Source: an uncultured Gammaproteobacteria bacterium (GTDB lineage: Bacteria > Patescibacteriota > Microgenomatia > Levybacterales > UBA12049). Taken from it: a stretch of 64,000 bases of DNA. Position 1 is the first letter of the stretch. The number at the start of each line of letters is the position of its first letter. Below, one piece after another: positions 1 to 64,000 of this stretch. The stretch covers positions 13,827-77,826 of the forward strand of contig CAYQEJ010000006.1 of NCBI GenBank assembly GCA_964416505.1, given 5' to 3'. The notes beneath the pieces are model-generated. The model saw nothing but the letters and a program-made list of their open reading frames with translations. It searched no databases and was not told where the DNA came from. The position numbers and the translations under genes were made by a program.

Positions 1-65
1 GCAATAGTTTTGCGAAAAAAATCTTCGGCTTTTTGCAAGATTCTTCTCTTTTGTTCATCATTCAT
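1..65 (-). CDS. hypothetical protein, N-terminal fragment (gene runs off the window start)
   Basis: Reverse complement of 1-65 begins ATG and reads MNDEQKRRILQKAEDFFRKTIA. It stays open to the window edge. Too short to identify. Confidence 0.2.
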   Translation of the reverse strand, partial: MNDEQKRRILQKAEDFFRKTI

Positions 66-481
66 ATTTTGCATTATACTGCTTGGGAGGCTGGGAAGGA
101 AATAAGCAATTAAATATTTCCAAAAGATATAGTTTGATCGAATTGACTTTTAACTCCCCAAGTTTTAAAGTTTATAAACTCCGAATAGAGTCAAAATAGA
201 TTGATTCGATAGGCTAAAACTCTCGGGTTTTAACTTAAAAATGAAAATCTATAGAGATTCTCAAGCGCATTCAGGATAATTTGTTTGGAGAAACCCTATG
301 GCAGGACAAACAAATGGCAGCACCGCTAAGGAGTTCCTCTTCTGGGGATAAGTGCTGTCTGCTATGACAGAAGAATGAGATGATTCTTCAAAATTCCGAA
401 GAATTCTAGGGATTTTGATGGTGGCAGGAATGCAATCAGGGAAAGAGAGTGAATAGGCATCTACCTACGATCTCTCTTTTT

Positions 482-709
482 TTATTCTGAAAGAGGCCTT
501 TGAGACTGCGCATTAAGCTCTCCAACTAATTTACCTATTTGAAATTCCTGTAAAACTATTACCTGTCTTAAATTAATACATTCATGACAACTCGTAGCAG
601 GTCTACCTCTATGCCTATTTGTTACATGCGCCCCAAATTGCCCCCATGTAGTTTTAAGTTCGTGCCTCAAGACTTCAAGCTGGTTACCGATACTTTCTCC
701 ATTTTCCAT
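482..709 (-). CDS. small hypothetical protein (75 aa), GC-richer than surroundings
   Basis: ORF track 75 aa. Contains a CHEC motif plus His/Arg-rich segment (AHVTNRHRGRP...CHECINL), which may be a degenerate HNH-like or zinc-binding remnant. No confident family. Confidence 0.3.
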   Translation of the reverse strand: MENGESIGNQLEVLRHELKTTWGQFGAHVTNRHRGRPATSCHECINLRQVIVLQEFQIGKLVGELNAQSQRPLSE

Positions 710-752
710 CCGGGTATTCTACCATAAATAGCCTCAAAAATAAACTATAGGA

Positions 753-1307
753 TTATGGATTTGGTGTTGGGGACTCAGCTGGACTCACAGCTGGATCAGG
801 GCTTGGAGATGGAGCTTCTTTAGAAGCTATATCTAGAAGTTCTATTTGAAAAATAAGAGGTGTATTTGGAGGAATCACGCTTCCCTGACCTGTAGCACCA
901 TAACCTAAATCGGATGGAATCGCCACTTGTCTTTTCCCTCCAATTTTCATACCCAAAACTCCCTGATCAAATCCCGGAATGACCTGCCCTGCTCCTACCT
1001 GAAAAGTAAATGGCTGTCCTCTCTGATATGAATTATCAAAAGCTTTACCATCTAAAAATGCGCCGATGTAATTAACTGTTATAGTATCTCCTGCCGCAAC
1101 TGAAGCCGAAGATGAACCTACATTTAAATCCTGCATTTGAAGCTGAGTGAGCACGGGACTAGGAGTCACATTCGCATTTTTCCTAAAACCAAGACCTGTC
1201 AAATCTTCTCCCATTTTTGGAGTTTTTGAAGACTGAAAAACCAGTAAAACCATAAGAAGAATTAAAAGCCCAAATCCACCAATTCCAATTAAATACTTAT
1301 TGTCCAC
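753..1307 (-). CDS. FKBP-type peptidyl-prolyl cis-trans isomerase, N-terminal membrane anchor
   Basis: FKBP domain signature GDTITVNYIGAFLDGKAFDNSY...FTFQVGAGQVIPGFDQGVLGMKIGGKRQVAIPSDLGYG. N-terminal hydrophobic helix and a Pro/Ser-rich C-terminal tail. Confidence 0.85.
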   Translation of the reverse strand: MDNKYLIGIGGFGLLILLMVLLVFQSSKTPKMGEDLTGLGFRKNANVTPSPVLTQLQMQDLNVGSSSASVAAGDTITVNYIGAFLDGKAFDNSYQRGQPFTFQVGAGQVIPGFDQGVLGMKIGGKRQVAIPSDLGYGATGQGSVIPPNTPLIFQIELLDIASKEAPSPSPDPAVSPAESPTPNP

Positions 1308-1340
1308 GGGGGCTATTATAGCAAACTAAACAAGAGGAGT

Positions 1341-1583
1341 TTATTGTGTTCTTGCAACTTTTGCGAGTCTGATCTTTTCTTTCTTCATAGCTTCATCAGC
1401 TGCAACTTTTTCAAAAGCCTTCTGACATTCTTTATTTGTACATACTACAAGCGTATGTTGAAGAGTCATAAAACCACTATCATTTTTAATTTTTTCAGTC
1501 CACGTTTTTTTAACGATTCTTTTGGAACCGCATCTGTCACATTTTTTATCGACTGATTCAATTGGATTTCCAATTTTTGGCAT
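1341..1583 (-). CDS. small zinc-ribbon protein (CxxC...C..C), hypothetical
   Basis: 80 aa with CDRCGSK and CTNKEC cysteine pairs and a Lys-rich tail. The antisense ORF 1344..1556 is rejected. Confidence 0.5.
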   Translation of the reverse strand: MPKIGNPIESVDKKCDRCGSKRIVKKTWTEKIKNDSGFMTLQHTLVVCTNKECQKAFEKVAADEAMKKEKIRLAKVARTQ

Positions 1584-1679
1584 ATTTATTATTGAGTTAA
1601 GAATGAGGAAATAACTCTAGGATCAGTATAGCAGATTTCGCCTCAGAAACCTAATTTTAGATTCTGGTATAATCTAGCC

Positions 1680-3479
1680 ATGAGCGCGAAGCAAATTATT
1701 GATATTTATATTAGTTTTTTTGAAAAAAGAGGACATAAAAGAATTCCTAATTCTCCGCTTATTCCTGAAAATGATCCGACCACGCTTTTTACGAGCTCAG
1801 GAATGCAACCTTTAGTGCCATATCTCTTGGGAGAAACCCATCCGCAGGGAAATCGCTTAGTAGATGTGCAGAATTGCTTCCGCGCAGTAGACATAGATGA
1901 AGTAGGAGACAATAGACATACTACATTTTTTAGAATGCTCGGAAACTGGAGTCTGGGAGATTATTTCAAGAAAGAGCAACTTCCATGGTTTTGGGAATTC
2001 CTAACTAAAGAGCTGAGGATTGATCCAAAAAAACTTTTTGTAACTGTTTTAGAAAGTCCGGAACTTAATCAAACAGATGAAGAGTCAATTCAGATCTGGA
2101 ATGAAATTTTTAACATAGAAGGGTTAAATCGTGGGGATAGAATTCACAAGTATAACGTTGATAAAAACTGGTGGTCAAGATCAGGTACTCCAGATAAAAT
2201 GCCAGTGGGCGAACCAGGCGGCCCAGACTCAGAGGTTTTTTATGATTTTGGAACTCCCCACGATAAAAGATTTGGAGACATGTGCCATCCTAACTGTGAC
2301 TGCGGAAGATTTATAGAAATTGGAAATTCTGTTTTCATGCAATACATAAAAACAGAAGAAGGATTCAATGAGCTTCCTAAAAAAAATGTAGATTTTGGTG
2401 CCGGAGTTGAAAGACTTCTTATGGCCGTAGAAAATCAATCAGATATTTTTAAAACTTCTCTTTTCGCGCCAATCATAAAATCCATAGAAGAATTAACTAA
2501 TAAAAAATATGAAGAAAATTCCAGAGAAATGAGAATCATAGCTGATCATTTAACCGCCTCAGTCTTCTTAAGTAACAGCGGTGTAATCCCAAGCAACAAA
2601 GATCAAGGTTATATTTTGCGCCGCGTTATAAGGAGAAGCACGGATAATTTAAATGTACTAGGAAGCGAGAATCTAGAACCTATAATTAAAGCAATTGTGG
2701 ATCAATATTCTTCTACTGATGAAGCGCTAAATACTAAATTTGATGAAATTAAATCTTTAATCCTTAAAGAATCAACATCTTATAAAAAAACTTTAAATGA
2801 AGCAAAGAAGCTAATTGAAAAAGAGCTTACCAAATCTGGTGGAGATAAAAAAATATCTTCAGACTTAGCATTTAAAGCCATGTCTTCCTACGGCCTCTCT
2901 CCAACTCAGCTCAAAAATCTAGGATATGAATTTAACGAGATAGAGCTCGCAGACTTAATCGATAAGCACGTTGAAATTTCCCGTGCTGGAGCGACCAAGA
3001 AATTCGCAGGAGGACTTGCGGATCATTCGGAACAAACTGTAAGAGGACACACTGCGACTCATCTTATGCATCAGGCAATTCGCGATATGCTAGGAACATA
3101 TGTTCATCAGTCAGGATCAAATATTACAAGTGAGAGAGTAAGATTTGATTTTAACTTTGATAGAAACTTAACTGATGAAGAAATTAAGCAGCTTGAAGAA
3201 AAAGTAAACGAAAAAATAAAAGAAAATCTTCCTGTTTATTTCGAGTTTATGCCTTTAGAAAAAGCTAAAGAAATAGGAGCAATTGGTCTTTTTGATGAAA
3301 AATATTCTGATAAAGTAAAAATTTATCTAATTGGAGACAAAGATCCTAGGAAAGCTTACTCTAAAGAATTTTGCGGAGGACCTCATGTAAACTTTACCTC
3401 TGACATAAAATCGTTTAAGATAATAAAGCAGGAAAATATTGGAAATGGCCTGCGTCGCCTATACGTTACGGTAGGCTAG
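1680..3479 (+). CDS. alaS: alanine--tRNA ligase, short form (catalytic + editing domains, no C-Ala domain)
   Basis: Class II AlaRS N-terminus (HKRIPNSPLIPENDPTTLFTSSGMQP...FRMLGNWSLGDYFK). Editing-domain zinc motifs HTATHLMHQAIR and CGGPHV are present. At 599 aa versus ~870, the C-terminal oligomerisation/C-Ala domain is absent. Confidence 0.9.
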   Translation: MSAKQIIDIYISFFEKRGHKRIPNSPLIPENDPTTLFTSSGMQPLVPYLLGETHPQGNRLVDVQNCFRAVDIDEVGDNRHTTFFRMLGNWSLGDYFKKEQLPWFWEFLTKELRIDPKKLFVTVLESPELNQTDEESIQIWNEIFNIEGLNRGDRIHKYNVDKNWWSRSGTPDKMPVGEPGGPDSEVFYDFGTPHDKRFGDMCHPNCDCGRFIEIGNSVFMQYIKTEEGFNELPKKNVDFGAGVERLLMAVENQSDIFKTSLFAPIIKSIEELTNKKYEENSREMRIIADHLTASVFLSNSGVIPSNKDQGYILRRVIRRSTDNLNVLGSENLEPIIKAIVDQYSSTDEALNTKFDEIKSLILKESTSYKKTLNEAKKLIEKELTKSGGDKKISSDLAFKAMSSYGLSPTQLKNLGYEFNEIELADLIDKHVEISRAGATKKFAGGLADHSEQTVRGHTATHLMHQAIRDMLGTYVHQSGSNITSERVRFDFNFDRNLTDEEIKQLEEKVNEKIKENLPVYFEFMPLEKAKEIGAIGLFDEKYSDKVKIYLIGDKDPRKAYSKEFCGGPHVNFTSDIKSFKIIKQENIGNGLRRLYVTVG

Positions 3480-3485
3480 TTCTCT

Positions 3486-5786
3486 ATGAAATTACCAAAT
3501 CTGCCCTTTTTGGAGAAAAAGAATAACTCAGAGTATTTCCTCTCATTGGTACTTCGCGATGAAAAAGCTAGCGCTGTAGTTTTTCATGAAATAAATGGAA
3601 AAATTAACGTGGTAGGAGAACACGTAGAAAATTTCAAAACTTCTATAGAAGACGCCACAGAAGATGAACTATTAGAAATAATCGATAAGGCAGTCTCAAC
3701 TGCTGAAAAAAGTCTTCCCCCAAATGTTCAGAGTCAAAAAACAATTTTTGGTGTAAAAGAAGATTGGATTGAAAATGGAAAGATAAAACCTCAATATCTT
3801 TCAAAACTTAAAAAAGTAAGCGATGAACTGGATTTTAAACCAATGGGATTTTTGGTAATTCCAGAAGCTATTGCGCATTTGCTGGCTAAGGAAGAAGGTG
3901 CTCCTATTAGCGCAATCCTAGCTGAAGTAGGACATAAATCTACAAGCGTCTCAATAATAAGAGCTGGAAAGTTGATAGAAACAAAAAATGGACCGATTTC
4001 TGATTCCATGGTAGAAAGCGTAGAGAATTTAATAAAACAATTTACCATAGAAACCTTACCAGCAAGAATTATCTTATTTGATGGAGGACGTGAAGATATT
4101 CAACAAAAATTTATTTCACATAAGTGGAGCAGAGAACTTCCCTTCCTACATCTTCCCCAAGTAAGCGCACTCCCAGCGAATTTTGACGCAAGAGCGGTAC
4201 TTTCCGGGGCTGCAACTCAAATGGGATTTGATGTTTTCGAAGCTTCAGTTACGAAAGCTGAAAAAATCGATAAAGGAGAGGTTCCTGAAATGGAAAAGCC
4301 GATAAAAGAAGAGGAAGATAAAACCCTAGGCGAAGCAGCGACTGAGTTTGGTTTTGTTGGCGGAGACATAAAAGACGAAGAGAAACCAGACGAAAAGATT
4401 GAAGAAGATGAAGAAATTGAAACGCTAGAATCAAACGAGCCAAAGATTAATGAAAAAATGCACATGGATGAAAAACCAAAAACAGCTGTTATGGATAACA
4501 TTTCCCCTGCCGATCAGTTTAGGGAAATTCCAGATGAAATAAAATTAAATAATGCTGATAAAAAACCTCTTCCAATTAATGCATCATTTATATCTATTGG
4601 CATTTTAAATTTTGTTAAAAAAATTCACATAGGAAAATTTGTTAAAGGCGCCAATAGCTCCAGGAAAAAACTTTTAATTGGCATAATTCCATTAGCTATC
4701 TTACTTTTAATTCTCTATTTATATCTTTTTGGGAGAAGCGCTACTGTAACTCTGGGTATTAATGGGCAGGAAAAAGAAAAAGAAGTAGATGTAACTTTTT
4801 CTCAAAGTGAATCTACTAATGCCTCTGAAGACATAATAAATTCAAATTTCATTACAGTTACGGAGGATGGGAAAAAATCTATCCCAACAACCGGTAAAAA
4901 AGAAGTTGGAGATAAAGCAAAGGGAGTGGTAACAATGTTTAACAGCAACTCAAATGGCGTAACTCTCCCAGCCGGAACAATAATTACTTCTTCAAATGAC
5001 CTCAAATTCTCAACTGATAAAGCTGTTACAATAGCTTCTTCCTCTGGAGATATTTTTTCAGGAACAGAACCTGGAAAAGCTGATGTTCCTGTTACTGCAG
5101 AAAAATTTGGAACTAACTATAATCTCCCAAGCAATACTAAATTTAGCGTAGAAGGAAGTTCTTCTATAGCTGCAAAAAATGATAAAGCATTTTCTGGTGG
5201 AACTAAAAAAGAAATTAAAGTTGTCGCTAAAAAAGATTTAGAAAAATTAGCAACCGACCTTCAAAAACAATTAGAATCAAGCGCCCAAGATGATCTGAAA
5301 AAACAGGCAGATAATGATTCAACTATTCTTCCAAATTTCATTACAGTTGAGTTTGATAAAAAAAGCTATTCTAAGGATGTAGATGATGAAGCGACTGAAG
5401 TAAGTCTTACTGCAAGTATAAATTATATTGGTGTTACGTATAAGAATGAAGATATTTTAGCTTTCGCAAAAGACAAATTAGAAGATGGAAGCGATCTAGA
5501 AGTTGATAAAGATAGCGTGGAAACAAGCGCTACCAATATTAAGAGCAAAGGAAAATCTGCAACAGGAAATCTCAAAATTAAAGCAAGACTTGTACCAAAA
5601 CTTGATCAAAAAACTCTCATAAAAGAAATAAAAGGTAAATCTACCAAAGAAGCTACTAGAAAACTAAATGAAATCGATGAGGTAAATAAGGTAGATATTA
5701 AAATTTTTCCACCAATTCCATTTCTACCAAATCGTCTTCCCTTCACCTCAGGGAAAATAAAAATTTCAACGGAGAAAAATGGCTAA
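3486..5786 (+). CDS. membrane protein: N-terminal FtsA/PilM-like actin-fold domain, one TM helix, large extracellular C-terminal domain
   Basis: N-terminal ~380 aa resemble the actin-like ATPase fold of FtsA/PilM (e.g. PISAILAEVGHKSTSVSIIRAGKLIETKNGPISDSMV). An acidic linker follows, then the TM segment LLIGIIPLAILLLILYLYLFG and a ~350-aa Ser/Thr/Lys-rich ectodomain. It starts 7 nt after alaS and its 3' end overlaps the sortase gene. Confidence 0.5.
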   Translation: MKLPNLPFLEKKNNSEYFLSLVLRDEKASAVVFHEINGKINVVGEHVENFKTSIEDATEDELLEIIDKAVSTAEKSLPPNVQSQKTIFGVKEDWIENGKIKPQYLSKLKKVSDELDFKPMGFLVIPEAIAHLLAKEEGAPISAILAEVGHKSTSVSIIRAGKLIETKNGPISDSMVESVENLIKQFTIETLPARIILFDGGREDIQQKFISHKWSRELPFLHLPQVSALPANFDARAVLSGAATQMGFDVFEASVTKAEKIDKGEVPEMEKPIKEEEDKTLGEAATEFGFVGGDIKDEEKPDEKIEEDEEIETLESNEPKINEKMHMDEKPKTAVMDNISPADQFREIPDEIKLNNADKKPLPINASFISIGILNFVKKIHIGKFVKGANSSRKKLLIGIIPLAILLLILYLYLFGRSATVTLGINGQEKEKEVDVTFSQSESTNASEDIINSNFITVTEDGKKSIPTTGKKEVGDKAKGVVTMFNSNSNGVTLPAGTIITSSNDLKFSTDKAVTIASSSGDIFSGTEPGKADVPVTAEKFGTNYNLPSNTKFSVEGSSSIAAKNDKAFSGGTKKEIKVVAKKDLEKLATDLQKQLESSAQDDLKKQADNDSTILPNFITVEFDKKSYSKDVDDEATEVSLTASINYIGVTYKNEDILAFAKDKLEDGSDLEVDKDSVETSATNIKSKGKSATGNLKIKARLVPKLDQKTLIKEIKGKSTKEATRKLNEIDEVNKVDIKIFPPIPFLPNRLPFTSGKIKISTEKNG

Positions 5787-6492
5787 ATATTATCAAAAAG
5801 GAAAGAAAATAAATTATAAGATTTTTCTTAAATTAATAAGTGTAATTATTTTAATTTTTGGAGGAATTTTATTTGCATACACTTTTTTCCCATTAATCTC
5901 ATGGAAAATATATTTTGCTCCCGCATTTGCCTCTCAAAAAATTCAAACTCCTATCCCAAATCAGACAGTTATAAATCCTTCTAATATTGGCACTCTTATT
6001 GCAAATGCCACCAATTCACTAAATACGGATTATACAAATGCCTACAACTGGTACCCCGGTGCACTTCAAAAATCGAATAACATAGCTACATATAAAATCT
6101 CATTTCCAAAAATTGGCATAACGGACGCAATAGTTTCCAATGAAGATGCTGATCTTTCGAAACATTTAGTGCAATTTAATTCCGATACTCTCCCAGGAAA
6201 GGATGGAAATTCAGTTATATTTGGACACTCTACTCTTCCTCAACTTTATGATCCCAAAAATTACAAAACTATTTTTGCGAATGCATACAAATTAGAAGTG
6301 GGAGATCAAATTATTACAGAGGTTAATGGAATAAAAAATAATTATAAAATTGTAAACATAACTGTAGTGGAACCTACCGACACTTCTCCTCTCGCACAAA
6401 ACTTTACAGACAGTTTTTTAACTATAATTACATGCACGCCACCTGGTACAATTTGGAAAAGACTAATCATAAGAGCAAGAATTGAGAAATAA
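5779..6492 (+). CDS. sortase family transpeptidase
   Basis: N-terminal TM anchor, catalytic His context (NSVIFGHSTLP), TLxTC-type active site (LTIITCTPPGT) and a downstream conserved Arg (RLIIRAR). Confidence 0.8.
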   Translation: MAKYYQKGKKINYKIFLKLISVIILIFGGILFAYTFFPLISWKIYFAPAFASQKIQTPIPNQTVINPSNIGTLIANATNSLNTDYTNAYNWYPGALQKSNNIATYKISFPKIGITDAIVSNEDADLSKHLVQFNSDTLPGKDGNSVIFGHSTLPQLYDPKNYKTIFANAYKLEVGDQIITEVNGIKNNYKIVNITVVEPTDTSPLAQNFTDSFLTIITCTPPGTIWKRLIIRARIEK

Positions 6493-6624
6493 TGGAAAGA
6501 ACAGGTATAAAAAGAATTTTAGTAAATATATGGCCTACGATTTATCGAATAGTAAATAATACTTTTTATTTTTTTATTAATTTTTTTAAAAATTTAATAA
6601 ACTTAATGTTAAACCAAATTAAAA

Positions 6625-7899
6625 ATGGATGAAAAAGAACAAGCTATAGCAGCTATCAGAAAAAAACTTGTTGGCAAAAACTTAACCTATAAAGAGATCT
6701 ATGCAATTATGGATCAGATCTCCCAAAACAAATTAGGAGATATTCTCACTACTTATTTCGCTGCCTCTGGTTTTTCAAAAGGTTTTTCAGATGATGAAAT
6801 TTATTATCTTACAAAAGCCATGGTAGAAACAGGACAACAATTAAAATTCTCAGGAATAGTTGCAGATAAACATTCCATTGGGGGAATTCCAGGAACGAGG
6901 ACTACTTTGATAGTTATTCCTATTATTGCTTCCGCTGGATTTAAAATTCCCAAAAGCTCATCGCGCGCCATCACCACTCCTTCAGGAACAGCAGATGACA
7001 TGGAAATCTTAGCTCCTGTAAATTTAACAAAAAAGAAAATTTACGATGTAGTTGAAAAAACAAACGCCTGCATAGTTTGGGGAGGAAGCTTCAATATCGC
7101 TCCAGCTGATGACATCATTATAAAAGTAGAAGAAGCACTTCTTTTTGAAAGCTACGACAAAATTCTAATATCAATAATGGCGAAAAAGGTAGCATTTGGA
7201 AGCAATCATGTAGTCATAGACGTTCCATATGGAAAATATGTAAAAGTCCATACGCTTACTGACGCAAAACTTATAAAATCAAAATTCGAAAAATTAGCAA
7301 AAAAATTCAATATAAAAATTGAAGTACTTGTTCATAAAACCGAAGAACCAGCAGGACGCGGAATCGGACCAGCACTTGAAGTAAGAGAGTCACTAAGAGT
7401 TCTTGAACAAGATTCATTAAAAAGCGAGGATCTCGAAGCAAGAAGCATAAATCTAGCAGGAACACTTTTGGAGATCTGTCTTGCAGATTCAAGTCATGAG
7501 CTCCAAAAATCAATTAGAGAAAAGTATAAAAATGGCTTCAACTGGGCGCAAGATATTTTGACCTCAGGACAAGCTCTCGTTAAGATGAAAGAAATAATTA
7601 AAGAACAGGGTGGAAATCCAAACATTAAAAGCTCTGGTATAAAAATAGGCAAACAATCATTCACTCTAAAAGCTTCAAAAAAATGCGAGATTGAAAGTTT
7701 TAATATAAAAAATCTAACTCTTATTTCAAGAATCTTAGGTGCTCCAAATATGAAGGGATCTGGTATATATTTAAACAAAAAAATTGGCGAAAAAATCAAT
7801 GCTGGCGACGTAATCTGTACTTTTTATTCTGATTCTGTGTATAATCTTAAGGAAGGTAAAGAGTCAATTAATAATTTCCCTTTAATAAACTTTAAATGA
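6625..7899 (+). CDS. thymidine/pyrimidine-nucleoside phosphorylase family (GT family 3 fold)
   Basis: KHSIGGIPGTRTTLIVIPIIASAG and TPSGTADDME are typical of thymidine phosphorylase / AMP phosphorylase. Confidence 0.8.
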   Translation: MDEKEQAIAAIRKKLVGKNLTYKEIYAIMDQISQNKLGDILTTYFAASGFSKGFSDDEIYYLTKAMVETGQQLKFSGIVADKHSIGGIPGTRTTLIVIPIIASAGFKIPKSSSRAITTPSGTADDMEILAPVNLTKKKIYDVVEKTNACIVWGGSFNIAPADDIIIKVEEALLFESYDKILISIMAKKVAFGSNHVVIDVPYGKYVKVHTLTDAKLIKSKFEKLAKKFNIKIEVLVHKTEEPAGRGIGPALEVRESLRVLEQDSLKSEDLEARSINLAGTLLEICLADSSHELQKSIREKYKNGFNWAQDILTSGQALVKMKEIIKEQGGNPNIKSSGIKIGKQSFTLKASKKCEIESFNIKNLTLISRILGAPNMKGSGIYLNKKIGEKINAGDVICTFYSDSVYNLKEGKESINNFPLINFK

Positions 7900-8852
7900 A
7901 GAGAATCTATATAACAGTAGGAATCTTGGCTGTAATTATAGTTATTTCCCTTGGCTGGTGGATTAGAGGAACCTCACCTGCAAATAAAAATGACCAGACC
8001 CCAAAAATATTTATAGTTGAAAAAGGACAAGGTGTAAGAGCAATTGCAAAAAATCTTAAAGATGAAAAACTTATAAAGGATCAAATAGCTTTCTTTTTAC
8101 TCACTAAACAAACTGGATTAGATAACAAAATTCAGGCAGGCAGCTTCAGATTGAACCCTTCCATGAGCGCCCAAGAAATTGCTAAGGCTTTAACTGTTGG
8201 AACTGAAGATGTTTGGATAACAATTCCTGAAGGTCAACGTGCTGGAGAAATTTCTGATGCTCTCGAAAAAGTTATGCCAAACTACGATCCTTCTTGGTAT
8301 AAAAAGCTTGAAGCTAATGAAGGCTATTTATTCCCGGACACATATCTACTCCCAAAAGAGGCTGATATAGATACCGTTATTTCAATAATGACAAATAATT
8401 TTGAGGCAAAATATGAAACTATTGATACTTCAAAGGTCAACCTTACAAAAGCTCAAATAGTAACATTAGCTTCTTTAATTGAGCGGGAAGCAAGACACGA
8501 CGAAGACAGACCCATGGTTTCAAGCGTAATTCATAATAGACTTAATATCGGCATGAAACTTGATATAGATGCAACTCTGCAATACATAAAAGGCTACGAT
8601 AATTCTCAAGAAAAATGGTGGTCATCAAATATAACTAACGCAGATAAAACCTCGAATTCACCCTACAACACCTACAATCACGCAGGTCTTCCTCCAGCTC
8701 CAATCTCAAATCCAGGACTCACAAGCCTTCAGGCTGCAGTAAATCCAGCTAATACAGATTACCTATATTACATAACAGACAAAAATGGAATAAATAGGTA
8801 TGCAGAAACTCTAGATCAACATGAGGCTAACATTTCTCGCTACGGATTATAA
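7896..8852 (+). CDS. mltG: endolytic murein transglycosylase MltG (YceG-like)
   Basis: N-terminal TM helix, then a YceG-like domain (FRLNPSMSAQEIAKAL...ITIPEGQRAGEI...LIEREARHDEDRPMVSSVIHNRLNIGMKLDIDATLQY). Start overlaps the upstream stop (ATGA). Confidence 0.8.
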   Translation: MKRIYITVGILAVIIVISLGWWIRGTSPANKNDQTPKIFIVEKGQGVRAIAKNLKDEKLIKDQIAFFLLTKQTGLDNKIQAGSFRLNPSMSAQEIAKALTVGTEDVWITIPEGQRAGEISDALEKVMPNYDPSWYKKLEANEGYLFPDTYLLPKEADIDTVISIMTNNFEAKYETIDTSKVNLTKAQIVTLASLIEREARHDEDRPMVSSVIHNRLNIGMKLDIDATLQYIKGYDNSQEKWWSSNITNADKTSNSPYNTYNHAGLPPAPISNPGLTSLQAAVNPANTDYLYYITDKNGINRYAETLDQHEANISRYGL

Positions 8853-9155
8853 TTAATTTACTTTTGAAGCTTTGCGGAAAAATCTTTTAGAATTTTTATG
8901 ACCACCTTCATTTAACTCAACATCAATTGATTCTTCAAAATCACCTATTTTTTCTTCTACTTTTTTAAGCTGTACTTTTGCTTCTTTCCTTGCATCATTT
9001 TCAAGCTCTTTTGCTACCTCTGATAGACCAGCCAATCCATCTTCTGTAATTGTTTTCAAAATTTTATTTCCTTTTTTTGTACCTAAAAGAAAAACAGCAG
9101 CTCCGCCAATCAAAGCTCCCAAAAGTACACCATCTGAAAATCTTCCATTTCCCAT
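8853..9155 (-). CDS. YtxH-like small membrane/stress protein
   Basis: Gly-rich N-terminal helix (GVLLGALIGGAAVFLLGTKKG) and a charged coiled tail. Paired with the adjacent DUF948-like gene, as in Firmicutes ytxG/ytxH. Confidence 0.5.
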   Translation of the reverse strand: MGNGRFSDGVLLGALIGGAAVFLLGTKKGNKILKTITEDGLAGLSEVAKELENDARKEAKVQLKKVEEKIGDFEESIDVELNEGGHKNSKRFFRKASKVN

Positions 9156-9430
9156 TATTCTTTTTTATCCTCCTTATCATCCGTGACTTTTTTTATAATA
9201 CTTGCAATTGTTCCCCCAGCTTTAAGCCCCATCAGAATGGAAGAAAGACTAGTAATTGGGGCTGAAACACTCTTTGTGATATCTCCTGTATTATCCAAAA
9301 CCTTATTCGCTTTTGAAATAGTTTGACGAAGATCACGTAATATAAAAAACACCTGAATTCCCAACACCAAAAGAAGAACGGTTAAGGCTATTATTACTAT
9401 AAAAAGAAGTATTTGGGCAGGATCTGTCAT
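9155..9430 (-). CDS. DUF948-like small membrane protein
   Basis: 91 aa: one N-terminal TM segment followed by an amphipathic segment. Family call is by resemblance only. Confidence 0.45.
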   Translation of the reverse strand: MTDPAQILLFIVIIALTVLLLVLGIQVFFILRDLRQTISKANKVLDNTGDITKSVSAPITSLSSILMGLKAGGTIASIIKKVTDDKEDKKE

Positions 9431-9485
9431 GGTATTATCTAACTTATAATATCTAGTGAGCTAGTGTCAAGATACACTCACTATA

Positions 9486-10118
9486 TCAATTACTTAACTT
9501 AATATTTCGAATTAGTGTAGTTGTTCTTCCAAATTTATTTTCTACCTGAAAATTTATAGCGGTTGTTCCCGGAAACAATGTTACCGTTTTTTTAAAACTT
9601 CCATCGGGATTTATAGTAACCTGCTCATTCTCCACCATCAAAATTCCATTTGGATCTGTTTTTCCGCTCACCTCGATAGTTAAATTCTTTACTGCTTCAT
9701 TTTCTTTGGGAGAATCAACTTTTAATCCAGGGTTCAGAATAGCAGATCTATATTGGAATACCAAAAACAAAGTAATAAGTAAGAATATTAACCCAATTAA
9801 AACTGCACTTCTCCCAATTTTAAATCTTGGCAAAACTCTTTCGGATTGAGTCAGACCTCGCGGTAAAACTTCAATATTTTTCTTTTCATCAAATTCACGT
9901 CTAAAAATTGCTAGACTCTTTTCTACCGGAAGACCCAAAAACTTGGCATAATTTCTAACAAATCCGTATGCATAAGATGGACCAGGAAGTTTTTTATATT
10001 CACCTTTTTCAATAGCTTGTAGAAAATCCGCTCTTATCTTTGTAGCCTTAGAAACCTCTTCTATTGTAAGGTTTTTTATTCTTCGCTCCTCCTGAAACTG
10101 GACCCCAATTCTAATCAT
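9486..10118 (-). CDS. rodZ: RodZ-like cytoskeletal protein (HTH + TM + C-terminal domain)
   Basis: N-terminal Xre-type HTH (LTIEEVSKATKIRADFLQAIEKGEY), a mid TM helix and a C-terminal beta-rich domain. Confidence 0.6.
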   Translation of the reverse strand: MIRIGVQFQEERRIKNLTIEEVSKATKIRADFLQAIEKGEYKKLPGPSYAYGFVRNYAKFLGLPVEKSLAIFRREFDEKKNIEVLPRGLTQSERVLPRFKIGRSAVLIGLIFLLITLFLVFQYRSAILNPGLKVDSPKENEAVKNLTIEVSGKTDPNGILMVENEQVTINPDGSFKKTVTLFPGTTAINFQVENKFGRTTTLIRNIKLSN

Positions 10119-10122
10119 AATT

Positions 10123-12219
10123 CTACTGCGCCTGAGGTTCTCCTAAGATTTGTGAAGGATCTTTTATTAAAACATCTCTTGGCTTACTTCCCTCAGCTCG
10201 ACCCACAATTCCTGCTGCTTCTAATTGATCCAGAATTCTTGCCGCACGAGAATATCCAATAGAAAGCCTTCTCTGGAGAAGCGAGGCCGAAGCTTTATCA
10301 TATTCACAAATAACTCTAACTGCTTCAGCAAATACCGGATCTTTCCCATCAGCTCCCGAAGTTCCAACCCCCGCTCCTTTAGGAGTATAAGGTGTTGAAA
10401 TAATTTCTTCAGTGTATTCAACTGCTGGAGACTTGGATTTAAGAAACTCAACTAATTTTTTAACTTCTTTTTCGGAAACAAAAGCCCCTTGAATACGAGA
10501 TGGTTTCGCCTGATCCGGAGGTATATAAAGCATATCTCCACGACCTAAAAGCTTTTCTGCTCCAGGTCCATCTATTATAACTCTGGAATCAATCATAGAA
10601 GAAACATTGAAAGCAATACGAGCTGGAATATTTGCTTTAATTAGTCCGGTAATAACATCAACCGATGGTCTCTGAGTAGCAACAACTAAATGTATTCCTG
10701 TAGCACGAGCCATTTGAGCCAGACGAGCAATCGTATCCTCGACTTCAACTGGTGCAAACATCATAAGATCAGCCAACTCATCAATAAAAATTATTATATA
10801 AGGAAGCGCTTGAAAACCAGCCAGCTCATTATATCCATCAATATTTCGGACACCACGCTCAGCAAAAGTCTTATATCTTCTATCCATTTCATTTGTTGCC
10901 CATTTAAGCGCTGAGAGAATCTTTTCCACATCTACAATCACTGGCACCATGAGATGCGGGATTCCATTGTAACTAGTAAGTTCTACTCTCTTAGGATCAA
11001 TTAAAATAAGCTTTACCTCTTCAGGTGAAGCCCTAAAAAGAAGGGAAGTGATAAATGAATTTACAAGAACAGATTTTCCCGAGCCAGTGGTTCCAGCAAC
11101 CAATACGTGAGGCATTTTTCCAATATCTGCAATCACAGGATTTCCTGAAACATCAAGCCCTAGGGAAACAGCTAATTTAGATTTTGCTTTCCTCATCACT
11201 TCTGAAGAAAGCATGGTTCTCAATGTTACGACTTCAAGGGATTTGTTTGGAATCTCAATTCCCACAAGATTTCTTCCTGGAATTGGAGCTTCAATTCTAA
11301 TTTGTCCCGTAGGTGCCTGTGTATTTAATGCTAAATCATTTGCCAAAGAGGTAATCTTGGAAACTTTTGTTCCCAATGCAATCTCTAAAGCATACTGTGT
11401 TACCGCTGGACCTAGATTTACCTCTACAACCTTTGCAGTTATTCCAAAACTTTGAAGTGTTCGCTCAATTACCGCTGCAGTTTCCTTAACGTCTCCTCTA
11501 TCTGCTTTTCCTCCTTCACCATCATTTAGAAGATCAAGAGGTGGATATTCCCAAATAAGTCCCGACGAGAGCGTATTTGAGACAAGCTTTTCCGTAATAA
11601 GAGAATCGTCTTTTTTAACAGTATTTGAAACAATTGCGGGTCCATTTTTATTAAAAGATGAATCTTTTATGGTCATCTGCTTGCTAAGAAGAGGATCTTT
11701 TTGTTTTTTAAACATAGCTGTGGGAACCATTTTTCCGCTTGTCTTTTTAAAAGCTCCCAATCCCTTAAGAATCTCATCCACTGAAGTATCAAAAAGAACG
11801 ATTGCTCCAATAAAAATACCAGCTAAAAATACCAAAAGAGTTCCAATAGGGGTAATAACGTCAGAAATGTTTGCAAACATTAGCTGTCCAATATATCCAG
11901 ATCTAAAAAGAACAACAGCTGAACCATAAAGAATTAAAAAACCAATCGCTACGTTTGGCTTAGACAAAGCAAGTTTTGTTTTAAAAAACAGAAACCCGAA
12001 CAAAATCAAAACAAAACCTAGAAAAAATGAAAACGGACCAAAATACTCTCTTATGAAAGTATTTATATAAATAAAAGTATCTCCTGAATTTGTAAAAGAT
12101 AGAAACAGCAAAAGCCCTGTTACGATTTGTCCTAGAGCGAAAATAGTATAAATGGTTTTAGTCTTAAGCTTTAGCTTGAATTTACCACGCTTTCCATAAG
12201 ACCCTCTTTTTCTGGCCAT
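10123..12219 (-). CDS. ftsK: DNA translocase FtsK/SpoIIIE
   Basis: N-terminal polytopic membrane domain, linker, and motor domain with Walker A HVLVAGTTGSGKSV and the FtsK gamma-like C-terminus. Confidence 0.9.
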   Translation of the reverse strand: MARKRGSYGKRGKFKLKLKTKTIYTIFALGQIVTGLLLFLSFTNSGDTFIYINTFIREYFGPFSFFLGFVLILFGFLFFKTKLALSKPNVAIGFLILYGSAVVLFRSGYIGQLMFANISDVITPIGTLLVFLAGIFIGAIVLFDTSVDEILKGLGAFKKTSGKMVPTAMFKKQKDPLLSKQMTIKDSSFNKNGPAIVSNTVKKDDSLITEKLVSNTLSSGLIWEYPPLDLLNDGEGGKADRGDVKETAAVIERTLQSFGITAKVVEVNLGPAVTQYALEIALGTKVSKITSLANDLALNTQAPTGQIRIEAPIPGRNLVGIEIPNKSLEVVTLRTMLSSEVMRKAKSKLAVSLGLDVSGNPVIADIGKMPHVLVAGTTGSGKSVLVNSFITSLLFRASPEEVKLILIDPKRVELTSYNGIPHLMVPVIVDVEKILSALKWATNEMDRRYKTFAERGVRNIDGYNELAGFQALPYIIIFIDELADLMMFAPVEVEDTIARLAQMARATGIHLVVATQRPSVDVITGLIKANIPARIAFNVSSMIDSRVIIDGPGAEKLLGRGDMLYIPPDQAKPSRIQGAFVSEKEVKKLVEFLKSKSPAVEYTEEIISTPYTPKGAGVGTSGADGKDPVFAEAVRVICEYDKASASLLQRRLSIGYSRAARILDQLEAAGIVGRAEGSKPRDVLIKDPSQILGEPQAQ

Positions 12220-12266
12220 ATTTAATCTATTATAACGATACTATTCAAGTCTGGCAAACCTGATTC

Positions 12267-12488
12267 CTAGAAGGTTACTATATCAATTTGTGGAGTATTG
12301 TGAAATTTCACTATTAAGGATTCTTTTTGCGAAGTCCTTTCTCCTACGGGGACATAATAAGATTTAGCATCCAATCTATATGAAGGCCTTCCGCTTGGAC
12401 CTTCTATCCAACCGCTACTTGCAAATGGATTTCTAATATTTGGCTTCTCTACTTTTCTTGGTTTAAATGCTGGACTCTCAATTACCAT
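12267..12488 (-). CDS. hypothetical small protein (73 aa)
   Basis: ORF only. No recognisable motif. Lies upstream of ftsK on the same strand. Confidence 0.3.
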   Translation of the reverse strand: MVIESPAFKPRKVEKPNIRNPFASSGWIEGPSGRPSYRLDAKSYYVPVGERTSQKESLIVKFHNTPQIDIVTF

Positions 12489-12605
12489 GATCCAATAATA
12501 TAATTAAATCTTAAGGCTAGCTTGATTTTATTTGCATTTTTTTCTGACTACTTCCTGACATAAATTATGTTTGCTAATAATTAAATAAACCTTTAAAATG
12601 TCACC

Positions 12606-13898
12606 ATGAATCCAGATGTAATTGAAAAAACATACCCAATCGAGTTCCGAGAAGAAGAGGCAAAAATTTTAGGCGAACATATAAAAAGCAGAAGATCTGT
12701 AGTTTTAATGGGTATGAAGAGAGTTGGAATTAGCAACTTCTTAAGGTTTTTTCTCTATCATGAAGACATAAATAAGAAATATTTGGATGAAAAAAATTAT
12801 TTTATAATTCCAGTTGATTTAAATGATTTAGTTGAAAGAGAAATATATCCATTTTGGGTTTTAACTTTTAAAAGATTAGCTGACGCTGTCGAAAAATCCG
12901 ATCTGTCTGAAGAAATAAAAAAACAAATTGATTTTTATTTCTCAGATAGCATTCAATCTCAAGATTTATTTCTAACAATTGACTACTTAAGAAAAAGCCT
13001 AGTTTATCTTTCTGATAACAATTATCTTCCTACGATATTTTTCCTTCGCTTCGATAGAATGAAGGATGCACTAACCCATGATCTTTTCGCTAATATACAA
13101 GGACTTTTAGATGCTACACACAACAGACTATCTTATGTTATTACGAGCGCCAGAAGCCTTGATCACTTAGAACCAAATATTTTTACTCGACAATCGATGT
13201 TGGTTTTTTCTGATAATGTTTATGTAAAACCAGCCCAAAGAAAAGACACATTAATAATATTTGAATCAAGTCTTAAAAAATACAATTTGGAATTAGATGA
13301 GAACTTAGTCGGCGAACTTTTAAAGTTGGTTGATGGACATACTCAGTACCTTTTGTATGCATTAATTTCAATTAAAGAATATGGAGAAAAAATTAAACCC
13401 AGTGAACTCTTTGAATTTTTAAAAAATGATGAACGTATTTCTCTGCAATCAGAAGAATTATGGGAAAGTTTAAACGGGGGAGAGCAAGAAGTTTTAATTA
13501 AAATCGCGTCTAAAGAAAAAGTTGAAGAAAATGAGTTAAAGGAAAACGATTATCTAATAAATGCTGGATTTATAGATCCTAAAAGCTTAAAAATATTTAA
13601 TCCTATCTTTGATTTCTTTGTAAAAACAAAATCCCATGATAAGAAAAAATTAAAAACAGCGTCAGAATTTTCTAAAAAAGAAAATCTGCTTCTGAAATAT
13701 CTTGAAACAAACAAAAATGAGATTTGTGAAAGAGAAGAAATAATAGAAAACGTTTGGCCCGAAGCAGAAAGCCTGGGAGTAACAGACTGGGCAATAGATA
13801 GATTAGTAGCTCGTGTTAGAAATAAACTTAAAGATAATGATAAAAATTATGAAATTGTTACCATTAAAACAAGAGGCTACAAACTAATAGATAGGTAG
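12606..13898 (+). CDS. putative transcriptional regulator: degenerate Arch_ATPase-like NTPase domain + C-terminal OmpR/PhoB-type winged helix
   Basis: N-terminus SVVLMGMKRVGISNFLRFF resembles the P-loop of the archaeal/bacterial ATPase family (G.RRVGKTSLL) but has GIS instead of GKT. The C-terminal 100 aa match the trans_reg_C fold (REEIIENVWPE...DRLVARVRNKL...IKTRGYKLI). Confidence 0.55.
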   Translation: MNPDVIEKTYPIEFREEEAKILGEHIKSRRSVVLMGMKRVGISNFLRFFLYHEDINKKYLDEKNYFIIPVDLNDLVEREIYPFWVLTFKRLADAVEKSDLSEEIKKQIDFYFSDSIQSQDLFLTIDYLRKSLVYLSDNNYLPTIFFLRFDRMKDALTHDLFANIQGLLDATHNRLSYVITSARSLDHLEPNIFTRQSMLVFSDNVYVKPAQRKDTLIIFESSLKKYNLELDENLVGELLKLVDGHTQYLLYALISIKEYGEKIKPSELFEFLKNDERISLQSEELWESLNGGEQEVLIKIASKEKVEENELKENDYLINAGFIDPKSLKIFNPIFDFFVKTKSHDKKKLKTASEFSKKENLLLKYLETNKNEICEREEIIENVWPEAESLGVTDWAIDRLVARVRNKLKDNDKNYEIVTIKTRGYKLIDR

Positions 13899-13916
13899 TT
13901 TTTATCTGTATTTATA

Positions 13917-14516
13917 ATGGAAGAAGCACTTAGGCATTTTAAAAAAGTAGATCCAAAGCTGTATAAAACTGCACTCATCATAAAACTTTCCGATCATCCA
14001 AAAACTGAAGATTACTTTATAAGCTTAATAGAATCAATCATTTCACAACAATTATCGATAAAAGCATCAGGCACTATTTTTAATAGATTTAAAAAATTAT
14101 TTCCTAAAGAAAAAATTACTCCGGAAAAAATTCTTAAGATTTCTGATCAAAAAATAAGAGAATGTGGAATTTCCTATAGCAAAATAAAATACATAAAAGG
14201 AATTGCACAAGCCGTAATAAACAAGGAGATAAATTTTCAGAAACTTGATTATCTAAAGGATGAAGAAATCATAAATGAATTAATAAAATTAAAGGGAGTA
14301 GGAAAATGGACAGCAGAAATGTTTTTAATGTTCACTTTGGGAAGAAAAGATGTTTTTTCTGCAGGAGATTTAGGACTTAAAAACGCAATGATAAAAATTT
14401 ATAATTTAGAAAAACCTACTCAAGAAGAACTTTTATCAATTAGTGAAAAATGGTCTCCCCACAGAACAATTGCGTCTAGAATTCTTTGGAAAAGTCTTGA
14501 GAAAAAAGCTAGCTGA
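13917..14516 (+). CDS. HhH-GPD DNA glycosylase (AlkA/3-methyladenine glycosylase II-like)
   Basis: Helix-hairpin-helix GPD motif (LIKLKGVGKWTAEMFLMFTLGRKDVFSAGDLGL). Confidence 0.7.
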   Translation: MEEALRHFKKVDPKLYKTALIIKLSDHPKTEDYFISLIESIISQQLSIKASGTIFNRFKKLFPKEKITPEKILKISDQKIRECGISYSKIKYIKGIAQAVINKEINFQKLDYLKDEEIINELIKLKGVGKWTAEMFLMFTLGRKDVFSAGDLGLKNAMIKIYNLEKPTQEELLSISEKWSPHRTIASRILWKSLEKKAS

Positions 14517-15186
14517 TTATTTCCCAAAGATTAAGATCCCCATCCTTTAAAGGAACCTCTCCGAGCCATGCCTTAACTATATATTCAGCTACAACTTCCG
14601 GTTCAATTCCAGACTGAAAATTCCACATTTCAGTTTTTACCGCACCGGGAGAAACTGTAAATATTTTTAATTCTGGGTATTCAAGAGCCAAACTCTTCGT
14701 AAATCCTACAACCCCAAACTTCGTCGCACAATATGTTGCTCGACCGGGGTAAGGAAGGTGTCCAGCTCTAGATGCAACATTTATAATTCCTTCTTTAATC
14801 TGCGCAAATGCAGTAGAGGTCATTTTTATCATTCCTTCTAAATTGGTTCTCAATTGCTTTTCTATTTCTACTAATGTTTCGTGCTCAAATTTTTCCCATC
14901 CAATTACTCCTGCATTGTTTATGAGAATATCTATATGCCCGAATTTCTCTTCAACATTTTTTATGCATTCCTGGATACTTTGATCATCAGTAATATCTAA
15001 GTTAACAATTAAGCTATCTATGGCACCTAATTTTTTACACTCGGCTTCCACGCTGTCCGCTGACTGCTTATCGCTATTATATGTAATGATAACTTTTGCT
15101 TTTTGTCTAGAAAAAGCATATGCAATTTGCTCTCCGATCCCCTTACTTGACCCTGTTATTAAGACAATTTTATTTTCCAAATTCAT
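14509..15186 (-). CDS. short-chain dehydrogenase/reductase (SDR)
   Basis: TGSSKGIG cofactor-binding motif, NNAG, and the YxxxK catalytic motif (YCATK). Confidence 0.8.
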   Translation of the reverse strand: MNLENKIVLITGSSKGIGEQIAYAFSRQKAKVIITYNSDKQSADSVEAECKKLGAIDSLIVNLDITDDQSIQECIKNVEEKFGHIDILINNAGVIGWEKFEHETLVEIEKQLRTNLEGMIKMTSTAFAQIKEGIINVASRAGHLPYPGRATYCATKFGVVGFTKSLALEYPELKIFTVSPGAVKTEMWNFQSGIEPEVVAEYIVKAWLGEVPLKDGDLNLWEIIS

Positions 15187-15235
15187 AATCTCTATTTATC
15201 TTAGCCTTTATTTAAAAAAATGCAATCTACCTAAC

Positions 15236-15264
15236 TTGACTTTTATTTTTTATAAATCTAGAAT
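15236..15264 (+). promoter_or_regulatory. candidate sigma70-like promoter (TTGACT-17-TAGAAT) directly upstream of the 15271 ORF
   Basis: TTGACT at 15236-15241, a 17-nt AT spacer, then TAGAAT at 15259-15264. The ATG at 15271 would be nearly leaderless. Promoter calls are weak in an AT-rich genome. Confidence 0.25.
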
Positions 15265-15270
15265 AGCCGT

Positions 15271-15936
15271 ATGAGAAATAAACAGGCTATTATAGGAATA
15301 ATAGCAGCCTTTGTTATTCTTTTTGGAGCAATCGGAGTCTTCGCACTTAATCGAACAAAAATCCCAGAACCCAATTCCACAATTAATACAGCAACTAAAG
15401 AAACGAAAAATCCCGCGAGCACTCTTGCTAGCATAATCGGATCTGGGAAAACACAGAAATGTTCATTTTCTTCGAAAAATGAATCTAGTCAGACTAAAGG
15501 AACTGCATATCTTAGCGGAAAAAAATTAAGAACAGATTTAAGTACCCAAGTTAATGGGAAAACTTCAATGGTTTATGTAATCAGAAATGGTGACGAAAAT
15601 TATATTTGGGGAACAGAATTTCCCAACAATACCGGTATGAAAATAACAATGTCTATGGATGAAATGATGGGAAAATCAGATACTTCTAATGAAGCTCAAA
15701 AATATTTTGATGCCAATATGGATGTCGATTATAAATGCGAGAACTGGAATGTAGACGAAAAAATTCTTACTCCTCCAACAAATATAAAATTTCAGGATCT
15801 CTCTGAAATGATGCAGATGATGTTAAAAAATGTTTCAAAAACACCAACTTCCTCTACCGGATCAAATGAATGTTCAATATGTAATTCATTAACTGGAGAT
15901 GCAAAATCTGCTTGCCTGAAACAGTTTAAGTGTTAA
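15271..15936 (+). CDS. secreted/membrane-anchored hypothetical protein, Cys-containing
   Basis: N-terminal TM/signal segment (AIIGIIAAFVILFGAIGVFAL). Seven Cys in the C-terminal half, including a CSICNS...CLKQFKC tail. Confidence 0.5.
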   Translation: MRNKQAIIGIIAAFVILFGAIGVFALNRTKIPEPNSTINTATKETKNPASTLASIIGSGKTQKCSFSSKNESSQTKGTAYLSGKKLRTDLSTQVNGKTSMVYVIRNGDENYIWGTEFPNNTGMKITMSMDEMMGKSDTSNEAQKYFDANMDVDYKCENWNVDEKILTPPTNIKFQDLSEMMQMMLKNVSKTPTSSTGSNECSICNSLTGDAKSACLKQFKC

Positions 15937-15999
15937 CCTCTTACAATTCTTTTACATCATTTAAGCTTTAATTTAATTTTTTAAGCATAAAATTAAAAT

Positions 16000-16260
16000 A
16001 TGGTTAATCCAATATGGTTCATAATTTTAGCTGTGGGAATTGCTCTAATTACCCTCTCGCCAGCTCAAATCAGATTTGCTTTAGAAAATCCTTTGACAAC
16101 ACCAACAGTTTTTCTAAATCTAGCAATAATAGTTGCTTTTATTCTGACTTATTTTCACTATCGCGATAGAGCAAATAATAATGGTAAAGAATATAAATTA
16201 GTTGGCTCTAAAGGCGGGAAAGCGACCAAAGTAAAAAAGGGTACGAAGAAAAGGAAGTAG
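16000..16260 (+). CDS. small membrane protein with Lys-rich tail
   Basis: Two hydrophobic helices and the C-terminal tail KGGKATKVKKGTKKRK. Confidence 0.4.
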   Translation: MVNPIWFIILAVGIALITLSPAQIRFALENPLTTPTVFLNLAIIVAFILTYFHYRDRANNNGKEYKLVGSKGGKATKVKKGTKKRK

Positions 16261-16300
16261 TTTGACTAATTCTCAAAAATAATGTTAAGATATTTAGATC

Positions 16301-16777
16301 TTGAGAAAAGAACCACTTCTTTTACTCTTCGTGCTTATTTTTTTGGGTGGATTTTTATTGTTTTCCATTAACAGCAATAACAAAAATCTTATCTCAAATC
16401 CTCTTTTAAAAAATACTCCTTATCCTACTATCGAAACTGGAGGAAATACACAAAGCATTACGCTAGCTCCTTCTTCATCTAAGAATATTGAAGTTTTATC
16501 TCCTAGGTCCGGAGACAGAATTAAGTCAGGATTAGCTGTGAAAGGAAATGCACGAGTTTTTGAAAACGTTGTTTCAATTAGATTACTCGATTCCTTTGGA
16601 AATATTTTAATCGAAACAAACTCCATGGCAAATGCTCCGGATGTAGGTCAGTTTGGACCATTTGAAAAAGAAATTGAATTCAAGACTGATTCTAAAAATG
16701 GAATTTTAGAAGTATTTCAATATAGCGCAAAAGATGGATCAGAAATTGACAAAGTCAGGATCCCTGTTCTACTCTAG
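16301..16777 (+). CDS. secreted protein with Gmad2-type Ig-like domain
   Basis: Signal anchor, then LSPRSGDRIKSGLAVKGNARVFENVVSIRLLDSFGNIL...EFKTDSKNGILEV, typical of Gmad2 immunoglobulin-like domains. Confidence 0.5.
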   Translation: MRKEPLLLLFVLIFLGGFLLFSINSNNKNLISNPLLKNTPYPTIETGGNTQSITLAPSSSKNIEVLSPRSGDRIKSGLAVKGNARVFENVVSIRLLDSFGNILIETNSMANAPDVGQFGPFEKEIEFKTDSKNGILEVFQYSAKDGSEIDKVRIPVLL

Positions 16778-17291
16778 TAAATCTTTCTCTCCAATCCTCT
16801 CCCCACTGCGCAACTTCTTTTTTACTTGGCTCCCATCTATCAAACTCTATAACTGACCCGAAACCTTTTAAAACATGCTGCACAGTCATTCGTGAAACCA
16901 GATTATTCACACTTGATCTAATCAAAAAGGGCTTTTGTCTCATATCATCTGGGTAATTTCTATCAATATAAATTCCAATAGCTAAATCCAAGCTATTCAT
17001 TGCTGCTTGATATGGATTGTCCACTCCCAATCTTCTGTGATGGTAAAAAATTAAGGGATGCACTATTCCTCTCTGATTGAAAAAACTTAAATCACCAGCT
17101 TGAGACAATTCGTCTCTAGCTTGCCTTTGCGCTAGATACATTCGAAGCATTTCTTGATCTACTCCAATAAGTCCTGCCGATGTTGCTACATTAAATTTCC
17201 TATCAAGCGCTGCTGCATCTTTTAAAAATAAATTTGCAAAACTTGGATCAAACCGAATTCCTTCAGGACGAATGTGTCTTGGTCTTTCCAT
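16755..17291 (-). CDS. hypothetical protein (178 aa), moderately GC-rich, unknown family
   Basis: Real-looking ORF with no signal peptide. His/Arg-rich core (FYHHRRLGVDNPYQAAMNSLDLAIGIYIDRNYPDD). Overlaps the upstream gene end convergently by 23 nt. Confidence 0.45.
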   Translation of the reverse strand: MERPRHIRPEGIRFDPSFANLFLKDAAALDRKFNVATSAGLIGVDQEMLRMYLAQRQARDELSQAGDLSFFNQRGIVHPLIFYHHRRLGVDNPYQAAMNSLDLAIGIYIDRNYPDDMRQKPFLIRSSVNNLVSRMTVQHVLKGFGSVIEFDRWEPSKKEVAQWGEDWRERFTRVEQGS

Positions 17292-17312
17292 AAAAAGAGG
17301 ATTATATAAAAG

Positions 17313-18968
17313 TTATACTTCTATAACAACGGGTAGAACTAGCGGACGACGCTTAAGCTGTTTTACTAAATATTTTTCAGCAATATTCCCCAGAGTTCTT
17401 CTAACATAATTCCAGTCTGTAATTTTTGAATTTTTTGGCTTTAAGTTTATTTTTATTTCAGTAGATAAACCATTTATCAATTCATTCACTTCGGCTCCAG
17501 AAAAACCTCTGACAATTATATTTGGTTTATCAACAAGCCCACCGAAAGTATCAATTTCAGCAAGCACTATTACTACTCCTTCTTTAGAAATTTTTTCTCT
17601 ATCTCTAAGAACAAAGGTATCAACCTCTTCTCCGGAAACTTGATCTACGTATACATTTTGAAGTGCAATTTTTTTACCAAGTCTTGCATCTGTTTTTGTA
17701 AATAAAACTTCTTGACCATCATCCGGTAGCAGTATATCTTTATCTAAAAATCCGTTTCGAAGTGCTAATGACTTATAAGCAATCATGTGCTTATATCCTC
17801 CACCTATAGGTAAAACCTTTTTGGGACGAACCAAACTCATCATTAAAGATAAATCTCCTTGGGGACCATGTCCAGAAACATGTAAGCCTTCAAAAACATC
17901 TGAATACAAAACTCTTGCTCCTAATTTTGCAATTTCATCAATCAACGCATTTATTGCTACTTCGTTTCCTGGGATCGGATCTGAAGAAAAAGCAACAGTA
18001 TCTTTATTATTAATTGTTATATCTCTATGATCTCCATTTGTAATTCTTGAAAGAGCTGATCCTTCCTGACCTTGGCTACCTGCAACTATTAAAACTATTT
18101 GTTTGTCATTGTAATTTTTTATCTCTTTTAAATCGATCTCCATATTTTTATCTATCTTCATATAACCAAGCCCTACTGCTATATCTTTTGCCTTAACCAA
18201 AGATCGGCCCACAAAACAAACTCTTCTATTTAAAGCTCTAGCTGCATCAAGCACCTGGTTAAGTCTTGATATATTTGAAGAGTAAGTAGTAAGAATAAAT
18301 TTTCCTGTGGTATTCCTCATTTCATCAAATATTTTTTTACCAATTTCTTTTTCACTTTTTGTAAATCCAGCTCTCTCTGCTCCTAAAGAATCTGACATTA
18401 GACACATAATTCCTTCATCTGATTTTCTAACAATCTTTGCAAAATCAGATTTCTTCCCATCATACGGTGTCATATCAAATTTAAAATCTGAACCGTGATA
18501 AATATTTCCAACAGGAGTTTTTATAAAAATGTTTGACGTATCTGGCACTGAATGAGTAACTCTGATAAACGACAATAGAAAATTTCCAATCAAAATTTCC
18601 TTATCAAAATTAACACTGATTGCTTTTTTATTAACTCCAAATTCTTTTAATTTTTCGTTTATAAAAGCTGCAGTTAACGGAGTTGCATAAACATCAAATT
18701 TTCCTTGAAGCTGCGGAAGAATGTAAGGAAGAGCACCAAGATGATCCTCGTGTCCGTGTGTAATTGCAATTCCTACGATTTTTTTATTTGGATTTTTTAA
18801 AAGATAAGAAATATCAGGAAGCATAAGATCTACGCCAATCATAGTTTCATCAGCAAATCCCAATCCACAATCCACAATCAAAATCTGATTGTTGTACTCA
18901 TAAAGGTGCATGTTTTTTGTGACTCCAGTAACACCACCAAGAGGTAAATATTTTAAAGTATTATCCAT
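17313..18968 (-). CDS. rnj: ribonuclease J (metallo-beta-lactamase/beta-CASP RNase)
   Basis: HxHxDH motif (AITHGHEDHLGALPYI), beta-CASP region and a C-terminal domain. About 550 aa. Confidence 0.9.
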   Translation of the reverse strand: MDNTLKYLPLGGVTGVTKNMHLYEYNNQILIVDCGLGFADETMIGVDLMLPDISYLLKNPNKKIVGIAITHGHEDHLGALPYILPQLQGKFDVYATPLTAAFINEKLKEFGVNKKAISVNFDKEILIGNFLLSFIRVTHSVPDTSNIFIKTPVGNIYHGSDFKFDMTPYDGKKSDFAKIVRKSDEGIMCLMSDSLGAERAGFTKSEKEIGKKIFDEMRNTTGKFILTTYSSNISRLNQVLDAARALNRRVCFVGRSLVKAKDIAVGLGYMKIDKNMEIDLKEIKNYNDKQIVLIVAGSQGQEGSALSRITNGDHRDITINNKDTVAFSSDPIPGNEVAINALIDEIAKLGARVLYSDVFEGLHVSGHGPQGDLSLMMSLVRPKKVLPIGGGYKHMIAYKSLALRNGFLDKDILLPDDGQEVLFTKTDARLGKKIALQNVYVDQVSGEEVDTFVLRDREKISKEGVVIVLAEIDTFGGLVDKPNIIVRGFSGAEVNELINGLSTEIKINLKPKNSKITDWNYVRRTLGNIAEKYLVKQLKRRPLVLPVVIEV

Positions 18969-18998
18969 TTATTTTAGTTTACCCAATAAAATTTATTT

Positions 18999-20060
18999 TT
19001 AATGGGGTAAAAATTGAGCTATGTTTTGCGAATTCAAGTTTATTATAGCATTCTTAGCAAGCTTTCCTTCGACAATTAATCTAGCGATTTTTCTACAAAC
19101 TCCCTCTATACTCCTTTCTAAAGTTCTTATTCCTGAGTCATATCCCAAAGGTCTCACGATAAGAGGCCATACATCATCATTCATTTTTATAGTACCAGGG
19201 GTTAAGCCACTATTAACTGCGATTTTAGGAAACAAATAATTTTTACCAATCATAAATTTTTCTTCGTCTGAGTAAGAAGGCATTTGAATAAGCTCAAGAC
19301 GATCCAATACAGCAGTAGCTATATTCGTTGTATTATTTACAGTAGCCACAAAAAGAACTTCTGACAGATCTATTGGATAATCCACATAATGATCTGTGAA
19401 TGCTTGATTTTGTTCAGGATCCAAGAGTTCAACTAAAACTCCCATAATATCAGCTCGAGCCGATTCCGTTACGCGATCTAATTCATCTAAAAGAATTACA
19501 CTGTTTTTTGATTTTGCATGAATCATTTTTTTTATTATTTGTCCTGGCTCAGCATCTGCATAAAGACGCGATTGTCCTCTCAAATCTCTAACATCTCCCA
19601 TTCCTCCAAGAGGAATTCTTTCAAAATTTCTCCCAAGACTTTCTGCGATCGAATGCGCAAGAGTTGTTTTTCCGGTTCCAACCAGTCCTACCAAGCAAAG
19701 TATTGGAGCTCTATTAGACTTCTGGCCATTTTTTAAATTTAAGATAAGAGAGGCTAAATATTCCAAAATTCTATCTTTTACTTCTACAAGTCCGTAATGA
19801 TTTTTATCAAGCATTTTTTTAGCATAAGCTAAATCAAGATTATCTTTAGTCTCAATTGCATATGGAATTTGAGAAATAACACTTAGATAATTTGCAACGC
19901 TTTCTAAATTGCTATAATTTCCAGCCTGTCTTAAAGAAATTTTCAAAATATCAATCATCCCTTTTGCTTTTTCTAATAGCTCCGGAGGTAAATTCGCAGA
20001 TGCAATTTTCTTTTCTAAATTTTGGATTTGAATTTCAAATCCCTGAGCAGAACTATCCAT
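18999..20060 (-). CDS. Lon-derived AAA+ ATPase module (no LAN N-domain, no protease domain)
   Basis: Matches the Lon helical pre-ATPase region (HYGLVEVKDRILEYLA), Walker A (LCLVGLVGTGKTTLAHSIAESLGRNFERIPLGGMGDVRDLRGQSR) and Walker B (VILLDELDRV). It ends right after the AAA+ alpha subdomain (LERSIEGVCRKIARL). No Ser-Lys protease domain follows. Confidence 0.75.
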   Translation of the reverse strand: MDSSAQGFEIQIQNLEKKIASANLPPELLEKAKGMIDILKISLRQAGNYSNLESVANYLSVISQIPYAIETKDNLDLAYAKKMLDKNHYGLVEVKDRILEYLASLILNLKNGQKSNRAPILCLVGLVGTGKTTLAHSIAESLGRNFERIPLGGMGDVRDLRGQSRLYADAEPGQIIKKMIHAKSKNSVILLDELDRVTESARADIMGVLVELLDPEQNQAFTDHYVDYPIDLSEVLFVATVNNTTNIATAVLDRLELIQMPSYSDEEKFMIGKNYLFPKIAVNSGLTPGTIKMNDDVWPLIVRPLGYDSGIRTLERSIEGVCRKIARLIVEGKLAKNAIINLNSQNIAQFLPH

Positions 20061-20117
20061 AAACTAAGTATATTGTATTTAAAAATTAGTATCTAGTGTG
20101 AAGGGGTAAAACAAAAT

Positions 20118-22541
20118 TTAATAGTGAGTTTTTTTGAAAGGTCTTCTTCCGCCAGATCTAGGATTATTTCTTCGGAAATTTTCTTCGCGTTCACGTCTGA
20201 ATTGCATAGCAAGGGGGTGATCTGAAGGTCCAGCATTTGGATCATCATGACGAGGTCCTTTTAAAGGCGCAGCTTGTTCAAAATCTCCACCTCTATCATT
20301 TCTTGGTGCAAAATCTCTTCTTGGTCCACGACTTCCTCCTCTTCCCCTAAATCCTCCACCGTCTCTTCTTGGACCTCTATCTTCAAAACCACCCCGGTCT
20401 CCACTTCTTTCTCCTCCACCAGATGGCTTATCAGCATCAGGACCAAATTTCATTGAAAGATTTATCCTTCCCTGTTCATCAATCTCAATAACCCTAACTT
20501 TTACTTTATCTCCAATATTAACTACGTCTGCCGGATTTTTTACGTACTCTGAAGACATCTGAGATACATGAACCATTCCTTCTTTTCCAGGTAGGAATTC
20601 TACGAAAGCTCCAAATGGAAGCATTCTCTTAACTTCTGCTTCTTCAAAAATTTCTCCAGGACGTACTTCTCTCATCATATTTGAGATCCAATCAGTTGCA
20701 GACTTAACAGCTACACCATCAACTCCGGAAATAGTTACGCTTCCATCATCTTCTACATCAACCTGTGCTCCAGTTGTAGCAATAATATGTTTAATATTTT
20801 TTCCGCCTGGTCCGATAAGCTCTCCAATTTTATCTACTGGAATTTTTACTGTTTCAATCTTTGGAGCATATTCAGAAAGATTTTTTCTTGGCTCAGGTAA
20901 AGTTTTGAAAACAAGATCCAAGATCTGCATCCTTGCGGTCTTTGCACGATCTAAAATATTTTTTATTTGTTCGTCAGTAAGCCCTGGAATCTTTACATCA
21001 AGTTGAATTGCTGTAACTCCAGAATCTGTTCCTGCAACTTTAAAATCCATGTCTCCCGAGAAATCTTCAAGACCAATAATATCTGTTAGAAGTTCATATT
21101 TTTTATCATCAGACATCATTCCAATCGAAATTCCAGCAACTGGTTTTTTAATTGGAACTCCTGCATCCATAAGAGCTAGCGTAGAACCGCAAGTTGAAGC
21201 CATAGAGCTTGATCCGTTTTGAGACAAAACCTCCGAAACAACTCTAATTGTGTAAGGAAAATCAGCTTGAGATGGAATAACAGCTTCAAGCGCTCTTTCA
21301 GCTAATGCACCATGTCCAATTTCACGTCTAGATGGAGTCCCAACACGTCCAGTTTGACCAAATGAATAAGGAAGCCCTGAATAATGATGAATATATCTCT
21401 TTTCTTCTTCTCCTTCTGCTGATTCAATAAGCTGTCCCATTCTAGGAGATCCTAAAGTCGCAATAGATAATGCTTGAGTTATTCCTCTTTGAAAAAGCGC
21501 TGATCCATGAGTACGGGGTAAAATTCCAACTCTTGCCTGAAGAGGTCTTATTTCATCCATTTTTCTTCCGTCTGCTCTTTTACCTTTTTCAATAACATTT
21601 GATCTAATGATCTTAAACATCACTTTTTCAATTGCAGCAGCAATAGTCTTCTTATCTAATTCTGAAGATGAGTCTTTGAGCTTTGTATCTTCATAAATTT
21701 TGTCAATTAAAGCTCCAGTTTCATCTCCGCCACCTTCTTTATTTACCCGAGATTCAATAAGATTTTGAACATCTTCCTTATATGATTTTTCAATTATTCC
21801 AATTACTTCATAAAGACCTGTTTCTTCCGGAACTGCTAATTTTTCCTGTCCTGCTTTTGCAGCTAATTCTTCTATTCCTTTAATTATGGTTTGTGTCTCA
21901 ATATGTGCTTTTTCAATTGCTTCCATCAAAGTCTCTTCTGGAATTTGATTTGCTCCAGCTTCAATCATGACAGTTTTATCTTTACTTTGAGAAACTACGA
22001 GGTCGAGATCTGAAAATTGCTGCTCTAATCCTGGGTTAATAATGCATGCACTTCCTCCACCTTCTACATTTTCTTTAACACAACCGATTCTTACCGCTCC
22101 GATTGGACCATTCCAAGGAATTCTTGAGATCGCAATTGCAGCTGAAACAGCATTCAAAGCTACTATATCTGCATCATTTTCACCATCAACCGATAATACA
22201 GTTACGATTACTTGAACTTCATTTTTAAAAGCCTTAGGGAAAAGTGGTCTAACAGAACGATCGATTAGGCGTCCTGCAAGAATTGCTTCATCACTTGGTC
22301 TTCCTTCTCTTTTTACCCAACGTGAACCTTTAATTTTTCCACCTGCATAAAGACGCTCTTGGTATTCAATCGACAATGGAAAATAATCTAAATCGGTTTT
22401 TCCACCTTCAACAACCGTAACCAAAACTACGGTATCTCCCATGCGAGCCAAAATTGAAGATGTTGACTGAATAGCCAACTCTCCTGTTTCAAAGGATAAT
22501 TTTTTTCCTGCTAATTCTATTTCTATTGAGGCTTTTTTCAT
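20118..22541 (-). CDS. pnp: polyribonucleotide nucleotidyltransferase (PNPase) with ~110-aa Arg/Gly-rich C-terminal extension
   Basis: Two RNase PH domains, KH and S1 domains (GEIFEEAEVKRMLPFGAFVEF). The tail is GGGERSGDRGGFEDRGPRRDGGGFRGRGGSRGPRRDFAPRNDRGGDF... Confidence 0.92.
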   Translation of the reverse strand: MKKASIEIELAGKKLSFETGELAIQSTSSILARMGDTVVLVTVVEGGKTDLDYFPLSIEYQERLYAGGKIKGSRWVKREGRPSDEAILAGRLIDRSVRPLFPKAFKNEVQVIVTVLSVDGENDADIVALNAVSAAIAISRIPWNGPIGAVRIGCVKENVEGGGSACIINPGLEQQFSDLDLVVSQSKDKTVMIEAGANQIPEETLMEAIEKAHIETQTIIKGIEELAAKAGQEKLAVPEETGLYEVIGIIEKSYKEDVQNLIESRVNKEGGGDETGALIDKIYEDTKLKDSSSELDKKTIAAAIEKVMFKIIRSNVIEKGKRADGRKMDEIRPLQARVGILPRTHGSALFQRGITQALSIATLGSPRMGQLIESAEGEEEKRYIHHYSGLPYSFGQTGRVGTPSRREIGHGALAERALEAVIPSQADFPYTIRVVSEVLSQNGSSSMASTCGSTLALMDAGVPIKKPVAGISIGMMSDDKKYELLTDIIGLEDFSGDMDFKVAGTDSGVTAIQLDVKIPGLTDEQIKNILDRAKTARMQILDLVFKTLPEPRKNLSEYAPKIETVKIPVDKIGELIGPGGKNIKHIIATTGAQVDVEDDGSVTISGVDGVAVKSATDWISNMMREVRPGEIFEEAEVKRMLPFGAFVEFLPGKEGMVHVSQMSSEYVKNPADVVNIGDKVKVRVIEIDEQGRINLSMKFGPDADKPSGGGERSGDRGGFEDRGPRRDGGGFRGRGGSRGPRRDFAPRNDRGGDFEQAAPLKGPRHDDPNAGPSDHPLAMQFRREREENFRRNNPRSGGRRPFKKTHY

Positions 22542-22603
22542 TTATTTTTCTTACTTTCCCACACACTACTAAAATTTTGAAGGTTAATGAAGTTTAATAA
22601 AAA

Positions 22604-22873
22604 TTAATCTTTCAATCCAACTTTTTTAGTAATATCTCCTGCTCTTATTTTATCAACTTTTGTTAAAAAGTTAATAAGTCTTCTTCTTTTTGCAATCATA
22701 GATAAAAGTCCACGTCTTGAATGAACATCATGACCGTGTGCTTTTAAATGCTCTGTCAATCTTTCGATTCTTGTTGTAAGAAGTGCTATCTGAACTTCTG
22801 GGCTTCCTGTATCTCCTTTTGCAGTTGCAAATTTATTTATAATTTCTTGTTTTTCTGTTGTTGTTAATGGCAT
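22604..22873 (-). CDS. rpsO: 30S ribosomal protein S15
   Basis: MPLTTTEKQEIINKF...GDTGSPEVQIALLTTRIERLTEHLKAHGHDVHSRRGLLSMIAKRRRLINFL. The ORF-track start at 22966 is an upstream extension overlapping the neighbour. The ATG at 22873 fits the S15 N-terminus. Confidence 0.85.
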   Translation of the reverse strand: MPLTTTEKQEIINKFATAKGDTGSPEVQIALLTTRIERLTEHLKAHGHDVHSRRGLLSMIAKRRRLINFLTKVDKIRAGDITKKVGLKD

Positions 22874-22904
22874 ATAGGTTCGTATTATATCAGAATTTTG
22901 AGGC

Positions 22905-23903
22905 TTACTCAACATTCGTTGAGCCCTTGTATATTTTAGGGGCCAACCAGTCTGGTGGAGCGTCATCTTTTGCCTGCGCTGAGCCTACCGACTGAACATC
23001 TTTAGGAAATTCTCTTACTCTTCTTTGTAAGCTTGCTAAGCTATCCTGAACTGGTGCTGGCTGAAATGGATTCACTGGATTAACTGGATTTGAATTAATT
23101 TGAGCTGCATTTGGTTGTGGCATTACATCATCTGTAAATGCATTTAAAGCTTGGGTATAATTTGGTCTTTGATTAGAAGCGCCTGCTGCTCTAACTGCTC
23201 CATTTCTTATAAGTATTCCCGCCATTTCAAAAGCTAAAGAGCTCGTAGATGGGCTTTGGAAATCATTTGTTGCAGCAACTATTCCACTAAGTAAATTTTG
23301 AGACACATCAGGATCTAGCGGATAAGCTAAGGTTAAAAGAATATTTGCGATTTGTTCAGAAACTGTTGATGCACCTTGACCAACTACTACAATGTCTCCA
23401 AATCCCTCATTTACTCCAGCTTTATCAATATTAACAATCGTAACTCCGTTAAGATCATTCATATTAAACATGCTTGTTAATTCTGACATTCTTCTTACTC
23501 CTATTGCTATTAAAACTTTTGGAGCTCCACCTGATCTTCTGAATAACACATCTTTCTCTCCAAATGAAAGAGAATTATCTTTAGGCTTAACAATGATATT
23601 TAAAAGGCCAGCTTCAAGAGTATATGAAACTTTTCCAATTTCATCTCCTTTATATGGGAAAGAAACTATTAAATCTCCACCAGCTCCTTCGAAAGAAGTT
23701 TTTACCCTATCGATTCCAACCAAGTTTGAGACTTCAACGAGTGGCTCTTTTGAAGAAATGATTGAAGCTGATTTACCCATTGATGTAAGAGTAAGATAAA
23801 GCGCTAAAGCTCCACCCATCTCATCAATTGTATAATTTGATCCTACAATAATTCCGAAGTTATTTTCTCTGTCAAAAATGTCTCTAAGTCTTTGAATATC
23901 CAT
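22905..23903 (-). CDS. DHH-family (NrnA-like) protein with substituted catalytic motif (DHH changed to DKA), probably catalytically inactive
   Basis: Aligns by eye to NrnA: IVNIDKAGVNEGFGDIVVVGQGASTVSEQI versus B. subtilis KIDHHPNEDPYGDLLWVDTSASSVSEMI. Motif I lacks the Asp/His. No GGGH in the C-terminal part, which is a low-complexity Pro/Asn/Gln-rich tail. Confidence 0.6.
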   Translation of the reverse strand: MDIQRLRDIFDRENNFGIIVGSNYTIDEMGGALALYLTLTSMGKSASIISSKEPLVEVSNLVGIDRVKTSFEGAGGDLIVSFPYKGDEIGKVSYTLEAGLLNIIVKPKDNSLSFGEKDVLFRRSGGAPKVLIAIGVRRMSELTSMFNMNDLNGVTIVNIDKAGVNEGFGDIVVVGQGASTVSEQIANILLTLAYPLDPDVSQNLLSGIVAATNDFQSPSTSSLAFEMAGILIRNGAVRAAGASNQRPNYTQALNAFTDDVMPQPNAAQINSNPVNPVNPFQPAPVQDSLASLQRRVREFPKDVQSVGSAQAKDDAPPDWLAPKIYKGSTNVE

Positions 23904-23934
23904 AAATTTGTAATAAGCAGTTCTATAGGCTTAT

Positions 23935-25356
23935 TTAGCTATGGCATATTACCATATCGCCTATCGCAAAGTCAATAGAAGGCCCTACTATTATTCCGGC
24001 CTCTTGACCTGCTTCAACTTTTGAGGTCTGATCTTTTCCTTGTCTAACTGAATTTATATAACCTTCCCCAATCACTTCTTCTTTTCTCTCAATCCTAACT
24101 TTATCTCCTTTAGCAACACGCCCTTCTACTACTTTTATTCCCATTACCTTTTGCTTTTCATAAGGGAAAATCGCCAAGACCTGAGCAACTCCATAAACTT
24201 CCTCGAGAAGAGACAGTGCTTTTCCTTCAACTACATCATTAATCTCATCTAGCATTTCGTAGATAATGCTGTAAGACTTTGCTAGGACTTTTTCAGTTGA
24301 AGCAAGACGCGCAATATCTGGTTTTATTTTTATATTAAATCCTAAAACAAATGCTCCGATTGACTTAGCGAGGAGTATATCAGCAGCTGTAATTTCACCT
24401 GTTTTCTTTGAAATTAAGTTTAATTTTTCTGGAATAGAAGCCGTAATTGCTTCAAGTGAACCAATTGTATCGGCAACCAGCATTATTGAAACATAGTCCT
24501 GATTATTTTTACGTTTATTTTCTTCCTTAATTTCTTTAACTTCACTCCCACGATTCACTACACTTCCTACGCTTGGAGCTTTCTCAAAACCTAAAATCTC
24601 AACAGCTTCTCCTACAGTCGCTGATTGAACCTGTTTTCCTGAATCTGAAATTAATCCTCTAACTTTTCCTGAAACTTCTCCTGTAGTTATTTCGTCTCTG
24701 ACATTTATAGTTCCATTTTTTATTATAACCGTAGCTTTCGGCCCTGCTTTAGGATCCTGCTTAGATTCAATTATAACTGCTTCAAGAAGACCTCCTGAAT
24801 TTATTTTTTCGTCCTTTGTACGAAGATCATTTACTAAAAGAATCAAATCTAAAAGTTCTTTAATGTTTGATCCTGCTTTTGCTGAAACTTCAATAATTGG
24901 CACATCTCCACCATAACCCTCAATTAAGACTTCTTCCTTCATTAATCCTTGTTTTGCTTTTTCAATGTTTTTTTGTGGATCATCAGATTTTGTTAAAACT
25001 ACTATATATGGCACTTTTGAAGCTTTAAGAAGAGAGATGCTTTCCTTTGTTTGGGGCATTACTCCATCAACAGAAGACACAATTAGAAGTCCTATATCCG
25101 CAGCTTGAGCACCTCTTCCTCTCATTTTCGCAAACGCTTCATGCCCAGGAGTATCTATAAAAGTAATTCTTCTTTTTTCCCCTTCGTGGTCTACTTCTAC
25201 AGTAGACGCTCCAATTTTTTGCGTAATTCCTCCAAATTCACGCGCTGCGACACCTGTTTTCCTGATTGTATCTAAAAGAGTGGTTTTACCATGGTCAACG
25301 TGGCCTAAGACTGCTACGACAGGAGGAAATTGATTAGATTCATTTTTTGTGTCCAT
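23935..25356 (-). CDS. infB: translation initiation factor IF-2 (minimal form: G domain + C-terminal domains)
   Basis: G1 motif AVLGHVDHGKTTLLD, DTPGHEAF and NKSD. 473 aa with no N-terminal extension. Confidence 0.9.
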   Translation of the reverse strand: MDTKNESNQFPPVVAVLGHVDHGKTTLLDTIRKTGVAAREFGGITQKIGASTVEVDHEGEKRRITFIDTPGHEAFAKMRGRGAQAADIGLLIVSSVDGVMPQTKESISLLKASKVPYIVVLTKSDDPQKNIEKAKQGLMKEEVLIEGYGGDVPIIEVSAKAGSNIKELLDLILLVNDLRTKDEKINSGGLLEAVIIESKQDPKAGPKATVIIKNGTINVRDEITTGEVSGKVRGLISDSGKQVQSATVGEAVEILGFEKAPSVGSVVNRGSEVKEIKEENKRKNNQDYVSIMLVADTIGSLEAITASIPEKLNLISKKTGEITAADILLAKSIGAFVLGFNIKIKPDIARLASTEKVLAKSYSIIYEMLDEINDVVEGKALSLLEEVYGVAQVLAIFPYEKQKVMGIKVVEGRVAKGDKVRIERKEEVIGEGYINSVRQGKDQTSKVEAGQEAGIIVGPSIDFAIGDMVICHS

Positions 25357-25392
25357 ATATTAGATTCTTGAAGAAAAGCACAATTTCTCATA

Positions 25393-26571
25393 CTAGGATT
25401 CTTTTGGGTTTTCTTCGTCTTGAGATTCAATTTTGTCTTCAGGTTTTTTTGCTTCTGGACTTTCTACTGTTTCGTTTGCTTCAGTTGCTGGATTATCATT
25501 TTCTGGTTCAACATTTTCAAGAGTTTTTACCTCACCAGTATCAGGATTTTCTGCAGTCATAGGCTTAATTTCAGAAACTTCTTCAGCTACTTCTGCTGGT
25601 TTTTCTTTAGACTCTACTGCTCCCTCTTCTCCTTCTATTTCGATTCTATATCCTGTTAATTTTGATGCTAATCTCACATTTTGACCATCCTTACCAATTG
25701 CTAATGAAAGTTCATCCTGTGGAACTTTTACGCGAGCTGTTTTCTCTTTTTCGTCAATATCAACTGTTATATTTTTTGCTGGGCTTAATGCTTGAACTAA
25801 ATAATCTCTGGCATTTTCTTGCCATTGAATAATATCTATTTTTTCAAGCCCATTGAATTCTGCGATAATTGCTTGCACTCTTACACCTTTTTGTCCTACA
25901 CATGAACCTACTGGATCAATTCCAGGCTGAGATGAATAAACTGCAATCTTCGACCTATTTCCCGGTTCTCTTTCGATAGCCTTTATTTCAACTGATCCTT
26001 GAGCGACCTCTGGAACTTCACGCTTTAAAAGCCCTTCTAAAAGACCATTATCTGCTCGGGAAACAACTACTTCTTCTCCTTTTGGACCTTCATGAATTTC
26101 TTTTAAGAAGACTGTTATCCTTTGATTCAAATGATATTTTTCATTGGAAATTTGCTCGGAAACAGGCATGACTCCTTCTGCTTTTCCAACATCCACTATT
26201 ATATTTGGACCTGCAAACCTTAGAACCATTCCATTTACTATAGTTCCAATTCTTACTTTATAATCTGTAATAATAGCTTCTTTTTCTTTTTCTCTTATTT
26301 TTTGAAGAATTACCTGTTTTGCTGTTTGAGCCGCGATTCTTCCAAAACCAGGAGGTGTTACATCTAAGTCTTTGTGAAATATTTTTGCTTCTCCACTATT
26401 TGGATCAAGAGTTGCCGAATATTCTTCAACTTCAATTTCAGGATGATCTTTTCTATAAGCCGCGAGAATAGCGTTCTGAACTGTTTCCAGAACTATATTT
26501 GCGTCTATTCCTCTTTCGTTAGCTACTTGATTTAAAGCTAGTGCGAATTCACTTCTTTGAACTGCTGGCAT
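25393..26571 (-). CDS. nusA: transcription termination/antitermination factor NusA with acidic C-terminal tail
   Basis: NusA N-domain, S1 and two KH domains (GPNIIVDVGKAEGVMPVSEQ...GSCVGQKGVRVQAII...). C-terminal Glu-rich tail. Confidence 0.9.
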   Translation of the reverse strand: MPAVQRSEFALALNQVANERGIDANIVLETVQNAILAAYRKDHPEIEVEEYSATLDPNSGEAKIFHKDLDVTPPGFGRIAAQTAKQVILQKIREKEKEAIITDYKVRIGTIVNGMVLRFAGPNIIVDVGKAEGVMPVSEQISNEKYHLNQRITVFLKEIHEGPKGEEVVVSRADNGLLEGLLKREVPEVAQGSVEIKAIEREPGNRSKIAVYSSQPGIDPVGSCVGQKGVRVQAIIAEFNGLEKIDIIQWQENARDYLVQALSPAKNITVDIDEKEKTARVKVPQDELSLAIGKDGQNVRLASKLTGYRIEIEGEEGAVESKEKPAEVAEEVSEIKPMTAENPDTGEVKTLENVEPENDNPATEANETVESPEAKKPEDKIESQDEENPKES

Positions 26572-26623
26572 AGTGGGATTAAGTATACCAGATTAGGAGG
26601 CTAGCTTCAAGGCAATAATAGAC

Positions 26624-29011
26624 TTATTTATTATTTTTCCTAACAGAAGCGCCCTTAACACTTGGCCCAAAAAGATCAGTCAGGAGAGCATTCGACTGAT
26701 TAATCAGATTCTCATATCTTCTCATCTGATCATAATCGCTTTCACTTAACCATTCCTTTTTAGTAATTTTATTATTTATATATAATGCAATTTCATTTTC
26801 TTCCTTAAGAAGATCTACTGCTTTTTTGATCTTAATTTGATCTTTACTCGAATCCCCTATCCAAGTTTTTATAACGACTAATACTTCCGATGAATTACTT
26901 GCCTCTTTTGACCAATATTGAACTTCCTTGTCTGTATAAGTTGGAACACCGTCAACCAAAGAAAAATTTTTATTTATATTTTCTTTTGGCCAACATGAAG
27001 AGCGACATCCGCCTACGATATTTGTAATATTTGTCTTTAAAAGGAATCCCCAATTTCTTGAGTCCATACTATATTCCCTATTGTCTCCTAGAATTACGTA
27101 ACTATTCGCTGGTATTTCGATTACGCTTCCTTCTTTAATAAATGCATCACCATAAGTTTTTGTATTACCAACATATCCCTCAACAAGTCTTTGATCATTG
27201 ATATAAACATTTCCACCTAATATCTTTAACTTTTCACCCGGTAATCCGATTATTCTTCCTATTCTATGTTCAGATAAATTTCTTGGAAATTTATATATAA
27301 CAACATCGCCCCTATTGATTAGATCTCTATTCTCATCAAAACCAGTAGTCGAGTATTCTTCAGTATTCATGTAGCTAGGATTCATAGCGTCTCCATTAAT
27401 TACAAAATTTTTATGGCCTGGGAGCCAACCATTAAGAAGAAGATTTAGAACCACAAATCCACTAATGATCAAAATTATTACTGAAACAATTAAGTTCCAT
27501 AAGATTGGATGACTTCTAATCTTTTCTTCATTTGTTTTAAGATATCTTAAGCTAACCGATGAACCAATCCCCCTGTAAAACCACCCTTCAACTTCGACAT
27601 CTCGACCAATCAATTTCTTTACTTTCCGTAGAGCAAAAAATAAATTGCCAATAAATGAAAGCAGTGAATTGTAATTTAAAAAAGTTAAACCAGATTTATC
27701 CTGAAGCATAACATCTTCGCTAAAAACATATCCCGGAATACCTTTTCCAATTATTTTTCCATTAAGCCTAATCACTCTTCCTCTTATTGGAGAAGCATAT
27801 ATATTTCTCATCTCATCAATAATTGTTGTATCAGATGCTTTTCCAAATGGATGTGAATAAATTGTTTTTATTAATAACCCCATTGAAAAACCAATTAATG
27901 CAGCCCAAAGATTAATAAAATAAAAGGCAAAAACTGCAAGCATTATTGGCATAATTAAAACTAAGAGTCCTATAAAAAAGTTAACATACAGCTTTACTTT
28001 ATTTATTTTCAATCTTGTTATCGCGGCGTCTATATCAAATGAAAAAGGTTTTCCGAGTTTTTTCGATAGATCACTTAAGTGATCTATTCTCCTACCTGTT
28101 AAAGGGTGTGTTGATGATAGTTCTAATAATTTCGCCCACGGGCTGACACGATCATAAGCAAGTGCTTCTGCAATCAAATTTGGATTACTATTGGTTTCGT
28201 ATGTAATAAGCCCAACATTTTTAGCATTTTTTACATCCGTTATTCCTAAATGTCTTGTGCTCTGTAAAAGTCTTTTAGATTTATCATCATCTTTTGCCGC
28301 CACAATTCCATATGCAATCTTTATTAAAGCGTTGGATAAATCTTGAGGAGACGTAAGTTTTGCTGAAAATTCATCCGCTAATCTTTCCCTAATCCTACTC
28401 AAATAATAAAGTAAATAAACACTGACAATATATAGAGCATAAGAAGCTAAAGCGATCAACTTTAGATTTCCAGATTTCTTCCCTTTTGCTCTTATTAAAA
28501 CTGCGTAGATTTCATATAAAATCTGAACAAGCGTACTAGCTATCATCATTACGACAAAATCCCTATGAACTATATGCCCAAGCTCATGAGCAATTACTGC
28601 TTCCTGTTCATTTTCACTTAAATATTCGAATATACCCTCAGTAATTATTAATCTAGAGTTGTATCTTGCAGTTCCGTATGTAAAGGCGGTCGGATTCTTA
28701 TCAGGAATTATTCCAATTTTAGGAAATTTGAAATTATGCTCTGCGCAAACTTTTTTAATTAATTCTGCTAATTTTACATGTTTTTCTGTAAATTCTTGCT
28801 CAGTCTCGAAACTTATTTTATAAAAAATTTTATTAAAAAAATCAGTTAAAGCGGGAGAGATAATCCAGGAAATAAAATTTATTATTATCGTTAATCCAAT
28901 GGCAAAATAAACATTAAGTTGATCTAAATAAATTAATGATGCCAAAACTATAGCGAATACAAATGAAGTAATTAGTCCGAGAGTAAATAAAGATGCTCCA
29001 AAAAGCCTCAC
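26624..29011 (-). CDS. fusion protein: M48 (HtpX-like) zinc metalloprotease + signal peptidase I (S26)-like domain with non-canonical catalytic residues
   Basis: HEXXH (AVIAHELGHIVHRD) and a downstream ADEFSA glutamate, within multiple TM helices. The C-terminal half has SPase I boxes: NGDAMNPSY (box B, Ala where the Ser nucleophile is expected), RGDVVIYKFP (box C), GRIIGLPGEK (box D, Gly where the general-base Lys is expected) and VILGDNREYSMDSRNWGFL (box E). Confidence 0.7.
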   Translation of the reverse strand: MRLFGASLFTLGLITSFVFAIVLASLIYLDQLNVYFAIGLTIIINFISWIISPALTDFFNKIFYKISFETEQEFTEKHVKLAELIKKVCAEHNFKFPKIGIIPDKNPTAFTYGTARYNSRLIITEGIFEYLSENEQEAVIAHELGHIVHRDFVVMMIASTLVQILYEIYAVLIRAKGKKSGNLKLIALASYALYIVSVYLLYYLSRIRERLADEFSAKLTSPQDLSNALIKIAYGIVAAKDDDKSKRLLQSTRHLGITDVKNAKNVGLITYETNSNPNLIAEALAYDRVSPWAKLLELSSTHPLTGRRIDHLSDLSKKLGKPFSFDIDAAITRLKINKVKLYVNFFIGLLVLIMPIMLAVFAFYFINLWAALIGFSMGLLIKTIYSHPFGKASDTTIIDEMRNIYASPIRGRVIRLNGKIIGKGIPGYVFSEDVMLQDKSGLTFLNYNSLLSFIGNLFFALRKVKKLIGRDVEVEGWFYRGIGSSVSLRYLKTNEEKIRSHPILWNLIVSVIILIISGFVVLNLLLNGWLPGHKNFVINGDAMNPSYMNTEEYSTTGFDENRDLINRGDVVIYKFPRNLSEHRIGRIIGLPGEKLKILGGNVYINDQRLVEGYVGNTKTYGDAFIKEGSVIEIPANSYVILGDNREYSMDSRNWGFLLKTNITNIVGGCRSSCWPKENINKNFSLVDGVPTYTDKEVQYWSKEASNSSEVLVVIKTWIGDSSKDQIKIKKAVDLLKEENEIALYINNKITKKEWLSESDYDQMRRYENLINQSNALLTDLFGPSVKGASVRKNNK

Positions 29012-29051
29012 GAAAATATAATTTCAAATTAAAATTAAGAAGTCAATTAGA

Positions 29052-29555
29052 TTAGAATTGATCCTGAGGAATATTGATGATTTTCGAATAATGTTTACCA
29101 CTTCTCATTTTTGTGTTAACTGTCAACTTCACATCTTTAGCTCTATGAAGCACACATCTTTTTCCAGAACAGCTACCAAATGGTATTTCATATCTTACAA
29201 AAGGCTTACCATTGATATTCCCTGTATAAATTTCCTTTCTCGGAATAAATGACCCTTCAACCCCGCCCCTTACACCATTATCTCTATTTGTATAATTTAA
29301 ATTATAATAAACATACTCTACCCCATTAAAATCTTCAAAATCTATAAATAAAGCTTTTTTGTCACTTCTCACGTAAGGTGTTGCGAAAACACCGTCGTTA
29401 TTTGTACTTGTCCATAAAGTTGTTGTTCTTTTAGTGGATGCAAAAGAGTTGTTATTTAATGTAGACAAAAAGAAAAAAGAAAGGAATAAGACTACGGGTA
29501 GAATAATCTTCAGTTTCATTAGTTTTATAATATAAACATAAAGACAATTGAACAA
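29052..29555 (-). CDS. secreted hypothetical protein
   Basis: Likely true start MKLKIILPVVLFL (about 29519) giving a signal peptide. The mature part is Asn/Tyr/Gly-rich with 3 Cys. Confidence 0.45.
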   Translation of the reverse strand: MFNCLYVYIIKLMKLKIILPVVLFLSFFFLSTLNNNSFASTKRTTTLWTSTNNDGVFATPYVRSDKKALFIDFEDFNGVEYVYYNLNYTNRDNGVRGGVEGSFIPRKEIYTGNINGKPFVRYEIPFGSCSGKRCVLHRAKDVKLTVNTKMRSGKHYSKIINIPQDQF

Positions 29556-29590
29556 TATACCTAAACAATAAATTACTAAATCAAAATATG

Positions 29591-31984
29591 TTAATTTTTT
29601 GTGAAAATTAATGTGGAATTTTGGTCAACTGAAATATTAATACTATCTCCTCTTACAATCTCTCCTGAAAGCATTTTTTTAGCTATTTCGTCTTCTACTT
29701 TATCCTGAATAAAACGAGCAAGTGGCCTTGCACCAAACTCCTCATCAAAACCACCTTTAGAAATAACTTCTATCGCAGATGGTGAAAAATTTAAAGCAAT
29801 ATCTTGTTCTTTTAACTTGGAAATTAATTTTTGAAGCATCAAATTGGTAATTTCTGAAATCTGCGAAGAACTTAAAGGATTAAAAATAACTATGTCATCA
29901 AATCTATTTAGAAGTTCAGGTTTAAATAATGCATTTTTCTGAAGAAAATCCAAAAGCACCTGATTGGAGAGCGAAGAATTTGACCTTAAGCTTTCCCTAA
30001 TTAACTCTGAACCTGCGTTACTAGTTGCAATAATGATAGCATTAGTAAAAGAAATCGTCCTCCCGCTTGAATCCGTCATTCTTCCATCATCTAAAACTTG
30101 AAGAAACAAATCTATAATTTTTTCATTTGCTTTTTCAAATTCATCGAGAAGAATTAGACAAAATTGATGATTCAAAACTTGATCAAGAAAACTGCCTGAA
30201 CTGTTTTCCAAAAATCTTCCAACAGAATCTGGACTTCCATATTCACTCATATCTACTCTAACTATTTTTTCTTCCCCTCCAAAATAAATTTTGGAGATAG
30301 ACTTTGCTGTTTCTGTTTTTCCCACACCAGTTGGACCTAAGAATAAAAATGAGATAGGTTTTTCTCGTGTCAGACCAACTCTAATTCTCCTGATTGCCTG
30401 CGATATTGATTTAATTGCCTGATCTTGACCAATCACAAACCTATGCATTTCCTTTTCCAGATTTAACAATAAGCTTTTTTCTTCCTGTGTAGGAGATCCA
30501 ACCGGAATATGACTTCTGTCACGTACTTTAGATAAAACATCTTCTTCTAAAACAATTTTGTTTTTTCTATTCGAAAGCCTTATTGAATTTGCAGTTTCTT
30601 CCAAAAGCTCTACAGCAGTTCCAGGAAGAGAAGCAGCCAGGTCAAATTTATCGGCATAAAAAATAGCAGTACGAATCGATTTGTAACTTAATTTTATTTT
30701 ATATTTTTCTTCTATATCTTCAGATTTTTGTAAAATCATCTTTAAAGCCTCATTACTGTCGGGTTCTTCTAATTTTATAATTTCAAATACTTCACGAAGA
30801 GAATTTTTCTCAAAATAGTTCTTGTATTCTCCGTTTGTCATTGTCGCAATTATTGGCATTTTTCCATCTTTAAGATAAGGAAGAATTGCTCCAGATAAAT
30901 TTACCCCATAAGAACTTGATCCTAAAAGATTTTGGAACTCTGGTATAAATAAAATTATATTTCCAGAATGTTTTACCTCTTCAATTATCGCCTGTAATCT
31001 TACCTCAAGCTCTTCTCTGTTCTGCGTCCCCGCAACTAGTGAACCTACAGATATTTCCAAAAATCTTCTATGATTAAGTTTTTTATTTAAGTTCGATTCG
31101 TAGCTATCAAAAATAAAATTTTCAACAAGTGTTGTTTTACCAACTCCTATATTTCCCACTAATAAAACATTGTTATCAGAATTTTTTTGAAGAGCCTCAA
31201 GCATTACTCCATACTGATCTTCACGTCCCTCGATATAAGATCTTTTTCTAATATTTGAAAATGTAATATCTTTTGTATAGTTTTTAGTTTCAGGTGTCCA
31301 TCCCCAAACTAGTGTTTCACCGATGCCAATTCCTATAAATCTTACGCGTCTTTTTTTAATTTCTTCTTCTTTAAAACTAATTCTTGCCCAATGATTAATA
31401 TTTAAAATATCATCCTCTTTTAATTTATTTGCAAATAATAATTTGGTTTGGTTCTCTGTTATTAAAAAATAAGAAGTCAATAAATCTGAAGAAGTAATAT
31501 ATTTTCCACTCTGACTTGACGCAATTTGAAAAGCTTTATTAAATAATTCTTCTTTTGTAAATTCCACAATCTCAAAAGAATTTTTATCAATTGCACACTT
31601 TTCAAGATAAAACCTGCCCCCCTTACTATTTAGTAGATAGCTAATTATGGATTTCGTATTTTTCTTAAACAAAACAGAAATTAATGCCTCTTTAGTAAAG
31701 CAGTCCAGTAAATTTTCTGGATTCTCTCTGATAGATTTAGAAGGAAATATTTCTTCCAATTCAAACTTAATAAAGATATGAATTATCAATGCAAGAGATA
31801 ATACAAAAAGTGGAACTGCTATATTCAATCCGTAAGCTATGGAATAAATTAACCACCCTAAAAAAATAAAAAATAAAATTATTTTTATAAATAGGAAAAC
31901 CAAAGAATTGTAAATTAAACTAACGCCAACTTTTCCCTCTCTCATAAAATAAATAAAATTGCCAATGTAAGCACAGGCCACCAA
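29591..31984 (-). CDS. membrane-anchored ClpA/ClpB-family double AAA+ protein (NBD1 Walker B degenerate)
   Basis: N-terminal TM helices instead of a Clp N-domain. NBD1 has Walker A LLVGNIGVGKTTLVENF but its Walker B reads ILFIPEF (Pro in place of Asp). NBD2 is canonical (FLFLGPTGVGKTETAKSI, LILLDEFEKANEKIIDLFLQVLDDGRMTD, sensor/Arg finger region). The ORF-track start is a TTG. Confidence 0.75.
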   Translation of the reverse strand: MVACAYIGNFIYFMREGKVGVSLIYNSLVFLFIKIILFFIFLGWLIYSIAYGLNIAVPLFVLSLALIIHIFIKFELEEIFPSKSIRENPENLLDCFTKEALISVLFKKNTKSIISYLLNSKGGRFYLEKCAIDKNSFEIVEFTKEELFNKAFQIASSQSGKYITSSDLLTSYFLITENQTKLLFANKLKEDDILNINHWARISFKEEEIKKRRVRFIGIGIGETLVWGWTPETKNYTKDITFSNIRKRSYIEGREDQYGVMLEALQKNSDNNVLLVGNIGVGKTTLVENFIFDSYESNLNKKLNHRRFLEISVGSLVAGTQNREELEVRLQAIIEEVKHSGNIILFIPEFQNLLGSSSYGVNLSGAILPYLKDGKMPIIATMTNGEYKNYFEKNSLREVFEIIKLEEPDSNEALKMILQKSEDIEEKYKIKLSYKSIRTAIFYADKFDLAASLPGTAVELLEETANSIRLSNRKNKIVLEEDVLSKVRDRSHIPVGSPTQEEKSLLLNLEKEMHRFVIGQDQAIKSISQAIRRIRVGLTREKPISFLFLGPTGVGKTETAKSISKIYFGGEEKIVRVDMSEYGSPDSVGRFLENSSGSFLDQVLNHQFCLILLDEFEKANEKIIDLFLQVLDDGRMTDSSGRTISFTNAIIIATSNAGSELIRESLRSNSSLSNQVLLDFLQKNALFKPELLNRFDDIVIFNPLSSSQISEITNLMLQKLISKLKEQDIALNFSPSAIEVISKGGFDEEFGARPLARFIQDKVEDEIAKKMLSGEIVRGDSINISVDQNSTLIFTKN

Positions 31985-32277
31985 ATAAAAAATGCCAAAA
32001 AAGTAATTTCAAAAAAAATTAGCAGTAACAAAACAAATGAATCCACGATTATAAAAACACTTTTTACAAAAATTCCCATACCAATAGAAAATGCAACTAA
32101 TCCTTTTCTATACTCATTTTTAAGAGGCTTGAAGAAAGTTCTTATCATAAGCGGGAGAGAAAGAATCTGAAGAGCAGCGTGGTTTAAGCTCATGAAATAG
32201 TTTATAAGCCTCAAAGGCGCCTCGAGATACCAAAATTTAAGAAATAAAAATGGAATGGATAAATAAAATCCGGGCAT
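31942..32277 (-). CDS. polytopic membrane ORF, possibly the frameshifted N-terminal part of the downstream ClpA/B-like gene
   Basis: 111 aa, all hydrophobic helices. Overlaps the TTG start region of the 797-aa ORF by 43 nt in another frame, next to A/T homopolymer runs. Confidence 0.35.
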   Translation of the reverse strand: MPGFYLSIPFLFLKFWYLEAPLRLINYFMSLNHAALQILSLPLMIRTFFKPLKNEYRKGLVAFSIGMGIFVKSVFIIVDSFVLLLLIFFEITFLAFFIWWPVLTLAILFIL

Positions 32278-32307
32278 TAAATTAAGTATATGAACTTGAG
32301 GCCAAAA

Positions 32308-33372
32308 TTACAAACCTGCTTTAATCTCCTGAGCTAAAAACGGATTCCACATGGCTCCAGTCGCACTCATTACAGCATCTGCGCCTTTTGATCTGTATTC
32401 GAAGTATTCTTTTGCGAGAGTAACTCCCCCAACTCCAATTATTGTAAAATTCAAGCCCATCTCTTCGCGCAATCTATATAATCTTTCGGTCATTTCTAGC
32501 CCTGCCCATTTAATTGGATGACCACATGTTCCCGATTTTAATCTCATCTGGCCACCTGGCAACGCTTGCTCTCCGTTTTCTTTGTAAACTTTTGCAGGAA
32601 TCGTATTGATAGCAGAAATTCCGTCGGCTATCTTTCCAACAGAACCAATTAATTTTTCCAGCAGTTTTTGATCTTCAAAATATGCAATTTTTATAATTAA
32701 TGGCATGTTTCCAATCTCATTTTTTATCTTTTCAACAATTTTAATAGTTCTTTGAATATCAAAGCAAACTAGATGCGCTGATCCTTCATTTGGACAGGAA
32801 AGATTTGCTTCCATAACCTTTACCCCAGTTTCTTTAACAAGTCTTACAGCTAATACATAATCTTCAATAAATTTATCTACGTTTCCCTCAGTCGTACCTT
32901 GAAAACTACCAATCACAACTTGTCCTTTTTTTGCATGCTTTATGCTTTTCGCCAAATCTTTCTGCCAAACTTCTGGATTCATAGAAGGAACTCCGAATGA
33001 ATTAGTTACAGCTAAAGGACTTCCATACTCTTGATTTCCAATCACTCCCTTTTCTGCCATCTCTAGAGTTAGGTCACCTTTTACTTTTACCGCTAAAACA
33101 TTCGGCCACTCATTTGAGATGCGGAATTTTGTTCTAACTGTTTTATAGGTAACGATGTCAAATCCTTTGTCTAATGCTGCATTAACATATTTTGAATTAA
33201 GAAGGGGGCCTGCAGGAATTCCAAAAGGAGTAAAAACAGGATTTCCAAAAAAATAATGATCTGGAATTCTTTTATCTTTATAGACTTTTTTGCTAGAAAA
33301 CTCTCCAAAAGGACCTTTTTTATAATTATCTTCGTAGGAAAGTAACGGATCAAAAAATGGTTTATGAATCAT
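32308..33372 (-). CDS. dihydroorotate dehydrogenase family protein (PyrD-like TIM barrel)
   Basis: FGIPAGPLLNS (substrate loop), ANLSCPN (conserved N-L-S-C-P-N), IGVGGV (FMN phosphate-binding). About 40-aa N-terminal extension. Confidence 0.65.
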   Translation of the reverse strand: MIHKPFFDPLLSYEDNYKKGPFGEFSSKKVYKDKRIPDHYFFGNPVFTPFGIPAGPLLNSKYVNAALDKGFDIVTYKTVRTKFRISNEWPNVLAVKVKGDLTLEMAEKGVIGNQEYGSPLAVTNSFGVPSMNPEVWQKDLAKSIKHAKKGQVVIGSFQGTTEGNVDKFIEDYVLAVRLVKETGVKVMEANLSCPNEGSAHLVCFDIQRTIKIVEKIKNEIGNMPLIIKIAYFEDQKLLEKLIGSVGKIADGISAINTIPAKVYKENGEQALPGGQMRLKSGTCGHPIKWAGLEMTERLYRLREEMGLNFTIIGVGGVTLAKEYFEYRSKGADAVMSATGAMWNPFLAQEIKAGL

Positions 33373-33414
33373 TAGCAGTATTCTATATTATTTTATCAAA
33401 ATATCAATTTACAA

Positions 33415-33846
33415 CTAGAATCCAATTTTCTCAACAATTAAATATACAAAAAAATTATTATACAAATAATGCATAAATATTGCGATGATAACACTCACAA
33501 TTAACCAATAGACTCCCCTCTTACCCAATAAATAAATGAAGACAATATTTGAAGTATGAATTAAAGTTGTAAAAATCAATCTAACAAAAAACAATTTCAT
33601 GTTTCCTAATGCTAATATATTGGTTAAGTATAGAAATGATTCAGAAAGAGAAAATAAGATACCTGATAAAATAACTAGATTAATCAGCTTCCTTTTTATT
33701 TTTTCTTCTTCTTTAAGTATAAAAATAACAATTAACGCTGAAAAAAATTCTTCAATTACTGATGGAAAAGGAATAATCCATTCCAAAACCATTATTGGTA
33801 ATGGGCCAAAAAAGGAAAGAAGAGGAAGTATGTATAGCGCATTCAT
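33415..33846 (-). CDS. small polytopic membrane protein, possibly CPBP/PrsW-like
   Basis: Four to five TM helices. Glu pair (VIEEFFSAL) and a HxxxN-like HYLYNN resemble CPBP motifs only weakly. Confidence 0.35.
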   Translation of the reverse strand: MNALYILPLLSFFGPLPIMVLEWIIPFPSVIEEFFSALIVIFILKEEEKIKRKLINLVILSGILFSLSESFLYLTNILALGNMKLFFVRLIFTTLIHTSNIVFIYLLGKRGVYWLIVSVIIAIFMHYLYNNFFVYLIVEKIGF

Positions 33847-36800
33847 TAGTTAGAAATTATATACTGATCATTAACCCACCCTTTTATCAGTTTATCGTCA
33901 GTTTCTATTTCAACCTGAACCCATCCTGGTGATTCGTTTATTTTTTTTGCTTTCAAATTAGCGGTAATACTTTTTAAGATTTTCGTTGAGGTAGAAGGTC
34001 CGGATCTTAAATTTACTGCACTTGGCGTTGCAATAATTTCAATATTTTGGATTTCGGATTTTACTCCTAAAACAGACTTCGAATCTTCAATGTTTACTTC
34101 ATCATCTTCTCCTCTAGTTTTTTTATTTTCTTTTGTTTCAATAGTTTTTTCTCGGGGTAAATCATTTCGTAATTCATGAGTAATTTTCTTAGAAATAAAA
34201 AATACAAAAATTATTGAAATTAAAACTAAGATTATTAAAAACATGATTATTAATATTTTTTTTGTAACTCTCTTATCTAATTCATCAATCAAATCAGCAA
34301 GAGGCTGAAAATAATTTTTATAAAATTTCTTAGAGTCATTGTCTTTTCTACCATGTCCCGCTAAGGCTCTCATATAAAACGCCATAAAAACAAAACCAGC
34401 AAGTAGAATAATTACTATTCCCCACACAGCAAATGTTTGAACACCACCCACAAATCCGAATAATGAATTTGCTGAACTAGCTGAAGTAGCTAGCGTCTTA
34501 AGATCATCTATCTCAGCTTTAGCCTTATCTACCTGAGTCTTAGCATCACGGTATGCTTTTATTCTCTGCTCTGGAGTATTAGCTTCTTTCTGAATTCTAC
34601 TAGCTGAATCCAAAGAAGCTATCACATCTGCATAAAGAGTCGCTCCTTGACCAAAATAAGTTGTCCCCTTTAGTGGCCCATAAATTTCTTTTGCTTGAAT
34701 TCTTAGTGAATCTATTTCCTCGTCAGAAATTTTCCAAATATCTTCTACTTCAACTGAATAAATTTTTGTTTGATTAGGAGACAAAACTACCTGACCGCTT
34801 GCATAATAAGCGTCTTCTGAAGCATCATACTCAATTGTCAAATCATCATCTTTTTTTATCACATCTTTATCTGTAGCTTCTTTAGGAAGATAAAACTTAA
34901 CCGGAACAGTTTGCCTTATTGAAGTTGGGTTTGTAATTAAAGTTTTAAATATAATACTTCCTTCTTCAAGCCAAGTCTGAATAATAGGGGACTTCGTACC
35001 ATTTTCTAAAAGCGTCTTATTTGCTTGTGTTAATGCCTGAAGAGCTAAAACGCTATTTTTTAAACTCTGCAGATCTGAAGCATTTGCTTTCGAAAGCGTA
35101 AGAATATCTGAAACTCCCGAAATTGAATTTGAAGATGAGACATCAGAGGAAATTGAATTGACAGCATCTATAATATCAGATGCTGTATAGCTATCCCATT
35201 TTGCCAAAACATCTGAAAGACCTGCTCCTGAGGTATCGAGATCTTGGATTGTTTCTTTATTTAATTTAAGTCTTCCATACAAAGTCGCATCTGAAGAAGT
35301 ATCAGAACTAGTACCGATCTTGGTTTGCATAGATGATATTTCTGAAATTATCGATTGCAAATCCTGATATGCTGTTGTCGATTTCCCATTATAGTTTAAT
35401 TCGCTTCTCAAACTATTTAGATTTGCCTCTGTTGTAATAGCTGAATTATAAATATCATCTGCAGTTCTTGATCCCCATTTTCCTTTTATACAATTAACCT
35501 GTCCAAAGATCGTAGAATCCAAACATGTATCGGCTGAGTCACCTAGCGAAGCGACATCCAGATTGTTGATTGCAGTCATTAAATCAGAGATTGTATAAGA
35601 ACCCCACTTAGCAAGAATCGAATCAGCTTTGGAGTCTATAGAATCCACAGTAGTATTTACAGAATCCACAGTTGTACCTATCGCATCAACGCTTGATTGA
35701 ACTCCAGCTACATCAGTAGAGACCTGAGACAAACTTTTGTTATCCGGACCCTTAATTGAGGTTGTACTCGATGAAATATCCTCTCGGGTGGCTTGTATTT
35801 TACCAAACACCGTAGAAGCCGCAGAATTATCGCCAGAAGAACCTATATTTGTATTTAGAGTTTGTGCATATGTCTTTATTGCTTGAATATCCTGATATGC
35901 AGTTGAAGATTTTCCACCATAATCCAATTCACTTCGCAGAGAAGCAGAATACGTTGCAGCATTATTTGCAGCAGCATAAAGAGTATCCGCAGTTTGACTA
36001 CCCCACTTATCTCTAATACACTTTATCCCTCCGAAAACAGTACTTGTTACACAACTATCTGCGCTCGTTCCTAGACTAGACTCCAAATCATCTACATATC
36101 CTATAACATCAGACATTGAATAAGATCCCCATTTACTTAAGATGTCAGTAGTATCCGAAAAAATAGAATCGATATTCGTATCAAGAGTATCAACTTTTGC
36201 TTCAATTGAATTTAAAGAATTTTGCGCGGTAACTAGTCCAGAATTAATCTGGGTAAGATCTTTATTCCCGGAACCTTTTATAGAGGTTGTAGCTGAAGAT
36301 GTAGCATTATTTACATCTGTTTTCGTTGCCAAACTTTCCCCGTTATCTAGACTTGCTCCTGTTAGAGTTCTTGTTGCTGAGCTCCAAATATCCGTAACCA
36401 ATGTCCCAAATGTAGTTAACGATCTCGCTGAATAACTCCAGATATCAGAAATTAATGTGCCGAATGAACTTAAAGTTCTAGATGGATAATTCCAAATATC
36501 AGCTACAGCAGGAATACTATTTTGAAGCTTTTCTCCAAAAGAACCATTATTTGTATGCGCGCTCGCTGTAGCATCCCACACCTGATCAGGAATATTTTCT
36601 TCAATAGTAAAAGTTTTATCGAGCCTTAACGTTTGACCATTTGTAGTGCAAGTAATTTGACTTCTATAAGTTCCCAAAGTCATACCTGAAGTATTAAAAG
36701 CATAGTAATACCATCCATCATTTTGGGCAGCCGAGGTCATAGATTGAGAATTTAAGAATAAGGAACCATCGGGGTATCTTGCGGTTAATGTACAAGTAGC

Positions 36801-36977
36801 ATCTATTATGGGGTCATAACTATCATCATAAAGATATTCCCCTATTGAACAACTAGAGCCTTCCGTGCATTTTTGATAGCCTGCAGTTGCGGCATAAACA
36901 ACATTTTTTGAAATAAATACAGAAAAACAGATAAAAACTATTAAAAATACAGTTTTTATCTTAATATGAGACAGCAT
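33846..36977 (-). CDS. large (1043 aa) tandem-repeat surface protein with C-terminal TM pair and SH3b domain
   Basis: Signal peptide, N-terminal beta-rich domain, about 2.3 copies of a ~170-aa Ser/Thr-rich repeat each with a Cys pair (ADSCVTSTVFGGIKCIRDKWGS / ADTCLDSTIFGQVNCIKGKWGS). Two TM helices, then a bacterial SH3-like domain (PSAVNLRSGPSTSTKILKSI...GWVQVEIE...KGWVNDQYI). Confidence 0.75.
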   Translation of the reverse strand: MLSHIKIKTVFLIVFICFSVFISKNVVYAATAGYQKCTEGSSCSIGEYLYDDSYDPIIDATCTLTARYPDGSLFLNSQSMTSAAQNDGWYYYAFNTSGMTLGTYRSQITCTTNGQTLRLDKTFTIEENIPDQVWDATASAHTNNGSFGEKLQNSIPAVADIWNYPSRTLSSFGTLISDIWSYSARSLTTFGTLVTDIWSSATRTLTGASLDNGESLATKTDVNNATSSATTSIKGSGNKDLTQINSGLVTAQNSLNSIEAKVDTLDTNIDSIFSDTTDILSKWGSYSMSDVIGYVDDLESSLGTSADSCVTSTVFGGIKCIRDKWGSQTADTLYAAANNAATYSASLRSELDYGGKSSTAYQDIQAIKTYAQTLNTNIGSSGDNSAASTVFGKIQATREDISSSTTSIKGPDNKSLSQVSTDVAGVQSSVDAIGTTVDSVNTTVDSIDSKADSILAKWGSYTISDLMTAINNLDVASLGDSADTCLDSTIFGQVNCIKGKWGSRTADDIYNSAITTEANLNSLRSELNYNGKSTTAYQDLQSIISEISSMQTKIGTSSDTSSDATLYGRLKLNKETIQDLDTSGAGLSDVLAKWDSYTASDIIDAVNSISSDVSSSNSISGVSDILTLSKANASDLQSLKNSVLALQALTQANKTLLENGTKSPIIQTWLEEGSIIFKTLITNPTSIRQTVPVKFYLPKEATDKDVIKKDDDLTIEYDASEDAYYASGQVVLSPNQTKIYSVEVEDIWKISDEEIDSLRIQAKEIYGPLKGTTYFGQGATLYADVIASLDSASRIQKEANTPEQRIKAYRDAKTQVDKAKAEIDDLKTLATSASSANSLFGFVGGVQTFAVWGIVIILLAGFVFMAFYMRALAGHGRKDNDSKKFYKNYFQPLADLIDELDKRVTKKILIIMFLIILVLISIIFVFFISKKITHELRNDLPREKTIETKENKKTRGEDDEVNIEDSKSVLGVKSEIQNIEIIATPSAVNLRSGPSTSTKILKSITANLKAKKINESPGWVQVEIETDDKLIKGWVNDQYIISN
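35180..36320 (-). repeat. diverged in-frame tandem coding repeats (~510 nt unit) within the 1043-aa surface protein gene
   Basis: The protein-level repeats map to roughly these coordinates. Nucleotide identity looks only moderate by eye. Repeat boundaries are approximate. Confidence 0.45.
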
Positions 36978-37153
36978 TATTTATTTTTACTTTCTTTTTT
37001 ACCTCCTTCGCTTTCTCCTCTAAAAGCCCCTAAAACTTCCTTCACAGCTTCAGATAAACCCTTAGCGAATTCTGGTAATTTTTTAGGACCAAATATTATT
37101 AAAAGAACAACAGCGATGATAATTATTTCTGTTTTACCTATTCCATCAAACAT
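36977..37153 (-). CDS. tatA: twin-arginine translocase subunit TatA/E (58 aa, below the ORF-track size cutoff)
   Basis: Manual translation gives MFDGIGKTEIIIIAVVLLIIFGPKKLPEFAKGLSEAVKEVLGAFRGESEGGKKESKNK. The FGPKKLPE hinge motif is typical of TatA. Its stop overlaps the ATG of the downstream surface-protein gene (TAATG). Confidence 0.7.
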   Translation of the reverse strand: MFDGIGKTEIIIIAVVLLIIFGPKKLPEFAKGLSEAVKEVLGAFRGESEGGKKESKNK

Positions 37154-37179
37154 GATTAAACACCTCCCTTCGAGAGCAA

Positions 37180-37899
37180 TTAACGTCTATTTAATAGTAG
37201 ACCAAATTCAAACAAAAAGAAAAGTGGCAAACTAAGCAAAATTAACGAAACAATATCTGTTGGTGGAAGCAAAACAGCAACAATTAGGAGTAAAAAATAA
37301 ATATACTTACGTCTTCTAATAAGCTCATTTCTTTTTATTATATTAAGTCTTATTAAAGCTGAGATTACAACTGGGATCTGGAAAATTAATCCTGTTAAGA
37401 AAGACGTGAATATTATTTGAGCAAAGAAGTTTTGAATATCCCAAAAACTATTAACTCTAACATCTTTCCATACTACTGAGTAAAAATTTATTATTAGCTG
37501 CATTACCCATATTCCAAAAGAGAAACCTAAAACAAAAAGCACAACAGAAAGAGGAGCAAATGTTAAAAGTAATTTAGCTTCATTTGGCTTAAGTGCTGGC
37601 CTAAAAAATACAAAGAAACGAAAAAAAGCCAAAGGCGCAGCAACAATAATTCCACAAAAAATACTTATAGTAAAACTAAGGCTAATATATTGATAAGGAG
37701 AGGTAGTAACAATACTTACCCCTTTGAAAGTATAAAGATTCAAAATAAAACTAAATATTTTCTGACTATTAAAAAACCCCAACACTGCTCCTACTAAAAA
37801 AATTAATCCCACAAAAATAAAACTTTTTCTAAGTTCGAATAGGTATGGCTTATACTTTAAATATAATTCGGAAAGCTGCTGTGATTGATCATCCATCAA
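37180..37899 (-). CDS. tatC: twin-arginine translocase subunit TatC
   Basis: Six predicted TM helices in a TatC-like arrangement (LRKSFIFVGLIFLVGAVLGFF...). 239 aa, upstream of tatA. Confidence 0.8.
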   Translation of the reverse strand: MMDDQSQQLSELYLKYKPYLFELRKSFIFVGLIFLVGAVLGFFNSQKIFSFILNLYTFKGVSIVTTSPYQYISLSFTISIFCGIIVAAPLAFFRFFVFFRPALKPNEAKLLLTFAPLSVVLFVLGFSFGIWVMQLIINFYSVVWKDVRVNSFWDIQNFFAQIIFTSFLTGLIFQIPVVISALIRLNIIKRNELIRRRKYIYFLLLIVAVLLPPTDIVSLILLSLPLFFLFEFGLLLNRR

Positions 37900-37957
37900 C
37901 TAATGTTAACATTCTTACCCTTGATCAAACAATAATTATGTCGATAGAATAGCTTAT

Positions 37958-38374
37958 ATGGGCGCCAAATTTGATCCAATTTTAGGAAAACTCAGAACAG
38001 AAGACTTAGGAATAACTGAAGGAAGTTTCGGAATAACAATTGATGGCGGAGGAAACGTAATCTCAACAGGCGTAAAGGGATACGTTACTATTCCATACAA
38101 CTGCACTATTACGGGATGGGATATATTTGCTGATCAAGTAGGATCCTGCGTAATTGATCTTTGGAAAGATACTTATGCAAATTTTTCTCCCAACATTTCT
38201 GATTCTATTACTGGTTCTGAAAAACCTACTTTAACCTCAGCGCAAAAAAATCAGGATAATTCACTATCTACCTGGACAACATCTATTAGCGCAGGGGACA
38301 TAATTGCATTTAATGTAGATAGTGCTACAACAGTAACTCGGGTAAATGTTATTATTAAAGTGAATAAAATTTGA
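37958..38374 (+). CDS. hypothetical protein (138 aa), first gene of a GC-rich cassette
   Basis: No signal peptide. Gly/Thr/Ser-rich, beta-type composition (GSFGITIDGGGNVISTGVKGYVTIPYNCTITGWDIF). Its stop overlaps the next start (ATGA at 38371). Confidence 0.5.
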   Translation: MGAKFDPILGKLRTEDLGITEGSFGITIDGGGNVISTGVKGYVTIPYNCTITGWDIFADQVGSCVIDLWKDTYANFSPNISDSITGSEKPTLTSAQKNQDNSLSTWTTSISAGDIIAFNVDSATTVTRVNVIIKVNKI

Positions 38375-40548
38375 ACATGGCAAAACTAGCAGTAAATATT
38401 AATTATGGAAGTTTATCTACCTATGTTTTTCCGGGTGGATATGACTCATCAAAACTAGGCTTAGGACCCTTAATGACCCAGAAAAATGCAGGCGGAGAAG
38501 GTAGCTATGCAGGTCCTTATCCAATCGCCCTGGCAAGACCTATGGAACAAAGCACTACAATTCCTGGAGTTTATCCCTGGGCAATGCAATGGTCTACTAC
38601 GATTGACTGGGTATTCCTGGCCGATAACGCCGCAGCAGCAGCAACTAGAAGAATTATACTTTATACATACAATCGCTCAACAAATGCTTTTTCATGGCAA
38701 GGATTTATAACTGTTGGATTCCCATTCGGAGGAACCCAAGGCACATACACAATAACTGGAATGAGAATGACATATGACACATACTCAACTGGAACTGCAA
38801 GTGCCTCAGGTACTGCCGTTACTGGTTCAACTACAGCTTGGCAAGCGGCCAGAATATCTGCTGGAGCGAGAATAGGGTTTGGTTCAACTGATCCAACCCA
38901 AATAACAACATGGTATGAAATATCAGCTATCGGCAGTGACACAGGTATTACACTTAGCACTTCTGCAGGAACAGTTAATTCCGGTTCGTATGTTATAGAA
39001 GAGCTGAGAGCCGTAATTCTTACAAAAAACGGTACCACTGCTACAAATGGAGGATTATTTATAGTTAAAGGGCTAAATTTTTCAACATTTAATACTGCTG
39101 GATCACCAACTATCGCAGCTGCTACCACAACCGATAATATACGAGCAACCTTTTGGGTTAAAGATGCAGCAACTTCTACAAACACAAACGGTACCGGGCT
39201 TGCTATTCAGACGAAAGACTCAAATACTCAACATTATGTCTGGGTACTACAAGGAACTACCACCATGCAGCTCTATAAATTTAATTTAAGGGCAGCATTA
39301 ACGCTCACCTCTGGTGCGGATACGGCTAATTCTTGGCAATTTTCCACTGGAGTTTCTGCGACGCTAACAGGAACTGCATCACAGGCCAATAATGGCAGAC
39401 TTGCTAACATGTCTTCCGGACCCGGTTCTGGCTTAAACTGCATCTACTTTACAACGACTACTAGAATATATCGATCTATTGATGTCTCAACGATTACCAC
39501 CGGAGTCACAAATTTTCTCGCAGATAATTCCGCTGAAATTCCGCCAGGAAGCGCAAGCTCCACTGCTGCAACATCTCTACTTAACAGCATCGAATATGCA
39601 ACATCATTGGATAAAATGATAGTTATGACTACAGGTGCTGCAGGTGTTAGGTCATATGTTACTCAATACAGAACTGATTCTGGACAATGGGATAGATTAT
39701 TCCTAATTGATAATAAACAAATTGATCAATCTTTAGCTGATTCTACGCTTACTCCTTTTCCTGCAATTCTAGCAAGAGCTTTTTCAGTTTGGTCAGAAGG
39801 CGGAGTAGCATATCTAGCAGGTATCGGCACAACTGCAGCAACTAATCTGCTATACGCTATCCCATTGGGGGCAGATTGGGAATACACTTCCACAACTAAT
39901 TGCAGATTGGTAACACCTGCTTTTAGCACACCAAACGTTAGCTCGTATGATAAAGTTTATACTAATTCCATAACAATTCTTGGTGGAGCAACTGGACAAG
40001 TTCTAGGTTTACCCCTTGAAGCTTTCGAAACTCATTATCGAACGACAGGCATATCTGACAATTCTGGAAGCTGGACCACGCTTGATGATACTGGCGACTT
40101 ATCCAGTATTCCACCAGCTACCGAAATCCAATTCGCATATGACTTCAGAACAATAGGAACGACTTGTATTCCTGCAAGACTTCTTAGCACTACTGTTACC
40201 TACAATGACCTTTCAACTGATTCGCATTTTCAGCCATCAGTAACAAACTCATCCGCAGCATCAAAAATATTTGCCTGGAGATTTTCAACAGAATTCGGCG
40301 GGACAGTTCCTGCGCTACGTATTCGTCTCTACAATGCCGTAACCAATGGAATTTTATTAGACGACAATACAACCGATCACTCTGAGGGAACATGGGAACA
40401 ATCAACTGATGGTGGATCAAATTGGACATCCTACACTACCGTGGGCAGTCCATTATCAGACAAGTCAAACGAAACAACATATATTCGCTATACTCCCACT
40501 TCTATTGCAGATAACATAAAAGTAAGGGCACTACTTACTCAAAATTAA
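38371..40548 (+). CDS. large Thr/Ser/Gly/Ala-rich hypothetical protein (725 aa), fibre/structural-like, no signal peptide
   Basis: About 45% GC versus about 25-30% in the flanks. Low-complexity, beta-rich composition with very few Cys and no TM helix. Resembles phage tail-fibre or surface-fibre proteins in composition only. Confidence 0.6.
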   Translation: MNMAKLAVNINYGSLSTYVFPGGYDSSKLGLGPLMTQKNAGGEGSYAGPYPIALARPMEQSTTIPGVYPWAMQWSTTIDWVFLADNAAAAATRRIILYTYNRSTNAFSWQGFITVGFPFGGTQGTYTITGMRMTYDTYSTGTASASGTAVTGSTTAWQAARISAGARIGFGSTDPTQITTWYEISAIGSDTGITLSTSAGTVNSGSYVIEELRAVILTKNGTTATNGGLFIVKGLNFSTFNTAGSPTIAAATTTDNIRATFWVKDAATSTNTNGTGLAIQTKDSNTQHYVWVLQGTTTMQLYKFNLRAALTLTSGADTANSWQFSTGVSATLTGTASQANNGRLANMSSGPGSGLNCIYFTTTTRIYRSIDVSTITTGVTNFLADNSAEIPPGSASSTAATSLLNSIEYATSLDKMIVMTTGAAGVRSYVTQYRTDSGQWDRLFLIDNKQIDQSLADSTLTPFPAILARAFSVWSEGGVAYLAGIGTTAATNLLYAIPLGADWEYTSTTNCRLVTPAFSTPNVSSYDKVYTNSITILGGATGQVLGLPLEAFETHYRTTGISDNSGSWTTLDDTGDLSSIPPATEIQFAYDFRTIGTTCIPARLLSTTVTYNDLSTDSHFQPSVTNSSAASKIFAWRFSTEFGGTVPALRIRLYNAVTNGILLDDNTTDHSEGTWEQSTDGGSNWTSYTTVGSPLSDKSNETTYIRYTPTSIADNIKVRALLTQN

Positions 40549-40549
40549 T

Positions 40550-40735
40550 ATGGCACTTACTGACATTTTATTTCCAGATGGAGACTCGCAAAACTTCATT
40601 CAGACAATGAACCGAGGAAATATTGGAACTATTAATGATTATCTTACAGAAGCTGATTCGAATTCAGGAATACTCGTTGGAGAATGGACATCAACTACTA
40701 CTGCCGAAACCACTGCTTATACTTGGGTCAGTTAA
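40550..40735 (+). CDS. small hypothetical protein (61 aa), third gene of the cassette
   Basis: Starts 2 nt after the 725-aa gene. Thr-rich tail (EWTSTTTAETTAYTWVS). Confidence 0.35.
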   Translation: MALTDILFPDGDSQNFIQTMNRGNIGTINDYLTEADSNSGILVGEWTSTTTAETTAYTWVS

Positions 40736-41566
40736 CTAAAAAGTTGAGCTAAAACTTGCATAACTTTCCGATGCACGATTACTCCAATCATATCCACTTG
40801 CCCCTTTTGCATATAAAAACGATCCATCCCCAACCTCTTTAACCATATACCAAGCCCCATCTTTATTTACAAACCCATAATAAAAAGGTGCAGATGCGGT
40901 ATCAGTATTTGCGATTGCATATCCATCAGTAGGAGATTTTATAGCTGGATCTATCAAATCTCCATTTGAATCCTTAACCCCTACTATTCCAGGACCAGGG
41001 ACACTTCCGAAAAATGCAGCTCCTGCTTTTTGTGGATTTATAAGCATAGTTACAAATACGCCCAATCCAGCACCTGCTAATAATTTAAAGAAATGTCTTT
41101 TATCAATTTCCTTAATTCCTCCATATCTCTGAAGCACTAATACATCATCTGTTTTAAAATCAAAAATGTTTTCCTCAAATGAGTAAATTTTATTATTTTT
41201 ATTTATTTTTTTAAATTTAATTCTCTTAAATATTGCGCTAAGCTGATGAAGCTCTAGTGGAAAAAGAATCACAGTAAAAAATATCTCCCTAAACTCCTTT
41301 ATATTCATAATTGATGAGATAAAAAGTAAATTTACAAATATAAAGCTATAGACTGCTAGAAAAATAGAGATTTTATTTTTATGATTTTCTAAAAAACCTG
41401 GAAATCTTTTAAAAACAGACTCATAAAAATAAAATATAACCGGAATAAGACTAAATACAAAAACACTTGAAGTTAAATTTTCTGAATTTTTAAACCCGAA
41501 AAAAAACAATGAAAATACAAGAATAAGGTTATATATTAAAATGAGTTTTAAAATAATTTTCTTCAT
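40736..41566 (-). CDS. membrane protein with C-terminal extracellular domain
   Basis: Four to five N-terminal TM helices, then a soluble Gly/Tyr/Asp-rich domain (FFGSVPGPGIVGVKDSNGDLIDPAIKSPTDGYAIANTDTASAPFYYGF). Start overlaps the upstream gene stop (ATGA). Confidence 0.5.
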   Translation of the reverse strand: MKKIILKLILIYNLILVFSLFFFGFKNSENLTSSVFVFSLIPVIFYFYESVFKRFPGFLENHKNKISIFLAVYSFIFVNLLFISSIMNIKEFREIFFTVILFPLELHQLSAIFKRIKFKKINKNNKIYSFEENIFDFKTDDVLVLQRYGGIKEIDKRHFFKLLAGAGLGVFVTMLINPQKAGAAFFGSVPGPGIVGVKDSNGDLIDPAIKSPTDGYAIANTDTASAPFYYGFVNKDGAWYMVKEVGDGSFLYAKGASGYDWSNRASESYASFSSTF

Positions 41567-42186
41567 TTTATTGATCTAGTATTTTTTTCATTTATCCAAC
41601 CCCAATCTGAATCCACAGAAACCTTATACCAGCCTGAAGAGTATTGATAATATTCCAATATTTCCCCCACATTTTTTTTGCCGACAATTTGAGAAATAGT
41701 AGTAGCATCTTTATAAATGTCTATGCTTTTTCTAGATGGATCATAAACTTCAATCTTTCCTTTTGAAGTCAAAATGCCTGTAGGATTTGGGCTAATCAAT
41801 TGATTGTTAGTTACGTTCTCACTATTTTGATTTACATCAGAACTTTTCGAAGAATAAGTCGATACACCAAGTGTCGAATAATCTGGATTTTCGGAAGTAA
41901 TAATATTATCTACTCTGGAATTAAGTCTTCTTATATTTTCCCTATCTCTTTCTGCCATTTTTTTCGCCTGAACCCCAGACTCTCGAAGCACAGAAAGCTC
42001 CATTTCATGTCTTATTTTTTCCTCCTGAAGAGAATTTATTTTTAGAAAACTCGTTGTAAGAATAAAAACCAAGAAGATAACTATAATTAAAAAGGCCCCC
42101 AATTTCTTTTTGTCATTAGTTAAATTTTGGAATGAGAAATCTATTTTTTTCCACGTCATTAAATTGGGCAAATTAAAGTCCGACAT
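41563..42186 (-). CDS. membrane-anchored coiled-coil protein with C-terminal SH3b domain
   Basis: N-terminal TM (LGAFLIIVIFLVFILTTSFL), a coiled-coil segment and a C-terminal SH3-like domain (KDATTISQIVGKKNVGEILEYYQYSSGWYKVSVDSDWGWINE). Confidence 0.55.
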   Translation of the reverse strand: MSDFNLPNLMTWKKIDFSFQNLTNDKKKLGAFLIIVIFLVFILTTSFLKINSLQEEKIRHEMELSVLRESGVQAKKMAERDRENIRRLNSRVDNIITSENPDYSTLGVSTYSSKSSDVNQNSENVTNNQLISPNPTGILTSKGKIEVYDPSRKSIDIYKDATTISQIVGKKNVGEILEYYQYSSGWYKVSVDSDWGWINEKNTRSIK

Positions 42187-42248
42187 TAACCCATTTTATG
42201 CATATTTAAAGTATTTAAGCAATTATGGGGATTGAGAATAGAAGATGT

Positions 42249-43283
42249 TTATAATATTTTTCCAAATCCGGGTTCTACCAAAAATCTATTGTTTTCAAAG
42301 ATCAAATTTTTCCTTATCCAAACTTTTTTGACTCGTCCTTTTAATTTCCATCCCTCAAATGGAGACCATTTACATTTCGTTTGCAAATCCAAGCCTCGCA
42401 CAATCCACTCATCATTCTCATCAACCTCAATTTCAGCGTCCTGATTTATTCCAAAAATTTCTGAAGGCGCATCATGACAAAGTCTTTTAACATCTTCTAT
42501 TGAAATCAAATTTTTATCTACTGCTGTTAAAAGTAAACCTAACGTGGTTTCTAAATTAGGAACTCCAAATGGAGGATTTTCAGAATCTTTTTCCTCTTTC
42601 ATGTGTGGTGCATGATCTGACTCGATCAAATCAATATGCTTTAAATTTTTAAAAGCAAACTCTCCGAAACCATCATAAACCGGAGGCTTCATCATTCCAT
42701 AGGATTTCAAACTCTTAACATCTTTTTCAGTTAAAAATAAATGGTGAGGAGTAACACCGCAAGTGATCGGTAGCCCTAATTTTTTAACGTTAATTATCTT
42801 TTCTAATTCTCCCTGTGAACTAACATGACAAACATGTGTTCTTTTTTTTGTTTCCTTACAAACCTTAATAACTAGGTCAATCACATCTTCCTCTGCATGA
42901 ACTAAAATTGGCTTATCGATATTCCATGCATCATAAATTTTTAATAATTTCTTTTGATCAATTATGAATCCTCCTGTCGTTTGATTTAGATAAATCTTCA
43001 AACCCAAAACTTTTCCATCTACTTTTTCAAATTCTTCTAAATTATCTCCTAATGACCCAAAATGAAATCCAATATCAGAAACTATTTGATTTTGTGCGAT
43101 TTCAATTTTGCGATTCAAACGCGCTAAAGAAGTTATTGGCTCTAAATTATTTGGCATGTCTATTATAAAAGTAAAACCTCCGGAAATTGCTGCTTTAGTT
43201 CCCGTAAAAAAATCTTCTTTATACTCCTGTCCGGGAGTTCTTAAATGGACATGCGGATCAATAAGCCCAGGAAGTTTTATCAT
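42249..43283 (-). CDS. pyrC: dihydroorotase-like cyclic amidohydrolase
   Basis: GLIDPHVHLRTPGQEYKEDFFTGTKAAISGGFTFIIDMPNN is typical of class I dihydroorotase/allantoinase. Downstream His/Asp ligands (VHAEED, HVCHVSS, DHAPH). Confidence 0.75.
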   Translation of the reverse strand: MIKLPGLIDPHVHLRTPGQEYKEDFFTGTKAAISGGFTFIIDMPNNLEPITSLARLNRKIEIAQNQIVSDIGFHFGSLGDNLEEFEKVDGKVLGLKIYLNQTTGGFIIDQKKLLKIYDAWNIDKPILVHAEEDVIDLVIKVCKETKKRTHVCHVSSQGELEKIINVKKLGLPITCGVTPHHLFLTEKDVKSLKSYGMMKPPVYDGFGEFAFKNLKHIDLIESDHAPHMKEEKDSENPPFGVPNLETTLGLLLTAVDKNLISIEDVKRLCHDAPSEIFGINQDAEIEVDENDEWIVRGLDLQTKCKWSPFEGWKLKGRVKKVWIRKNLIFENNRFLVEPGFGKIL

Positions 43284-43828
43284 CCCAAATATTTATTTAT
43301 ATAATCAATTGCTTCCTGAGGTGTCTTGGCAAAATAGACAAATTCATCTAATTTTATTTTTAAATTTGATTTTAAAAATCCCTCGTCCCTCATTCTATCA
43401 ATCTGAATCTTCAAGCCTTCATAGAAATTATCTGTATTAAGAATTATAACTGGCTTATTATGATGCCCTGTTTTTCGAAGCTCTATAATATCTGTTATCT
43501 CATCAAGCGTACCAATTCCACCCACCAAAGCAATAATAGCGTCAGATTTTTCAAGCATTGCAGCTTTTCGCTCACCCAAAGATTTAGCGATTATCATTTC
43601 ATCAGCATCTTTCCTAGCTAAATGATGAAAAACCTCCATGGAAACTCCGTAAATTTTCCCGCCTCCATTTTTTACCTCATCGGCAACCACTTTCATAATT
43701 CCAATATCTGTTCCGCCCCATACAAGATGATAACCGTTCTTCACCATAAGACGCGCAAACTGCCTGGCATCTTTTTTATATTTTTCGTCCACATCTTGAG
43801 CTGAGCAAAAAACAGCAATATTTTTCAT
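43280..43828 (-). CDS. LOG-family nucleotide 5'-monophosphate nucleosidase (TIGR00730-like)
   Basis: VFCSAQ...GYHLVWGGTDIGIMKVVAD...IALVGGIGTLDE. The GGxGTxxE and PGGxGT-like motifs are typical of LOG/YgdH proteins. Confidence 0.8.
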   Translation of the reverse strand: MKNIAVFCSAQDVDEKYKKDARQFARLMVKNGYHLVWGGTDIGIMKVVADEVKNGGGKIYGVSMEVFHHLARKDADEMIIAKSLGERKAAMLEKSDAIIALVGGIGTLDEITDIIELRKTGHHNKPVIILNTDNFYEGLKIQIDRMRDEGFLKSNLKIKLDEFVYFAKTPQEAIDYINKYLG

Positions 43829-43851
43829 GAAGAGATTATAACAGAATTAAA

Positions 43852-45162
43852 TTAGGCTTCGAATGGGATAAACACTGGAGCTTCAGCAACTAATCCGCTT
43901 TGTTCCGCTGCCTGAATTGCTGACTCGATATTTCTCGCTTGAATAGGTCTAAAGGTAACAATATCAGGCGTATACACAACGCCATCTATTTCTCTTCCGT
44001 ATTTTCTTTGCTGCTCAATATCGCCAATATTTAATCCATGGTCTCCATAAAGAGTATACTGGGGACCTGCTGTTCCTGGCATATCTTTTATCCAAGATCT
44101 TAAATAACCTTCTCTTTCTACATCCCCTGGATCCATAGGCATAGCATTTCCTAAAAGAGTAGGTAATTCATCAGGCCCTTTCTCTAAATTAATCGCAGCT
44201 CTTCTTATGTCGCTTAGAACTGCTGCCGTTGTCGCATCTCTACCTGCACCTCTACCAGTATGCATTTGACGTCCTGCTAATTCCCAATCAAACATTACTC
44301 CGTTAAATACGCCATTTACTGCTGCAAGCGGATTATCGCGGCTTATAAGTGCTGGCGTTACTCTTGCCTCAAAAAGACCATCATCTCTTCTTTTTGCAAT
44401 TGCTAAAAGTTTTATGTCATGATTCGGTCCCCCCTCTTCTTTGGAATAATGACGGGCAAATCTGAAATCTTCTGCGCTAATATCCGTAATACCTCTTCTA
44501 TCTATATTTTCTGGATCAACTATAGAATTAAATCCGAGCATAAAAAGAATTGCCAGCTTATATGCTGCATCCATTCCCTCTATGTCTGATGTGGGATCTG
44601 CTTCAGCATACCTGGCAGCTTGAGCTTCCGCTAAGGCATCACCAAAACTCATTCCTTCATCTCTCATCCTAGTTAAAATATGATTTGTGGTTCCATTAAC
44701 AATACCTACAATCGCACTAAGTCTATCCACCCTAGTTCTGTCACGTAAATAAGAAACTACATCAATTCCTCCCCCAACTGTTCCTTCAAATTGAAAATCT
44801 ACCTCTTCTTCCCTAGCCACAGAAAACAAATCCTCAGGATATGTCGCCACTGGACCTTTAGCTGGAGTAACCACGCTCATTCCTTCATGCATCGCATCAA
44901 TCATAAAATTTCTTGAACCTTCAGGATGGACACCACCTGGCGTTTCAACTATTATCTGAATATTTGGATCATGCAGAAGCTGTCTAGAAGTTGTATAGTG
45001 AGGCCCCTGAAATTCTCTTTTAGGGTTTAACGGATTTTGGACAGCCACTCCTCTAAGCTCAAGCCCCCATTCGGGACCATGCTTCATAAGCTCTCGGATT
45101 ACTCCTCCGCCTACAGTTCCTGCTCCTCTAACCCCTACTCCAATTCTTTGTCTTTCAGCCAT
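43852..45162 (-). CDS. hom: homoserine dehydrogenase, GC-rich (~50% GC), C-terminal ACT region replaced
   Basis: NAD-binding N-terminus (IGVGVRGAGTVGGGV), GIVNGTTNHIL and YAEADPTSDIEGMDAAYKLAIL catalytic-domain motifs. The C-terminal ~100 aa do not look like an ACT domain. Confidence 0.85.
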   Translation of the reverse strand: MAERQRIGVGVRGAGTVGGGVIRELMKHGPEWGLELRGVAVQNPLNPKREFQGPHYTTSRQLLHDPNIQIIVETPGGVHPEGSRNFMIDAMHEGMSVVTPAKGPVATYPEDLFSVAREEEVDFQFEGTVGGGIDVVSYLRDRTRVDRLSAIVGIVNGTTNHILTRMRDEGMSFGDALAEAQAARYAEADPTSDIEGMDAAYKLAILFMLGFNSIVDPENIDRRGITDISAEDFRFARHYSKEEGGPNHDIKLLAIAKRRDDGLFEARVTPALISRDNPLAAVNGVFNGVMFDWELAGRQMHTGRGAGRDATTAAVLSDIRRAAINLEKGPDELPTLLGNAMPMDPGDVEREGYLRSWIKDMPGTAGPQYTLYGDHGLNIGDIEQQRKYGREIDGVVYTPDIVTFRPIQARNIESAIQAAEQSGLVAEAPVFIPFEA

Positions 45163-45216
45163 ATTGAGAGCAGGAGCTGATTATATAATTACCGCAATCC
45201 AAACTGCAAGGGGAGA

Positions 45217-46089
45217 TTAAAACCAACCGGATTTCTTCTTGGAGTTATCAAATTCACGAAGAAGCTCTTTCTGACGGGATGTAAGATTTTTTGGAATAAC
45301 TACTTTTACCTGAACATAATGATCGCCTTTATGCGACCCTCTTACATGCATTATTCCTTTTTCCCTAAGCCTAATTACGGTATTTGGTTGAGTTCCTGAA
45401 GGAATTTTAAGTTTTACTTTTCCCTCTACTGTCTCCACTTCAATTTCAGTCCCGAGAGCTGCATCTGGAAATGAAATCTCTTCTTCAGTTACTACATCAT
45501 AACCCTCTCTTTTAAATCTAGGGTGAGATTTTACTTCTATCAGAACGTCATATGTTCCAAATCTAACTCTTTGACCATTGTCTACTCCGGCTGGAATTTT
45601 TACTGTCTGAGATTTTCCTTCAATAGTAACTTTTTTCGTAACTCCTTTTACCGCATCCATGAAATCAATTGTTAAAGAATAGACTGGACGACGCTCACGT
45701 CCAAATGGATTGCCGCCCCCAAAGAATTGTTCAAATATCTCAAATGGATCAGAAAAACCACCAAAATCAAATCCCTGACCATTTCCGCCAGTAGAATATG
45801 TGTAAGTAAACGGTCCGCTTTGACCTCCGAATCCTCCACCAAAAGGACCCTGACCGCCACCTTGCTTAAAAGCATCATGCCCAAATTGATCATATGAAGC
45901 TCTTTTTTGAGAATCCGACAACACCTCATAAGCTTCAGTTACTTCTTTAAATTTGGCTTCTGAAGCTTTATCCCCTTTATTTCTATCTGGGTGATGCTCA
46001 AGCGCAAGCTTTCTATATGCCTTCTTAATTTCAGCATCAGTTGCGCCTTTACTTACACCTAAAACTTGGTAGTAATCTCTGTCAGCCAT
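45217..46089 (-). CDS. dnaJ: DnaJ-family co-chaperone, class II/CbpA-like (J domain + G/F region + C-terminal domains, no CxxCxGxG zinc finger)
   Basis: [33 protein letters not shown] (HPD motif), a Gly/Phe-rich linker, and no Cys repeats. Likely start MADRDYYQ at 46089. The ORF-track extension to 46167 is probably spurious. Confidence 0.85.
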
Positions 46090-46229
46090 AGGCCTAATTC
46101 TATCATTTTTCGAGCTCAAATTAAAGCTAAAAAGCCATTTCAAAAAGCTTTTTATTGCATTTTTCAAGCATATTTCTTATCGATTTCCCATACTAGCGTC
46201 TTAACATAATTAAGGAAGGAGGTGGAATA

Positions 46230-46508
46230 ATGATTAGTTTGATTTTATGGGCAGTTTTTGGAGCTATAGTTGGATTTATTGCTGACTATATCGATAGGAA
46301 TGTAGCCTTAAATTGGACAGAAAGAGTAATTGTAGGAATTGTTGGAGCAATCGTGGGAGGAAGCGTTACCCAACTCCTTACAACAGGCACAATTGGAATT
46401 TCAGCTGCTGCAGGATTTGATCCTGTTTCTATGATTGTAGCTGTATTGGGCGCATTGGGTGCTCTTTTTGTTTACAAGAGAGTCCGAAGTACTCGAAGCG
46501 TTGTATAA
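46230..46508 (+). CDS. GlsB/YeaQ/YmgE-family small membrane stress protein
   Basis: WAVFGAIVGFIADYI...IVGIVGAIVGGSV Gly-zipper TM helices. Strong GGAGG RBS upstream. Confidence 0.7.
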   Translation: MISLILWAVFGAIVGFIADYIDRNVALNWTERVIVGIVGAIVGGSVTQLLTTGTIGISAAAGFDPVSMIVAVLGALGALFVYKRVRSTRSVV

Positions 46509-46515
46509 AACGCAG

Positions 46516-46540
46516 GAGGGGTGCGCATTCTTAAAACGCA
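46516..46540. terminator. candidate bidirectional stem-loop between convergent genes
   Basis: GGTGCGC-ATTCTTAAAA-GCGCAC-like hairpin (gtgcgcattcttaaaacgcac) between the + gene end (46508) and the glmS end (46542). Short stem, weak T-tract. Confidence 0.2.
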
Positions 46541-46541
46541 C

Positions 46542-48320
46542 TTACTTTACAGTTACACTTTTTGCTAAATTTCTTGGCTTATCTGGATCCTTAATTCCTT
46601 TTTCAAGAGCCATAAAATATCCTAATAATTGAAAATATACAACCTGCGGAATTAGAGTAGCCTCTAAAAGATCATCAGTTTTTAGAAAAACATCAAAGAC
46701 ATCGCTCTCTTTAGGTCCTACCCCTATTATGAATCCACCTCTTGCCTTTACCTCCTGAGCATTTGAAATTATCTCATCATAGGTTTCATCATTTGGAGCA
46801 ATTATAAAACATGGTGTTCCCTTTTCAATTAAAGCAATCACTCCATGCTTTAATTCTCCACCAGCAAATCCCTCAGCATGAGTATAAGATGTCTCTTTAA
46901 GTTTTAGTGTTCCTTCCAAAGCTGCTGCATAAGAAAGACCTCTTCCAAGAATATATATATGTTCTTTATTTTTTAAGTTTTTTGCTAATTTTTTTATTTC
47001 TGAAAGATTTTCTTCCTCAATTAATTTGCTGACATTTTTTGCGGCATCAAATAATATTCTTTTACCTTCTTTCTGCCGACCAGAAAGAGTATAAGCTGTT
47101 AAAAGCAAGACTGCGAACATTGAAGTAAAACTTTTTGTTCCAATTACCGCTTTTTCCTGGCCTGCTCCCAGCATAACTCTAAAATCAGCCTGGCGATAAA
47201 TAGTTGATCCCATTACGTTTACGATTGCTGCAACTTTAGCGCCTTTTTTCTTGGCCTTACTTACGGGCTCTACAACATCAATTGTTTCACCGGACTGAGA
47301 GATTGGGATTATAAGACTATTTGGAGTTAGGTAATCCTCAAGATAGCTAAACTCTGATCCAATGGAAAAATTTATATGCCTTTTAGCAATTTTAGAAAAT
47401 GAATAAACTCCGGATAATGCTGCATATGAAGCACTTCCGCATCCTAACATAAACGCTCCCTTGGATTTTTTTATCATCTCAGAAAAATTTTTAATTTGCT
47501 CATCATAAGTGCTGGCAATATTTTCCAAAACTCTTGGTTGTTCTGCGATTTCCTTCTGAAGAAAATGCTTATAATTTCCTTTTATCGTATTTTCAAATTC
47601 CCAATCAAGCTTAATAAACTCGGGTTTTATCTCTTCTCCACTAGGCAATTTAAATAATTTAAGCGAATTTCCCAATAAAACCATTTGGTTATCTTCAAGG
47701 AAAACCACTTCTTTCGTATACTCAACAATTCCAGAAGCATCAGATGCAATAAACATTCCGTCACTATTTTTACCAACTATTAAAGGCGACCCCGTCTTAG
47801 CTGCAACAATTTCGTTTGTTTTTGTATTGATAGCTACAACCGCATTAAGACCTTTTATAGAATTGAAAGCATCCCTAAAAGCAACAGGAAAGTCTTGCAA
47901 GGCCTGGCCTTGCGAGGCTAAATTTTCCTCAACAAGATGTGGAAATATTTCCGTATCAGTCTCTGATAAAAATTTATGGCCTTTTTCCAAAAGATCTTTT
48001 TTTATTTCCTGATAATTCTCAATTATTCCATTGTGAACAACTGCAATACTTCTGCTGCAGTCTAGATGAGGATGTGAATTTGCTTCTGTCACGCCTCCAT
48101 GAGTAGCCCACCTGGTATGTCCAATTCCAATTTCACTTTCTGGAAGATTAACCTTAGCATCTCCAATTTTCCCTACATGTTTCTCGATTTTTATTTGATC
48201 ATTTTTCTTTACAGCTATTCCCCAAGAATCATAACCTCTATACTCTAAAAGCTTTAAACCCTTTAGAACCATATTTGGGGTATCTGTTTTTTTACCGACA
48301 TATCCAAATATTCCACACAT
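46542..48320 (-). CDS. glmS: glutamine--fructose-6-phosphate aminotransferase
   Basis: MCGIFGY N-terminal nucleophile glutaminase domain followed by two SIS domains. 592 aa. Confidence 0.92.
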   Translation of the reverse strand: MCGIFGYVGKKTDTPNMVLKGLKLLEYRGYDSWGIAVKKNDQIKIEKHVGKIGDAKVNLPESEIGIGHTRWATHGGVTEANSHPHLDCSRSIAVVHNGIIENYQEIKKDLLEKGHKFLSETDTEIFPHLVEENLASQGQALQDFPVAFRDAFNSIKGLNAVVAINTKTNEIVAAKTGSPLIVGKNSDGMFIASDASGIVEYTKEVVFLEDNQMVLLGNSLKLFKLPSGEEIKPEFIKLDWEFENTIKGNYKHFLQKEIAEQPRVLENIASTYDEQIKNFSEMIKKSKGAFMLGCGSASYAALSGVYSFSKIAKRHINFSIGSEFSYLEDYLTPNSLIIPISQSGETIDVVEPVSKAKKKGAKVAAIVNVMGSTIYRQADFRVMLGAGQEKAVIGTKSFTSMFAVLLLTAYTLSGRQKEGKRILFDAAKNVSKLIEEENLSEIKKLAKNLKNKEHIYILGRGLSYAAALEGTLKLKETSYTHAEGFAGGELKHGVIALIEKGTPCFIIAPNDETYDEIISNAQEVKARGGFIIGVGPKESDVFDVFLKTDDLLEATLIPQVVYFQLLGYFMALEKGIKDPDKPRNLAKSVTVK

Positions 48321-48358
48321 ATTGAATTGAATTATACCATTTTAGAAGATATTAGGAG

Positions 48359-50275
48359 TTAATTTACTACTTCGCCTTCAACTGGTTCTTCTGAAGTTTT
48401 TGATCCTTCTGTCTTTGCATCTTCCGAGCTATCTTTTGCCTGCTCATCTGTCTGACCTTCTGCCTGATTATTTCCCCCTGGTTGATTCTGATACATCTGT
48501 TGACCAACTTTTTGAAGTGAATCAGATAATTCTTTTGTTTTTGCTTCAAGATCTTCTTTTGATCCAGTTGGTAAAATTTCTTTAAGGGCTTTTATTTTTT
48601 CCTCAACCTCTGACTTTAATTCAGCTGGAACTTTATCCCCACCGTCAGCTAATGATTTTTCAGCAGTAAAAATGAGTGAATCAGCTTGATTTCGTGCTTC
48701 CACCATCGCCTTTGCTTCTTCATCTTCTTTTGCATGAGCTTCAGCATCTTTTGTCATTTTATCGATTTCCTCATCAGTAAGTCCTGTTGAGCCAGTAATT
48801 TTAATGCTTTGCTCTTTTCCGCTAGCTTTATCTTGTGCTTTTACACTAAGTATTCCTGAAGCATCAATATCAAAACTTACCTCTACCTGAGGAACACCGC
48901 GTGGCGCAGGCGGAATACCATCCAAAATAAATCTTCCAAGCGATTTATTATCTTGTGCCATTGCTCGCTCTCCCTGCAATACATTAATTTCTACCTGAGT
49001 TTGATTATCCGCAGCTGTAGAGAAAACTTGAGATTTGGAGGTAGGAATTGTTGTATTTTTTGAAATAAGAGGAGTTGAAACTCCACCCAAAGTCTCTATT
49101 CCAAGAGTAAGTGGCGTTACGTCCAAAAGTAACACATCTTTAACTTCTCCGCCAAGAACTCCTGCTTGTACTGCTGCTCCAACAGCAACCACTTCATCTG
49201 GATTTACGCTCTTATTTGCTTCTTTTCCAAAGAACTTAGCTACAGTTTCAACAATTTTCGGCATTCTAGTCATTCCTCCCACCAGAACTACCTCGTCGAT
49301 TTCATTTACCTTTACTTTTGCATCTTTAAGAGCCTGCTCAACTGGCTTAAGTGTTTTCTGAACTAACTCATCAACTATTTGCTCAAGTTTTGCTCGAGAC
49401 AAAGTCATTGTTAAGTGCAAAGGACCACTTTCGCCCTGAGTAATAAAAGGCTGATTAATTTGAGCTTCTGTAGACGAAGAAAGCTCAATTTTAGCCTTTT
49501 CTGCAGATTCCCTAAGTCTTTGAAGAGCTTGTGGATCTTTCTTTAGATCTACTCCATTTTCTTTCTTAAACTCTTCAGCTAAATAATCAATTATCGCCTG
49601 ATCAAAATCATCTCCTCCAAGATGAGTATCTCCATTTGTAGATTTAACCTCATATACTCCTTCTCCAAGTTCGAGAATAGAGATATCAAATGTTCCTCCA
49701 CCGAGATCATAAACAGCAATCGTATGAGCATTTTTCTTATCTAATCCATAAGCAAGCGCTGCTGCTGTAGGCTCATTTATTATCCTTAATACCTCAAGGC
49801 CAGCAATTTCTCCAGCTTGTTTTGTAGCTTGGCGCTGCGAATCATCGAAATATGCAGGAACAGTTATGACAGCCTGGGTTACTTTATCTCCCAAGTATGC
49901 CTCTGCATCAGATTTAATTTTTTGAAGAATCATAGCTGAAACTTCTTGAGGAGTAAGTGTTTTACCTTCTACTTCTACGACAGCCATTCCTTCACGGCCT
50001 TCTTTTATTGTGTATGGAAGCCATCTAGAATCAAATTGAACTGATTCATCTTTATATTTCTTACCCATCAATCTTTTTATTGAAAAGATTGTGCTTTTTG
50101 GCTTAAGAACAAGCTGTCTCTTTGCAACATCTCCCACCACATGACTTATAGGGTCCACTACTGATGGGATAGTGTTTCTACCTTCACTTGAGTGGATAAC
50201 TTTTGGTGCTCCACCTTCCATTACGGCTACGCATGAGTTTGTTGTTCCTAAATCAATTCCTATTATTTTTGCCAT
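48359..50275 (-). CDS. dnaK: molecular chaperone DnaK (Hsp70)
   Basis: [32 protein letters not shown], substrate-binding domain and an acidic EEVD-like tail. Confidence 0.95.
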
Positions 50276-50276
50276 A

Positions 50277-50762
50277 TTAGTTTTTTTGTCCTCCTACTAT
50301 TACTTGTGCTGGACGCAGTGTTTCATTATTTATTATAAAACCTGGCCTAACTTCTTCAAGTACTTTTCCATTCTCCCCTTCTTGCACCGAAACACATTCC
50401 ATAGTCTGAGGATCAAAATCCCTGCCCGTGGATTCAATCCTACTAACCCCTTCTTCAGAGAGAACGTCTAAAAATTTCTGTATAGAAAGATTTAATCCGT
50501 CGTCTTGAATATGTTTCTGCGCAAGAAAAAGATTATCTAAAACAGCTAAAAGTTTCAAGATGAGACTTTTATTTGCTGTTTTTATCCAAATTGCTTTCTC
50601 AGCTGATATCCTTCTTTCTAGATTCTGATAATCAGCAAGCGCTCTTTTTAATTGATTTTCAAGGTTCGTAAGCTCGTTATTTTCTGTTATCTGTTCTTCC
50701 TCATCTACAACTTCTTCATTTATATCTTTTTTCAATTCACTTTTTTTCTTCATCTTTACCAA
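50277..50762 (-). CDS. grpE: nucleotide exchange factor GrpE
   Basis: Coiled-coil N-terminus and a GrpE beta-domain. Positioned between hrcA and dnaK. Confidence 0.85.
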
Positions 50763-51487
50763 CCTCTTGCTACTTCTTCAATCAAATTTCCAAAATATCT
50801 CACTGTCGGAACTACATATGTGTAATTTAATCTAGTTGGACCTATTACTCCAATTTCTCCTCCGGTATTTTGTGGAGTCATGTATCTTTTAAATACAAAT
50901 CCGTACGGACCGGAAAGACGTGGCCCCAATTCTTCACCCATTAAAACCTGTATTTCCTCATCTCTTCCAACTGCTTCAAAAATTGGCCTGAAGCATTCAA
51001 ATTCATCAATTGCGCTAAGCAGAGTTTTCGTTATGTCTATATCAAAAAACTCTGGCATCTCAAGCAAATTTGCATATCCGGAGATGAAATATTCCCCAGA
51101 ATCAGTTGCTGCGATCGCAATTGCTCCTGTTTTGCTTGCAAGCGCACGAGTAACTTCTTTGAGAAATTCATGCTCCTTGTCTCTTATATCCCAAACCTTT
51201 TCTTTCATTGAGACTTCTTCTGCAACCGAAAGCTCTTTCTCCTTCATAAGCTGCTTAACGTAAAATTTCATTGCAGCTGGAGTTGGAACACGTCCGGAAG
51301 AAATGTGAGTTTTTTTAAGATAACCGTAGTTAGTTAACCTCACCATTTCATTTCGAATAGTTGCAGGCGAAGCTGAGAGAGAATGTTTTTTCTCAAGAGT
51401 CTCAGAGCCTACAGGTTCTGCTGTTTCAATGTACTCTTCGATCAAAGACTTAAGAATCTCGATCTGACGTTGTGTTAGATCGTGCAT
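50756..51487 (-). CDS. hrcA: heat-inducible transcription repressor HrcA (short form)
   Basis: N-terminal winged-helix region (LTQRQIEILKSLIEEYIETAEPVGSETL...SPATIRNEMVRLTNYGYL). 243 aa. Confidence 0.8.
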   Translation of the reverse strand: MHDLTQRQIEILKSLIEEYIETAEPVGSETLEKKHSLSASPATIRNEMVRLTNYGYLKKTHISSGRVPTPAAMKFYVKQLMKEKELSVAEEVSMKEKVWDIRDKEHEFLKEVTRALASKTGAIAIAATDSGEYFISGYANLLEMPEFFDIDITKTLLSAIDEFECFRPIFEAVGRDEEIQVLMGEELGPRLSGPYGFVFKRYMTPQNTGGEIGVIGPTRLNYTYVVPTVRYFGNLIEEVARGW

Positions 51488-51528
51488 ATTTCTAGAAATA
51501 TTTAATCCTAAATGGCCAGTTTTTAGGG

Positions 51529-51555
51529 TTAGCAGTAATATAGCATGTCTGCTAA
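51529..51555. promoter_or_regulatory. CIRCE-like inverted repeat (TTAGCAGTA-N9-GTCTGCTAA) upstream of hrcA-grpE-dnaK
   Basis: Perfect 7-bp arms TTAGCAG / CTGCTAA separated by 13 nt. Compare the CIRCE consensus TTAGCACTC-N9-GAGTGCTAA. Located 42-68 nt upstream of the hrcA start. Confidence 0.55.
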
Positions 51556-51573
51556 TTCATGTCAAGAGGGTTG

Positions 51574-52530
51574 TTATTTTGACCTCGACTGAAGAAATTC
51601 TAGAAGACCTTCGTGAAGGTGTTTCTTACCTTTCCAAACAACAATATTATATCCTTCCATAAATTCTGAGGGATCTTCCTCTCTAAAATCAATTGACCGA
51701 ACACTCGGAGAAACAGCTTCACTCATATGCCTGTCTGTTCCACCTCTAACTGAAAATTTATCACCCCAGATTTCAATATTTTCTGGGTTTAGGATATCTT
51801 CTCTAGTAAGCCCTATACTTTGAATAACTGATTCATCTTCTAATGCTCTTTTGACAGCAGTTGTCTTAGACACGTCCCTAAGTGCAAAATCTACTGCGAA
51901 TACACCACCCAGTCTGGGAGAAATTGGTATATCGGAATCTCTAAATAATTTTTCTGCATATTCTAAAATCGGAATACGTAAATCATTATTTTGAAAACCT
52001 AGTTCGTTCATTTGCTCTGGAGTTAAATCATAACCATTTACGATCTCAAGCGTAATTTGCGGACCTCGGTCTTCAAACATTACCGATCTTGGGTCGTTAC
52101 CTGCTAAATCTAAGAATTTCTTAACTGGCATAGGATCAAAGATTTTTAAATTAAACTCGCTGATAATTTGCTTTACTAATTCCCTCCAGGTTTTCTTTTG
52201 ATCTTCTGATAAATCGTAAACGCTATAAAATGGTTTTTCTTTAAGCATTCCATCAGAATTATGACCCCACACTTCTGCTCCACTGCAATGCCCTACTAAT
52301 ATTTTTGCTCTTAACTCCTGAGGAATTTGATCTACTATTCTCCATTGAACGCTTTTAAGGCCTTGACCCGTCACGAAAAATATTGATTTTCCTTCTCCCA
52401 ATAAATCTTTAAGCTCTCCGATCATTTCAGGTTCTGCTGGTTTATACAAATCAGCAATGGTTTCATCGACATCTGAAATTATTAATTTAATTTTTTTATT
52501 CCATTCAATTTTCAAAGACTTATCACTCAC
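51574..52530 (-). CDS. HAD-superfamily hydrolase-like protein
   Basis: DxDxT motif I (LIISDVDETIADL) and motif II Thr (FFVTGQG). Specific subfamily unclear. Confidence 0.5.
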   Translation of the reverse strand: MSDKSLKIEWNKKIKLIISDVDETIADLYKPAEPEMIGELKDLLGEGKSIFFVTGQGLKSVQWRIVDQIPQELRAKILVGHCSGAEVWGHNSDGMLKEKPFYSVYDLSEDQKKTWRELVKQIISEFNLKIFDPMPVKKFLDLAGNDPRSVMFEDRGPQITLEIVNGYDLTPEQMNELGFQNNDLRIPILEYAEKLFRDSDIPISPRLGGVFAVDFALRDVSKTTAVKRALEDESVIQSIGLTREDILNPENIEIWGDKFSVRGGTDRHMSEAVSPSVRSIDFREEDPSEFMEGYNIVVWKGKKHLHEGLLEFLQSRSK

Positions 52531-52621
52531 AAGGCAATTATAACAAAACTACGATTTACTAAAATTTGCAAAGAAAACTAGGAGAAAATGCACCCAATAG
52601 TTGGAAAATCAAAAAATATAC

Positions 52622-53386
52622 TTATTTGTTAATTTTAATTTTTTCAAAAAGCCAGATTCTATGCTGTCCAAAATATGTTGTTGAAGTATTCAGAAATTTC
52701 AATCCATCTTCCTTACCCCATTTTATTATTTGATTTTTTGAATGAAATTTCGCAATTGGCGTAAAAAACTGGTCTGCGATAAGCTGTATCGTCTCTTCTC
52801 TAGTTCTTTTTTCACCATAATAAAACTCAGTGAATTTTTTTACGGATCCAGTTAACAACTTAGACACCTCATCTGGCTTTTTATTTCTAAATAGTTTCTT
52901 TGCAATCTTATAAACAAAAGGGTAGAAATGATATTTCGTATAGAGAAGTACAAGTAATTTTCCTCCTGGCTTCGTTATTCTTGCACATTCCTTAAAACCT
53001 TTACGAGTGTCTGGAGTATGGTGCAACACTCCTATGCAAACCACGATATCAAAATAATTGTCCGGAAAATCGATTTCCAATGCATCACCAAGTTTGACTT
53101 TTATTTCTGGATAATGTTTTTTGACATAGTCAATCGAAGTCTTACTTATGTCAATTGCATATACATCAGCGCCGGCTTCGCTTAAAATTTTGCTTATAGT
53201 ACCTTGACCACAGCCAACATCCAGAATCTTTTTTCCTTTTAATTTGCTGAAATCCAAGTGCTTTGACAAATGACTCTTTAAGTAAACTTTTCTTTTTTCA
53301 GAACCGTCCGGATAGTTATATCTATTGTAAAAATCTTTTACTTTAGATGATGAATTATTTTCCTTTTTTAACAAAACCACAGACAC
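52622..53386 (-). CDS. class I SAM-dependent methyltransferase
   Basis: Motif I ILDVGCGQGTIS, motif II DVYAIDIS, and post-I acidic residue. Confidence 0.75.
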   Translation of the reverse strand: MSVVLLKKENNSSSKVKDFYNRYNYPDGSEKRKVYLKSHLSKHLDFSKLKGKKILDVGCGQGTISKILSEAGADVYAIDISKTSIDYVKKHYPEIKVKLGDALEIDFPDNYFDIVVCIGVLHHTPDTRKGFKECARITKPGGKLLVLLYTKYHFYPFVYKIAKKLFRNKKPDEVSKLLTGSVKKFTEFYYGEKRTREETIQLIADQFFTPIAKFHSKNQIIKWGKEDGLKFLNTSTTYFGQHRIWLFEKIKINK

Positions 53387-53396
53387 ATAATCTCAG

Positions 53397-53801
53397 ATGC
53401 ACAGACTAAAATCAATTTCTTGCTATACTAAACTTATGGAGAAAACTAGAAGAAAAATTAAACCAATCGCCAGGAAAAGACATAACTATGTTTATTTGTT
53501 AATTTCAATTTTACTTCTCATAATTCTTTCTTATCTTTTTGTAAATTTTTCACCTTTTCATAAATTTCAGATTTTCAATTTTTCACTTCCTATTCTTCCA
53601 ATTTTCTTTTTTCTTTTAGGAATTTTTATTTACTGCCTTTCTACTTTTATATTTATAGGGAAACAGCACGGAGTAATAATATGCATTTTTACATTAACTT
53701 ATATCCTTATGCGCTTAATAGGCTTGACCCATTGGATTTTTTTAATCCTAATTTTAGGACTATTAGTTACTACCGAACTTTTTATAATCAAGAAAAAATA
53801 A
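53397..53801 (+). CDS. small polytopic membrane protein, hypothetical
   Basis: Three to four hydrophobic helices after a basic N-terminus. Confidence 0.35.
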   Translation: MHRLKSISCYTKLMEKTRRKIKPIARKRHNYVYLLISILLLIILSYLFVNFSPFHKFQIFNFSLPILPIFFFLLGIFIYCLSTFIFIGKQHGVIICIFTLTYILMRLIGLTHWIFLILILGLLVTTELFIIKKK

Positions 53802-53835
53802 CCCCAACCAAGCTCACTTCTGCTATAATCCAACC

Positions 53836-55251
53836 ATGAATAAATTTTATATTACAACTGCAATTCCTTATGTAAATGGACGACCACACATAGGTCACGC
53901 TCTTGAATATTTTCAAGCGGATACCATAAGAAATTATCATAAACTCTTAGGAGAGAGCACTCTTCTTCTATCAGGAGCTGATGAAAACGCACTTAAAAAT
54001 GTTCAGACCGCAGAAAAAGAAGGAATTTCTACCCAGGAATTATTGGATAGAAATTCAAAAGTTTTTGAAGAATCATATGCAAAACTCGGTGTAAAATTGG
54101 ATGTTTTTGAAAGAGGATCTGATTCTTATCATCATTTTCCGGGTGTTCAAAAATTATGGGAATTATGCGAAAAAAATGGTGATATTTATAAAAAATCTTA
54201 TACTGGTCTTTACTGCGTAGGGTGTGAGAGCTTTAAAACTGAAAAGGAATTAGTAGATGGAGAATGCCCAGAACATCTAAAAGAACCTGAAAAAATTACA
54301 GAAGAAAATTATTTCTTTAAACTCTCAAATTATCAAGATAAATTATTAGATCTAATTGAAAATGGCGAACTTCAAATAATTCCAGAAAGTAAAAAAAATG
54401 AAATAATCAGTTTTATAAAACAAGGGCTTGAAGATTTCAGCATCTCAAGAAGCCGCGAACGTGCAAAGGGGGTTGGAGTTCCAGTTCCTGGAGATGACTC
54501 ACAAGTAATGTACGTTTGGTTTGATGCTTTAGCAATTTATATAACCGGAATTGGATACGGAGTTGAAGAAGATAAATTTAATAAATGGTGGCCAGCAGAT
54601 ATGCATGTAATTGGAAAAGATATAAACAGATTTCATACTATTTATTGGCCAGCAATGCTTTTATCAGCTGGACTCTCTACTCCTAAAATAGTTCTTGTCC
54701 ATGGATTTGTGCAAAGCGGAGGACAGAAAATGTCCAAGTCGCTTGGAAATGTAATCGATCCTTTTGAAATTTCAGAAAAATATGGACTCGAGGCTTTTCG
54801 CTATTACATGCTTTCTCAAATTCCTACAACTGACGACGGAGATTTCACCATCGAAAGGTTTAAAGAAGTTTACAATGCAGATCTCGCAAACGGACTTGGA
54901 AACTTAGTTGCGCGCGTTGCTCGCCTTTGTGAAAAAGTAGAATTAGATAAATTACCAGAGATAAATTTAAACGAAGATTATAAAAATAAATTCGAAGAAT
55001 TCAGATTTCATGAATTTTTAGGAAATGTTTGGGGAAGAATTTCTGAAATTGATCAAGAAATTGAAAAAGAACAACCATGGAAAGTTGAAGATTTAGCAAA
55101 GCTTAAAGACTTGCTTCAAAACTGGGTTGAGAGAATTAACCAAATCGCTTTTGAGATTAAACCATTTTTACCAGAAACTTCAGGAAAGATTCAAAATATA
55201 TTTAACGAATCAAAAGTAAAATCTGTAAATCCTCTATTCCCAAGAATTTAG
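53836..55251 (+). CDS. metG: methionine--tRNA ligase (minimal class I form)
   Basis: HIGH-type motif (PYVNGRPHIGHALEY), a CxxC...CP zinc knuckle (CVGCES...ECPEH), KMSKS (QKMSKSLGN). No C-terminal tRNA-binding appendage. Confidence 0.9.
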   Translation: MNKFYITTAIPYVNGRPHIGHALEYFQADTIRNYHKLLGESTLLLSGADENALKNVQTAEKEGISTQELLDRNSKVFEESYAKLGVKLDVFERGSDSYHHFPGVQKLWELCEKNGDIYKKSYTGLYCVGCESFKTEKELVDGECPEHLKEPEKITEENYFFKLSNYQDKLLDLIENGELQIIPESKKNEIISFIKQGLEDFSISRSRERAKGVGVPVPGDDSQVMYVWFDALAIYITGIGYGVEEDKFNKWWPADMHVIGKDINRFHTIYWPAMLLSAGLSTPKIVLVHGFVQSGGQKMSKSLGNVIDPFEISEKYGLEAFRYYMLSQIPTTDDGDFTIERFKEVYNADLANGLGNLVARVARLCEKVELDKLPEINLNEDYKNKFEEFRFHEFLGNVWGRISEIDQEIEKEQPWKVEDLAKLKDLLQNWVERINQIAFEIKPFLPETSGKIQNIFNESKVKSVNPLFPRI

Positions 55252-55252
55252 C

Positions 55253-56314
55253 CTAAGATTCTTTATCTTCCTTCATCTGCTGAGCTCTTAAATAAAAAGT
55301 GACTAATTGTGCGCTTCTCTTTGCTCCCACTTTTTTTCTAATTTCAGTCAACTTAGCATCATATTCATCCGCTGAAAGATCTAATTTAGTAGCTATATCT
55401 CCTTCCTGAGAATGATAAGTTAAACCATCAACTATTCGCCTTTCTACTTCATCTAAAGAATCAAAAACTTTTGGATCAAAATCATTAGGCACAACGCTTG
55501 CTAAATCTATTATTCCTTTTTCAGAAGCAGCACCAATAGCTGCAAGACTACTCTTAGGTTTTCCCAACCTTATACTCAAACCTCTTAGCTCACGCCTGAC
55601 ATCATGTCTTTTAGCTAAACCTAATTTTCTTTGAATATCCTCCTCCTTTTCTCCTCTGACATATAAATCCAAAACTTGTTGCTGAAGAGGAGTTAATACA
55701 CCTTCAGCTACTTCAAAATTAGACTCTCCACTTCTGACAGGTTTAAATATATTAATTTCTGGTTTTTGAATTCCACTTGATCTGGCTTCTTCTTTTCTTG
55801 CATTAGTTGCACCAAGACCAAAAACAAATATTTGAAAATTATTTCCAGCACCTATATTTCTCCTAATTGCGCCTACTCTTTTCTCAATATCTGCAGCTGG
55901 AATTCTCAATGCAAATGCTATTTCCGGATAATCAGCTCCCATAAGAAGAGAGCTAATTATTTTTCTATCCTGGGGATCAGAAATTCTTGCAAAAATATCT
56001 GGATTAAATCTTTCAGGAAGCACAGAATCAAGAGTTAAGGAACCTCGAGCCAAAAGTTTTTCCAAAGCAGCCCTATTACTACCAACTCCAAGATTTGCTC
56101 GCATTAATCCCAGTCTATTTTTTACATCCATAGCTCTTATTCCCATAACCTCCCCTATTCTTTCATAATCATAACCAGAAGAAAGAAGAACTAATGGCTC
56201 ATATAACGATCCTGAAGCACCCTCTTTTCTTGCAGACATAGGTACGGAAGGACCTTCCTGATTGATAATTTTAATTGGAGTTATACTTGGAAATTCTACC
56301 CGAGGCTCAGCCAT
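55253..56314 (-). CDS. protein with four tandem LuxR/GerE-type HTH-like repeats, GC-rich
   Basis: Repeats of about 70-80 aa each carry an HTH-like core (GYDYERIGEVMGIRAMDVKNRLGLMRANLG; GADYPEIAFALRIPAADIEKRVGAIRRNIG; VRGEKEEDIQRKLGLAKRHDVRRELRGLSIRLG; TYHSQEGDIATKLDLSADEYDAKLTEIRKKVG). Confidence 0.5.
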   Translation of the reverse strand: MAEPRVEFPSITPIKIINQEGPSVPMSARKEGASGSLYEPLVLLSSGYDYERIGEVMGIRAMDVKNRLGLMRANLGVGSNRAALEKLLARGSLTLDSVLPERFNPDIFARISDPQDRKIISSLLMGADYPEIAFALRIPAADIEKRVGAIRRNIGAGNNFQIFVFGLGATNARKEEARSSGIQKPEINIFKPVRSGESNFEVAEGVLTPLQQQVLDLYVRGEKEEDIQRKLGLAKRHDVRRELRGLSIRLGKPKSSLAAIGAASEKGIIDLASVVPNDFDPKVFDSLDEVERRIVDGLTYHSQEGDIATKLDLSADEYDAKLTEIRKKVGAKRSAQLVTFYLRAQQMKEDKES

Positions 56315-56349
56315 ATTATTATTCTATTTGAAATAAACTTATCTAACAA

Positions 56350-57798
56350 CTAGAATGGCTTTTTTCTTACATGATAGATTTTCGCTGTACCAAACTCTTT
56401 ATATTTTTCAATGGTTCCATCTTTTTCCATATTATTTAGGCCTGAAATAAAATCTTCACGATTCGCCAAAAGATTTATAATGTTCCATTCCGGAGAAGTA
56501 TCAACAATTAAATACTTTGGATCTCCTGCCCACTTAAACCATTTACAATTTTTTTCACTGCATGGGGAATTTTTAGAAAAATCTTTTCCATCTCCCCACA
56601 TAGTTACTATCAACCCTCTATTTGAAACATGCGGAGAAATATTTACCTGAGTAACTATATATGCATCCTTGGGAATAGCATTAATTGCCATTTTTATATT
56701 CTCAACTCCAGACGGTTTTGTCCAAAACCATGATTTAGATAAATAAGTCAAAGGAGCATGCAAAACATAAGTTGTAAAACATGCAAAAAACAATATGTAA
56801 ATACTTAAATATTTATTATTTAGTTTTTTAAATTTCCCAATCACCAAAATTAATGGCCAAACTAAAAGAATAGAATCAGTTACTCGATAGTGAAGAAAAA
56901 TGCTTTGAGCAGATGTGACCGTATTATTTCCTAAAATAAAATAATGCGCCAAGTCTCCAAGATATGGAATTAGAAATAAAGGATTTAACAGGGGCAAAAA
57001 ACCAAAAGAGTTCAAAGTATAAAAAATAACTTGCCTTTTCTCTGGAGTATTAAAAAAATTAAATAAATTAATATCTGATAAAAGTCCATTTTCGTTTGCA
57101 AATCTATAGCCACCTACAAAATGCGGAAAATAAATAAAGAAAATTCCAGATAAATAAATAACAGAAACAACCATAAGCAAAAAATTTATTTTCCGTTTAT
57201 TAAAAATTAGATAGACAAATGAAATTAGAAAAGTTAAAAGGGCAATATCTTCTTTAGAGGTTATTGCAAAAAAGAAAAATAAAATTGTTAGCCATTTGTT
57301 ATTTTTATCTAAAAAGTAAATAAAAAATGTTAAAAAACTTGCTCCAAAAACCAAACTGTGAACATCCGACCACAATGCATTTTGAACCCCAAAAAAAGTA
57401 AAGTAAGAAAAAAGAAGCGAAAGAGAAAGAAATTTGTTAATTTTATATTTCCTTGCCAATAAGTAAACAGGGATTCCGGAAAATGAAAATAAAATAGATT
57501 GCAATAAAATTAATGTTTCAGAATTGGGATGAATCCAATAAAAAGGAGAAAGAATTAAAAGAATAAACTCAATATGATCCCAAAAGACAGGAGTAAATGC
57601 ATAAGCATGAACCGTAGAATTCGGAAATGCAAAATGACTATACTGCCAAACTGATTGATTAATTACAGCTAAATCATAACCTGATAAAAAATGAAAATGT
57701 TTTACAAGACCTAATACTAAATATGCAATAAAAAAAATAAAACAAATTAAAATGGCAAAATAATTTTCTTTTATAAAATTAGCTAAAAAACTTCTCAT
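56350..57798 (-). CDS. DUF2079-like polytopic membrane protein (putative GT-C-type glycosyltransferase)
   Basis: About 12 TM helices. N-terminal loop SGYDLAVINQSVWQYS resembles DUF2079 family proteins. Large C-terminal soluble region. Confidence 0.5.
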   Translation of the reverse strand: MRSFLANFIKENYFAILICFIFFIAYLVLGLVKHFHFLSGYDLAVINQSVWQYSHFAFPNSTVHAYAFTPVFWDHIEFILLILSPFYWIHPNSETLILLQSILFSFSGIPVYLLARKYKINKFLSLSLLFSYFTFFGVQNALWSDVHSLVFGASFLTFFIYFLDKNNKWLTILFFFFAITSKEDIALLTFLISFVYLIFNKRKINFLLMVVSVIYLSGIFFIYFPHFVGGYRFANENGLLSDINLFNFFNTPEKRQVIFYTLNSFGFLPLLNPLFLIPYLGDLAHYFILGNNTVTSAQSIFLHYRVTDSILLVWPLILVIGKFKKLNNKYLSIYILFFACFTTYVLHAPLTYLSKSWFWTKPSGVENIKMAINAIPKDAYIVTQVNISPHVSNRGLIVTMWGDGKDFSKNSPCSEKNCKWFKWAGDPKYLIVDTSPEWNIINLLANREDFISGLNNMEKDGTIEKYKEFGTAKIYHVRKKPF

Positions 57799-57847
57799 CT
57801 CAATCTAAATGATTGCATTTTTGTAACAATTTTACTACTGTTAGCTT

Positions 57848-58363
57848 ATGGCCTCATTCATTTTTATTATCATAAGCTCTCTTGTTGTTTATCTATTTAT
57901 TATTACTGCAATTAGAGTTTTTGGAAAAAGAGAAATATCTCAATTATCAGTTATTGATTTGGTATTTATACTTCTTATAAGTAATGCTGTGCAAAACGCA
58001 ATGGTCGGGGGAAATACAGATTTACTAATTGGCGGACTAATTGCTGCTGCAACACTTTTTATTTCCAATTATTTTTTGGGAGAAATTTTCTACAGATCAA
58101 AAGCGATAAGCAAACTAATTCAGGGTGAACCACTCATGCTTATATATGAAGGGAAACCAATACTTGATCATTTAAAAAAAGCAAAAATTTCCAATGACGA
58201 ACTTGAAGCTGCAATAAGAGAACACGGAGTTGCCAATATTTCCGAAGTGGACTTGGCAGTACTCGAACGAGATGGAAATATAAGCGTATTATCAAATAAT
58301 TACAAAAATAAAACGACTAAAAAAAGAAAGGGAAATAAGATTTTTTCTAGAGAAATAATGTAA
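57848..58363 (+). CDS. DUF421/YetF-family membrane protein
   Basis: ITAIRVFGKREISQLSVIDLVFILLISNAVQNAM is typical of YetF N-terminal membrane domain. C-terminal soluble YetF-like domain. Confidence 0.65.
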   Translation: MASFIFIIISSLVVYLFIITAIRVFGKREISQLSVIDLVFILLISNAVQNAMVGGNTDLLIGGLIAAATLFISNYFLGEIFYRSKAISKLIQGEPLMLIYEGKPILDHLKKAKISNDELEAAIREHGVANISEVDLAVLERDGNISVLSNNYKNKTTKKRKGNKIFSREIM

Positions 58364-58528
58364 TTAAGGGGTTGCTACTCCAAGAACCGCTTGACCGAAA
58401 GAAGAATAAAGAAGAAATGCTCCGATTAAGACTCCTACCATACCAGCAAGCATAGTAAATAAAACTACTCCCATCGCATTTTGATCTGTATAAAGCTTAA
58501 AGTGTCTGTATTGCTTCTTCTTTGCCAT
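58364..58528 (-). CDS. possible small membrane protein (54 aa), not in the ORF track
   Basis: Manual translation: MAKKKQYRHFKLYTDQNAMGVVLFTMLAGMVGVLIGAFLLYSSFGQAVLGVATP, one TM helix. Could be spurious. Confidence 0.25.
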   Translation of the reverse strand: MAKKKQYRHFKLYTDQNAMGVVLFTMLAGMVGVLIGAFLLYSSFGQAVLGVATP

Positions 58529-58570
58529 AATTTAATTAAGAACCAATTCAAAATCTTTGTCAAGAGGATT

Positions 58571-59041
58571 TTAAAGTGACTGTGCTACTGCAATTATCGG
58601 CTCTGGAGAATTTCCGGCTTTAAGCCATACAACCGGAGAAACTGGTCTCTCTTCAATTAAAAGACCAGAATCTGGTAAAGTAAGATAATTCACAACCCCT
58701 ACAGGATGCAAATCTTGCCTTATATGCGGAAATACCTCACTTAACCCTTCAATCAGTCCGGCAGTGCCTTCTGCGGATTGTGCAAACTGGAATCCTGGAA
58801 TAACGGGACCATTTGGAGTTGGAATTGAAAAAATAGCTCTTTCCGCAATCTTTGCATCGACCTCGCCCGGCCCTATATTTAGCAACCTTGCCACTTCAAT
58901 TGGACTCAAACCTGAGCCGATTAGCTGCCTAAGTTTTATCTGCGCATCCACTGAAGCCATTACTTCAGCAGAAACTGGCCCATCTACCGATAAACCAATT
59001 CTAGCTAATTCCTTTATCTGATCTTCACTTAGTCTCTCCAT
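58571..59041 (-). CDS. hypothetical protein (156 aa), GC-rich, N-terminal HTH-like segment
   Basis: LSPIEVARLLNIGPGEVDAKIAE resembles the repeat unit of the 55253..56314 protein. No other motif. Confidence 0.4.
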   Translation of the reverse strand: MERLSEDQIKELARIGLSVDGPVSAEVMASVDAQIKLRQLIGSGLSPIEVARLLNIGPGEVDAKIAERAIFSIPTPNGPVIPGFQFAQSAEGTAGLIEGLSEVFPHIRQDLHPVGVVNYLTLPDSGLLIEERPVSPVVWLKAGNSPEPIIAVAQSL

Positions 59042-59095
59042 TGATTGGTAAGTCTATCACTATTTATTCTTATAATCAAAAGTTATAATAAAAAC

Positions 59096-59899
59096 ATGAT
59101 AGACGTTCATTGTCATTTAAATTTTAAATCTTTTACCCAAGATTATAGAGAAGTCATAAAAAAGGCAGAGGAAGACGGTATAGATTTTATAATTAACACT
59201 GGGACAAGTATTGAATCTAGCAAGCGCGCAGTTGAACTAGCAGAAGAATTTCCCAATCTGTATGCAATAATCGGGGTTCATCCTCACCATGCAGATAAAG
59301 TAAAAGATAATTTCGTAGATGAACTTGAAAAAATCGCTAAATCATCAAATAAGGTTGTTGGAGTTGGAGAAATTGGTTTGGACTATTTTTCTTATGCCTC
59401 GAATGGAATAGTTGAACCTAAACTTCAAAAGGAGGTTTTTATTTCTCAGTTAGAACTCGCGAATAAATTAAATCTTCCACTTCAGATTCACAATAGACAA
59501 GCGGGAAATGATATTTTAGAAATTTTAAATTCCCATAAAAATCTTATAAAACAAAATCCACCTGGAATGTTTCACTGTATGTCAGGAGATATTGATTTTC
59601 TTAAGAAGGTTTTGGAACTTGGATTCTATGTAGGATTTGACGGAAATATTACTTATGAAGGGATTGCAAAAGGCGAAAATACTCCCTTGCCTGAGCTTAT
59701 TAAGATTGCTCCAATCGAAAGAATAGTTACTGAAACAGACTCTCCGTATTTAACCCCTGAACCCTATAGGCGTAGTAGGAATGTGCCTTCCTATGTTATA
59801 ATTGTGGCTAGAACTATAGCTAAAATAAAAGCTATTTCGCAAGATTCCGTCCAACTTTCTACAGTTCAAAACGCAAAAAATATTTTCAAATTAATATGA
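59096..59899 (+). CDS. TatD-family metal-dependent hydrolase (DNase)
   Basis: MIDVHCHLNF, GVHPHH, GEIGLDY and a downstream Asp ligand (ETDSPY). Start taken at the ATG encoding MIDVH. The ORF-track 5' extension is probably not translated. Confidence 0.8.
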   Translation: MIDVHCHLNFKSFTQDYREVIKKAEEDGIDFIINTGTSIESSKRAVELAEEFPNLYAIIGVHPHHADKVKDNFVDELEKIAKSSNKVVGVGEIGLDYFSYASNGIVEPKLQKEVFISQLELANKLNLPLQIHNRQAGNDILEILNSHKNLIKQNPPGMFHCMSGDIDFLKKVLELGFYVGFDGNITYEGIAKGENTPLPELIKIAPIERIVTETDSPYLTPEPYRRSRNVPSYVIIVARTIAKIKAISQDSVQLSTVQNAKNIFKLI

Positions 59900-61389
59900 C
59901 AGAATTTTTTAATATAATTTTTACACGCTACCCAGTAAAAACACATAGATCTCTCTTGGCACTACCTGGTATCATCTCCTGGACACTGATTCTTTTTCCA
60001 GTATGGGGCGCTATTTTTGTACCTTATATAGTTGCCTATTTTATACTTTTCTTCGACGTTTACTGGTTTTACAGATCATTTTCTTTAATGTTTACAGCAT
60101 ACATTGGATCTAAAAAAATAAAAGAAGCCGAAAAAGAAAATTGGTTAGAAAAAGCGCAAAAACATCCAGAGTTTAAAAAAATTAATCACATCATAATAGT
60201 ACCCAATTATAAAGAGACCGAGGAAAAACTTAGAAGAATCGTGGGAACAATTACGGCCCAAACTTTCCCTCTAGAAAGAATTCATGTAGTTTTAGCAATG
60301 GAAAAACGTGAAGAGGAAGGACGCAAAAAAGCAAACAAAATAATAAAGGAGTTTGAAAATATTTTCGGAGGAATATATGCAACATACCACCCAGATATTC
60401 CTGGTGAAGTAAAAGGAAAATCTTCAAATGAATCTTTTGCTGGAAAAGAAATAAACAAAATTCTTATTGATTCTAATCTAATAGATGTTAATTTCACGAC
60501 TGTTACTACAGCAGATGCAGACTCTATGTTCGACAGACAATATTTCTCTTACCTTGCTTACGACTTCTTAAGAGAAAATAAAAGATATAATAGATTCTGG
60601 CAATCAGCAAATGTTGATCATAATAATTTCTGGAGTGTTCCAGCTGCAAGCCGTGTATTTTCATTTTTCTCAAGTCTTCATAGAACCGGACTTTTAGTTC
60701 AGGGCGATCGATTAATTGCAACCTCTACTTATTCGCTCTCTTTTCTACTACTTAAAAGAATAGGTTATTGGGATACAGACGTTATTCCTGAAGATTATAG
60801 GGTTTATTTTAAAGCCTATTTTATGATGAAAGGTGATTTAGCTGCAAATCCAATCTTCCTGAAAACATCTATGGATTCTCCTCTTTCTCCCACATACATA
60901 GGTAGCTTAAAAAATAAATATTCCCAAATTAGACGTTGGTCTTATGGAGCGAGCGATGATCCAATATTTATAAAATGGTGGCTTACGGTTCCTGGAGTTC
61001 CATTCATAAGAAAAACAAAAATTCTTTTTCATGTTTTACTAGACCACTTCCTCTGGCCTGCCAACTGGTTTATTCTAACAATAGCAACAAGCGTAATCAC
61101 GCTACTTAATCCACAATTTTCAAGAACCTCATTAGGCTACAGTCTTCCAGTACTAGCAAGAATTATTCTAACTACTTCTCTCATAGCATTAGTTGTTATG
61201 ATAGTAATAGATTATAGAAATAGACCAAAACATTTAAGTAAATCAAGATTTAGAGAACTTATGTTTCCGTTAGAATTTATACTTATGCCAATTGCAGGAT
61301 TTTTTCTAAATTCTCTTCCTGCAATTATTTCACATACTCAACTTATGCTAGGGAAAAAAATGGAATACAAAGTGACTGAAAAATTATGA
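59896..61389 (+). CDS. membrane glycosyltransferase family 2, processive (cellulose/chitin-synthase-like)
   Basis: N-terminal TMs, DxD-type region (TVTTADADSMFD), QxxRW motif (QIRRWSYGASDD) and C-terminal TMs. Start overlaps the TatD stop. Confidence 0.7.
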   Translation: MTEFFNIIFTRYPVKTHRSLLALPGIISWTLILFPVWGAIFVPYIVAYFILFFDVYWFYRSFSLMFTAYIGSKKIKEAEKENWLEKAQKHPEFKKINHIIIVPNYKETEEKLRRIVGTITAQTFPLERIHVVLAMEKREEEGRKKANKIIKEFENIFGGIYATYHPDIPGEVKGKSSNESFAGKEINKILIDSNLIDVNFTTVTTADADSMFDRQYFSYLAYDFLRENKRYNRFWQSANVDHNNFWSVPAASRVFSFFSSLHRTGLLVQGDRLIATSTYSLSFLLLKRIGYWDTDVIPEDYRVYFKAYFMMKGDLAANPIFLKTSMDSPLSPTYIGSLKNKYSQIRRWSYGASDDPIFIKWWLTVPGVPFIRKTKILFHVLLDHFLWPANWFILTIATSVITLLNPQFSRTSLGYSLPVLARIILTTSLIALVVMIVIDYRNRPKHLSKSRFRELMFPLEFILMPIAGFFLNSLPAIISHTQLMLGKKMEYKVTEKL

Positions 61390-62843
61390 AATTGATAACG
61401 CGACTTGAGAAAAGCGCATCTTTCTGGTTTCTTATAATTGCATCATTATTTTTCTTTCTTTTTCGCTGGCCTTCTCTTTTTGAACCTTATTGGTATGGAG
61501 ATGAAGGAATTTATCAAGCACTTGGAATTTTAATAAGAAATGGCGCTTCGTTATATTCAGAGGCTTGGGACAATAAACCTCCCCTTTTATATGTAATTTA
61601 TGCAATTTTCAATTCTGATCAGTTTGCTCTTCGTACGCTTTCTTTAATTTTTGGATTAGCTTCAGTTTGGGCCTTTTTCTTTACAGCAAGAAAACTTTTT
61701 CCAAAAACAAAATGGGCCACATATATTTCAACAGGAATTTACACATTTGCATTTGGAACAAGAATAGTAGAAGGAAATATTGCTAACGCAGAAAACTTTA
61801 TGCTTCTACCTATTATTACAAGCGCATATCTAATAGTGTCGGGAGAATTTGTAAAAAAAGCGTGGCATTTTAAATTTCATCTCCTAGCAGGATTTTTATT
61901 AAGCCTCGCTTTTCTTACAAAGATCGTAGCAGCATTTGATTTCCTTGCTCTACTTTTCTTTATATTAATTGATCATGAAAAAGATCTTAGCGATAAAATA
62001 AAACTTAGAACTATTCCATATATTATTGGATTTAGCGCTCCGATCCTTGTAACTCTTGGCTACTTTTTTGTAACAAATAATTTCAAAGACACGTTAAATG
62101 CATTCTTATTTAGCAATGTGGGATATGTTGGATACGGAAATCAATTTATAATTCCTCAAGGATTACTTTATATAAAAGCTGGACTTTTAGGAACTTTCTT
62201 AGCATTTCTTTTTTTCAAGAGAAAAAAAATTCCAAGAAATATTTTATTAGTTAGCGCATGGTTTTCTTTTTCTCTTTTCAGCGCATTTTTTGCTCAAAGA
62301 CCTTATACGCATTACATGATTATGCTTCTTCCGAGCTTTTCTTTAATGATTGCTGCAATTATAGAAGAAAGGAAAACAAGAATTTTCTTAATAATATTTT
62401 TAATTGCGGGATATATCGCTGTAATTAATACATTTAATTTAAAAGGAAAAATTATTCAACACTATACAAACCTCATTGCATTTTGCTCAAGCAAAAAAGA
62501 CGTTTCCAGCTATCAGTCTTTTTTCGACAGAAACACTCCAAGAGATTATGAGTTAGCAAGATATATAAAAGCAAACACCACCAAAGAAGACACAATTTTC
62601 ATTTGGGGAAACAATGCGCAAGTATACAAATTAGCAGAAAAAACTCCAATAATGAGATATACTGTCGCTTATCATATAACTAACTATCCTACGGGATTAA
62701 CTGAAATGGATATTGCTATAAAAACAAAAAAACCCAAATTTATTATTGTTATGCCGAATGCAGGAGATTATCCTCTTTCCTTAACAGATTATGATAAAAA
62801 AATAAATATTAGAGGAGCAGAAATTTATGAAAAAATATTTTGA
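61386..62843 (+). CDS. GT-C fold glycosyltransferase (ArnT/PMT-like)
   Basis: About 11 TM helices. First-loop acidic motif YWYGDEGIY is typical of GT39/GT83-type enzymes. Confidence 0.55.
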   Translation: MKLITRLEKSASFWFLIIASLFFFLFRWPSLFEPYWYGDEGIYQALGILIRNGASLYSEAWDNKPPLLYVIYAIFNSDQFALRTLSLIFGLASVWAFFFTARKLFPKTKWATYISTGIYTFAFGTRIVEGNIANAENFMLLPIITSAYLIVSGEFVKKAWHFKFHLLAGFLLSLAFLTKIVAAFDFLALLFFILIDHEKDLSDKIKLRTIPYIIGFSAPILVTLGYFFVTNNFKDTLNAFLFSNVGYVGYGNQFIIPQGLLYIKAGLLGTFLAFLFFKRKKIPRNILLVSAWFSFSLFSAFFAQRPYTHYMIMLLPSFSLMIAAIIEERKTRIFLIIFLIAGYIAVINTFNLKGKIIQHYTNLIAFCSSKKDVSSYQSFFDRNTPRDYELARYIKANTTKEDTIFIWGNNAQVYKLAEKTPIMRYTVAYHITNYPTGLTEMDIAIKTKKPKFIIVMPNAGDYPLSLTDYDKKINIRGAEIYEKIF

Positions 62844-63180
62844 ATACATTAAAAAAGATAGGTTAATTTTCAGACTTTATATTATTTCTTTCCTATTCAT
62901 TTTAATCACAATTATTTTTATTGTTCTTACTTATTCAAAATTACCCCCTTTAATTCCCATGTATAATCAACTTCCATGGGGAGAAAATAGACTTAGCTCA
63001 ACCTTGGGAATATTTATTCCTTCAATAATAGTATTTGGAATGTTTGTGGCAAATATTGCTTTATCTGGATTAAGCTATTCACATTCTCCCCTAATTGCAA
63101 GATTGATTTCCGTAACTACATTTTTAATTATTATTCTTAATTCGCTTTTTATTTTTAGAACTATACTTTTAATAATCTGA
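62827..63180 (+). CDS. small membrane protein, hypothetical
   Basis: Three predicted TM helices. Overlaps both neighbours. Confidence 0.4.
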   Translation: MKKYFEYIKKDRLIFRLYIISFLFILITIIFIVLTYSKLPPLIPMYNQLPWGENRLSSTLGIFIPSIIVFGMFVANIALSGLSYSHSPLIARLISVTTFLIIILNSLFIFRTILLII

Positions 63181-64000
63181 TGGGGGATATTTTCAATATT
63201 CATATTTTTTTACCGTTTATTTTTGCGCTTATTTCAACAGCAATTTTTACTCCAATTTCAATTATTATCTTTAAAAAAATGGGCATCATAGATGACCCAA
63301 AAGTAAGACGGCATCCGGCTGTGATTCACTCAAAACCAATTCCCAGAGGAGGTGGAGTTCCTCTTTTTCTAGGAGCTCTTATCTCCGCATTTATTTTTCT
63401 CCCACATACAGCAATTACAAATACTATTTTCTTAGCATCATTTATATCTCTTATAGTTGGATTTATGGATGATAAGCTTGATATTTCTCCTTATGTTAGA
63501 TTTATAGTAAATATTTTTTGTGCAGTACTAGTAGTCGCATTTGGAGTTAGCGTAAATTTTATCACCAATCCGCTTGGAGGAATTTTATTCTTAAATGAAT
63601 TAAAAGTTCCATTTAGCATTCTTGGTATTTCTGGATTCATATCGCTTGCTCAAGTCGTTGCGGTTCTTTGGATTGTGTGGGTTATGAATATGCTTAACTG
63701 GAGTAAAGGTGTCGATGGGCAAATGCCAGGAATAGTCGCAATATCAGCAATATTTATCGGAATTCTTAGCTTAAGATTTGGACTGGGAGACTCCCTAACC
63801 CAGACAACAACAACTCTTTCTTTCATAATAGCTGGATGTGCTATTGGATTCTTAATATACAATTTTCATCCAGCAAAAATATTCCCTGGATACGGAGCAA
63901 CTTCTATTTATCTTCTACTTGCGGTAGTATCAATCCTTTCCAGCGCAAAACTAGCAACTGCAATTCTTGTAATGGGTGTCCCTCTTGCAGATGGAGCGTT
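63180..64000 (+). CDS. polyprenyl-phosphate N-acetylhexosamine-1-phosphate transferase family (WecA/MraY-like), 3' end outside window
   Basis: Manual translation from the ATG overlapping the upstream stop (TGATG). DDxxD-type loop (MDDKLDI), NMLNWSKGVDGQ (compare NxxNxxDGxDG) and IFPGYGAT. Not in the ORF track because it runs off the window. Confidence 0.7.
   Translation, partial: MGDIFNIHIFLPFIFALISTAIFTPISIIIFKKMGIIDDPKVRRHPAVIHSKPIPRGGGVPLFLGALISAFIFLPHTAITNTIFLASFISLIVGFMDDKLDISPYVRFIVNIFCAVLVVAFGVSVNFITNPLGGILFLNELKVPFSILGISGFISLAQVVAVLWIVWVMNMLNWSKGVDGQMPGIVAISAIFIGILSLRFGLGDSLTQTTTTLSFIIAGCAIGFLIYNFHPAKIFPGYGATSIYLLLAVVSILSSAKLATAILVMGVPLADGA

Follow-up and report, generated by a model that had tools for sequence, protein, structure and literature searches.

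A Levybacteria membrane protein family joining a minimal actin-like domain to a baseplate-J wing barrel, encoded directly upstream of a sortase

The gene here called X encodes a protein in which a minimal actin-like domain is connected by an acidic tether and a single membrane helix to an extracellular domain carrying a phage-type baseplate-J barrel, and the gene overlaps that of a sortase. The X family constitutes a group of conserved, uncharacterised membrane proteins of the Levybacteria, which are uncultured bacteria of the candidate phyla radiation. Tentatively, and with a little less than even confidence, X is taken to be a bitopic envelope scaffold, specific to Levybacteria, that cooperates with the product of the sortase gene directly downstream, and by analogy its organisation is best read as resembling that of GspL or of membrane-tethered FtsA.

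Table 1. Features of the X gene and the two genes that follow it.
Feature	Coordinates	Strand	Description	Basis
X gene	3486..5786	+	766-aa bitopic protein	ORF list and homologues
Minimal actin-like (ASKHA) domain	3525..4247	+	aa 14–254	AF2 and Foldseek
Disordered acidic cytoplasmic tether	4248..4571	+	aa 255–362	AF2, pLDDT<50
Short linear motif FGFxxxD[VI]	4347..4370	+	F288-G289-F290-x-x-x-D294-[VI], within the tether	
Juxtamembrane helix, predicted with low confidence	4575..4619	+	aa 364–378	DSSP on AF2 model, pLDDT 50–60
Single TM helix	4662..4730	+	aa 393–415	Kyte-Doolittle peak 2.8 and AF2 helix
Extracellular domain	4737..5783	+	aa 418–766	AF2, pLDDT about 90
Baseplate-J/Tri2 'wing' type beta-barrel	4902..5234	+	aa about 473–583	Pfam, PHROG, PDB, BFVD
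Membrane-anchored sortase gene	5779..6492	+	237 aa; N-terminal TM about aa 15–40; H150, C219, R228	
Small hydrophobic ORF	6492..6632	+	46 aa (MERTGIKRILVNIWPTIYR...)	ORF list

The X gene and its family

X has 623 homologues at 90% clustering, each of about 720–820 aa, and its relatives form 1,380 clusters at 50% identity with a fixed architecture, indicating that it is a genuine gene and not a chance ORF. In nearly all of the 150 clusters listed (of the 1,380) the actin-like domain starts at residue 1. All identifiable relatives belong to the Levybacteria or other Patescibacteria. No relative was found in 2.9 million viral contigs of IMG/VR, and a PADLOC search gave no match, which argues that X is cellular rather than viral. 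The only name carried by relatives in the databases is 'baseplate J/gp47 family protein', and no paper describing the family was found.

The cytoplasmic part of X

The AF2 model of residues 14–254 (pLDDT about 90) folds as two RNase-H-like lobes, each with the order beta-beta-beta-alpha-beta-alpha-beta-alpha, and the inserts 1B, 1C and 2B are absent. At the 1C (SHS2) insertion site there are only about 10 residues between strand 3 (39–49) and helix 1 (59–74). Foldseek against the PDB gave about 600 matches at E<=1e-3 for this domain, and all 50 matches listed are proteins of the actin-like/ASKHA fold, with PilM first (E=2.4e-10) and FtsA second (7q6i, E=8e-10). FtsA structures gave TMq values of 0.56–0.59 (3wqu 0.57–0.59), and EutJ was matched with E=9e-9, TMq 0.55 and an rmsd of 4.9 A. 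The FtsA/PilM-like actin fold of the original prediction is thus borne out, but its extent is not, since the domain comprises about 240 residues instead of the predicted 380 or so, against about 380 in FtsA itself. At the sequence level no kinship to FtsA, PilM or GspL could be found. X in the window, by which is meant the whole stretch of 64,000 nucleotides analysed, has no match to Pfam FtsA or SHS2_FTSA at E<=1 and none to PilM_2 or GspL; 1 of 16 family members matches Pfam FtsA, with E=0.17, and hhalign gave probabilities of 0.3% against E. coli FtsA, 0.9% against the PilM homologue HofM of E. coli and 0.3% against E. coli GspL.

The nucleotide-binding motifs of actin-like proteins are degenerate in X. 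In an alignment of 346 sequences phosphate-1 lacks the DxG and reads L-[RK]-[DNP]-E-K, phosphate-2 is E147-x-G149 with the E in 92% and the G in 64%, and the two glycines of the adenosine motif are present in 39% and 25%. Other surface positions of the domain are more than 90% conserved, namely W94, P119-G121-F122, E137-G138-A139-P140, W214, F220-L221-H222 and P224, and because these are kept while the ATP motifs have decayed, the domain is predicted to be a pseudo-ATPase and is, from its sequence, probably nucleotide-free.

The tether contains 24% D+E and has a mean column conservation of 0.23. Within it the motif FGFxxxD[VI] is nearly invariant (F 96%, G 99%, F 100% and D 94% of the 346 sequences), with variable columns on either side, and it is a candidate partner-binding peptide. 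In the AF2 model the motif is not docked on the actin-fold domain (pLDDT<50). The juxtamembrane helix is not conserved in sequence. X has one hydrophobic segment, preceded on its N-terminal side by SSRKK, and by the positive-inside rule the protein should have its N-terminus inside and its C-terminus outside the cell.

The ectodomain

The ectodomain is mainly composed of beta-strands with a long helix at residues 582–607 in the AF2 model, and contains 20% S+T and 15% K+R. The predicted order of an acidic linker, one TM helix and a Ser/Thr/Lys-rich ectodomain therefore agrees with what was found. The wing barrel is the only module of the ectodomain that can be detected by sequence, and also its best-conserved part. 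Pfam PF04865 matches X with E=9e-10 and 38.6 bits (gathering cutoff 21.1) over profile positions 20–113 of 255 only, which correspond to the barrel, and the same profile matches all 57 family members run against Pfam. PHROG_6 matches the barrel with E=8e-13, the family profile matches residues 77–176 of Tri2 (PDB 8v3w_E) with E=1e-5, and baseplate-J matches in BFVD superimpose across the barrel with an rmsd of 2.3–3.9 A. The motifs YNLPSNTKF and KNDxAFSGGT are common to the barrel and to phage and diffocin proteins.

Alignments of about 350 columns with phage J proteins, reaching beyond the barrel, give an rmsd above 20 A and a TM score of about 0.2. Of the elements that define the baseplate wedge (PMC10996793), neither the core bundle nor the trifurcation unit nor the dimerisation domain is detectable in X, and on the N-terminal side of the barrel residues 418–472 are modelled as beta-strands with no helices. 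The homologous wing of the diffocin baseplate makes protein-protein contacts by which domains with peptidoglycan-hydrolase function are held in place (PMC10996793).

The original prediction likened the layout to GspL or PilM-PilN fusions and suggested comparing the outer part with PilN, PilO and GspM; the ectodomain does not resemble these and carries the baseplate-J barrel instead. Its matches are to Baseplate_J, the GlxA barrel and phage wedge proteins, and include neither families nor structures of PilN or PilO. There is likewise no sign of a DivIB/FtsQ-type protein, a reading that had been considered at the outset; POTRA and FtsQ of Pfam do not match X of the window at E<=1 and are not among the recurrent matches listed for 57 family members.

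The C-terminal tail is proline-rich with the pattern [IL]P[LF]LPxxLP...NIKI and has no TM segment; X of the window ends ...RLPFTSGKIKISTEKNG. LPxTG does not occur within the last 40 residues in any of 245 family members.

The downstream sortase and the gene neighbourhood

The gene following X encodes a sortase with its catalytic residues intact, as predicted. It matches Pfam Sortase PF04203 with E=4e-19 and TIGR01076 with 64 bits (cutoff 39), and alignment to solved sortases including 4d70 places the catalytic residues at H150, C219 (TIITC) and R228. The best PDB matches are 4d70, named 'sortase family protein' by its depositors, and 8t28, of class C. The fold signature and the His/Cys/Arg triad are shared with class C and D sortases, but the protein falls below the cutoff of every class-specific NCBIfam model, with class C closest at 67 bits against 160, and it differs from these classes also in being coupled to X and in having no adjoining substrate or pilin gene. 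Inspection by eye showed no class C lid motif, and a further hydrophobic segment towards the C-terminus was not detected. It had been noted that no protein of the window carries an LPxTG-type sorting signal, and indeed the canonical combination of LPxTG, TM segment and basic tail is absent from every ORF of the window; nor did related loci totalling about 0.9 Mb yield any sorting signal. No paper was found on the substrates or organisation of Microgenomates sortases.

The X and sortase ORFs overlap by 8 nt, ATGGCTAA, as the original prediction stated, so that the sortase is, judging from this arrangement, translationally coupled to X. Of 82 related loci, 62 show the same 8-nt overlap and six more an overlap of 4 nt, and X adjoins the sortase in every examined related locus whose contig extends past X. 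Among the species-representative loci examined (80, the best of 234 matching genomes), essentially every one with sufficient flanking sequence has the order AlaRS-X-sortase, down to 36% X identity, and at all loci of this set X is located in a housekeeping operon. In relatives with 28–31% X identity the surrounding genes are rearranged, with the FtsK/RodZ block inverted, RuvX and RuBisCO inserted and the small ORF lost, yet the adjacency of X and sortase is kept. The sortase is the gene most constantly attached downstream of X, and the suggested tie between the two is thus tight, conserved across loci and robust to rearrangement.

MltG, a RodZ-like HTH_25 protein and FtsK are encoded within 6 kb of X, both here and in relatives. 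No tail, sheath or other baseplate genes are found near X. Reading the ORF translations of the window, 14 of which were run against Pfam, revealed no genes of type IV pili or of type II secretion, and the gene tables of four related loci list no ATPase of a pilus or secretion system, no platform gene and no pilin gene.

The 46-aa ORF shares 1 nt with the stop codon of the sortase gene and 8 nt with the gene that follows. It has homologous ORFs of 47–48 aa in two related loci (L001 and L003) and is matched by tblastn in most related loci, is missing from the divergent clade, and gave no match in Pfam, PHROG or PADLOC. It is possibly a third member of the X-sortase module.

Possible roles of X

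In the reading preferred here, the actin-fold domain of X would have lost nucleotide binding and serve as a protein-docking module, in the manner of GspL, PilM and membrane-tethered FtsA, through which cytoplasmic partners are linked to a transmembrane assembly. The cytoplasmic domain of GspL has an actin-like/RNase-H-like fold, does not use ATP and is a docking module, and the complex of PilM with the N-terminal PilN peptide amounts in function to a bitopic protein carrying a fused actin-fold domain. The FGF motif may recruit a cytoplasmic partner, or might bind the actin-fold domain of X itself. Outside the cell the barrel-bearing ectodomain would dock the co-translated sortase, or the substrates or products of the sortase, and X could in this way site sortase-dependent surface or cell-wall assembly at places set from inside the cell. 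X would then be a partner of the sortase and not a canonical substrate.

Several observations temper this. All loci come from a single lineage, and functionally unrelated genes, namely AlaRS and a nucleoside/AMP phosphorylase-like gene, also keep their order in the operon, so that the adjacency and overlap of X and sortase may partly reflect vertical inheritance in compact genomes; an 8-nt overlap is found between the small ORF and the phosphorylase gene as well and is not unique to X and sortase. Furthermore, sortases are reported to be near-ubiquitous in the Microgenomates (PMC6744442) and X was found only in Levybacteria-type genomes, indicating that a sortase generally needs no X. The FGF motif left undocked by AF2 and the failure to find a sorting signal in the window or the related loci weigh against the reading as well.

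A bolder extension, which we regard as quite unlikely, is that X and the sortase, possibly joined by the 46-aa membrane peptide, make up a new kind of envelope-assembly machine with control of the sortase from the inside out. In such a machine the nucleotide-independent actin fold and the FGF motif would steer an extracellular baseplate-wing platform through the single TM helix, and the platform would position the sortase to build or anchor a surface structure, for example a sortase-assembled fibre or a wall-linked adhesin, which might be used in the episymbiotic lifestyle of candidate-phyla-radiation bacteria.

Alternative readings

The alternative that survives best, although unlikely, is that X is a scaffold of the divisome or elongasome, an FtsA-like tethered actin fold whose ectodomain acts on wall synthesis or remodelling, with the adjacency to the sortase being incidental or reflecting only sorting at the septum. 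FtsA is among the top structural matches, with a common two-lobe ASKHA core (E about 1e-9, TMq up to 0.59), and in having an actin fold tied to a membrane anchor by a flexible linker, X follows the same logic as FtsA. X differs from FtsA in having a true TM helix and a 350-aa ectodomain where FtsA has an amphipathic helix, in its degenerate ATP motifs and in the missing 1C subdomain, which in FtsA provides partner recruitment and polymer contacts, and there is no match between the two in sequence. The nearby MltG, RodZ-like and FtsK genes also speak for this alternative, but alaS, ruvX and mltG form an ancestral cluster in the Firmicutes, and AlaRS rather than X thus accounts for MltG being close by; the most constant downstream gene is the sortase.

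Markedly less probable is an alignment component of a type IV pilus or type II secretion system, either GspL-like or a PilM-PilN fusion. FtsA and PilM carry the 1C/SHS2 subdomain and GspL an SHS2-type domain II. X lacks such a subdomain. Like GspL/EpsL, X has a bitopic layout with the RNase-H-like domain inside (for X, a topology deduced from the positive-inside rule), and this is the part of the predicted GspL or PilM-PilN likeness that stands; the minimal core, the degenerate motifs, the ectodomain and the gene context do not fit. GspL/EpsL is not among the top 50 Foldseek PDB matches and shows no sequence or profile similarity to X, its outer domain is a ferredoxin-like dimerisation domain in place of a baseplate-J barrel, and the genomic partner of X is a sortase and not GspE or GspM, with no gsp genes nearby. 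PilM is the single best structural match, but at the level of the fold only, with hhalign below 1% for HofM as for GspL, no PilM_2 match, an ectodomain unlike PilN or PilO and no pilus genes recognised in the vicinity. Type IV pilus genes are reported to be widespread in CPR bacteria, but PilM, PilN and PilO are reported as separate families in these genomes (PMC6744442).

It was also proposed that the outer part of X is processed by the sortase. X would then be a non-canonical substrate, cut in its proline-rich tail (RLPFTSG in the window) and linked through the ectodomain to peptidoglycan, whereby membrane, wall and cytoplasmic domain would be covalently coupled. Among 245 members, 78 have the pattern [LI]P.[TS][GANS] within their final 40 residues, and the TM helix of X would hold the tail near the membrane-bound sortase. 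However, the Thr position varies (LPRSDK, LPKNPA and ISRNSK are among the variants), the tail has neither LPxTG nor a C-terminal hydrophobic segment or basic tail, and AF2 places the last strand (758–764) within the folded ectodomain, and processing of this kind is very improbable.

Finally, a phage-derived baseplate protein, be it a prophage remnant or a domesticated wedge subunit of a contractile injection system, is scarcely credible and already contradicted by the gene context, since the homology to Baseplate J/gp6/Tri2 (CD1371) that underlies the Pfam, PHROG_6 and many BFVD matches and the NCBI name is, as far as it can be detected, confined to the wing, with its YNLPxN..F and F.GGT motifs, while the wedge-defining domains, including the helical core-bundle segment N-terminal to the barrel, are undetectable, and the module is extracellular and TM-anchored, encoded in a housekeeping operon with no tail, sheath or other baseplate genes around it and without relatives in viral contigs.

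Significance

The databases name X after a phage-like barrel of 100 residues and overlook its actin-fold domain altogether. Should X be a sortase partner, as we tentatively propose, it would represent the first sortase coupled to a transmembrane actin-fold scaffold, and would offer a handle on how surfaces are built in ultra-small, host-dependent bacteria. Even if the partner reading is wrong, the X family constitutes a new branch of minimal, probably nucleotide-free ASKHA domains that is an orphan in sequence, and it shows a cellular, extracellular use of the baseplate wing domain.

The X gene and the adjoining sortase gene

The two overlapping ORFs are present exactly as originally predicted (Table), the first encoding the 766-residue protein here called X, and they share 8 nt, ATGGCTAA. 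The second ORF does encode a sortase, as had been claimed, with a match to Pfam PF04203 at E=4e-19 and to TIGR01076 above its cutoff; all class-specific NCBIfam cutoffs were missed, class C being the closest. Residues H150, C219 and R228 align with the catalytic residues of solved sortases, and a TM anchor is found at the N-terminus. The 8-nt overlap between the X and sortase genes occurs in 62 of 82 loci and a 4-nt overlap in six, while the other 14 show a 1-nt overlap, directly adjoining genes or a gap of at most 24 nt, with one exception where the nearest start is located 131 nt downstream.

Features of the window discussed in the text, in window coordinates
Feature	Position	Strand	Description
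Alanyl-tRNA synthetase (AlaRS)	1680-3479	+	599 aa, short; relatives 575-646 aa
X	3486-5786	+	766 aa
Sortase	5779-6492	+	237 aa; PF04203, TIGR01076
46-aa hydrophobic ORF (…INIWPTIYR…)	6492-6632	+	conserved
'Thymidine phosphorylase-like' gene	6625-7899	+	Glycos_trans_3N, Glycos_transf_3, PYNP_C
RodZ-like protein	9486-10118	-	HTH_25, TM segment, Glucodextran_B-type C-terminal domain
FtsK	10123-12219	-	adjoins RodZ-like gene
795-aa ORF	26624-29011	-	
1043-aa surface protein	33846-36977	-	
725-aa ORF	38371-40548	+	

Domain structure of X

An AlphaFold2 model of X, built on a 57-sequence alignment, shows an N-terminal domain at residues 14–254 (pLDDT ~90), a disordered stretch at 255–362 (pLDDT<50), a TM helix at 393–415 and a confidently modelled part at 418–766, and residues 1–262 modelled alone agree with the full model (pTM 0.81). 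The N-domain is modelled as two beta-beta-beta-alpha-beta-alpha-beta-alpha lobes, the pattern of an actin-like/ASKHA core, and the inserted 1B, 1C and 2B subdomains are absent from the model. A Foldseek search of the PDB with this domain gave about 600 matches at E<=1e-3, with the ASKHA fold in all 50 of the 50 listed. The best match is PilM of P. aeruginosa (2.4e-10), followed by FtsA of several species (8e-10, TMq <=0.59), EutJ (9e-9), which gives the best superposition with an rmsd of 4.9 Å over 270 columns, and thereafter PPX/GppA, MecR2, DnaK, YeaZ and CoaX; GspL/EpsL is not among the best 50. Since the listed matches are all ASKHA proteins with PilM and FtsA first, the original prediction of an actin-like fold is correct, but it overestimated the size, the folded part being about 240 residues and not ~380.

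By sequence the N-domain is an orphan. A search with the X protein gave no Pfam or NCBIfam match in this domain, Pfam searches with 16 and 57 family members gave only scattered sub-threshold ASKHA matches (DUF1464, MreB-like_C and FtsA, E 0.02–0.2), and PDB phmmer and profile searches found nothing significant for the N-domain. The likeness to FtsA and PilM does not extend to the profile level, hhalign giving a probability below 1% against each of E. coli FtsA, HofM (PilM homologue) and GspL. In a family alignment of 346 sequences the canonical motifs for nucleotide binding lack conservation: phosphate-1 lacks DxG, phosphate-2 reads E(92%)-x-G(64%) with no GGT, and the two glycines of the adenosine motif are found in 39% and 25% of the sequences. 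Other positions of the domain are more than 90% conserved, namely KT.F..., W94, P119-x-G-F, E-G-A-P 137–140, W214 and F-L-H-x-P 220–224, and because these are retained while the nucleotide motifs are not, the N-domain may be a nucleotide-independent docking domain. Judging from established actin and FtsA structures, it is unlikely to form actin-like filaments because the 1B, 1C and 2B subdomains are missing.

The tether between the N-domain and the membrane is acidic (D+E 24%) and poorly conserved except for one near-invariant motif, F288-G289-F290-x-x-x-D294-[VI] (F 96%, G 99%, F 100%, D 94%), which has the appearance of a typical, putative short linear binding motif and is not docked onto the N-domain in the AlphaFold2 model. 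The TM helix is the one strong hydrophobic segment of X, and it is preceded by SSRKK on its N-terminal side, from which an N-in/C-out topology is predicted.

The ectodomain is not similar to PilN, PilO or GspM, as the suggested kinship with pilus and secretion proteins would imply; instead residues ~473–583 match the baseplate-J barrel. The matches are to Pfam Baseplate_J (E=9e-10, profile positions 20–113 of 255, in 57 of 57 members), to PHROG_6 'baseplate wedge subunit' (8e-13), to the GlxA barrel and, with the family profile, to residues 77–176 of diffocin Tri2/CD1371 in the PDB (E=1e-5), a segment that constitutes the 'wing' domain of Tri2 (PMC10996793). Phage baseplate-J matches in BFVD superpose well only over ~100–114 columns (rmsd 2.3–3.9 Å), longer alignments have an rmsd above 20 Å, and ahead of the barrel the AlphaFold2 model of X has beta-strands, not helices. 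The database name 'baseplate J/gp47 family protein' therefore probably reflects a single borrowed barrel and not a wedge protein. Residues 584–766 form small alpha+beta units, with only weak hints of NTF2_YvbJ and FtsH_ext.

Distribution and gene order

Clustered at 90%, the homologues of X number 623, and at 50% identity a profile built from the N-domain alone matches 1,380 clusters. Of the best 150 of these, nearly all are ~700–820 aa long with the N-domain starting at residue 1, and the architecture is therefore fixed among them; the shorter ones are likely to be incomplete predictions. Starting from a distant member, an outward walk reached no further lineage or architecture among the matches listed, which are ~700–820 aa long apart from one of 618 aa, probably partial, and whose named sources are Levybacteria, Patescibacteria, or unclassified or mislabelled MAGs. 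A pattern scan with one genome per species matched 234 genomes, the 80 best matches all being MAGs of Levybacteria or Patescibacteria. Many record titles of the related loci L005–L084 are TPA 'uncultured Gammaproteobacteria', and a few are Lysobacterales, Sulfotelmatobacter or Saccharimonadales; such non-CPR or odd titles on records with a Levybacteria-type operon are evidently mislabelled or mis-binned. A prophage or defence origin of X was rejected on the gene context, the lack of a PADLOC match to X and the lack of relatives in 2.9 million viral contigs.

The order AlaRS, X, sortase, 46-aa ORF, nucleoside/AMP-phosphorylase-like gene and MltG is kept in essentially all loci with enough flank, down to an X identity of 36%. 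The neighbourhood is rearranged around the most divergent members (28–31% identity), where the FtsK/RodZ block is co-directional and upstream, RuvX, joined at one locus by a fused e2b2-RuBisCO gene, is inserted 3' of the sortase gene, and the 46-aa ORF is missing; AlaRS, X and sortase are still together. In Firmicutes, alaS, ruvX and mltG form a conserved cluster, and the pair of X and sortase hence resembles a two-gene module seated inside it. The synteny is suggestive of a functional link and not decisive, because it comes from a single lineage with compact genomes in which start-stop overlaps are common, and because the unrelated AlaRS and phosphorylase genes are held in the same order too.

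Other genes in the window

Longer bacterial AlaRS carry a C-terminal domain that appears to be missing here, since tRNA-synt_2c and tRNA_SAD are the only Pfam matches. Most related loci also carry the 46-aa ORF, which shares 1 nt with the sortase stop codon and 8 nt (AATGGATGA) with the gene that follows; searches of Pfam, PHROGs and PADLOC gave no match to it. The gene that follows probably codes for the AMP/nucleoside phosphorylase in the nucleotide-salvage pathway of the candidate phyla radiation, and in the divergent relative L088 a 699-aa protein (L088:9372-11471) that fuses an IF-2B-type (e2b2) domain to RuBisCO large subunit is encoded just upstream of the phosphorylase gene. The RodZ-like/FtsK pair accompanies the AlaRS-X-sortase block, even where inverted (L088 and L089, both divergent relatives).

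By eye, the 795-aa ORF looks like a fusion of an M48/HtpX-type multi-TM metalloprotease with HELGH and a C-terminal signal peptidase I-type domain (…GDNREYSMDSRNWGF…). The 1043-aa surface protein, rich in repeats and in Ser/Thr, has a signal-like segment at its N-terminus, two hydrophobic segments late in the sequence, a bacterial SH3_3 domain at its C-terminus and no sorting signal. The 725-aa ORF, rich in Thr, Ser and Gly, begins with TTG and has no Pfam match. It encloses a 174-aa antisense ORF, its stretch has a GC content of 0.41 against ~0.33, and it may encode a surface protein or be of foreign origin. From 8000 to 54000, ~45 kb, the GC skew is persistently negative with minus-strand genes in majority, as would fit a window on a single replichore whose plus strand is the lagging-strand template.

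Possible function of X

X is proposed, largely by inference, to act as a bitopic scaffold. On a long flexible tether in the cytoplasm, its pseudo-ATPase actin-fold domain and the FGF motif would engage one or more partners there, the TM helix would link these to an extracellular platform, and the conserved barrel of the platform may dock the membrane sortase, which is co-translated with X, or the clients of that enzyme. The phage homologue of the barrel is a contact surface for wall-acting enzymes (PMC10996793). In plan X would work like GspL, PilM-PilN and membrane-tethered FtsA, but it belongs to none of these: it lacks the 1C/SHS2 subdomain, the ATP motifs and any sequence match to them, and differs from them in outer domain and gene context.

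A role in the divisome or elongasome, independent of the sortase, is the main rival to the sortase-linked scaffold, and is suggested solely by the FtsA-like fold and the nearby MltG, RodZ and FtsK genes. The role in pilus or secretion alignment put forward originally is a weak alternative. Also weak is X as a non-canonical sortase substrate. LPxTG is missing from the last 40 residues of all 245 full-length members, there is neither a TM segment nor a basic tail at the C-terminus, and in the tail 'LPFTSG' of the window protein the Thr position is not conserved in the family; the tail conservation thus argues against a substrate. Two internal candidates for a sorting motif were also rejected, IPTTG (residues 465–469), where TG alone is conserved and the site is a beta-turn, and NLPSNT (546–551), a baseplate-J family motif also found in diffocin Tri2. 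Proteins with a sorting signal were found neither in the window nor in ~0.9 Mb of related, largely redundant loci. A function as a phage wedge is contradicted by the gene context.

Within the searchable library, nothing relevant was found on the X family, on CPR sortase substrates or on actin-like proteins in Patescibacteria. The architecture of X and its linkage to the sortase are solid, and X would be a bitopic actin-fold scaffold in which both the combination of domains and the genomic partner are new.

Follow-up and report, generated by a model that had tools for sequence, protein, structure and literature searches.

A membrane M48 metalloprotease fused to a signal-peptidase-like domain without its catalytic dyad in a narrow lineage of uncultivated bacteria

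Introduction

Bacterial signal peptidase I (SPase I, family S26) uses the Ser of the S-M-x-P motif (box B) and the Lys of the K-R-x-x-G-x-P-G-D motif (box D) for catalysis, and the ER-type signal peptidase carries a His in place of this general-base Lys. S26 genes without the dyad are routinely annotated as "signal peptidase I", and to our knowledge pseudo-signal-peptidases have hitherto been known mainly through SipA, a protein of streptococcal pilus assembly. HtpX proper, a membrane quality-control metalloprotease of the M48 family, has about 290 amino acids and four hydrophobic segments, and as far as we know the substrate choice of HtpX-type M48 membrane proteases is poorly understood.

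Three described systems are most relevant here. SipA, in which Asp and Gly occupy the dyad positions, lacks peptidase activity and has a conserved cleft for the binding of peptides (PMC4049620). Ste24 takes part in translocon quality control, where its substrates are precursors of secretory proteins that have become stuck (PMC10456885), and the rhomboid YqgP of Bacillus subtilis is a pseudoprotease adaptor of FtsH (PMC7231995). In the following we describe a gene that joins an M48 metalloprotease to an S26-like domain within one open reading frame. It lies in a stretch of 64 kb, the whole of which was analyzed and is called the window below.

Results

The preliminary description of this locus had reported a single ORF of 795 amino acids with a HEXXH motif, the Glu of a downstream ADEFSA motif and the box B to box E signatures of SPase I. 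All quoted motifs were located at verified coordinates, with FVINGDAMNPSY at residues 536-547, RGDVVIYKFP at 567-576, HRIGRIIGLPGEK at 582-594 and GDNREYSMDSRNWGF at 642-656, and the GTG start is backed by an alignment of the N-terminus with orthologs (Table 1).

Table 1. Positions in the window of the fusion gene, its parts and the gene upstream of it (residue numbers refer to the 795-aa protein).
Feature	Coordinates	Strand	Basis or remark
Whole fusion gene	26624..29011	-	795 aa + stop codon, GTG start; ORF listing
M48 metalloprotease region, residues 1-335, TM1-TM4	28007..29011	-	Pfam PF01435, AF2, solved-structure matches
TM1-TM4 (within M48 region)			Model helices 2-29, 34-64, 151-173, 180-219
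HELGH zinc-binding/catalytic motif, residues 142-146	28574..28588	-	Coordinates verified
Glu209 within RERLADEFSA, presumed third zinc ligand	28385..28387	-	Invariance among orthologs
TM5-TM6 helical hairpin, residues 338-386	27854..28000	-	Hydropathy; model helices 338-365, 368-386, pLDDT >93
Beta-rich mid-domain, residues 387-501, predicted cytoplasmic, possibly OB-like	27509..27853	-	Ortholog conservation, AF2
TM7, residues 502-526	27434..27508	-	Final M48-core helix and membrane anchor for the S26-like domain
S26 (signal peptidase I)-like domain without catalytic dyad, residues 527-680	26972..27433	-	PF10502, TIGR02227, AF2, Foldseek
Ala542 at position of nucleophile Ser (E. coli Ser90)	27386..27388	-	Alignments
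Gly585 at position of general-base Lys (E. coli Lys145)	27257..27259	-	Alignments
Box E, intact, GDNREYSMDSRNWGF, residues 642-656	27044..27088	-	Every box E position equals family consensus
C-x3-C motif CRSSC, residues 669-673	26993..27007	-	Alignment; common to dyad-less S26 paralogs
C-terminal helical tail, residues 690-795, about four helices	26627..26944	-	AF2 helices, blastp, alignment
Small secreted protein gene, 155-167 aa	29052..29555	-	Upstream, co-oriented; signal peptide ending ...NNNSFA, followed by STK

The fusion is a genuine gene of an uncultivated small-genome bacterium, which to judge from the source names of the closest M48 and S26 relatives probably belongs to the candidate phyla radiation (CPR), there probably to the Microgenomates/OP11 group. 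The same uninterrupted ORF of 795 codons is present in the 81.9-kb NCBI contig and again in the Logan-run assemblies SRR20074301, SRR20074300, SRR34753048 and SRR32548951, giving three alleles in all with identical synteny; the alleles P0001 and P0242, found in the four Logan-run assemblies with the same neighbours, carry the identical architecture, and the three alleles differ at about 6.5% of nucleotides. The dN/dS ratio is 0.05 for the M48 region, 0.11 for TM7 and the S26 part and 0.12 for the tail, and the S26-like domain is thus under purifying selection (dN/dS about 0.1). The GC content is uniform over the junction of the two halves, and a gene boundary does not fit in at this point, since the S26-like domain is anchored by the very helix, TM7, that is conserved as part of the M48 core. 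The joining of the two halves does not stem from an assembly error, a possibility that the preliminary description had considered. It had also raised the question of conservation across related lineages: the fusion is restricted to one narrow lineage, in which one cluster at 90% identity carries it, and was not found among 185,579 species-representative genomes, whereas the M48 core without S26 is widespread.

In the M48 half, Peptidase_M48 (Pfam PF01435) matches residues 80-314 with E = 6e-29 and 101.6 bits (cut-off 20.3), and the best NCBIfam matches are the HtpX equivalog models at E = 1e-32, the highest score being 113.2 bits, far under the cut-off of 341 bits. His142, Glu143, His146 and Glu209 are invariant in 118 orthologs, and from the knowledge of the M48 family we take Glu209 to be the third zinc ligand. 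The AF2 model of residues 1-335 has a pLDDT of mostly 85-98, and the best solved-structure matches of this region are ZMPSTE24/Ste24 and the HtpX domain 3cqb, the latter over residues 80-157. With the full-length model, Ste24/ZMPSTE24 is the best solved structure in Foldseek (E = 7.5e-5, about 336 aligned columns), with a TM-score of 0.41 and a high rmsd. The mid-domain (residues 387-501) has no Pfam match and only weak Foldseek matches, to the N-terminal region of LysRS; many of its residues are invariant across orthologs, and it is modelled with six strands and one helix at a pLDDT of 82-96. With the equivalog cut-off missed, a core of about 530 amino acids, seven TM helices and an extra domain, the M48 half is, as judged from its sequence, HtpX-like and no HtpX ortholog.

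It belongs to a widespread family of about 530 amino acids with seven TM helices and the conserved beta-rich domain, which is predicted to be cytoplasmic. These orthologs stop just past TM7, and it is at this point that the S26-like domain and the four-helix tail are grafted in the fusion. The family without S26 is spread patchily over CPR bacteria, DPANN and methanogen archaea, Hyphomicrobiaceae and cyanobacteria; some other members bear unrelated extracytoplasmic domains at the same site behind TM7, and the majority has no external domain at all.

On the basis of hydropathy, charge bias and family knowledge, the M48 active site and the beta-rich domain are predicted to face the cytoplasm and the S26-like domain and the tail to be extracytoplasmic, which would place residues 53-150 and 387-501 inside and residues 527-795 outside. 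The distribution of Lys and Arg around TM7, with four in the 15 residues before and one in the 15 residues after the helix, fits an in-to-out orientation, while the basic loop between TM3 and TM4 contradicts the positive-inside rule. In the full-length AF2 model the pLDDT is below 50 over residues 533-720, and the arrangement of the domains relative to each other is therefore not given by the model.

The assignment of the C-terminal half to S26 is clear from both profile libraries: Peptidase_S26 (Pfam PF10502) matches residues 529-664 with E = 2.8e-24 and 86.4 bits (cut-off 22.9), and NCBIfam TIGR02227 (sigpep_I_bact) scores 98.3 bits (cut-off 47). The AF2 model of the S26-like core has a pLDDT of 84-97, and its top Foldseek matches are SpsB (E = 3e-9), SipA, the SPase of E. 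faecalis and E. coli LepB, with E-values from 3e-9 to 1e-5. The superposition with SipA has a TM-score of 0.77 and an rmsd of 2.5 Å at a sequence identity of about 25%.

The state of the dyad was read from four alignments, namely phmmer against solved SPases, MAFFT with the 120 closest S26 homologs, L-INS-i with 150 representatives from an exhaustive search, and hmmalign. With phmmer, INGDAMNPS pairs with IKGESMDPT of SpsB, and HRIGRIIGLPGEK pairs with DYVKRVIGVPGDK and with DYIKRAVGLPGDK of E. coli. The MAFFT alignment has 117 Ser and five Ala in the Ser column and 118 Lys, two Gly and two Arg in the Lys column, and both residues are missing only in the query and its allele. Ala542 stands in the Ser column and Gly585 in the Lys column in all four alignments, none of which places a Ser together with a Lys or His at the catalytic positions. 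The by-eye reading of the preliminary description (Ala for Ser, Gly for Lys, box E conserved) was thus borne out, the formal S26 alignment included.

All remaining conserved S26 positions are kept, among them the equivalents of E. coli F84, I86, M91, V132, I144 and R146 and the entire box E, in which GDNREYSMDSR (residues 642-652) agrees throughout with the consensus G-D-N-R-x-x-S-x-D-S-R and includes the Ser equivalent to S278. Of the features that define S26 peptidases, sequence match, fold and box E are present and the catalytic Ser and Lys are not. Because the dyad is lost while the fold, the cleft-lining residues, box E and purifying selection are retained, the domain reads as a pseudo-peptidase like SipA. 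With both catalytic positions failing in the alignments, it is probably best placed among the non-peptidase homologues of S26.

The loss of catalytic residues is common in this part of the family, as in the L-INS-i alignment the dyad is incomplete in about half of the 150 closest S26 representatives. Pseudo-signal-peptidases are numerous among the bacteria of the candidate phyla radiation and occur there in several distinct fusions. As a further observation, fusions of RDD with S26 are recurrent among the dyad-degenerate S26 paralogs of small-genome bacteria. The C-x3-C motif is found as CYWNC, CYGNC and CFKNC in the S26 proteins P0125, L007 and L089, respectively, and is missing from the dyad-intact SPases that bear a tail. 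The tail itself is modelled with helices at about 694-703, 707-717, 722-750 and 757-781.

The fusion gene is surrounded by genes for a ClpB-like ATPase, a small secreted protein, nusA and infB. The gene for the small protein lies upstream at a distance of 40 nt and recurs in every fusion-bearing contig; its product is flagged by a signal-peptide heuristic, has no Pfam match and is possibly an operon partner of the fusion. A promoter and terminator scan around the fusion gene gave no more sites than expected by chance. The earlier statement that the window contains no canonical lepB holds in tblastn and in an S26 HMM scan, run without a filter over the ORFs of all six frames, in which the fusion is the sole S26 match. 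Among the products of the window are proteins with classical signal peptides of the AXA type as well as TatA and TatC, and therefore an active SPase I is presumably encoded elsewhere in the genome.

In three related lineages, with the close M48 orthologs P0011, P0003 and P0025, a dyad-less S26-CAP-tail gene (P0406, P0407 and P0345, respectively) is located 68-90 bp away on the opposite strand and is divergently transcribed; a fourth pair, P0008/P0408, is inferred from the identical length of the two contigs. All four members of this M48-adjacent S26 subfamily lack the dyad in the hmmalign alignment and carry Asn/Ala or Asn/Gly instead. None of 80 more distant reference-genome loci of M48 orthologs has an S26 gene within 10 kb, and therefore the partnership is no general property of the M48 family. 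A metagenome scan with the pseudo-SPases L089 and L007 picked up only 12 distant S26 loci, all of them stand-alone and without M48 next to them, and has no bearing on the association. In a neighbour-joining tree of M48 (100 bootstraps) the fusion lineage forms a long branch without a stable sister group. The S26 core of the fusion is 41-46% identical to short paralogs of the Ala/Lys type and 35-38% to the M48-adjacent subfamily, and its tail is closest to dyad-intact SPases. Because of these differing affinities, the fusion and the divergent gene pairs may be independent events and not one conserved system.

Discussion

We assume that in this lineage-restricted fusion the dead S26 domain probably serves the M48 protease from outside the cytoplasm, as a module that binds peptides or acts as an adaptor, in analogy to SipA. 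The domain would be placed at the outer face of the membrane in the same way as a true SPase I, 16 residues past its anchor helix, and the retained cleft could hold a peptide segment emerging from the membrane. A candidate for this segment is the c-region, with its small-x-small pattern, of a signal-anchor or of a signal peptide that was left over or escaped cleavage, an idea drawn from geometry and analogy only. The client would span the membrane and then be cut by the M48 site from the cytoplasm, so that the whole protein may act as a protease with a built-in substrate adaptor in the quality control of membrane and secretory proteins. In related lineages a pair of separate genes, transcribed divergently, appears to provide the same partnership. 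That a dead SPase-like domain was recruited as accessory module of a membrane M48 protease had been suggested in the preliminary description, and all obtainable sequence evidence is in line with this, because the dyad is absent, the fold is SipA-like, the domain is under purifying selection, the fusion is recurrent and dyad-less S26 genes occur next to M48 genes; candidates for its exact role, which is our inference, are substrate binding, regulation and scaffolding. The divergent catalytic mechanism that had been offered as an alternative gained no support.

The domain might also bind an enzyme and not a substrate. As a docking scaffold, the dead S26 domain, perhaps together with the tail, would pair with an active SPase I encoded elsewhere and tether the M48 protease at the site of signal-peptide cleavage, where released signal peptides and failed precursors would be degraded. 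The tail is 37-42% identical to that of the dyad-intact S26-CAP-tail SPases P0243-P0246 (blastp, E = 1e-23 to 1e-26), which makes a homotypic association conceivable, and the export genes of the window point to an active SPase I as possible partner. In crystals SipA is oligomeric, with the N-terminus of one chain in the cleft of another (PMC4049620). However, no active SPase I gene is present in the window or beside the fusion in the other fusion-bearing contigs, and the cleft-lining residues that have been kept suit peptide binding at least equally well. Moreover, bacterial SPase I is usually described as a monomer, and altogether we consider such a scaffold unlikely.

The layout of the protein, with a TM-embedded HEXXH site on the cytoplasmic side and a C-terminal extracellular domain derived from an enzyme, resembles BlaR1/MecR1 and raises the question whether the external domain senses a ligand and signals via TM7 and the beta-rich domain to the protease, which would then cut a cytoplasmic regulator. 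The different external domains that orthologs carry at the same site would suit swappable sensors, and the M48 region does give a weak match to Pfam M56 (BlaR1, PF05569), but with 18.7 bits this match stays below the gathering score of 31 bits. Neither a BlaI-type repressor nor another regulator is adjacent to the fusion, and since most family members have no external domain the core function needs no sensor. A transducer of this kind is in our view quite unlikely, and membership in the BlaR1/MecR1 family was rejected on the grounds of the M56 score, the S26-like nature of the external domain and the missing adjacent repressor.

It is highly improbable that the S26 domain still cleaves signal peptides with substitute residues and serves as the lepB of the organism. 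It is the sole S26 gene in the window, none of its structural motifs has been lost and the box E Ser is in place. Among the 150 representatives 44 have lost the Ser but kept the Lys, a frequency that raises the question of some activity in that clade. But Ala is no nucleophile and Gly no base, no conserved pair of a substitute Ser, Thr or Cys with a Lys or His is evident, and the Asn/Ala and Asn/Gly combinations of the M48-adjacent relatives indicate relaxed constraint at exactly these two positions. The analogous SipA with its Asp/Gly has no detectable activity (PMC4049620), and little follows from the lack of lepB in a window that covers only part of the genome. Finally, that two separate genes were joined by mis-assembly or sequencing error, or that the S26 part is a neutrally drifting pseudogene remnant, is next to impossible and was rejected, as the confinement to one cluster is outweighed by the recurrent ORF with its three alleles, the low dN/dS, the uniform composition and the continuity of TM7.

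To return to the adaptor reading, the fusion offers a testable hypothesis of substrate selection, in which signal-peptide-like segments are held outside and cut inside, and represents a natural "substrate-trap" construct for it. A much wider and rather doubtful extension is that the M48/pseudo-signal-peptidase pair is a membrane-spanning device that reads signal-peptide cleavage regions outside and cuts the client inside, and that dyad-degenerate S26 paralogs, including the RDD-S26 proteins, form a general class of substrate adaptors for membrane proteins. If true, the pair would be a new kind of clearance system for signal peptides or stalled precursors. The abundance of pseudo-signal-peptidases bears on annotation and on our picture of secretion in reduced genomes, although the reach of the present case is limited by its narrow lineage, by hosts that are not cultivated and by a function deduced from sequence and model.

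Comparison with known systems

The M48 core shares with HtpX (M48B) the HEXXH motif, the downstream Glu and the N-terminal TM pair, and differs from it by its length of about 530 amino acids, three extra TM helices and the conserved beta-rich domain of about 115 amino acids. Ste24/ZMPSTE24 (M48A) is with its seven TM helices a polytopic M48 enzyme like the fusion, but the structural similarity is modest, and Ste24 is eukaryotic and has no signal-peptidase-like or other luminal recognition domain.

In BlaR1/MecR1 (M56), too, a HEXXH protease embedded among TM helices is combined with a C-terminal domain outside the cell that derives from an enzyme family and serves binding and not turnover. Its sensor domain has a different fold, however, and the fusion has no cognate repressor gene nearby. 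YqgP and FtsH realize the same concept, in which one membrane protease fold has the non-catalytic role of presenting quality-control substrates to a membrane zinc metalloprotease. Their folds are rhomboid and FtsH in place of S26 and M48, they are two separate proteins, and YqgP is still catalytic.

The closest parallel to the S26-like domain is SipA (LepA) of Streptococcus pyogenes (PDB 4n31), an SPase I fold in which both dyad residues are replaced as in the fusion, by Asp/Gly in SipA and Ala/Gly here, with Gly at the Lys position in both. Both have kept the peptide-binding cleft and are membrane-anchored and extracytoplasmic, the latter as a prediction in the case of the fusion. SipA is a small stand-alone protein that is encoded in the pilus and sortase islands of Gram-positive cocci and acts in pilin polymerisation, whereas the domain described here forms a single chain with a polytopic M48 protease and a helical tail, and its gene is flanked by neither sortase nor pilin genes. 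We rejected it as a SipA ortholog given the low sequence identity (only about 25%) and the missing pilus island with sortase and pilin genes. As far as sequences can tell, SipA and the S26-like domain of the fusion are a case of parallel loss of activity and not of orthology.

Domain composition and topology

By descent, the fusion protein is a member of both M48 and S26. In Pfam, Peptidase_M48 matches residues 80-314 (E=6e-29) and Peptidase_S26 residues 529-664 (E=2.8e-24), both far over the gathering score, and the NCBIfam model TIGR02227 "signal peptidase I" gives 98.3 bits against a cut-off of 47. The M48 catalytic motif is intact, with H142, E143, H146 and E209 invariant across 118 orthologs, and among solved structures ZMPSTE24/Ste24 and the HtpX domain 3cqb match the M48 core best. 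Hydropathy and a high-confidence AF2 model of residues 1-530 agree on seven TM helices. The beta-rich mid-domain between TM6 and TM7 contains many residues that are invariant across the M48 core orthologs; it has no Pfam match, and Foldseek finds only weak similarity, to the OB region at the N-terminus of lysyl-tRNA synthetases. The domain marks a distinct ~530-aa 7-TM M48 subfamily of patchy taxonomic spread (loci L009-L088).

As the HtpX active site is reportedly cytoplasmic (Shimohata et al. 2002), SPase I domains are extracytoplasmic and the charge is biased around TM7 (4 K+R before, 1 after), residues 527-795 are probably outside, with the beta-rich domain and the M48 site inside. The position matching the SPase active site follows TM7 by 16 residues, as in true SPases, so that the equivalent site would be at the outer membrane surface. 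Provided that both helices cross the membrane, the strongly basic conserved loop AKGKKSG joining TM3 to TM4 would be exposed on the outside, against the positive-inside rule; this hairpin may be re-entrant, or its loop may have a specific role.

Coordinates of the fusion protein, its segments and further features, with dN/dS (Nei-Gojobori, window versus L001 copy of the fusion)
Feature	Residues	Position (window unless stated)	Strand	AF2 pLDDT	dN/dS
M48/S26 fusion ORF	795 in total	26624..29011	-		
M48 region					0.053
TM1	2-29				
TM2	34-64				
TM3	151-173				
TM3-TM4 basic loop	174-180	about 28472-28492	-		
TM4	180-219				
TM5	338-365				
TM6	368-386				
Mid-domain (~115 residues)	387-501	27509-27853	-	82-96	0.088
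TM7	502-526				
TM7 + S26-like domain					0.11
Tail					0.12
IF-2	473 in total	23935-25356	-		
Small secreted protein	155-167 in total	29052-29555	-		
ClpA/B-like protein		29591-31984	-		
Mobile-element genes		L090, 1-5950 and 8314-8505			
DUF1189-like gene and P0121		L002, 7111-9326			

Loss of the catalytic dyad

The preliminary description, whose quoted motifs all lie at verified coordinates, had proposed by eye that the Ser/Lys dyad is substituted, and four formal alignments (phmmer, MAFFT, L-INS-i and hmmalign) bear this out. Against solved structures, phmmer aligns INGDAMNPS of the fusion with IKGESMDPT of SpsB, and HRIGRIIGLPGEK with DYVKRVIGVPGDK of SpsB and DYIKRAVGLPGDK of E. coli. 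With the 120 closest S26 homologs (MAFFT), the Ser position is occupied by S in 117 sequences and by A in 5, the Lys position by K in 118, by G in 2 and by R in 2, and both residues are missing only in the query and its allele. The same loss appears in the L-INS-i alignment of 150 representatives from the exhaustive search and with hmmalign. Judged from these alignments, the nucleophile is replaced by Ala542 and the general base by Gly585. Because the S26 half thus lacks both catalytic features of the family, it is filed as a non-peptidase homologue.

The rest of the domain is conserved: every other conserved position is kept, including all of box E, R146 and the cleft-lining positions, which following the published SPase I structures are the equivalents of E. 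coli F84, I86, M91, V132 and I144. Residues 488-795 were modelled separately in AF2 with 110 S26 homologs. The S26 core reaches a pLDDT of 84-97, about four helices come after it, and Foldseek matches this core to SpsB (E=3e-9) and SipA (TM 0.77, rmsd 2.5 A).

Dyad loss is frequent among the 150 closest S26 representatives, where one or both sites deviate in 74. Ala occupies the Ser position in 44, typically as G-x-A-M-x-P-x-Y with the Lys kept, and the Lys is missing in about 35, while the box E Ser is retained in 144 of 151. Fusion of S26 domains to other membrane modules is recurrent. Several of the RDD-S26 fusions (P0262, P0409, P0416, P0418, P0419, P0473, P0496) are dyad-degenerate, and P0262 carries the same Ala/Gly combination as the query. 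Further fusions are P0243 (DUF1189-S26-CAP-tail) and P0275 (S26-CAP-TPR); on contig L002, P0121 is an S26-CAP-tail gene whose start overlaps a DUF1189-like gene. Many dyad-degenerate proteins are labelled simply "signal peptidase I" in their sources, and the degenerate members of the S26 relatives P0247-P0389 and P0406-P0520 look like likely pseudo-signal-peptidases, a large population so far unrecognised, which among the named matches is apparently found mainly in Microgenomates-type CPR (Gottesmanbacteria, Woesebacteria, WWE3).

Distribution of the fusion and origin of its parts

The M48 core family is patchy but widespread (CPR phyla, DPANN and Methanosarcinales archaea, Hyphomicrobium/Methyloceanibacter, cyanobacteria). 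Conservation of the fusion across related lineages, considered in the preliminary description, did not emerge; it was found in the query's own cluster only: S26 is missing in all others of the 120 best full-length homologs, and no fusion occurs in the best 80 loci drawn from 185,579 species representatives. An exhaustive phmmer search of residues 526-795 against 1.84 billion representatives yielded 17,099 S26 relatives, of which only the query's own cluster scores better than E=1e-35, and no further HEXXH-bearing protein is found in the best 150; more distant M48-S26 fusions may exist below the matches listed. The S26-less homologs (~530 aa) cover the query from residue 1 to about 520 and stop directly past TM7, which indicates that the S26-like module is an addition to a complete protein, with TM7 as its anchor. 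A few M48 orthologs carry other, unrelated domains at this place, namely P0009 (weak PsbP-like match, residues 553-666) and P0096 and P0107, whose C-termini share a ~170-aa uncharacterised domain, and domains seem to accrete preferentially at the extracytoplasmic C-terminus past TM7.

The fused module itself is of mixed affinities. Its core is closest to short stand-alone Ala-at-Ser paralogs and RDD-S26 fusions (41-46% identity), with which it has a C-x3-C motif in common, and its tail is clearly homologous to the C-terminal tail of dyad-intact S26-CAP-tail proteins such as P0243-P0246 (37-42% identity, E down to 1e-26), whose CAP-like domain is absent from the query.

Linkage of M48 orthologs with separate S26 genes

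At three close M48 orthologs, P0011 (L007), P0003 (L089) and P0025 (L103), the opposite-strand neighbour at a distance of 68-90 bp is an S26-CAP-tail protein of 427-440 aa. According to a profile search this M48-adjacent subfamily has four members only (P0406, P0407, P0345 and P0408), and a fourth pair is probably formed by P0008 (M48) and P0408, each on a 3544-bp contig. The dyad is absent in all four (Asn/Ala in three, Asn/Gly in one) and box E is degenerate in three. The M48 family is therefore tied to dyad-less S26 proteins in two ways, by fusion and by divergent adjacency, which is a classical signature of functional partnership. No S26 neighbour is present at two other close orthologs (L090 and L008) or at any of 80 reference loci, the two closest of which are truncated on the relevant side. 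As, in addition, the fusion lineage has no firm position in the M48 tree and the fused and adjacent S26 proteins are not mutual closest relatives, the link may have arisen more than once. In L090, the M48 ortholog of a close relative is flanked by genes of mobile elements: an IS1595-type transposase, a recombinase, and a pair of small HTH_17/MerR-like genes. Since the S26 partner of the sister lineages is missing there, a rearrangement by mobile elements may have occurred.

Genuineness, selection and gene neighbourhood

The fusion protein is recorded on an 81.9-kb NCBI contig, its 90% cluster contains two further alleles, and the gene order ClpB-like ATPase, small secreted protein, fusion, nusA, infB is constant at the fusion loci. 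The same ORF and gene order in four Logan-run assemblies (SRR32548951, SRR20074301, SRR20074300, SRR34753048) show that the two halves are not separate genes that were misjoined. The copies from the window and from L001 share 93.5% DNA identity, and the low dN/dS of every segment together with equal GC content on either side of the M48/S26 junction shows that the dead domain is maintained by selection. The fusion is neither an artefact nor a decaying gene.

The small secreted protein (signal peptide ...NNNSFA|STK, no Pfam match) is encoded 40 nt upstream of the fusion in every fusion-bearing contig and could be a co-transcribed partner or client. Two genes upstream of the fusion, on the same strand, lies the gene of a ClpA/B-like protein that contains two AAA+ modules; its L004 equivalent matches Pfam AAA (x2), AAA_2 and ClpB_D2-small. 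The ClpA/B-like protein has a strongly hydrophobic N-terminus that resembles TM helices, and it may be a membrane-anchored unfoldase; the gene does not adjoin the M48 orthologs in L007, L008, L089 and L103. IF-2 begins essentially at the GTPase domain. Typical bacterial IF-2 has a long N-terminal region, and its lack is in keeping with a reduced CPR-type genome.

Proposed role of the S26-like domain

The dyad-less S26 fold is conserved and selected, its anchor helix is shared with the M48 core and the genomic linkage is recurrent. Dyad loss, selection and gene linkage support the earlier suggestion that a dead signal-peptidase domain was recruited as an accessory module of a membrane M48 protease. 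We infer that, at the outer face of the membrane, it would bind peptides without cleaving them, and would recruit clients to the M48 site on the inner face or position them for it. The geometry would suit clients with a membrane-spanning segment whose outer end carries a small-x-small motif, such as a signal anchor or a signal peptide that is uncleaved or left over. Precedents fit this adaptor reading: SipA is a dyad-less, inactive SPase with conserved cleft that is thought to work by binding (PMC4049620), the catalytically dead YqgP presents substrates to FtsH (PMC7231995), and the M48 enzymes HtpX and Ste24 take part in membrane (PMC8767453) and translocon quality control (PMC10456885), respectively.

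The window encodes classical signal peptides (…NNNSFA|STK and …KNVVYA|ATAG) as well as TatA and TatC, so an active SPase I is presumably encoded elsewhere; that the S26-like domain is a scaffold docking to this enzyme is the best of the rival explanations, albeit an improbable one. We give slightly less credit to a BlaR1-like sensor-transducer. Catalysis by non-canonical means, with cleft and box E kept and both dyad residues replaced, is very improbable. An artefact or pseudogene is practically negligible in view of the independent assemblies and the low dN/dS.

Comparison with known systems

Full-text searches of incomplete coverage, by way of M48/HtpX-signal-peptidase fusions and of CPR pseudo-signal-peptidases, gave no description of this architecture. 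The fusion is limited to one narrow uncultivated lineage, and its function is entirely a matter of inference. Together with the neighbouring-gene pairs it offers a concrete hypothesis of substrate recognition by an HtpX-like protease, and it exposes a large mis-annotated population of pseudo-signal-peptidases. A series of NCBIfam HtpX models matches the fusion significantly, yet well under the equivalog cut-offs, and an HtpX equivalog was rejected on these scores. The M56 model stays under threshold, and membership of the BlaR1 family was rejected. Like SipA, the S26 part is dyad-less with an SPase fold; a SipA ortholog was rejected, as there is no pilus or sortase context at the fusion. We rate the protein as a pseudo-peptidase serving as accessory module of a membrane protease, that is, known kinds in a new combination.

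Follow-up and report, generated by a model that had tools for sequence, protein, structure and literature searches.

A membrane-anchored, Clp-like double AAA+ protein without canonical pore tyrosines, encoded beside a small membrane protein in Levybacteria

Introduction

What does a Clp-type ring do when it is held at a membrane and lacks the residues with which such rings grip a polypeptide? Clp/Hsp100 proteins are textbook soluble threading motors. The locus described here lies on the minus strand of a stretch of DNA of 64,000 nucleotides (the window), and an earlier sequence-only reading had seen in it a membrane-anchored double AAA+ protein of the ClpA/ClpB type with a degenerate first nucleotide-binding domain (NBD1). 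It had also suggested that this protein and a short open reading frame immediately upstream fitted the pattern of one gene split in two by a frameshift. The locus therefore raises a second question, of whether there is one gene or two.

The description of the protein is borne out by the present analysis, and both reading frames are indeed there: a small membrane protein gene (31942..32277, minus strand), encoding 111 aa, and a Clp-like gene (29591..31945, minus strand, stop codon 29591-29593), encoding a membrane-anchored double AAA+ protein of 784 aa. We are highly confident of the gene structure and the motif anatomy as set out below. The function of the pair is a matter for more cautious argument.

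Domain organisation of the Clp-like protein

The Clp-like protein consists, in order, of a short helix, two transmembrane (TM) helices, a putative divergent Clp_N-like domain, the two ATPase modules D1 and D2, and a D2-small domain. Its sole hydrophobic region is residues 5-66, where AlphaFold2 predicts a helix at residues 2-12, TM1 at 15-37 and TM2 at 43-63; the TM hairpin (residues 15-63; 31757..31903, minus strand) has a pLDDT of 84-90. The sequence-only reading was right about a hydrophobic N-terminus, but had several TM helices replacing the Clp N-domain, whereas the model places a helical domain of eight helices directly after the hairpin (residues 79-191; 31373..31711, minus strand). 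A Pfam scan of the protein gave no Clp_N match. By hhalign, the second half of the domain matches repeat 2 of Clp_N (probability 85%, E 7e-6), and single-stretch alignments of the protein run from residue 92 with ClpA and from position 82 with TIGR02639. A divergent Clp_N-like domain thus probably persists behind the two N-terminal TM helices.

The remainder of the protein is made up of D1 (about residues 240-460; 30566..31228, minus strand), which was delimited by alignment and family motif counts, and D2 with D2-small (about residues 500-784; 29594..30448, minus strand), delimited in the same way and by Pfam. The Pfam matches are PF07724 (E 3e-36), PF10431 (E 3e-23), the PF17871 lid and matches to the D1 P-loop. 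The best sequence matches in the PDB are chains of ClpC and ClpB (E 1e-100, about 33% identity). The AlphaFold2 model of the whole protein has a pLDDT of 85, and its best Foldseek matches are the protomers of ClpC, ClpB and ClpA (E 1e-44 to 1e-51), with a target-normalised TM-score of about 0.8. Judged by its domains and its modelled protomer fold, the protein is thus a two-ring, class I Clp/Hsp100 AAA+ protein. It is no named Clp. In NCBIfam it scores 378 bits against TIGR02639 (ClpA), which has a cut-off of 993, and 408 bits against TIGR03346 (ClpB), which has a cut-off of 1232, and it falls far under every equivalog cut-off.

Two further domains were looked for. The spacing from Walker A to Walker A in the family is 270-280 residues, which leaves no room for an M-domain; the M-domain segment of ClpC and ClpB is left unaligned, and the AlphaFold2 model has no long coiled coil. 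No peptidase domain, M41 included, was found in the Pfam or NCBIfam scans.

The two ATPase rings

The motifs were counted over 118 family members (protein clusters), with the window protein as reference, aligned residue by residue to the PDB structure of B. subtilis ClpC. The sequence-only reading had described two Clp-type nucleotide-binding domains, the second canonical and the first without its Walker B Asp, and Pfam and the alignment to ClpC agree with it. The degeneracy goes beyond what was noted there, and extends to the D1 Arg fingers, the D1 Walker A Thr, the pore-loop tyrosines, the ClpP loop and the M-domain.

The D1 Walker A reads GNIGVGKTT (31130-31156, minus strand). Across the family its T/S position is mostly occupied by E (46 members), D (16) or N (11), with S in 29 and T in 12. 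The D1 Walker B, ILFIPEF (30935-30955, minus strand), stands opposite ILFIDEL in B. subtilis ClpC, and the position of the Asp is P in 108 members, S in 7, T in 2, Q in 1 and D in none, so that proper alignment does not recover an intact hhhhDE. The Arg-finger motif ERRF has become REVF in the window protein and [RK]EVF in the family, and both D1 Arg fingers are lost family-wide, the first being replaced by E/D/Q and the second by V/A. With the Walker B Asp and both Arg fingers lost, and the Walker A Thr/Ser usually lost as well, D1 has the sequence of a pseudo-ATPase. Its pore loop is TQNR instead of KYR (31016-31027, minus strand); the Tyr position is N in 71 members, D in 23 and S in 11, the rest being among G/T/E/Q.

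D2 keeps every catalytic motif, and is predicted to be an active ATPase. Walker A (GPTGVGKTE; 30311-30337, minus strand), Walker B (LILLDEFEKA; 30128-30157, minus strand), sensor 1 (TSN), the Arg finger (LNRFD) and sensor 2 (GARP) are all present, and are invariant or nearly so in the 118 members; the Arg finger itself, R681, is invariant. The pore loop of this ring has fared differently. Eight residues of the GYVG loop are deleted in the window protein (30191-30211, minus strand), which is one of 60 members (of 118) in which the pore Tyr is deleted. Elsewhere it is replaced by E/Q/S/K and others, and an aromatic residue occurs anywhere in the loop in only one member of the 118. Where the loop is kept, in about half of the family, it is conserved as PPG[E/Q]G.ERGELT, and may for that reason still make some contact within the pore. 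Taking the two rings together, none of the 118 members has an aromatic residue at either canonical pore-loop position (KYR in D1, GYVG in D2).

The sequence-only reading had raised the matter of a ClpP-binding IGF/LGF loop. This loop is deleted relative to ClpC (29981-30004, minus strand): where the (I/L/V)-G-(F/L) docking motif would be expected, there is a ten-residue gap opposite the ClpC GRMGFVTETE / KYVGFNVQDE loop. The label that these genes carry at present, 'ATP-dependent Clp protease ATP-binding subunit ClpA/ClpC', is misleading for this reason.

A proposed mechanism

The loss of the D1 catalytic residues, of the pore tyrosines of both rings and of the ClpP loop marks this out as a lineage-specific machine. 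On balance, and by a slight preference, we read the pair as an AAA+ complex, tethered to the membrane, that is non-proteolytic and probably does not thread; its function we infer. The TM hairpins would tether a Clp-like AAA+ ring to the membrane on the cytoplasmic side. The small subunit would be stably associated with the ring, its invariant basic loop probably facing the ATPase. D1 would be a structural ring, binding nucleotide at most, and D2 the only motor. Since there are neither gripping tyrosines nor a docking site for a peptidase, processive threading of a polypeptide or the feeding of a protease would most likely be absent, and ATP turnover by D2 may instead act as a conformational switch or remodeller, in a torsin-like mode. 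It would act either on the small protein in the membrane or on a client that the N-domain holds there. Here we infer the oligomeric state, the binding of nucleotide by D1 and the contact between the two proteins. For a non-threading mechanism, taken as a claim of its own, we would put the chances a little short of even.

The alternative that survives best is a genuine threading machine tethered to the membrane, an unfoldase, extractase or disaggregase that partners the DnaK system, is comparable to FtsH, Msp1 or ClpB, and grips its substrate by non-canonical pore residues or by handover from the small subunit. The fully intact D2 motor, the likely retention of a Clp_N-like domain and the conservation of the D2 loop in that half of the family that has it are all consistent with this. 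So is the genomic location: in many loci the pair immediately follows dnaJ in a hrcA-grpE-dnaK-dnaJ cluster, and in the window it lies about 13 kb downstream of this cluster on the same strand, a position that would suit a classical role in proteostasis or as an unfoldase just as well. It could also be that this synteny was simply inherited within one order. Against threading stand the pore loops, without an aromatic at either position in the whole family, and the dispensability of the D2 loop, which is gone in about half of the members, including the window protein. A catalytically dead D1 and the absence of an M-domain for coupling to DnaK point the same way. We regard threading as possible but doubtful. 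A search of the window for CIRCE, the HrcA operator, as a test for a heat-shock regulon gave no match, even upstream of hrcA, and is uninformative.

Two coupled genes

The Clp-like gene starts at ATG 31945. Its start codon (31945-31943) overlaps the TGA stop codon of the small gene (31944-31942), giving a 4-nt ATGA junction (31942..31945, minus strand) and a product identical to the 784-aa protein called by NCBI. In the closest relatives a stop codon 3-9 nt upstream of the ATG closes the same frame, and a longer N-terminus is therefore impossible there. The start codon assumed earlier, TTG 31984, which gives an ORF of 797 aa, was dropped on these grounds. The overlap of 43 nt between the two ORFs, reported in the sequence-only reading, arose because this furthest TTG was taken as the start; the T-rich homopolymers that it noted near the junction are real. 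An ATGA overlap is an arrangement typical of translational coupling, and the locus has the appearance of a two-gene coupled operon. A promoter and terminator scan around the pair gave no difference from shuffled sequence, and an Rfam search of the window gave no match.

The idea of a single gene split by a frameshift (be it an A/T homopolymer misread in sequencing, a recent mutation that makes a pseudogene, or a programmed event) drew on the overlap of the ORFs near T-runs, and natural fusions of the two proteins elsewhere also speak for it. It was correct in that the two ORFs belong together, but at the level of the family it is refuted. Of 80 related loci taken in, 75 were informative, and in 70 of these the small gene is a separate ORF directly upstream of the Clp-like gene. 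The junctions, which were also aligned as DNA, range from -19 to +130 nt and use all relative frames, the commonest being ATGA (17 loci) and a gap of +1 nt (19 loci). Separate ORFs with such varying junction frames rule out a frameshift. Furthermore, the 784-aa and 111-aa proteins recur unchanged in independent assemblies, and both the C-terminus of the small protein and the N-terminus of the Clp-like protein align end-to-end with their homologues. A frameshift is thus extremely improbable, and the locus contains two distinct genes in close coupling. Wherever a locus includes sequence downstream of the small gene, the Clp-like gene comes next, essentially without exception, on the same strand.

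The small protein has 171 homologues. Among the 120 matches listed, all are short, stand-alone proteins and none is fused, with lengths of 68-152 aa (mostly ~108-112 aa) and identities of 51-85%; the alignment with them continues across the T-run region to the last residues of the protein. It consists of an amphipathic N-terminal half, an invariant basic loop TFFKPLKNEYRKGL, and two hydrophobic C-terminal helices, which contain the invariant residues K72, E90 and P101. It had earlier been described as all-TM, which overstates the case, as strong hydrophobicity is limited to residues 58-111. No family was assigned to it in Pfam, NCBIfam or PADLOC scans, which also took in 30 family members, and a HMMER profile search of 1.84 billion representatives returned only 60 short protein clusters, with no informative fusions. 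A hint from MAFFT that its N-terminal half is a partial duplicate of the Clp-like TM hairpin was rejected (hhalign probability 1.4%, E 0.04).

True in-frame fusions of the two proteins in a single ORF occur in four loci (L050, L067, L076 and L079) and in nine protein clusters (P0078, P0089, P0109 and P0112-P0117). In these the idea of the sequence-only reading finds an evolutionary parallel. The fusions come from at least three lineages and fall into at least two architectures, with split forms interspersed, and they imply that the two proteins are tied together functionally. The fused forms do not have the TM1 of the split form and their TM arrangement differs, so that the window pair is neither a frameshifted copy of a fusion nor a 1-nt shift away from one. 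If each hydrophobic helix spans the membrane fully, the two architectures imply conflicting TM parities. An apparent fifth fusion, L013, is an artefact in which the ORF reads through a 100-N scaffold gap. An AlphaFold2 model of the fusion P0109 was unusable for the topology of the small domain, having there a pLDDT of 43-78 and implausibly long helices.

Distribution and genomic context

The family is confined to Levybacteria/Microgenomates, within the Patescibacteria (candidate phyla radiation, CPR), where the gene pair is a core feature. It is usually found between dnaJ and nusA, in a conserved chromosomal synteny with housekeeping neighbours (nusA, infB, the dnaK operon, PNPase and RNase J). 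The M48 and S26 neighbours in the window were discarded as a functional clue, these two genes being an insertion found only in this genome.

So many canonical motifs have gone that the protein might be taken for a decaying, non-functional Clp paralogue, a relic in the course of shedding its motifs. The family does not look like this. The same losses recur in 118 clusters whose overall identity is only 42-67% and which share about 70 invariant columns, including all the D2 catalytic residues; the substituted D1 Walker B is itself conserved, as [IV]L[YF]IPEFQ; and the small-protein gene is conserved even better than its Clp-like partner. Neither a dN/dS near 1 nor frequent internal stops were seen in the 80 loci. 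There is very little likelihood that this is a relic. We give no more weight to a role in anti-phage defence, in a module of the Dodola kind with a ClpB-like DolB ATPase: the PADLOC DolB model does match at 130 bits, and there are PDC-M37B matches, but the matches cover only the generic D2 region, there is no DolA or other defence partner, the neighbours are without PADLOC matches, and among these syntenic housekeeping genes no variable, island-like context was found.

It is of interest that a whole family, the core gene pair of one CPR order, shows none of the tested requirements of Clp/Hsp100 threading, and combines one ATPase ring that is active by sequence with a membrane anchor and a genetic tie to a small membrane protein without a known family. 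The pair would provide a bacterial and genetically simple system in which to ask what a Clp-type ring does without a grip on polypeptide, a question that is asked of the eukaryotic torsins too. Beyond this, it brings one more conserved membrane machine to the cell biology of the Patescibacteria, of which little is understood.

Comparison with known systems

The closest layout is that of ClpA of the E. coli type (N-D1-D2, without an M-domain). The Clp-like protein has the same domain order, Walker A spacing and protomer fold, and aligns with ClpA in a single stretch from the second half of the N-domain through to the C-terminus. It differs in the addition of the N-terminal TM hairpin, in its dead D1 and missing pore tyrosines, and in the deletion of the IGL/IGF loop for ClpP. 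With ClpC and ClpB, the D2 and D2-small domains are closely alignable and all the catalytic motifs are there. Unlike these, the Clp-like protein is membrane-anchored, has neither the KYR nor the GYVG pore loop, and has no coiled-coil M-domain and hence no coupling site for MecA or DnaK; the VGF loop of ClpC is also missing.

FtsH, Msp1 and Bcs1 likewise have an N-terminal TM anchor that positions an AAA+ ring on the cytoplasmic side of the membrane. They are, however, single-ring AAA proteins of the classical clade with aromatic pore loops, and FtsH has an M41 peptidase domain, which the Clp-like protein does not. One inactive and presumably structural ring out of two is also found in NSF (D2) and in the degenerate plant Clp-like proteins SMAX1/D53. 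PF23569, which we take to be a SMAX1-type NBD, appears in the precomputed Pfam lists of some members of our family. NSF and the SMAX1/D53-type proteins are not known to be anchored in a membrane or to have a small membrane subunit as a partner.

A literature search found no description of the Clp-like family, and the only relevant result was a review of the torsins. These are membrane-associated relatives of Clp/Hsp100 that lack aromatic pore loops and work with membrane cofactors (PMC5425593). The Clp-like protein resembles torsin with LAP1/LULL1, of the eukaryotic ER and nuclear envelope, in its Clp/Hsp100 kinship, its lack of aromatic pore loops, its membrane association and its dedicated membrane partner. 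We tentatively suggest that the pair may be a prokaryotic counterpart of the torsin principle, in which threading has been given up in favour of an ATP-driven switch acting on a small membrane subunit, in an envelope or membrane function of the episymbiotic CPR bacteria. If this is true, the role would be one specific to ultra-small episymbionts, and not protein unfolding or degradation. The resemblance is a functional analogy and not a demonstrated orthology. Torsin has a single AAA+ module and lacks an Arg finger of its own, which is supplied by the cofactor, whereas the Clp-like protein has two modules with an invariant R681, keeps a dead D1 ring, and has as its partner a membrane protein of ~110 aa instead of a degenerate AAA+ fold.

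One gene or two

The window has a low G+C content (about 31–41%), and a scan of all 64 kb against Rfam gave no family at gathering score, tRNA and rRNA included. The two ORFs named by the sequence-only reading are both present on the minus strand, that of the Clp-like protein at 29591..31984 (797 aa when read from the most upstream TTG) and that of the small membrane protein at 31942..32277 (111 aa). The same reading described a 43-nt overlap between them and suggested a single gene broken by a frameshift. The overlap, however, arises from the choice of that TTG as the start. At the junction the small-gene frame reads ...ATT TTA TGA and the large-gene frame ATG AGA GAG GGA AAA, which starts one base before the TGA, so that the start codon at 31945 and the stop codon at 31944–31942 overlap as ATGA. 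An identical protein in an NCBI-derived collection has 784 aa and begins MREGK, homologues begin at the equivalent position, and the ATGA is conserved in a DNA alignment of eleven junctions. In the closest related loci (L001–L006), a stop codon closes the large-gene frame 3–9 nt upstream of the equivalent ATG, and a longer N-terminus is therefore impossible there.

The small protein has 171 homologues. The 120 matches listed, 51–85% identical to it, are all short stand-alone proteins (68–152 aa, mostly about 108–112 aa), with no fusion among them. The alignment extends to the last residues, through the T-run region, and has 21 invariant columns, including a loop T-F-P-K-NEYR-GL and the intramembrane K72, E90 and P101. 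Few proteins belong to this family: 60 representatives turned up among 1.84 billion proteins, and a Pfam search of the small protein gave no family.

When one genome per species was scanned, 114 loci came up; 80 of them were analysed, and almost all are from Levybacteria, Microgenomates or Patescibacteria MAGs. The title 'uncultured Gammaproteobacteria bacterium' stands on many MAG records with a locus of this Levybacteria type, and L015 is titled Candidatus Sulfotelmatobacter and the protein record P0092 Xanthomonadales; records so titled are probably mislabelled bins. Among the 75 loci having sequence downstream of the small gene, 70 carry two separate ORFs, in every relative frame. The junction lies between -7 and +11 nt in 61 loci, counting 17 with ATGA (-4 nt) and 19 with a +1 nt gap. 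Genuine single ORFs occur at four loci (L050, L067, L076 and L079). An apparent fusion at L013:2522-5104 was rejected as an artefact, since the ORF runs through a 100-N scaffold gap; its small protein is labelled 'partial' in the NCBI record (P0185). The same 784-aa and 111-aa proteins are present in independent Logan assemblies. The arrangement at 70 of 75 loci, the variety of frames and the agreement of the assemblies refute the frameshift: the window carries two genes, and this part of the earlier finding is ordinary.

The small-protein domain is also found at the N-terminus of nine protein clusters of 818–824 aa (P0078, P0089, P0109, P0112–P0117). In one fusion architecture the domain is followed by one extra TM, and in the other its last helix is merged with TM2; the two types imply opposite parities, provided that each hydrophobic helix crosses the membrane. 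The AlphaFold2 model of the fusion P0109 is unreliable in the small-protein region. Fused and split forms are interleaved, the closest relative of P0109 being the split P0100 (70% identity), and fusion or fission has therefore occurred more than once. These recurrent fusions provide Rosetta-stone evidence that the two products act together.

The Clp-like protein

By its sequence, the large protein has a two-ring Clp/Hsp100 architecture. Pfam identifies AAA_2 (PF07724), ClpB_D2-small (PF10431) and AAA_lid_9, with weaker P-loop matches around residues 250–350, and Foldseek against the PDB returned protomers of ClpC, ClpB and ClpA. An AlphaFold2 model, built on a 74-sequence alignment (mean pLDDT 85), has a short N-terminal helix (residues 2–12), two TM helices (15–37 and 43–63) and an eight-helix domain (79–191); residues 5–66 are the sole hydrophobic stretch. 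Residues about 132–184 match the second repeat of Clp_N in a profile-profile comparison (probability 85%, E 7e-6), and from there on the protein aligns in a single stretch with ClpA and TIGR02639. The Clp N-domain, which had been thought replaced, thus probably persists as a divergent version that follows the membrane anchor.

The family has 118 members of about 780–825 aa, 42–67% identical, below which identity falls sharply, to 33% for ordinary ClpC. Its derivation from Clp/Hsp100 is clear. The large protein scores far under the curated cut-off of each named NCBIfam Clp equivalog (ClpB 408 against 1232, ClpA 378 against 993, ClpV 323 against 885, ClpK and ClpG about 320 against 1900). The names given in databases are unspecific ('ClpA/ClpC', 'ATPase AAA-2 domain protein'), and a literature search turned up no account of a family of this kind.

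Motifs were scored on an alignment of the 118 members with a ClpC reference and cross-checked by residue-by-residue alignment with the ClpC structures of B. subtilis. In the first ATPase module (D1), GxxGxGK of Walker A is kept, and the next residue, T or S in ClpC, is E in 46, S in 29, D in 16, T in 12 and N in 11. The Walker B Asp is lost, as had been suspected: D occurs in 0/118, its place being taken by P (108), S (7), T (2) or Q (1). The Walker B Glu is E in 85, D in 15 and Q in 13, and the Arg fingers (ERRF in ClpC) read [RK]-[E/D/Q]-[V/A]-F. The pore-loop Tyr (KYR in ClpC) is N in 71, D in 23, S in 11 and G in 6, and aromatic in none. The second module (D2) is canonical, in agreement with the earlier reading, in that Walker A (GPTGVGKTE in ClpC) and Walker B (LLLDEFEKA) are conserved across the family; sensor 1 (TSN), the Arg finger (LNRFD) and sensor 2 (GARP) are invariant or more than 90% conserved. 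An 8-residue deletion removes its GYVG pore loop in about 60 of the 118 members, the window protein included, and the others have PPG[E/Q]G.ERGELT; in only a single member does the loop contain any aromatic residue. A ClpP-binding loop was also looked for, and the family has a ten-residue gap at its position in ClpC (GRMGFVTETE / KYVGFNVQDE). The M-domain present in ClpB and ClpC is absent, with a Walker A spacing of 270–280 residues.

Genomic context

Clustering of the ORFs from the 80 loci shows nusA-infB-(~330 aa)-S15 immediately downstream of the pair in almost every case. In the window the neighbours are housekeeping genes, namely those for NusA, IF-2, PNPase, RNase J and TatC, a DHODH-like gene and that for a Lon-lid AAA protein. 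The last (353 aa, 18999..20060, minus strand) has an AAA domain and a Lon lid domain and no Lon protease domain; it is a stand-alone Lon-like ATPase.

Two inserted genes, which the relatives do not have, separate the window Clp-like gene from nusA. One is a 167-aa ORF (29052..29555, minus strand) with a signal-peptide-like N-terminus and no family in Pfam, NCBIfam or PADLOC. The other, the second gene on the downstream side of the Clp-like gene, is missing from this position in the 80 related loci; it encodes 795 aa (26624..29011, minus strand), with M48 (HtpX-like) at residues 80–314 and an S26 signal-peptidase domain at 529–664. Together they form an insertion specific to the window genome. 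A metallopeptidase and a signal peptidase in one polypeptide make an unusual protease fusion. No defence or mobile-element context was found at the pair, and PADLOC yields only a generic DolB/ClpB-like match.

A Ser/Thr-rich protein of 1043 aa (33846..36977, minus strand), with internal repeats, a C-terminal TM segment and a terminal SH3_3 domain, is probably a surface protein; next after its gene comes a polytopic membrane ORF of 143 aa without family (33415..33846).

Two arrangements are common upstream of the pair. Many loci have hrcA-grpE-dnaK-dnaJ immediately before it; in other loci the two are separated by a block that comprises a T4SS-pilin-like gene, a membrane protein of ~780 aa, a second Clp paralogue of more canonical type, and an S8 protease. 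In the window, hrcA, grpE, dnaK, a 592-aa gene and dnaJ occupy 45220..51487 on the same (minus) strand as the pair, about 13 kb upstream of it. No CIRCE operator (TTAGCACTC-N9-GAGTGCTAA, up to 3 mismatches) was found in the whole window, upstream of hrcA included.

The second paralogue (about 840–990 aa) precedes the pair by a few genes, for example at L019:2862-5483, L028:3512-6040, L063, L072 and L077, and is absent from the 64-kb window. It has a P/Q-rich disordered N-terminal extension followed by Clp_N, with GYVG and both Walker B motifs intact, no M-domain and a Walker A spacing of 280; a regex search of the whole sequence gave no match to [ILVM]GF. It adjoins the T4SS-pilin-like gene (PF18895, weak) and the membrane protein, which is polytopic.

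Possible function

Hydrolysis in AAA+ proteins needs the Walker B Asp and Glu together with trans Arg fingers, and ClpP docking needs an (I/L/V)GF loop. Processive threading needs pore-loop aromatics (PMC5425593). The gene structure of the pair and its motif losses are direct observations. From established AAA+ knowledge, the protein would form a ring held to the membrane on its cytoplasmic side, with D2 as the only motor; D1 would have a structural part and bind nucleotide at most. We infer that such a ring cannot feed ClpP. Substrate threading is unlikely, a view supported by the fact that half the family can do without the entire D2 loop.

The main rival explanation is a genuine membrane-proximal unfoldase working with the DnaK system, which would fit both the synteny with hrcA-grpE-dnaK-dnaJ and the intact D2 motor, but is opposed by the pore-loop data and by the lack of an M-domain. 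In the hypothesis that we favour, ATP drives the ring as a switch or remodeller that works on the small membrane subunit, or by way of it. The pair would then be analogous to torsin and the membrane cofactors of that protein.
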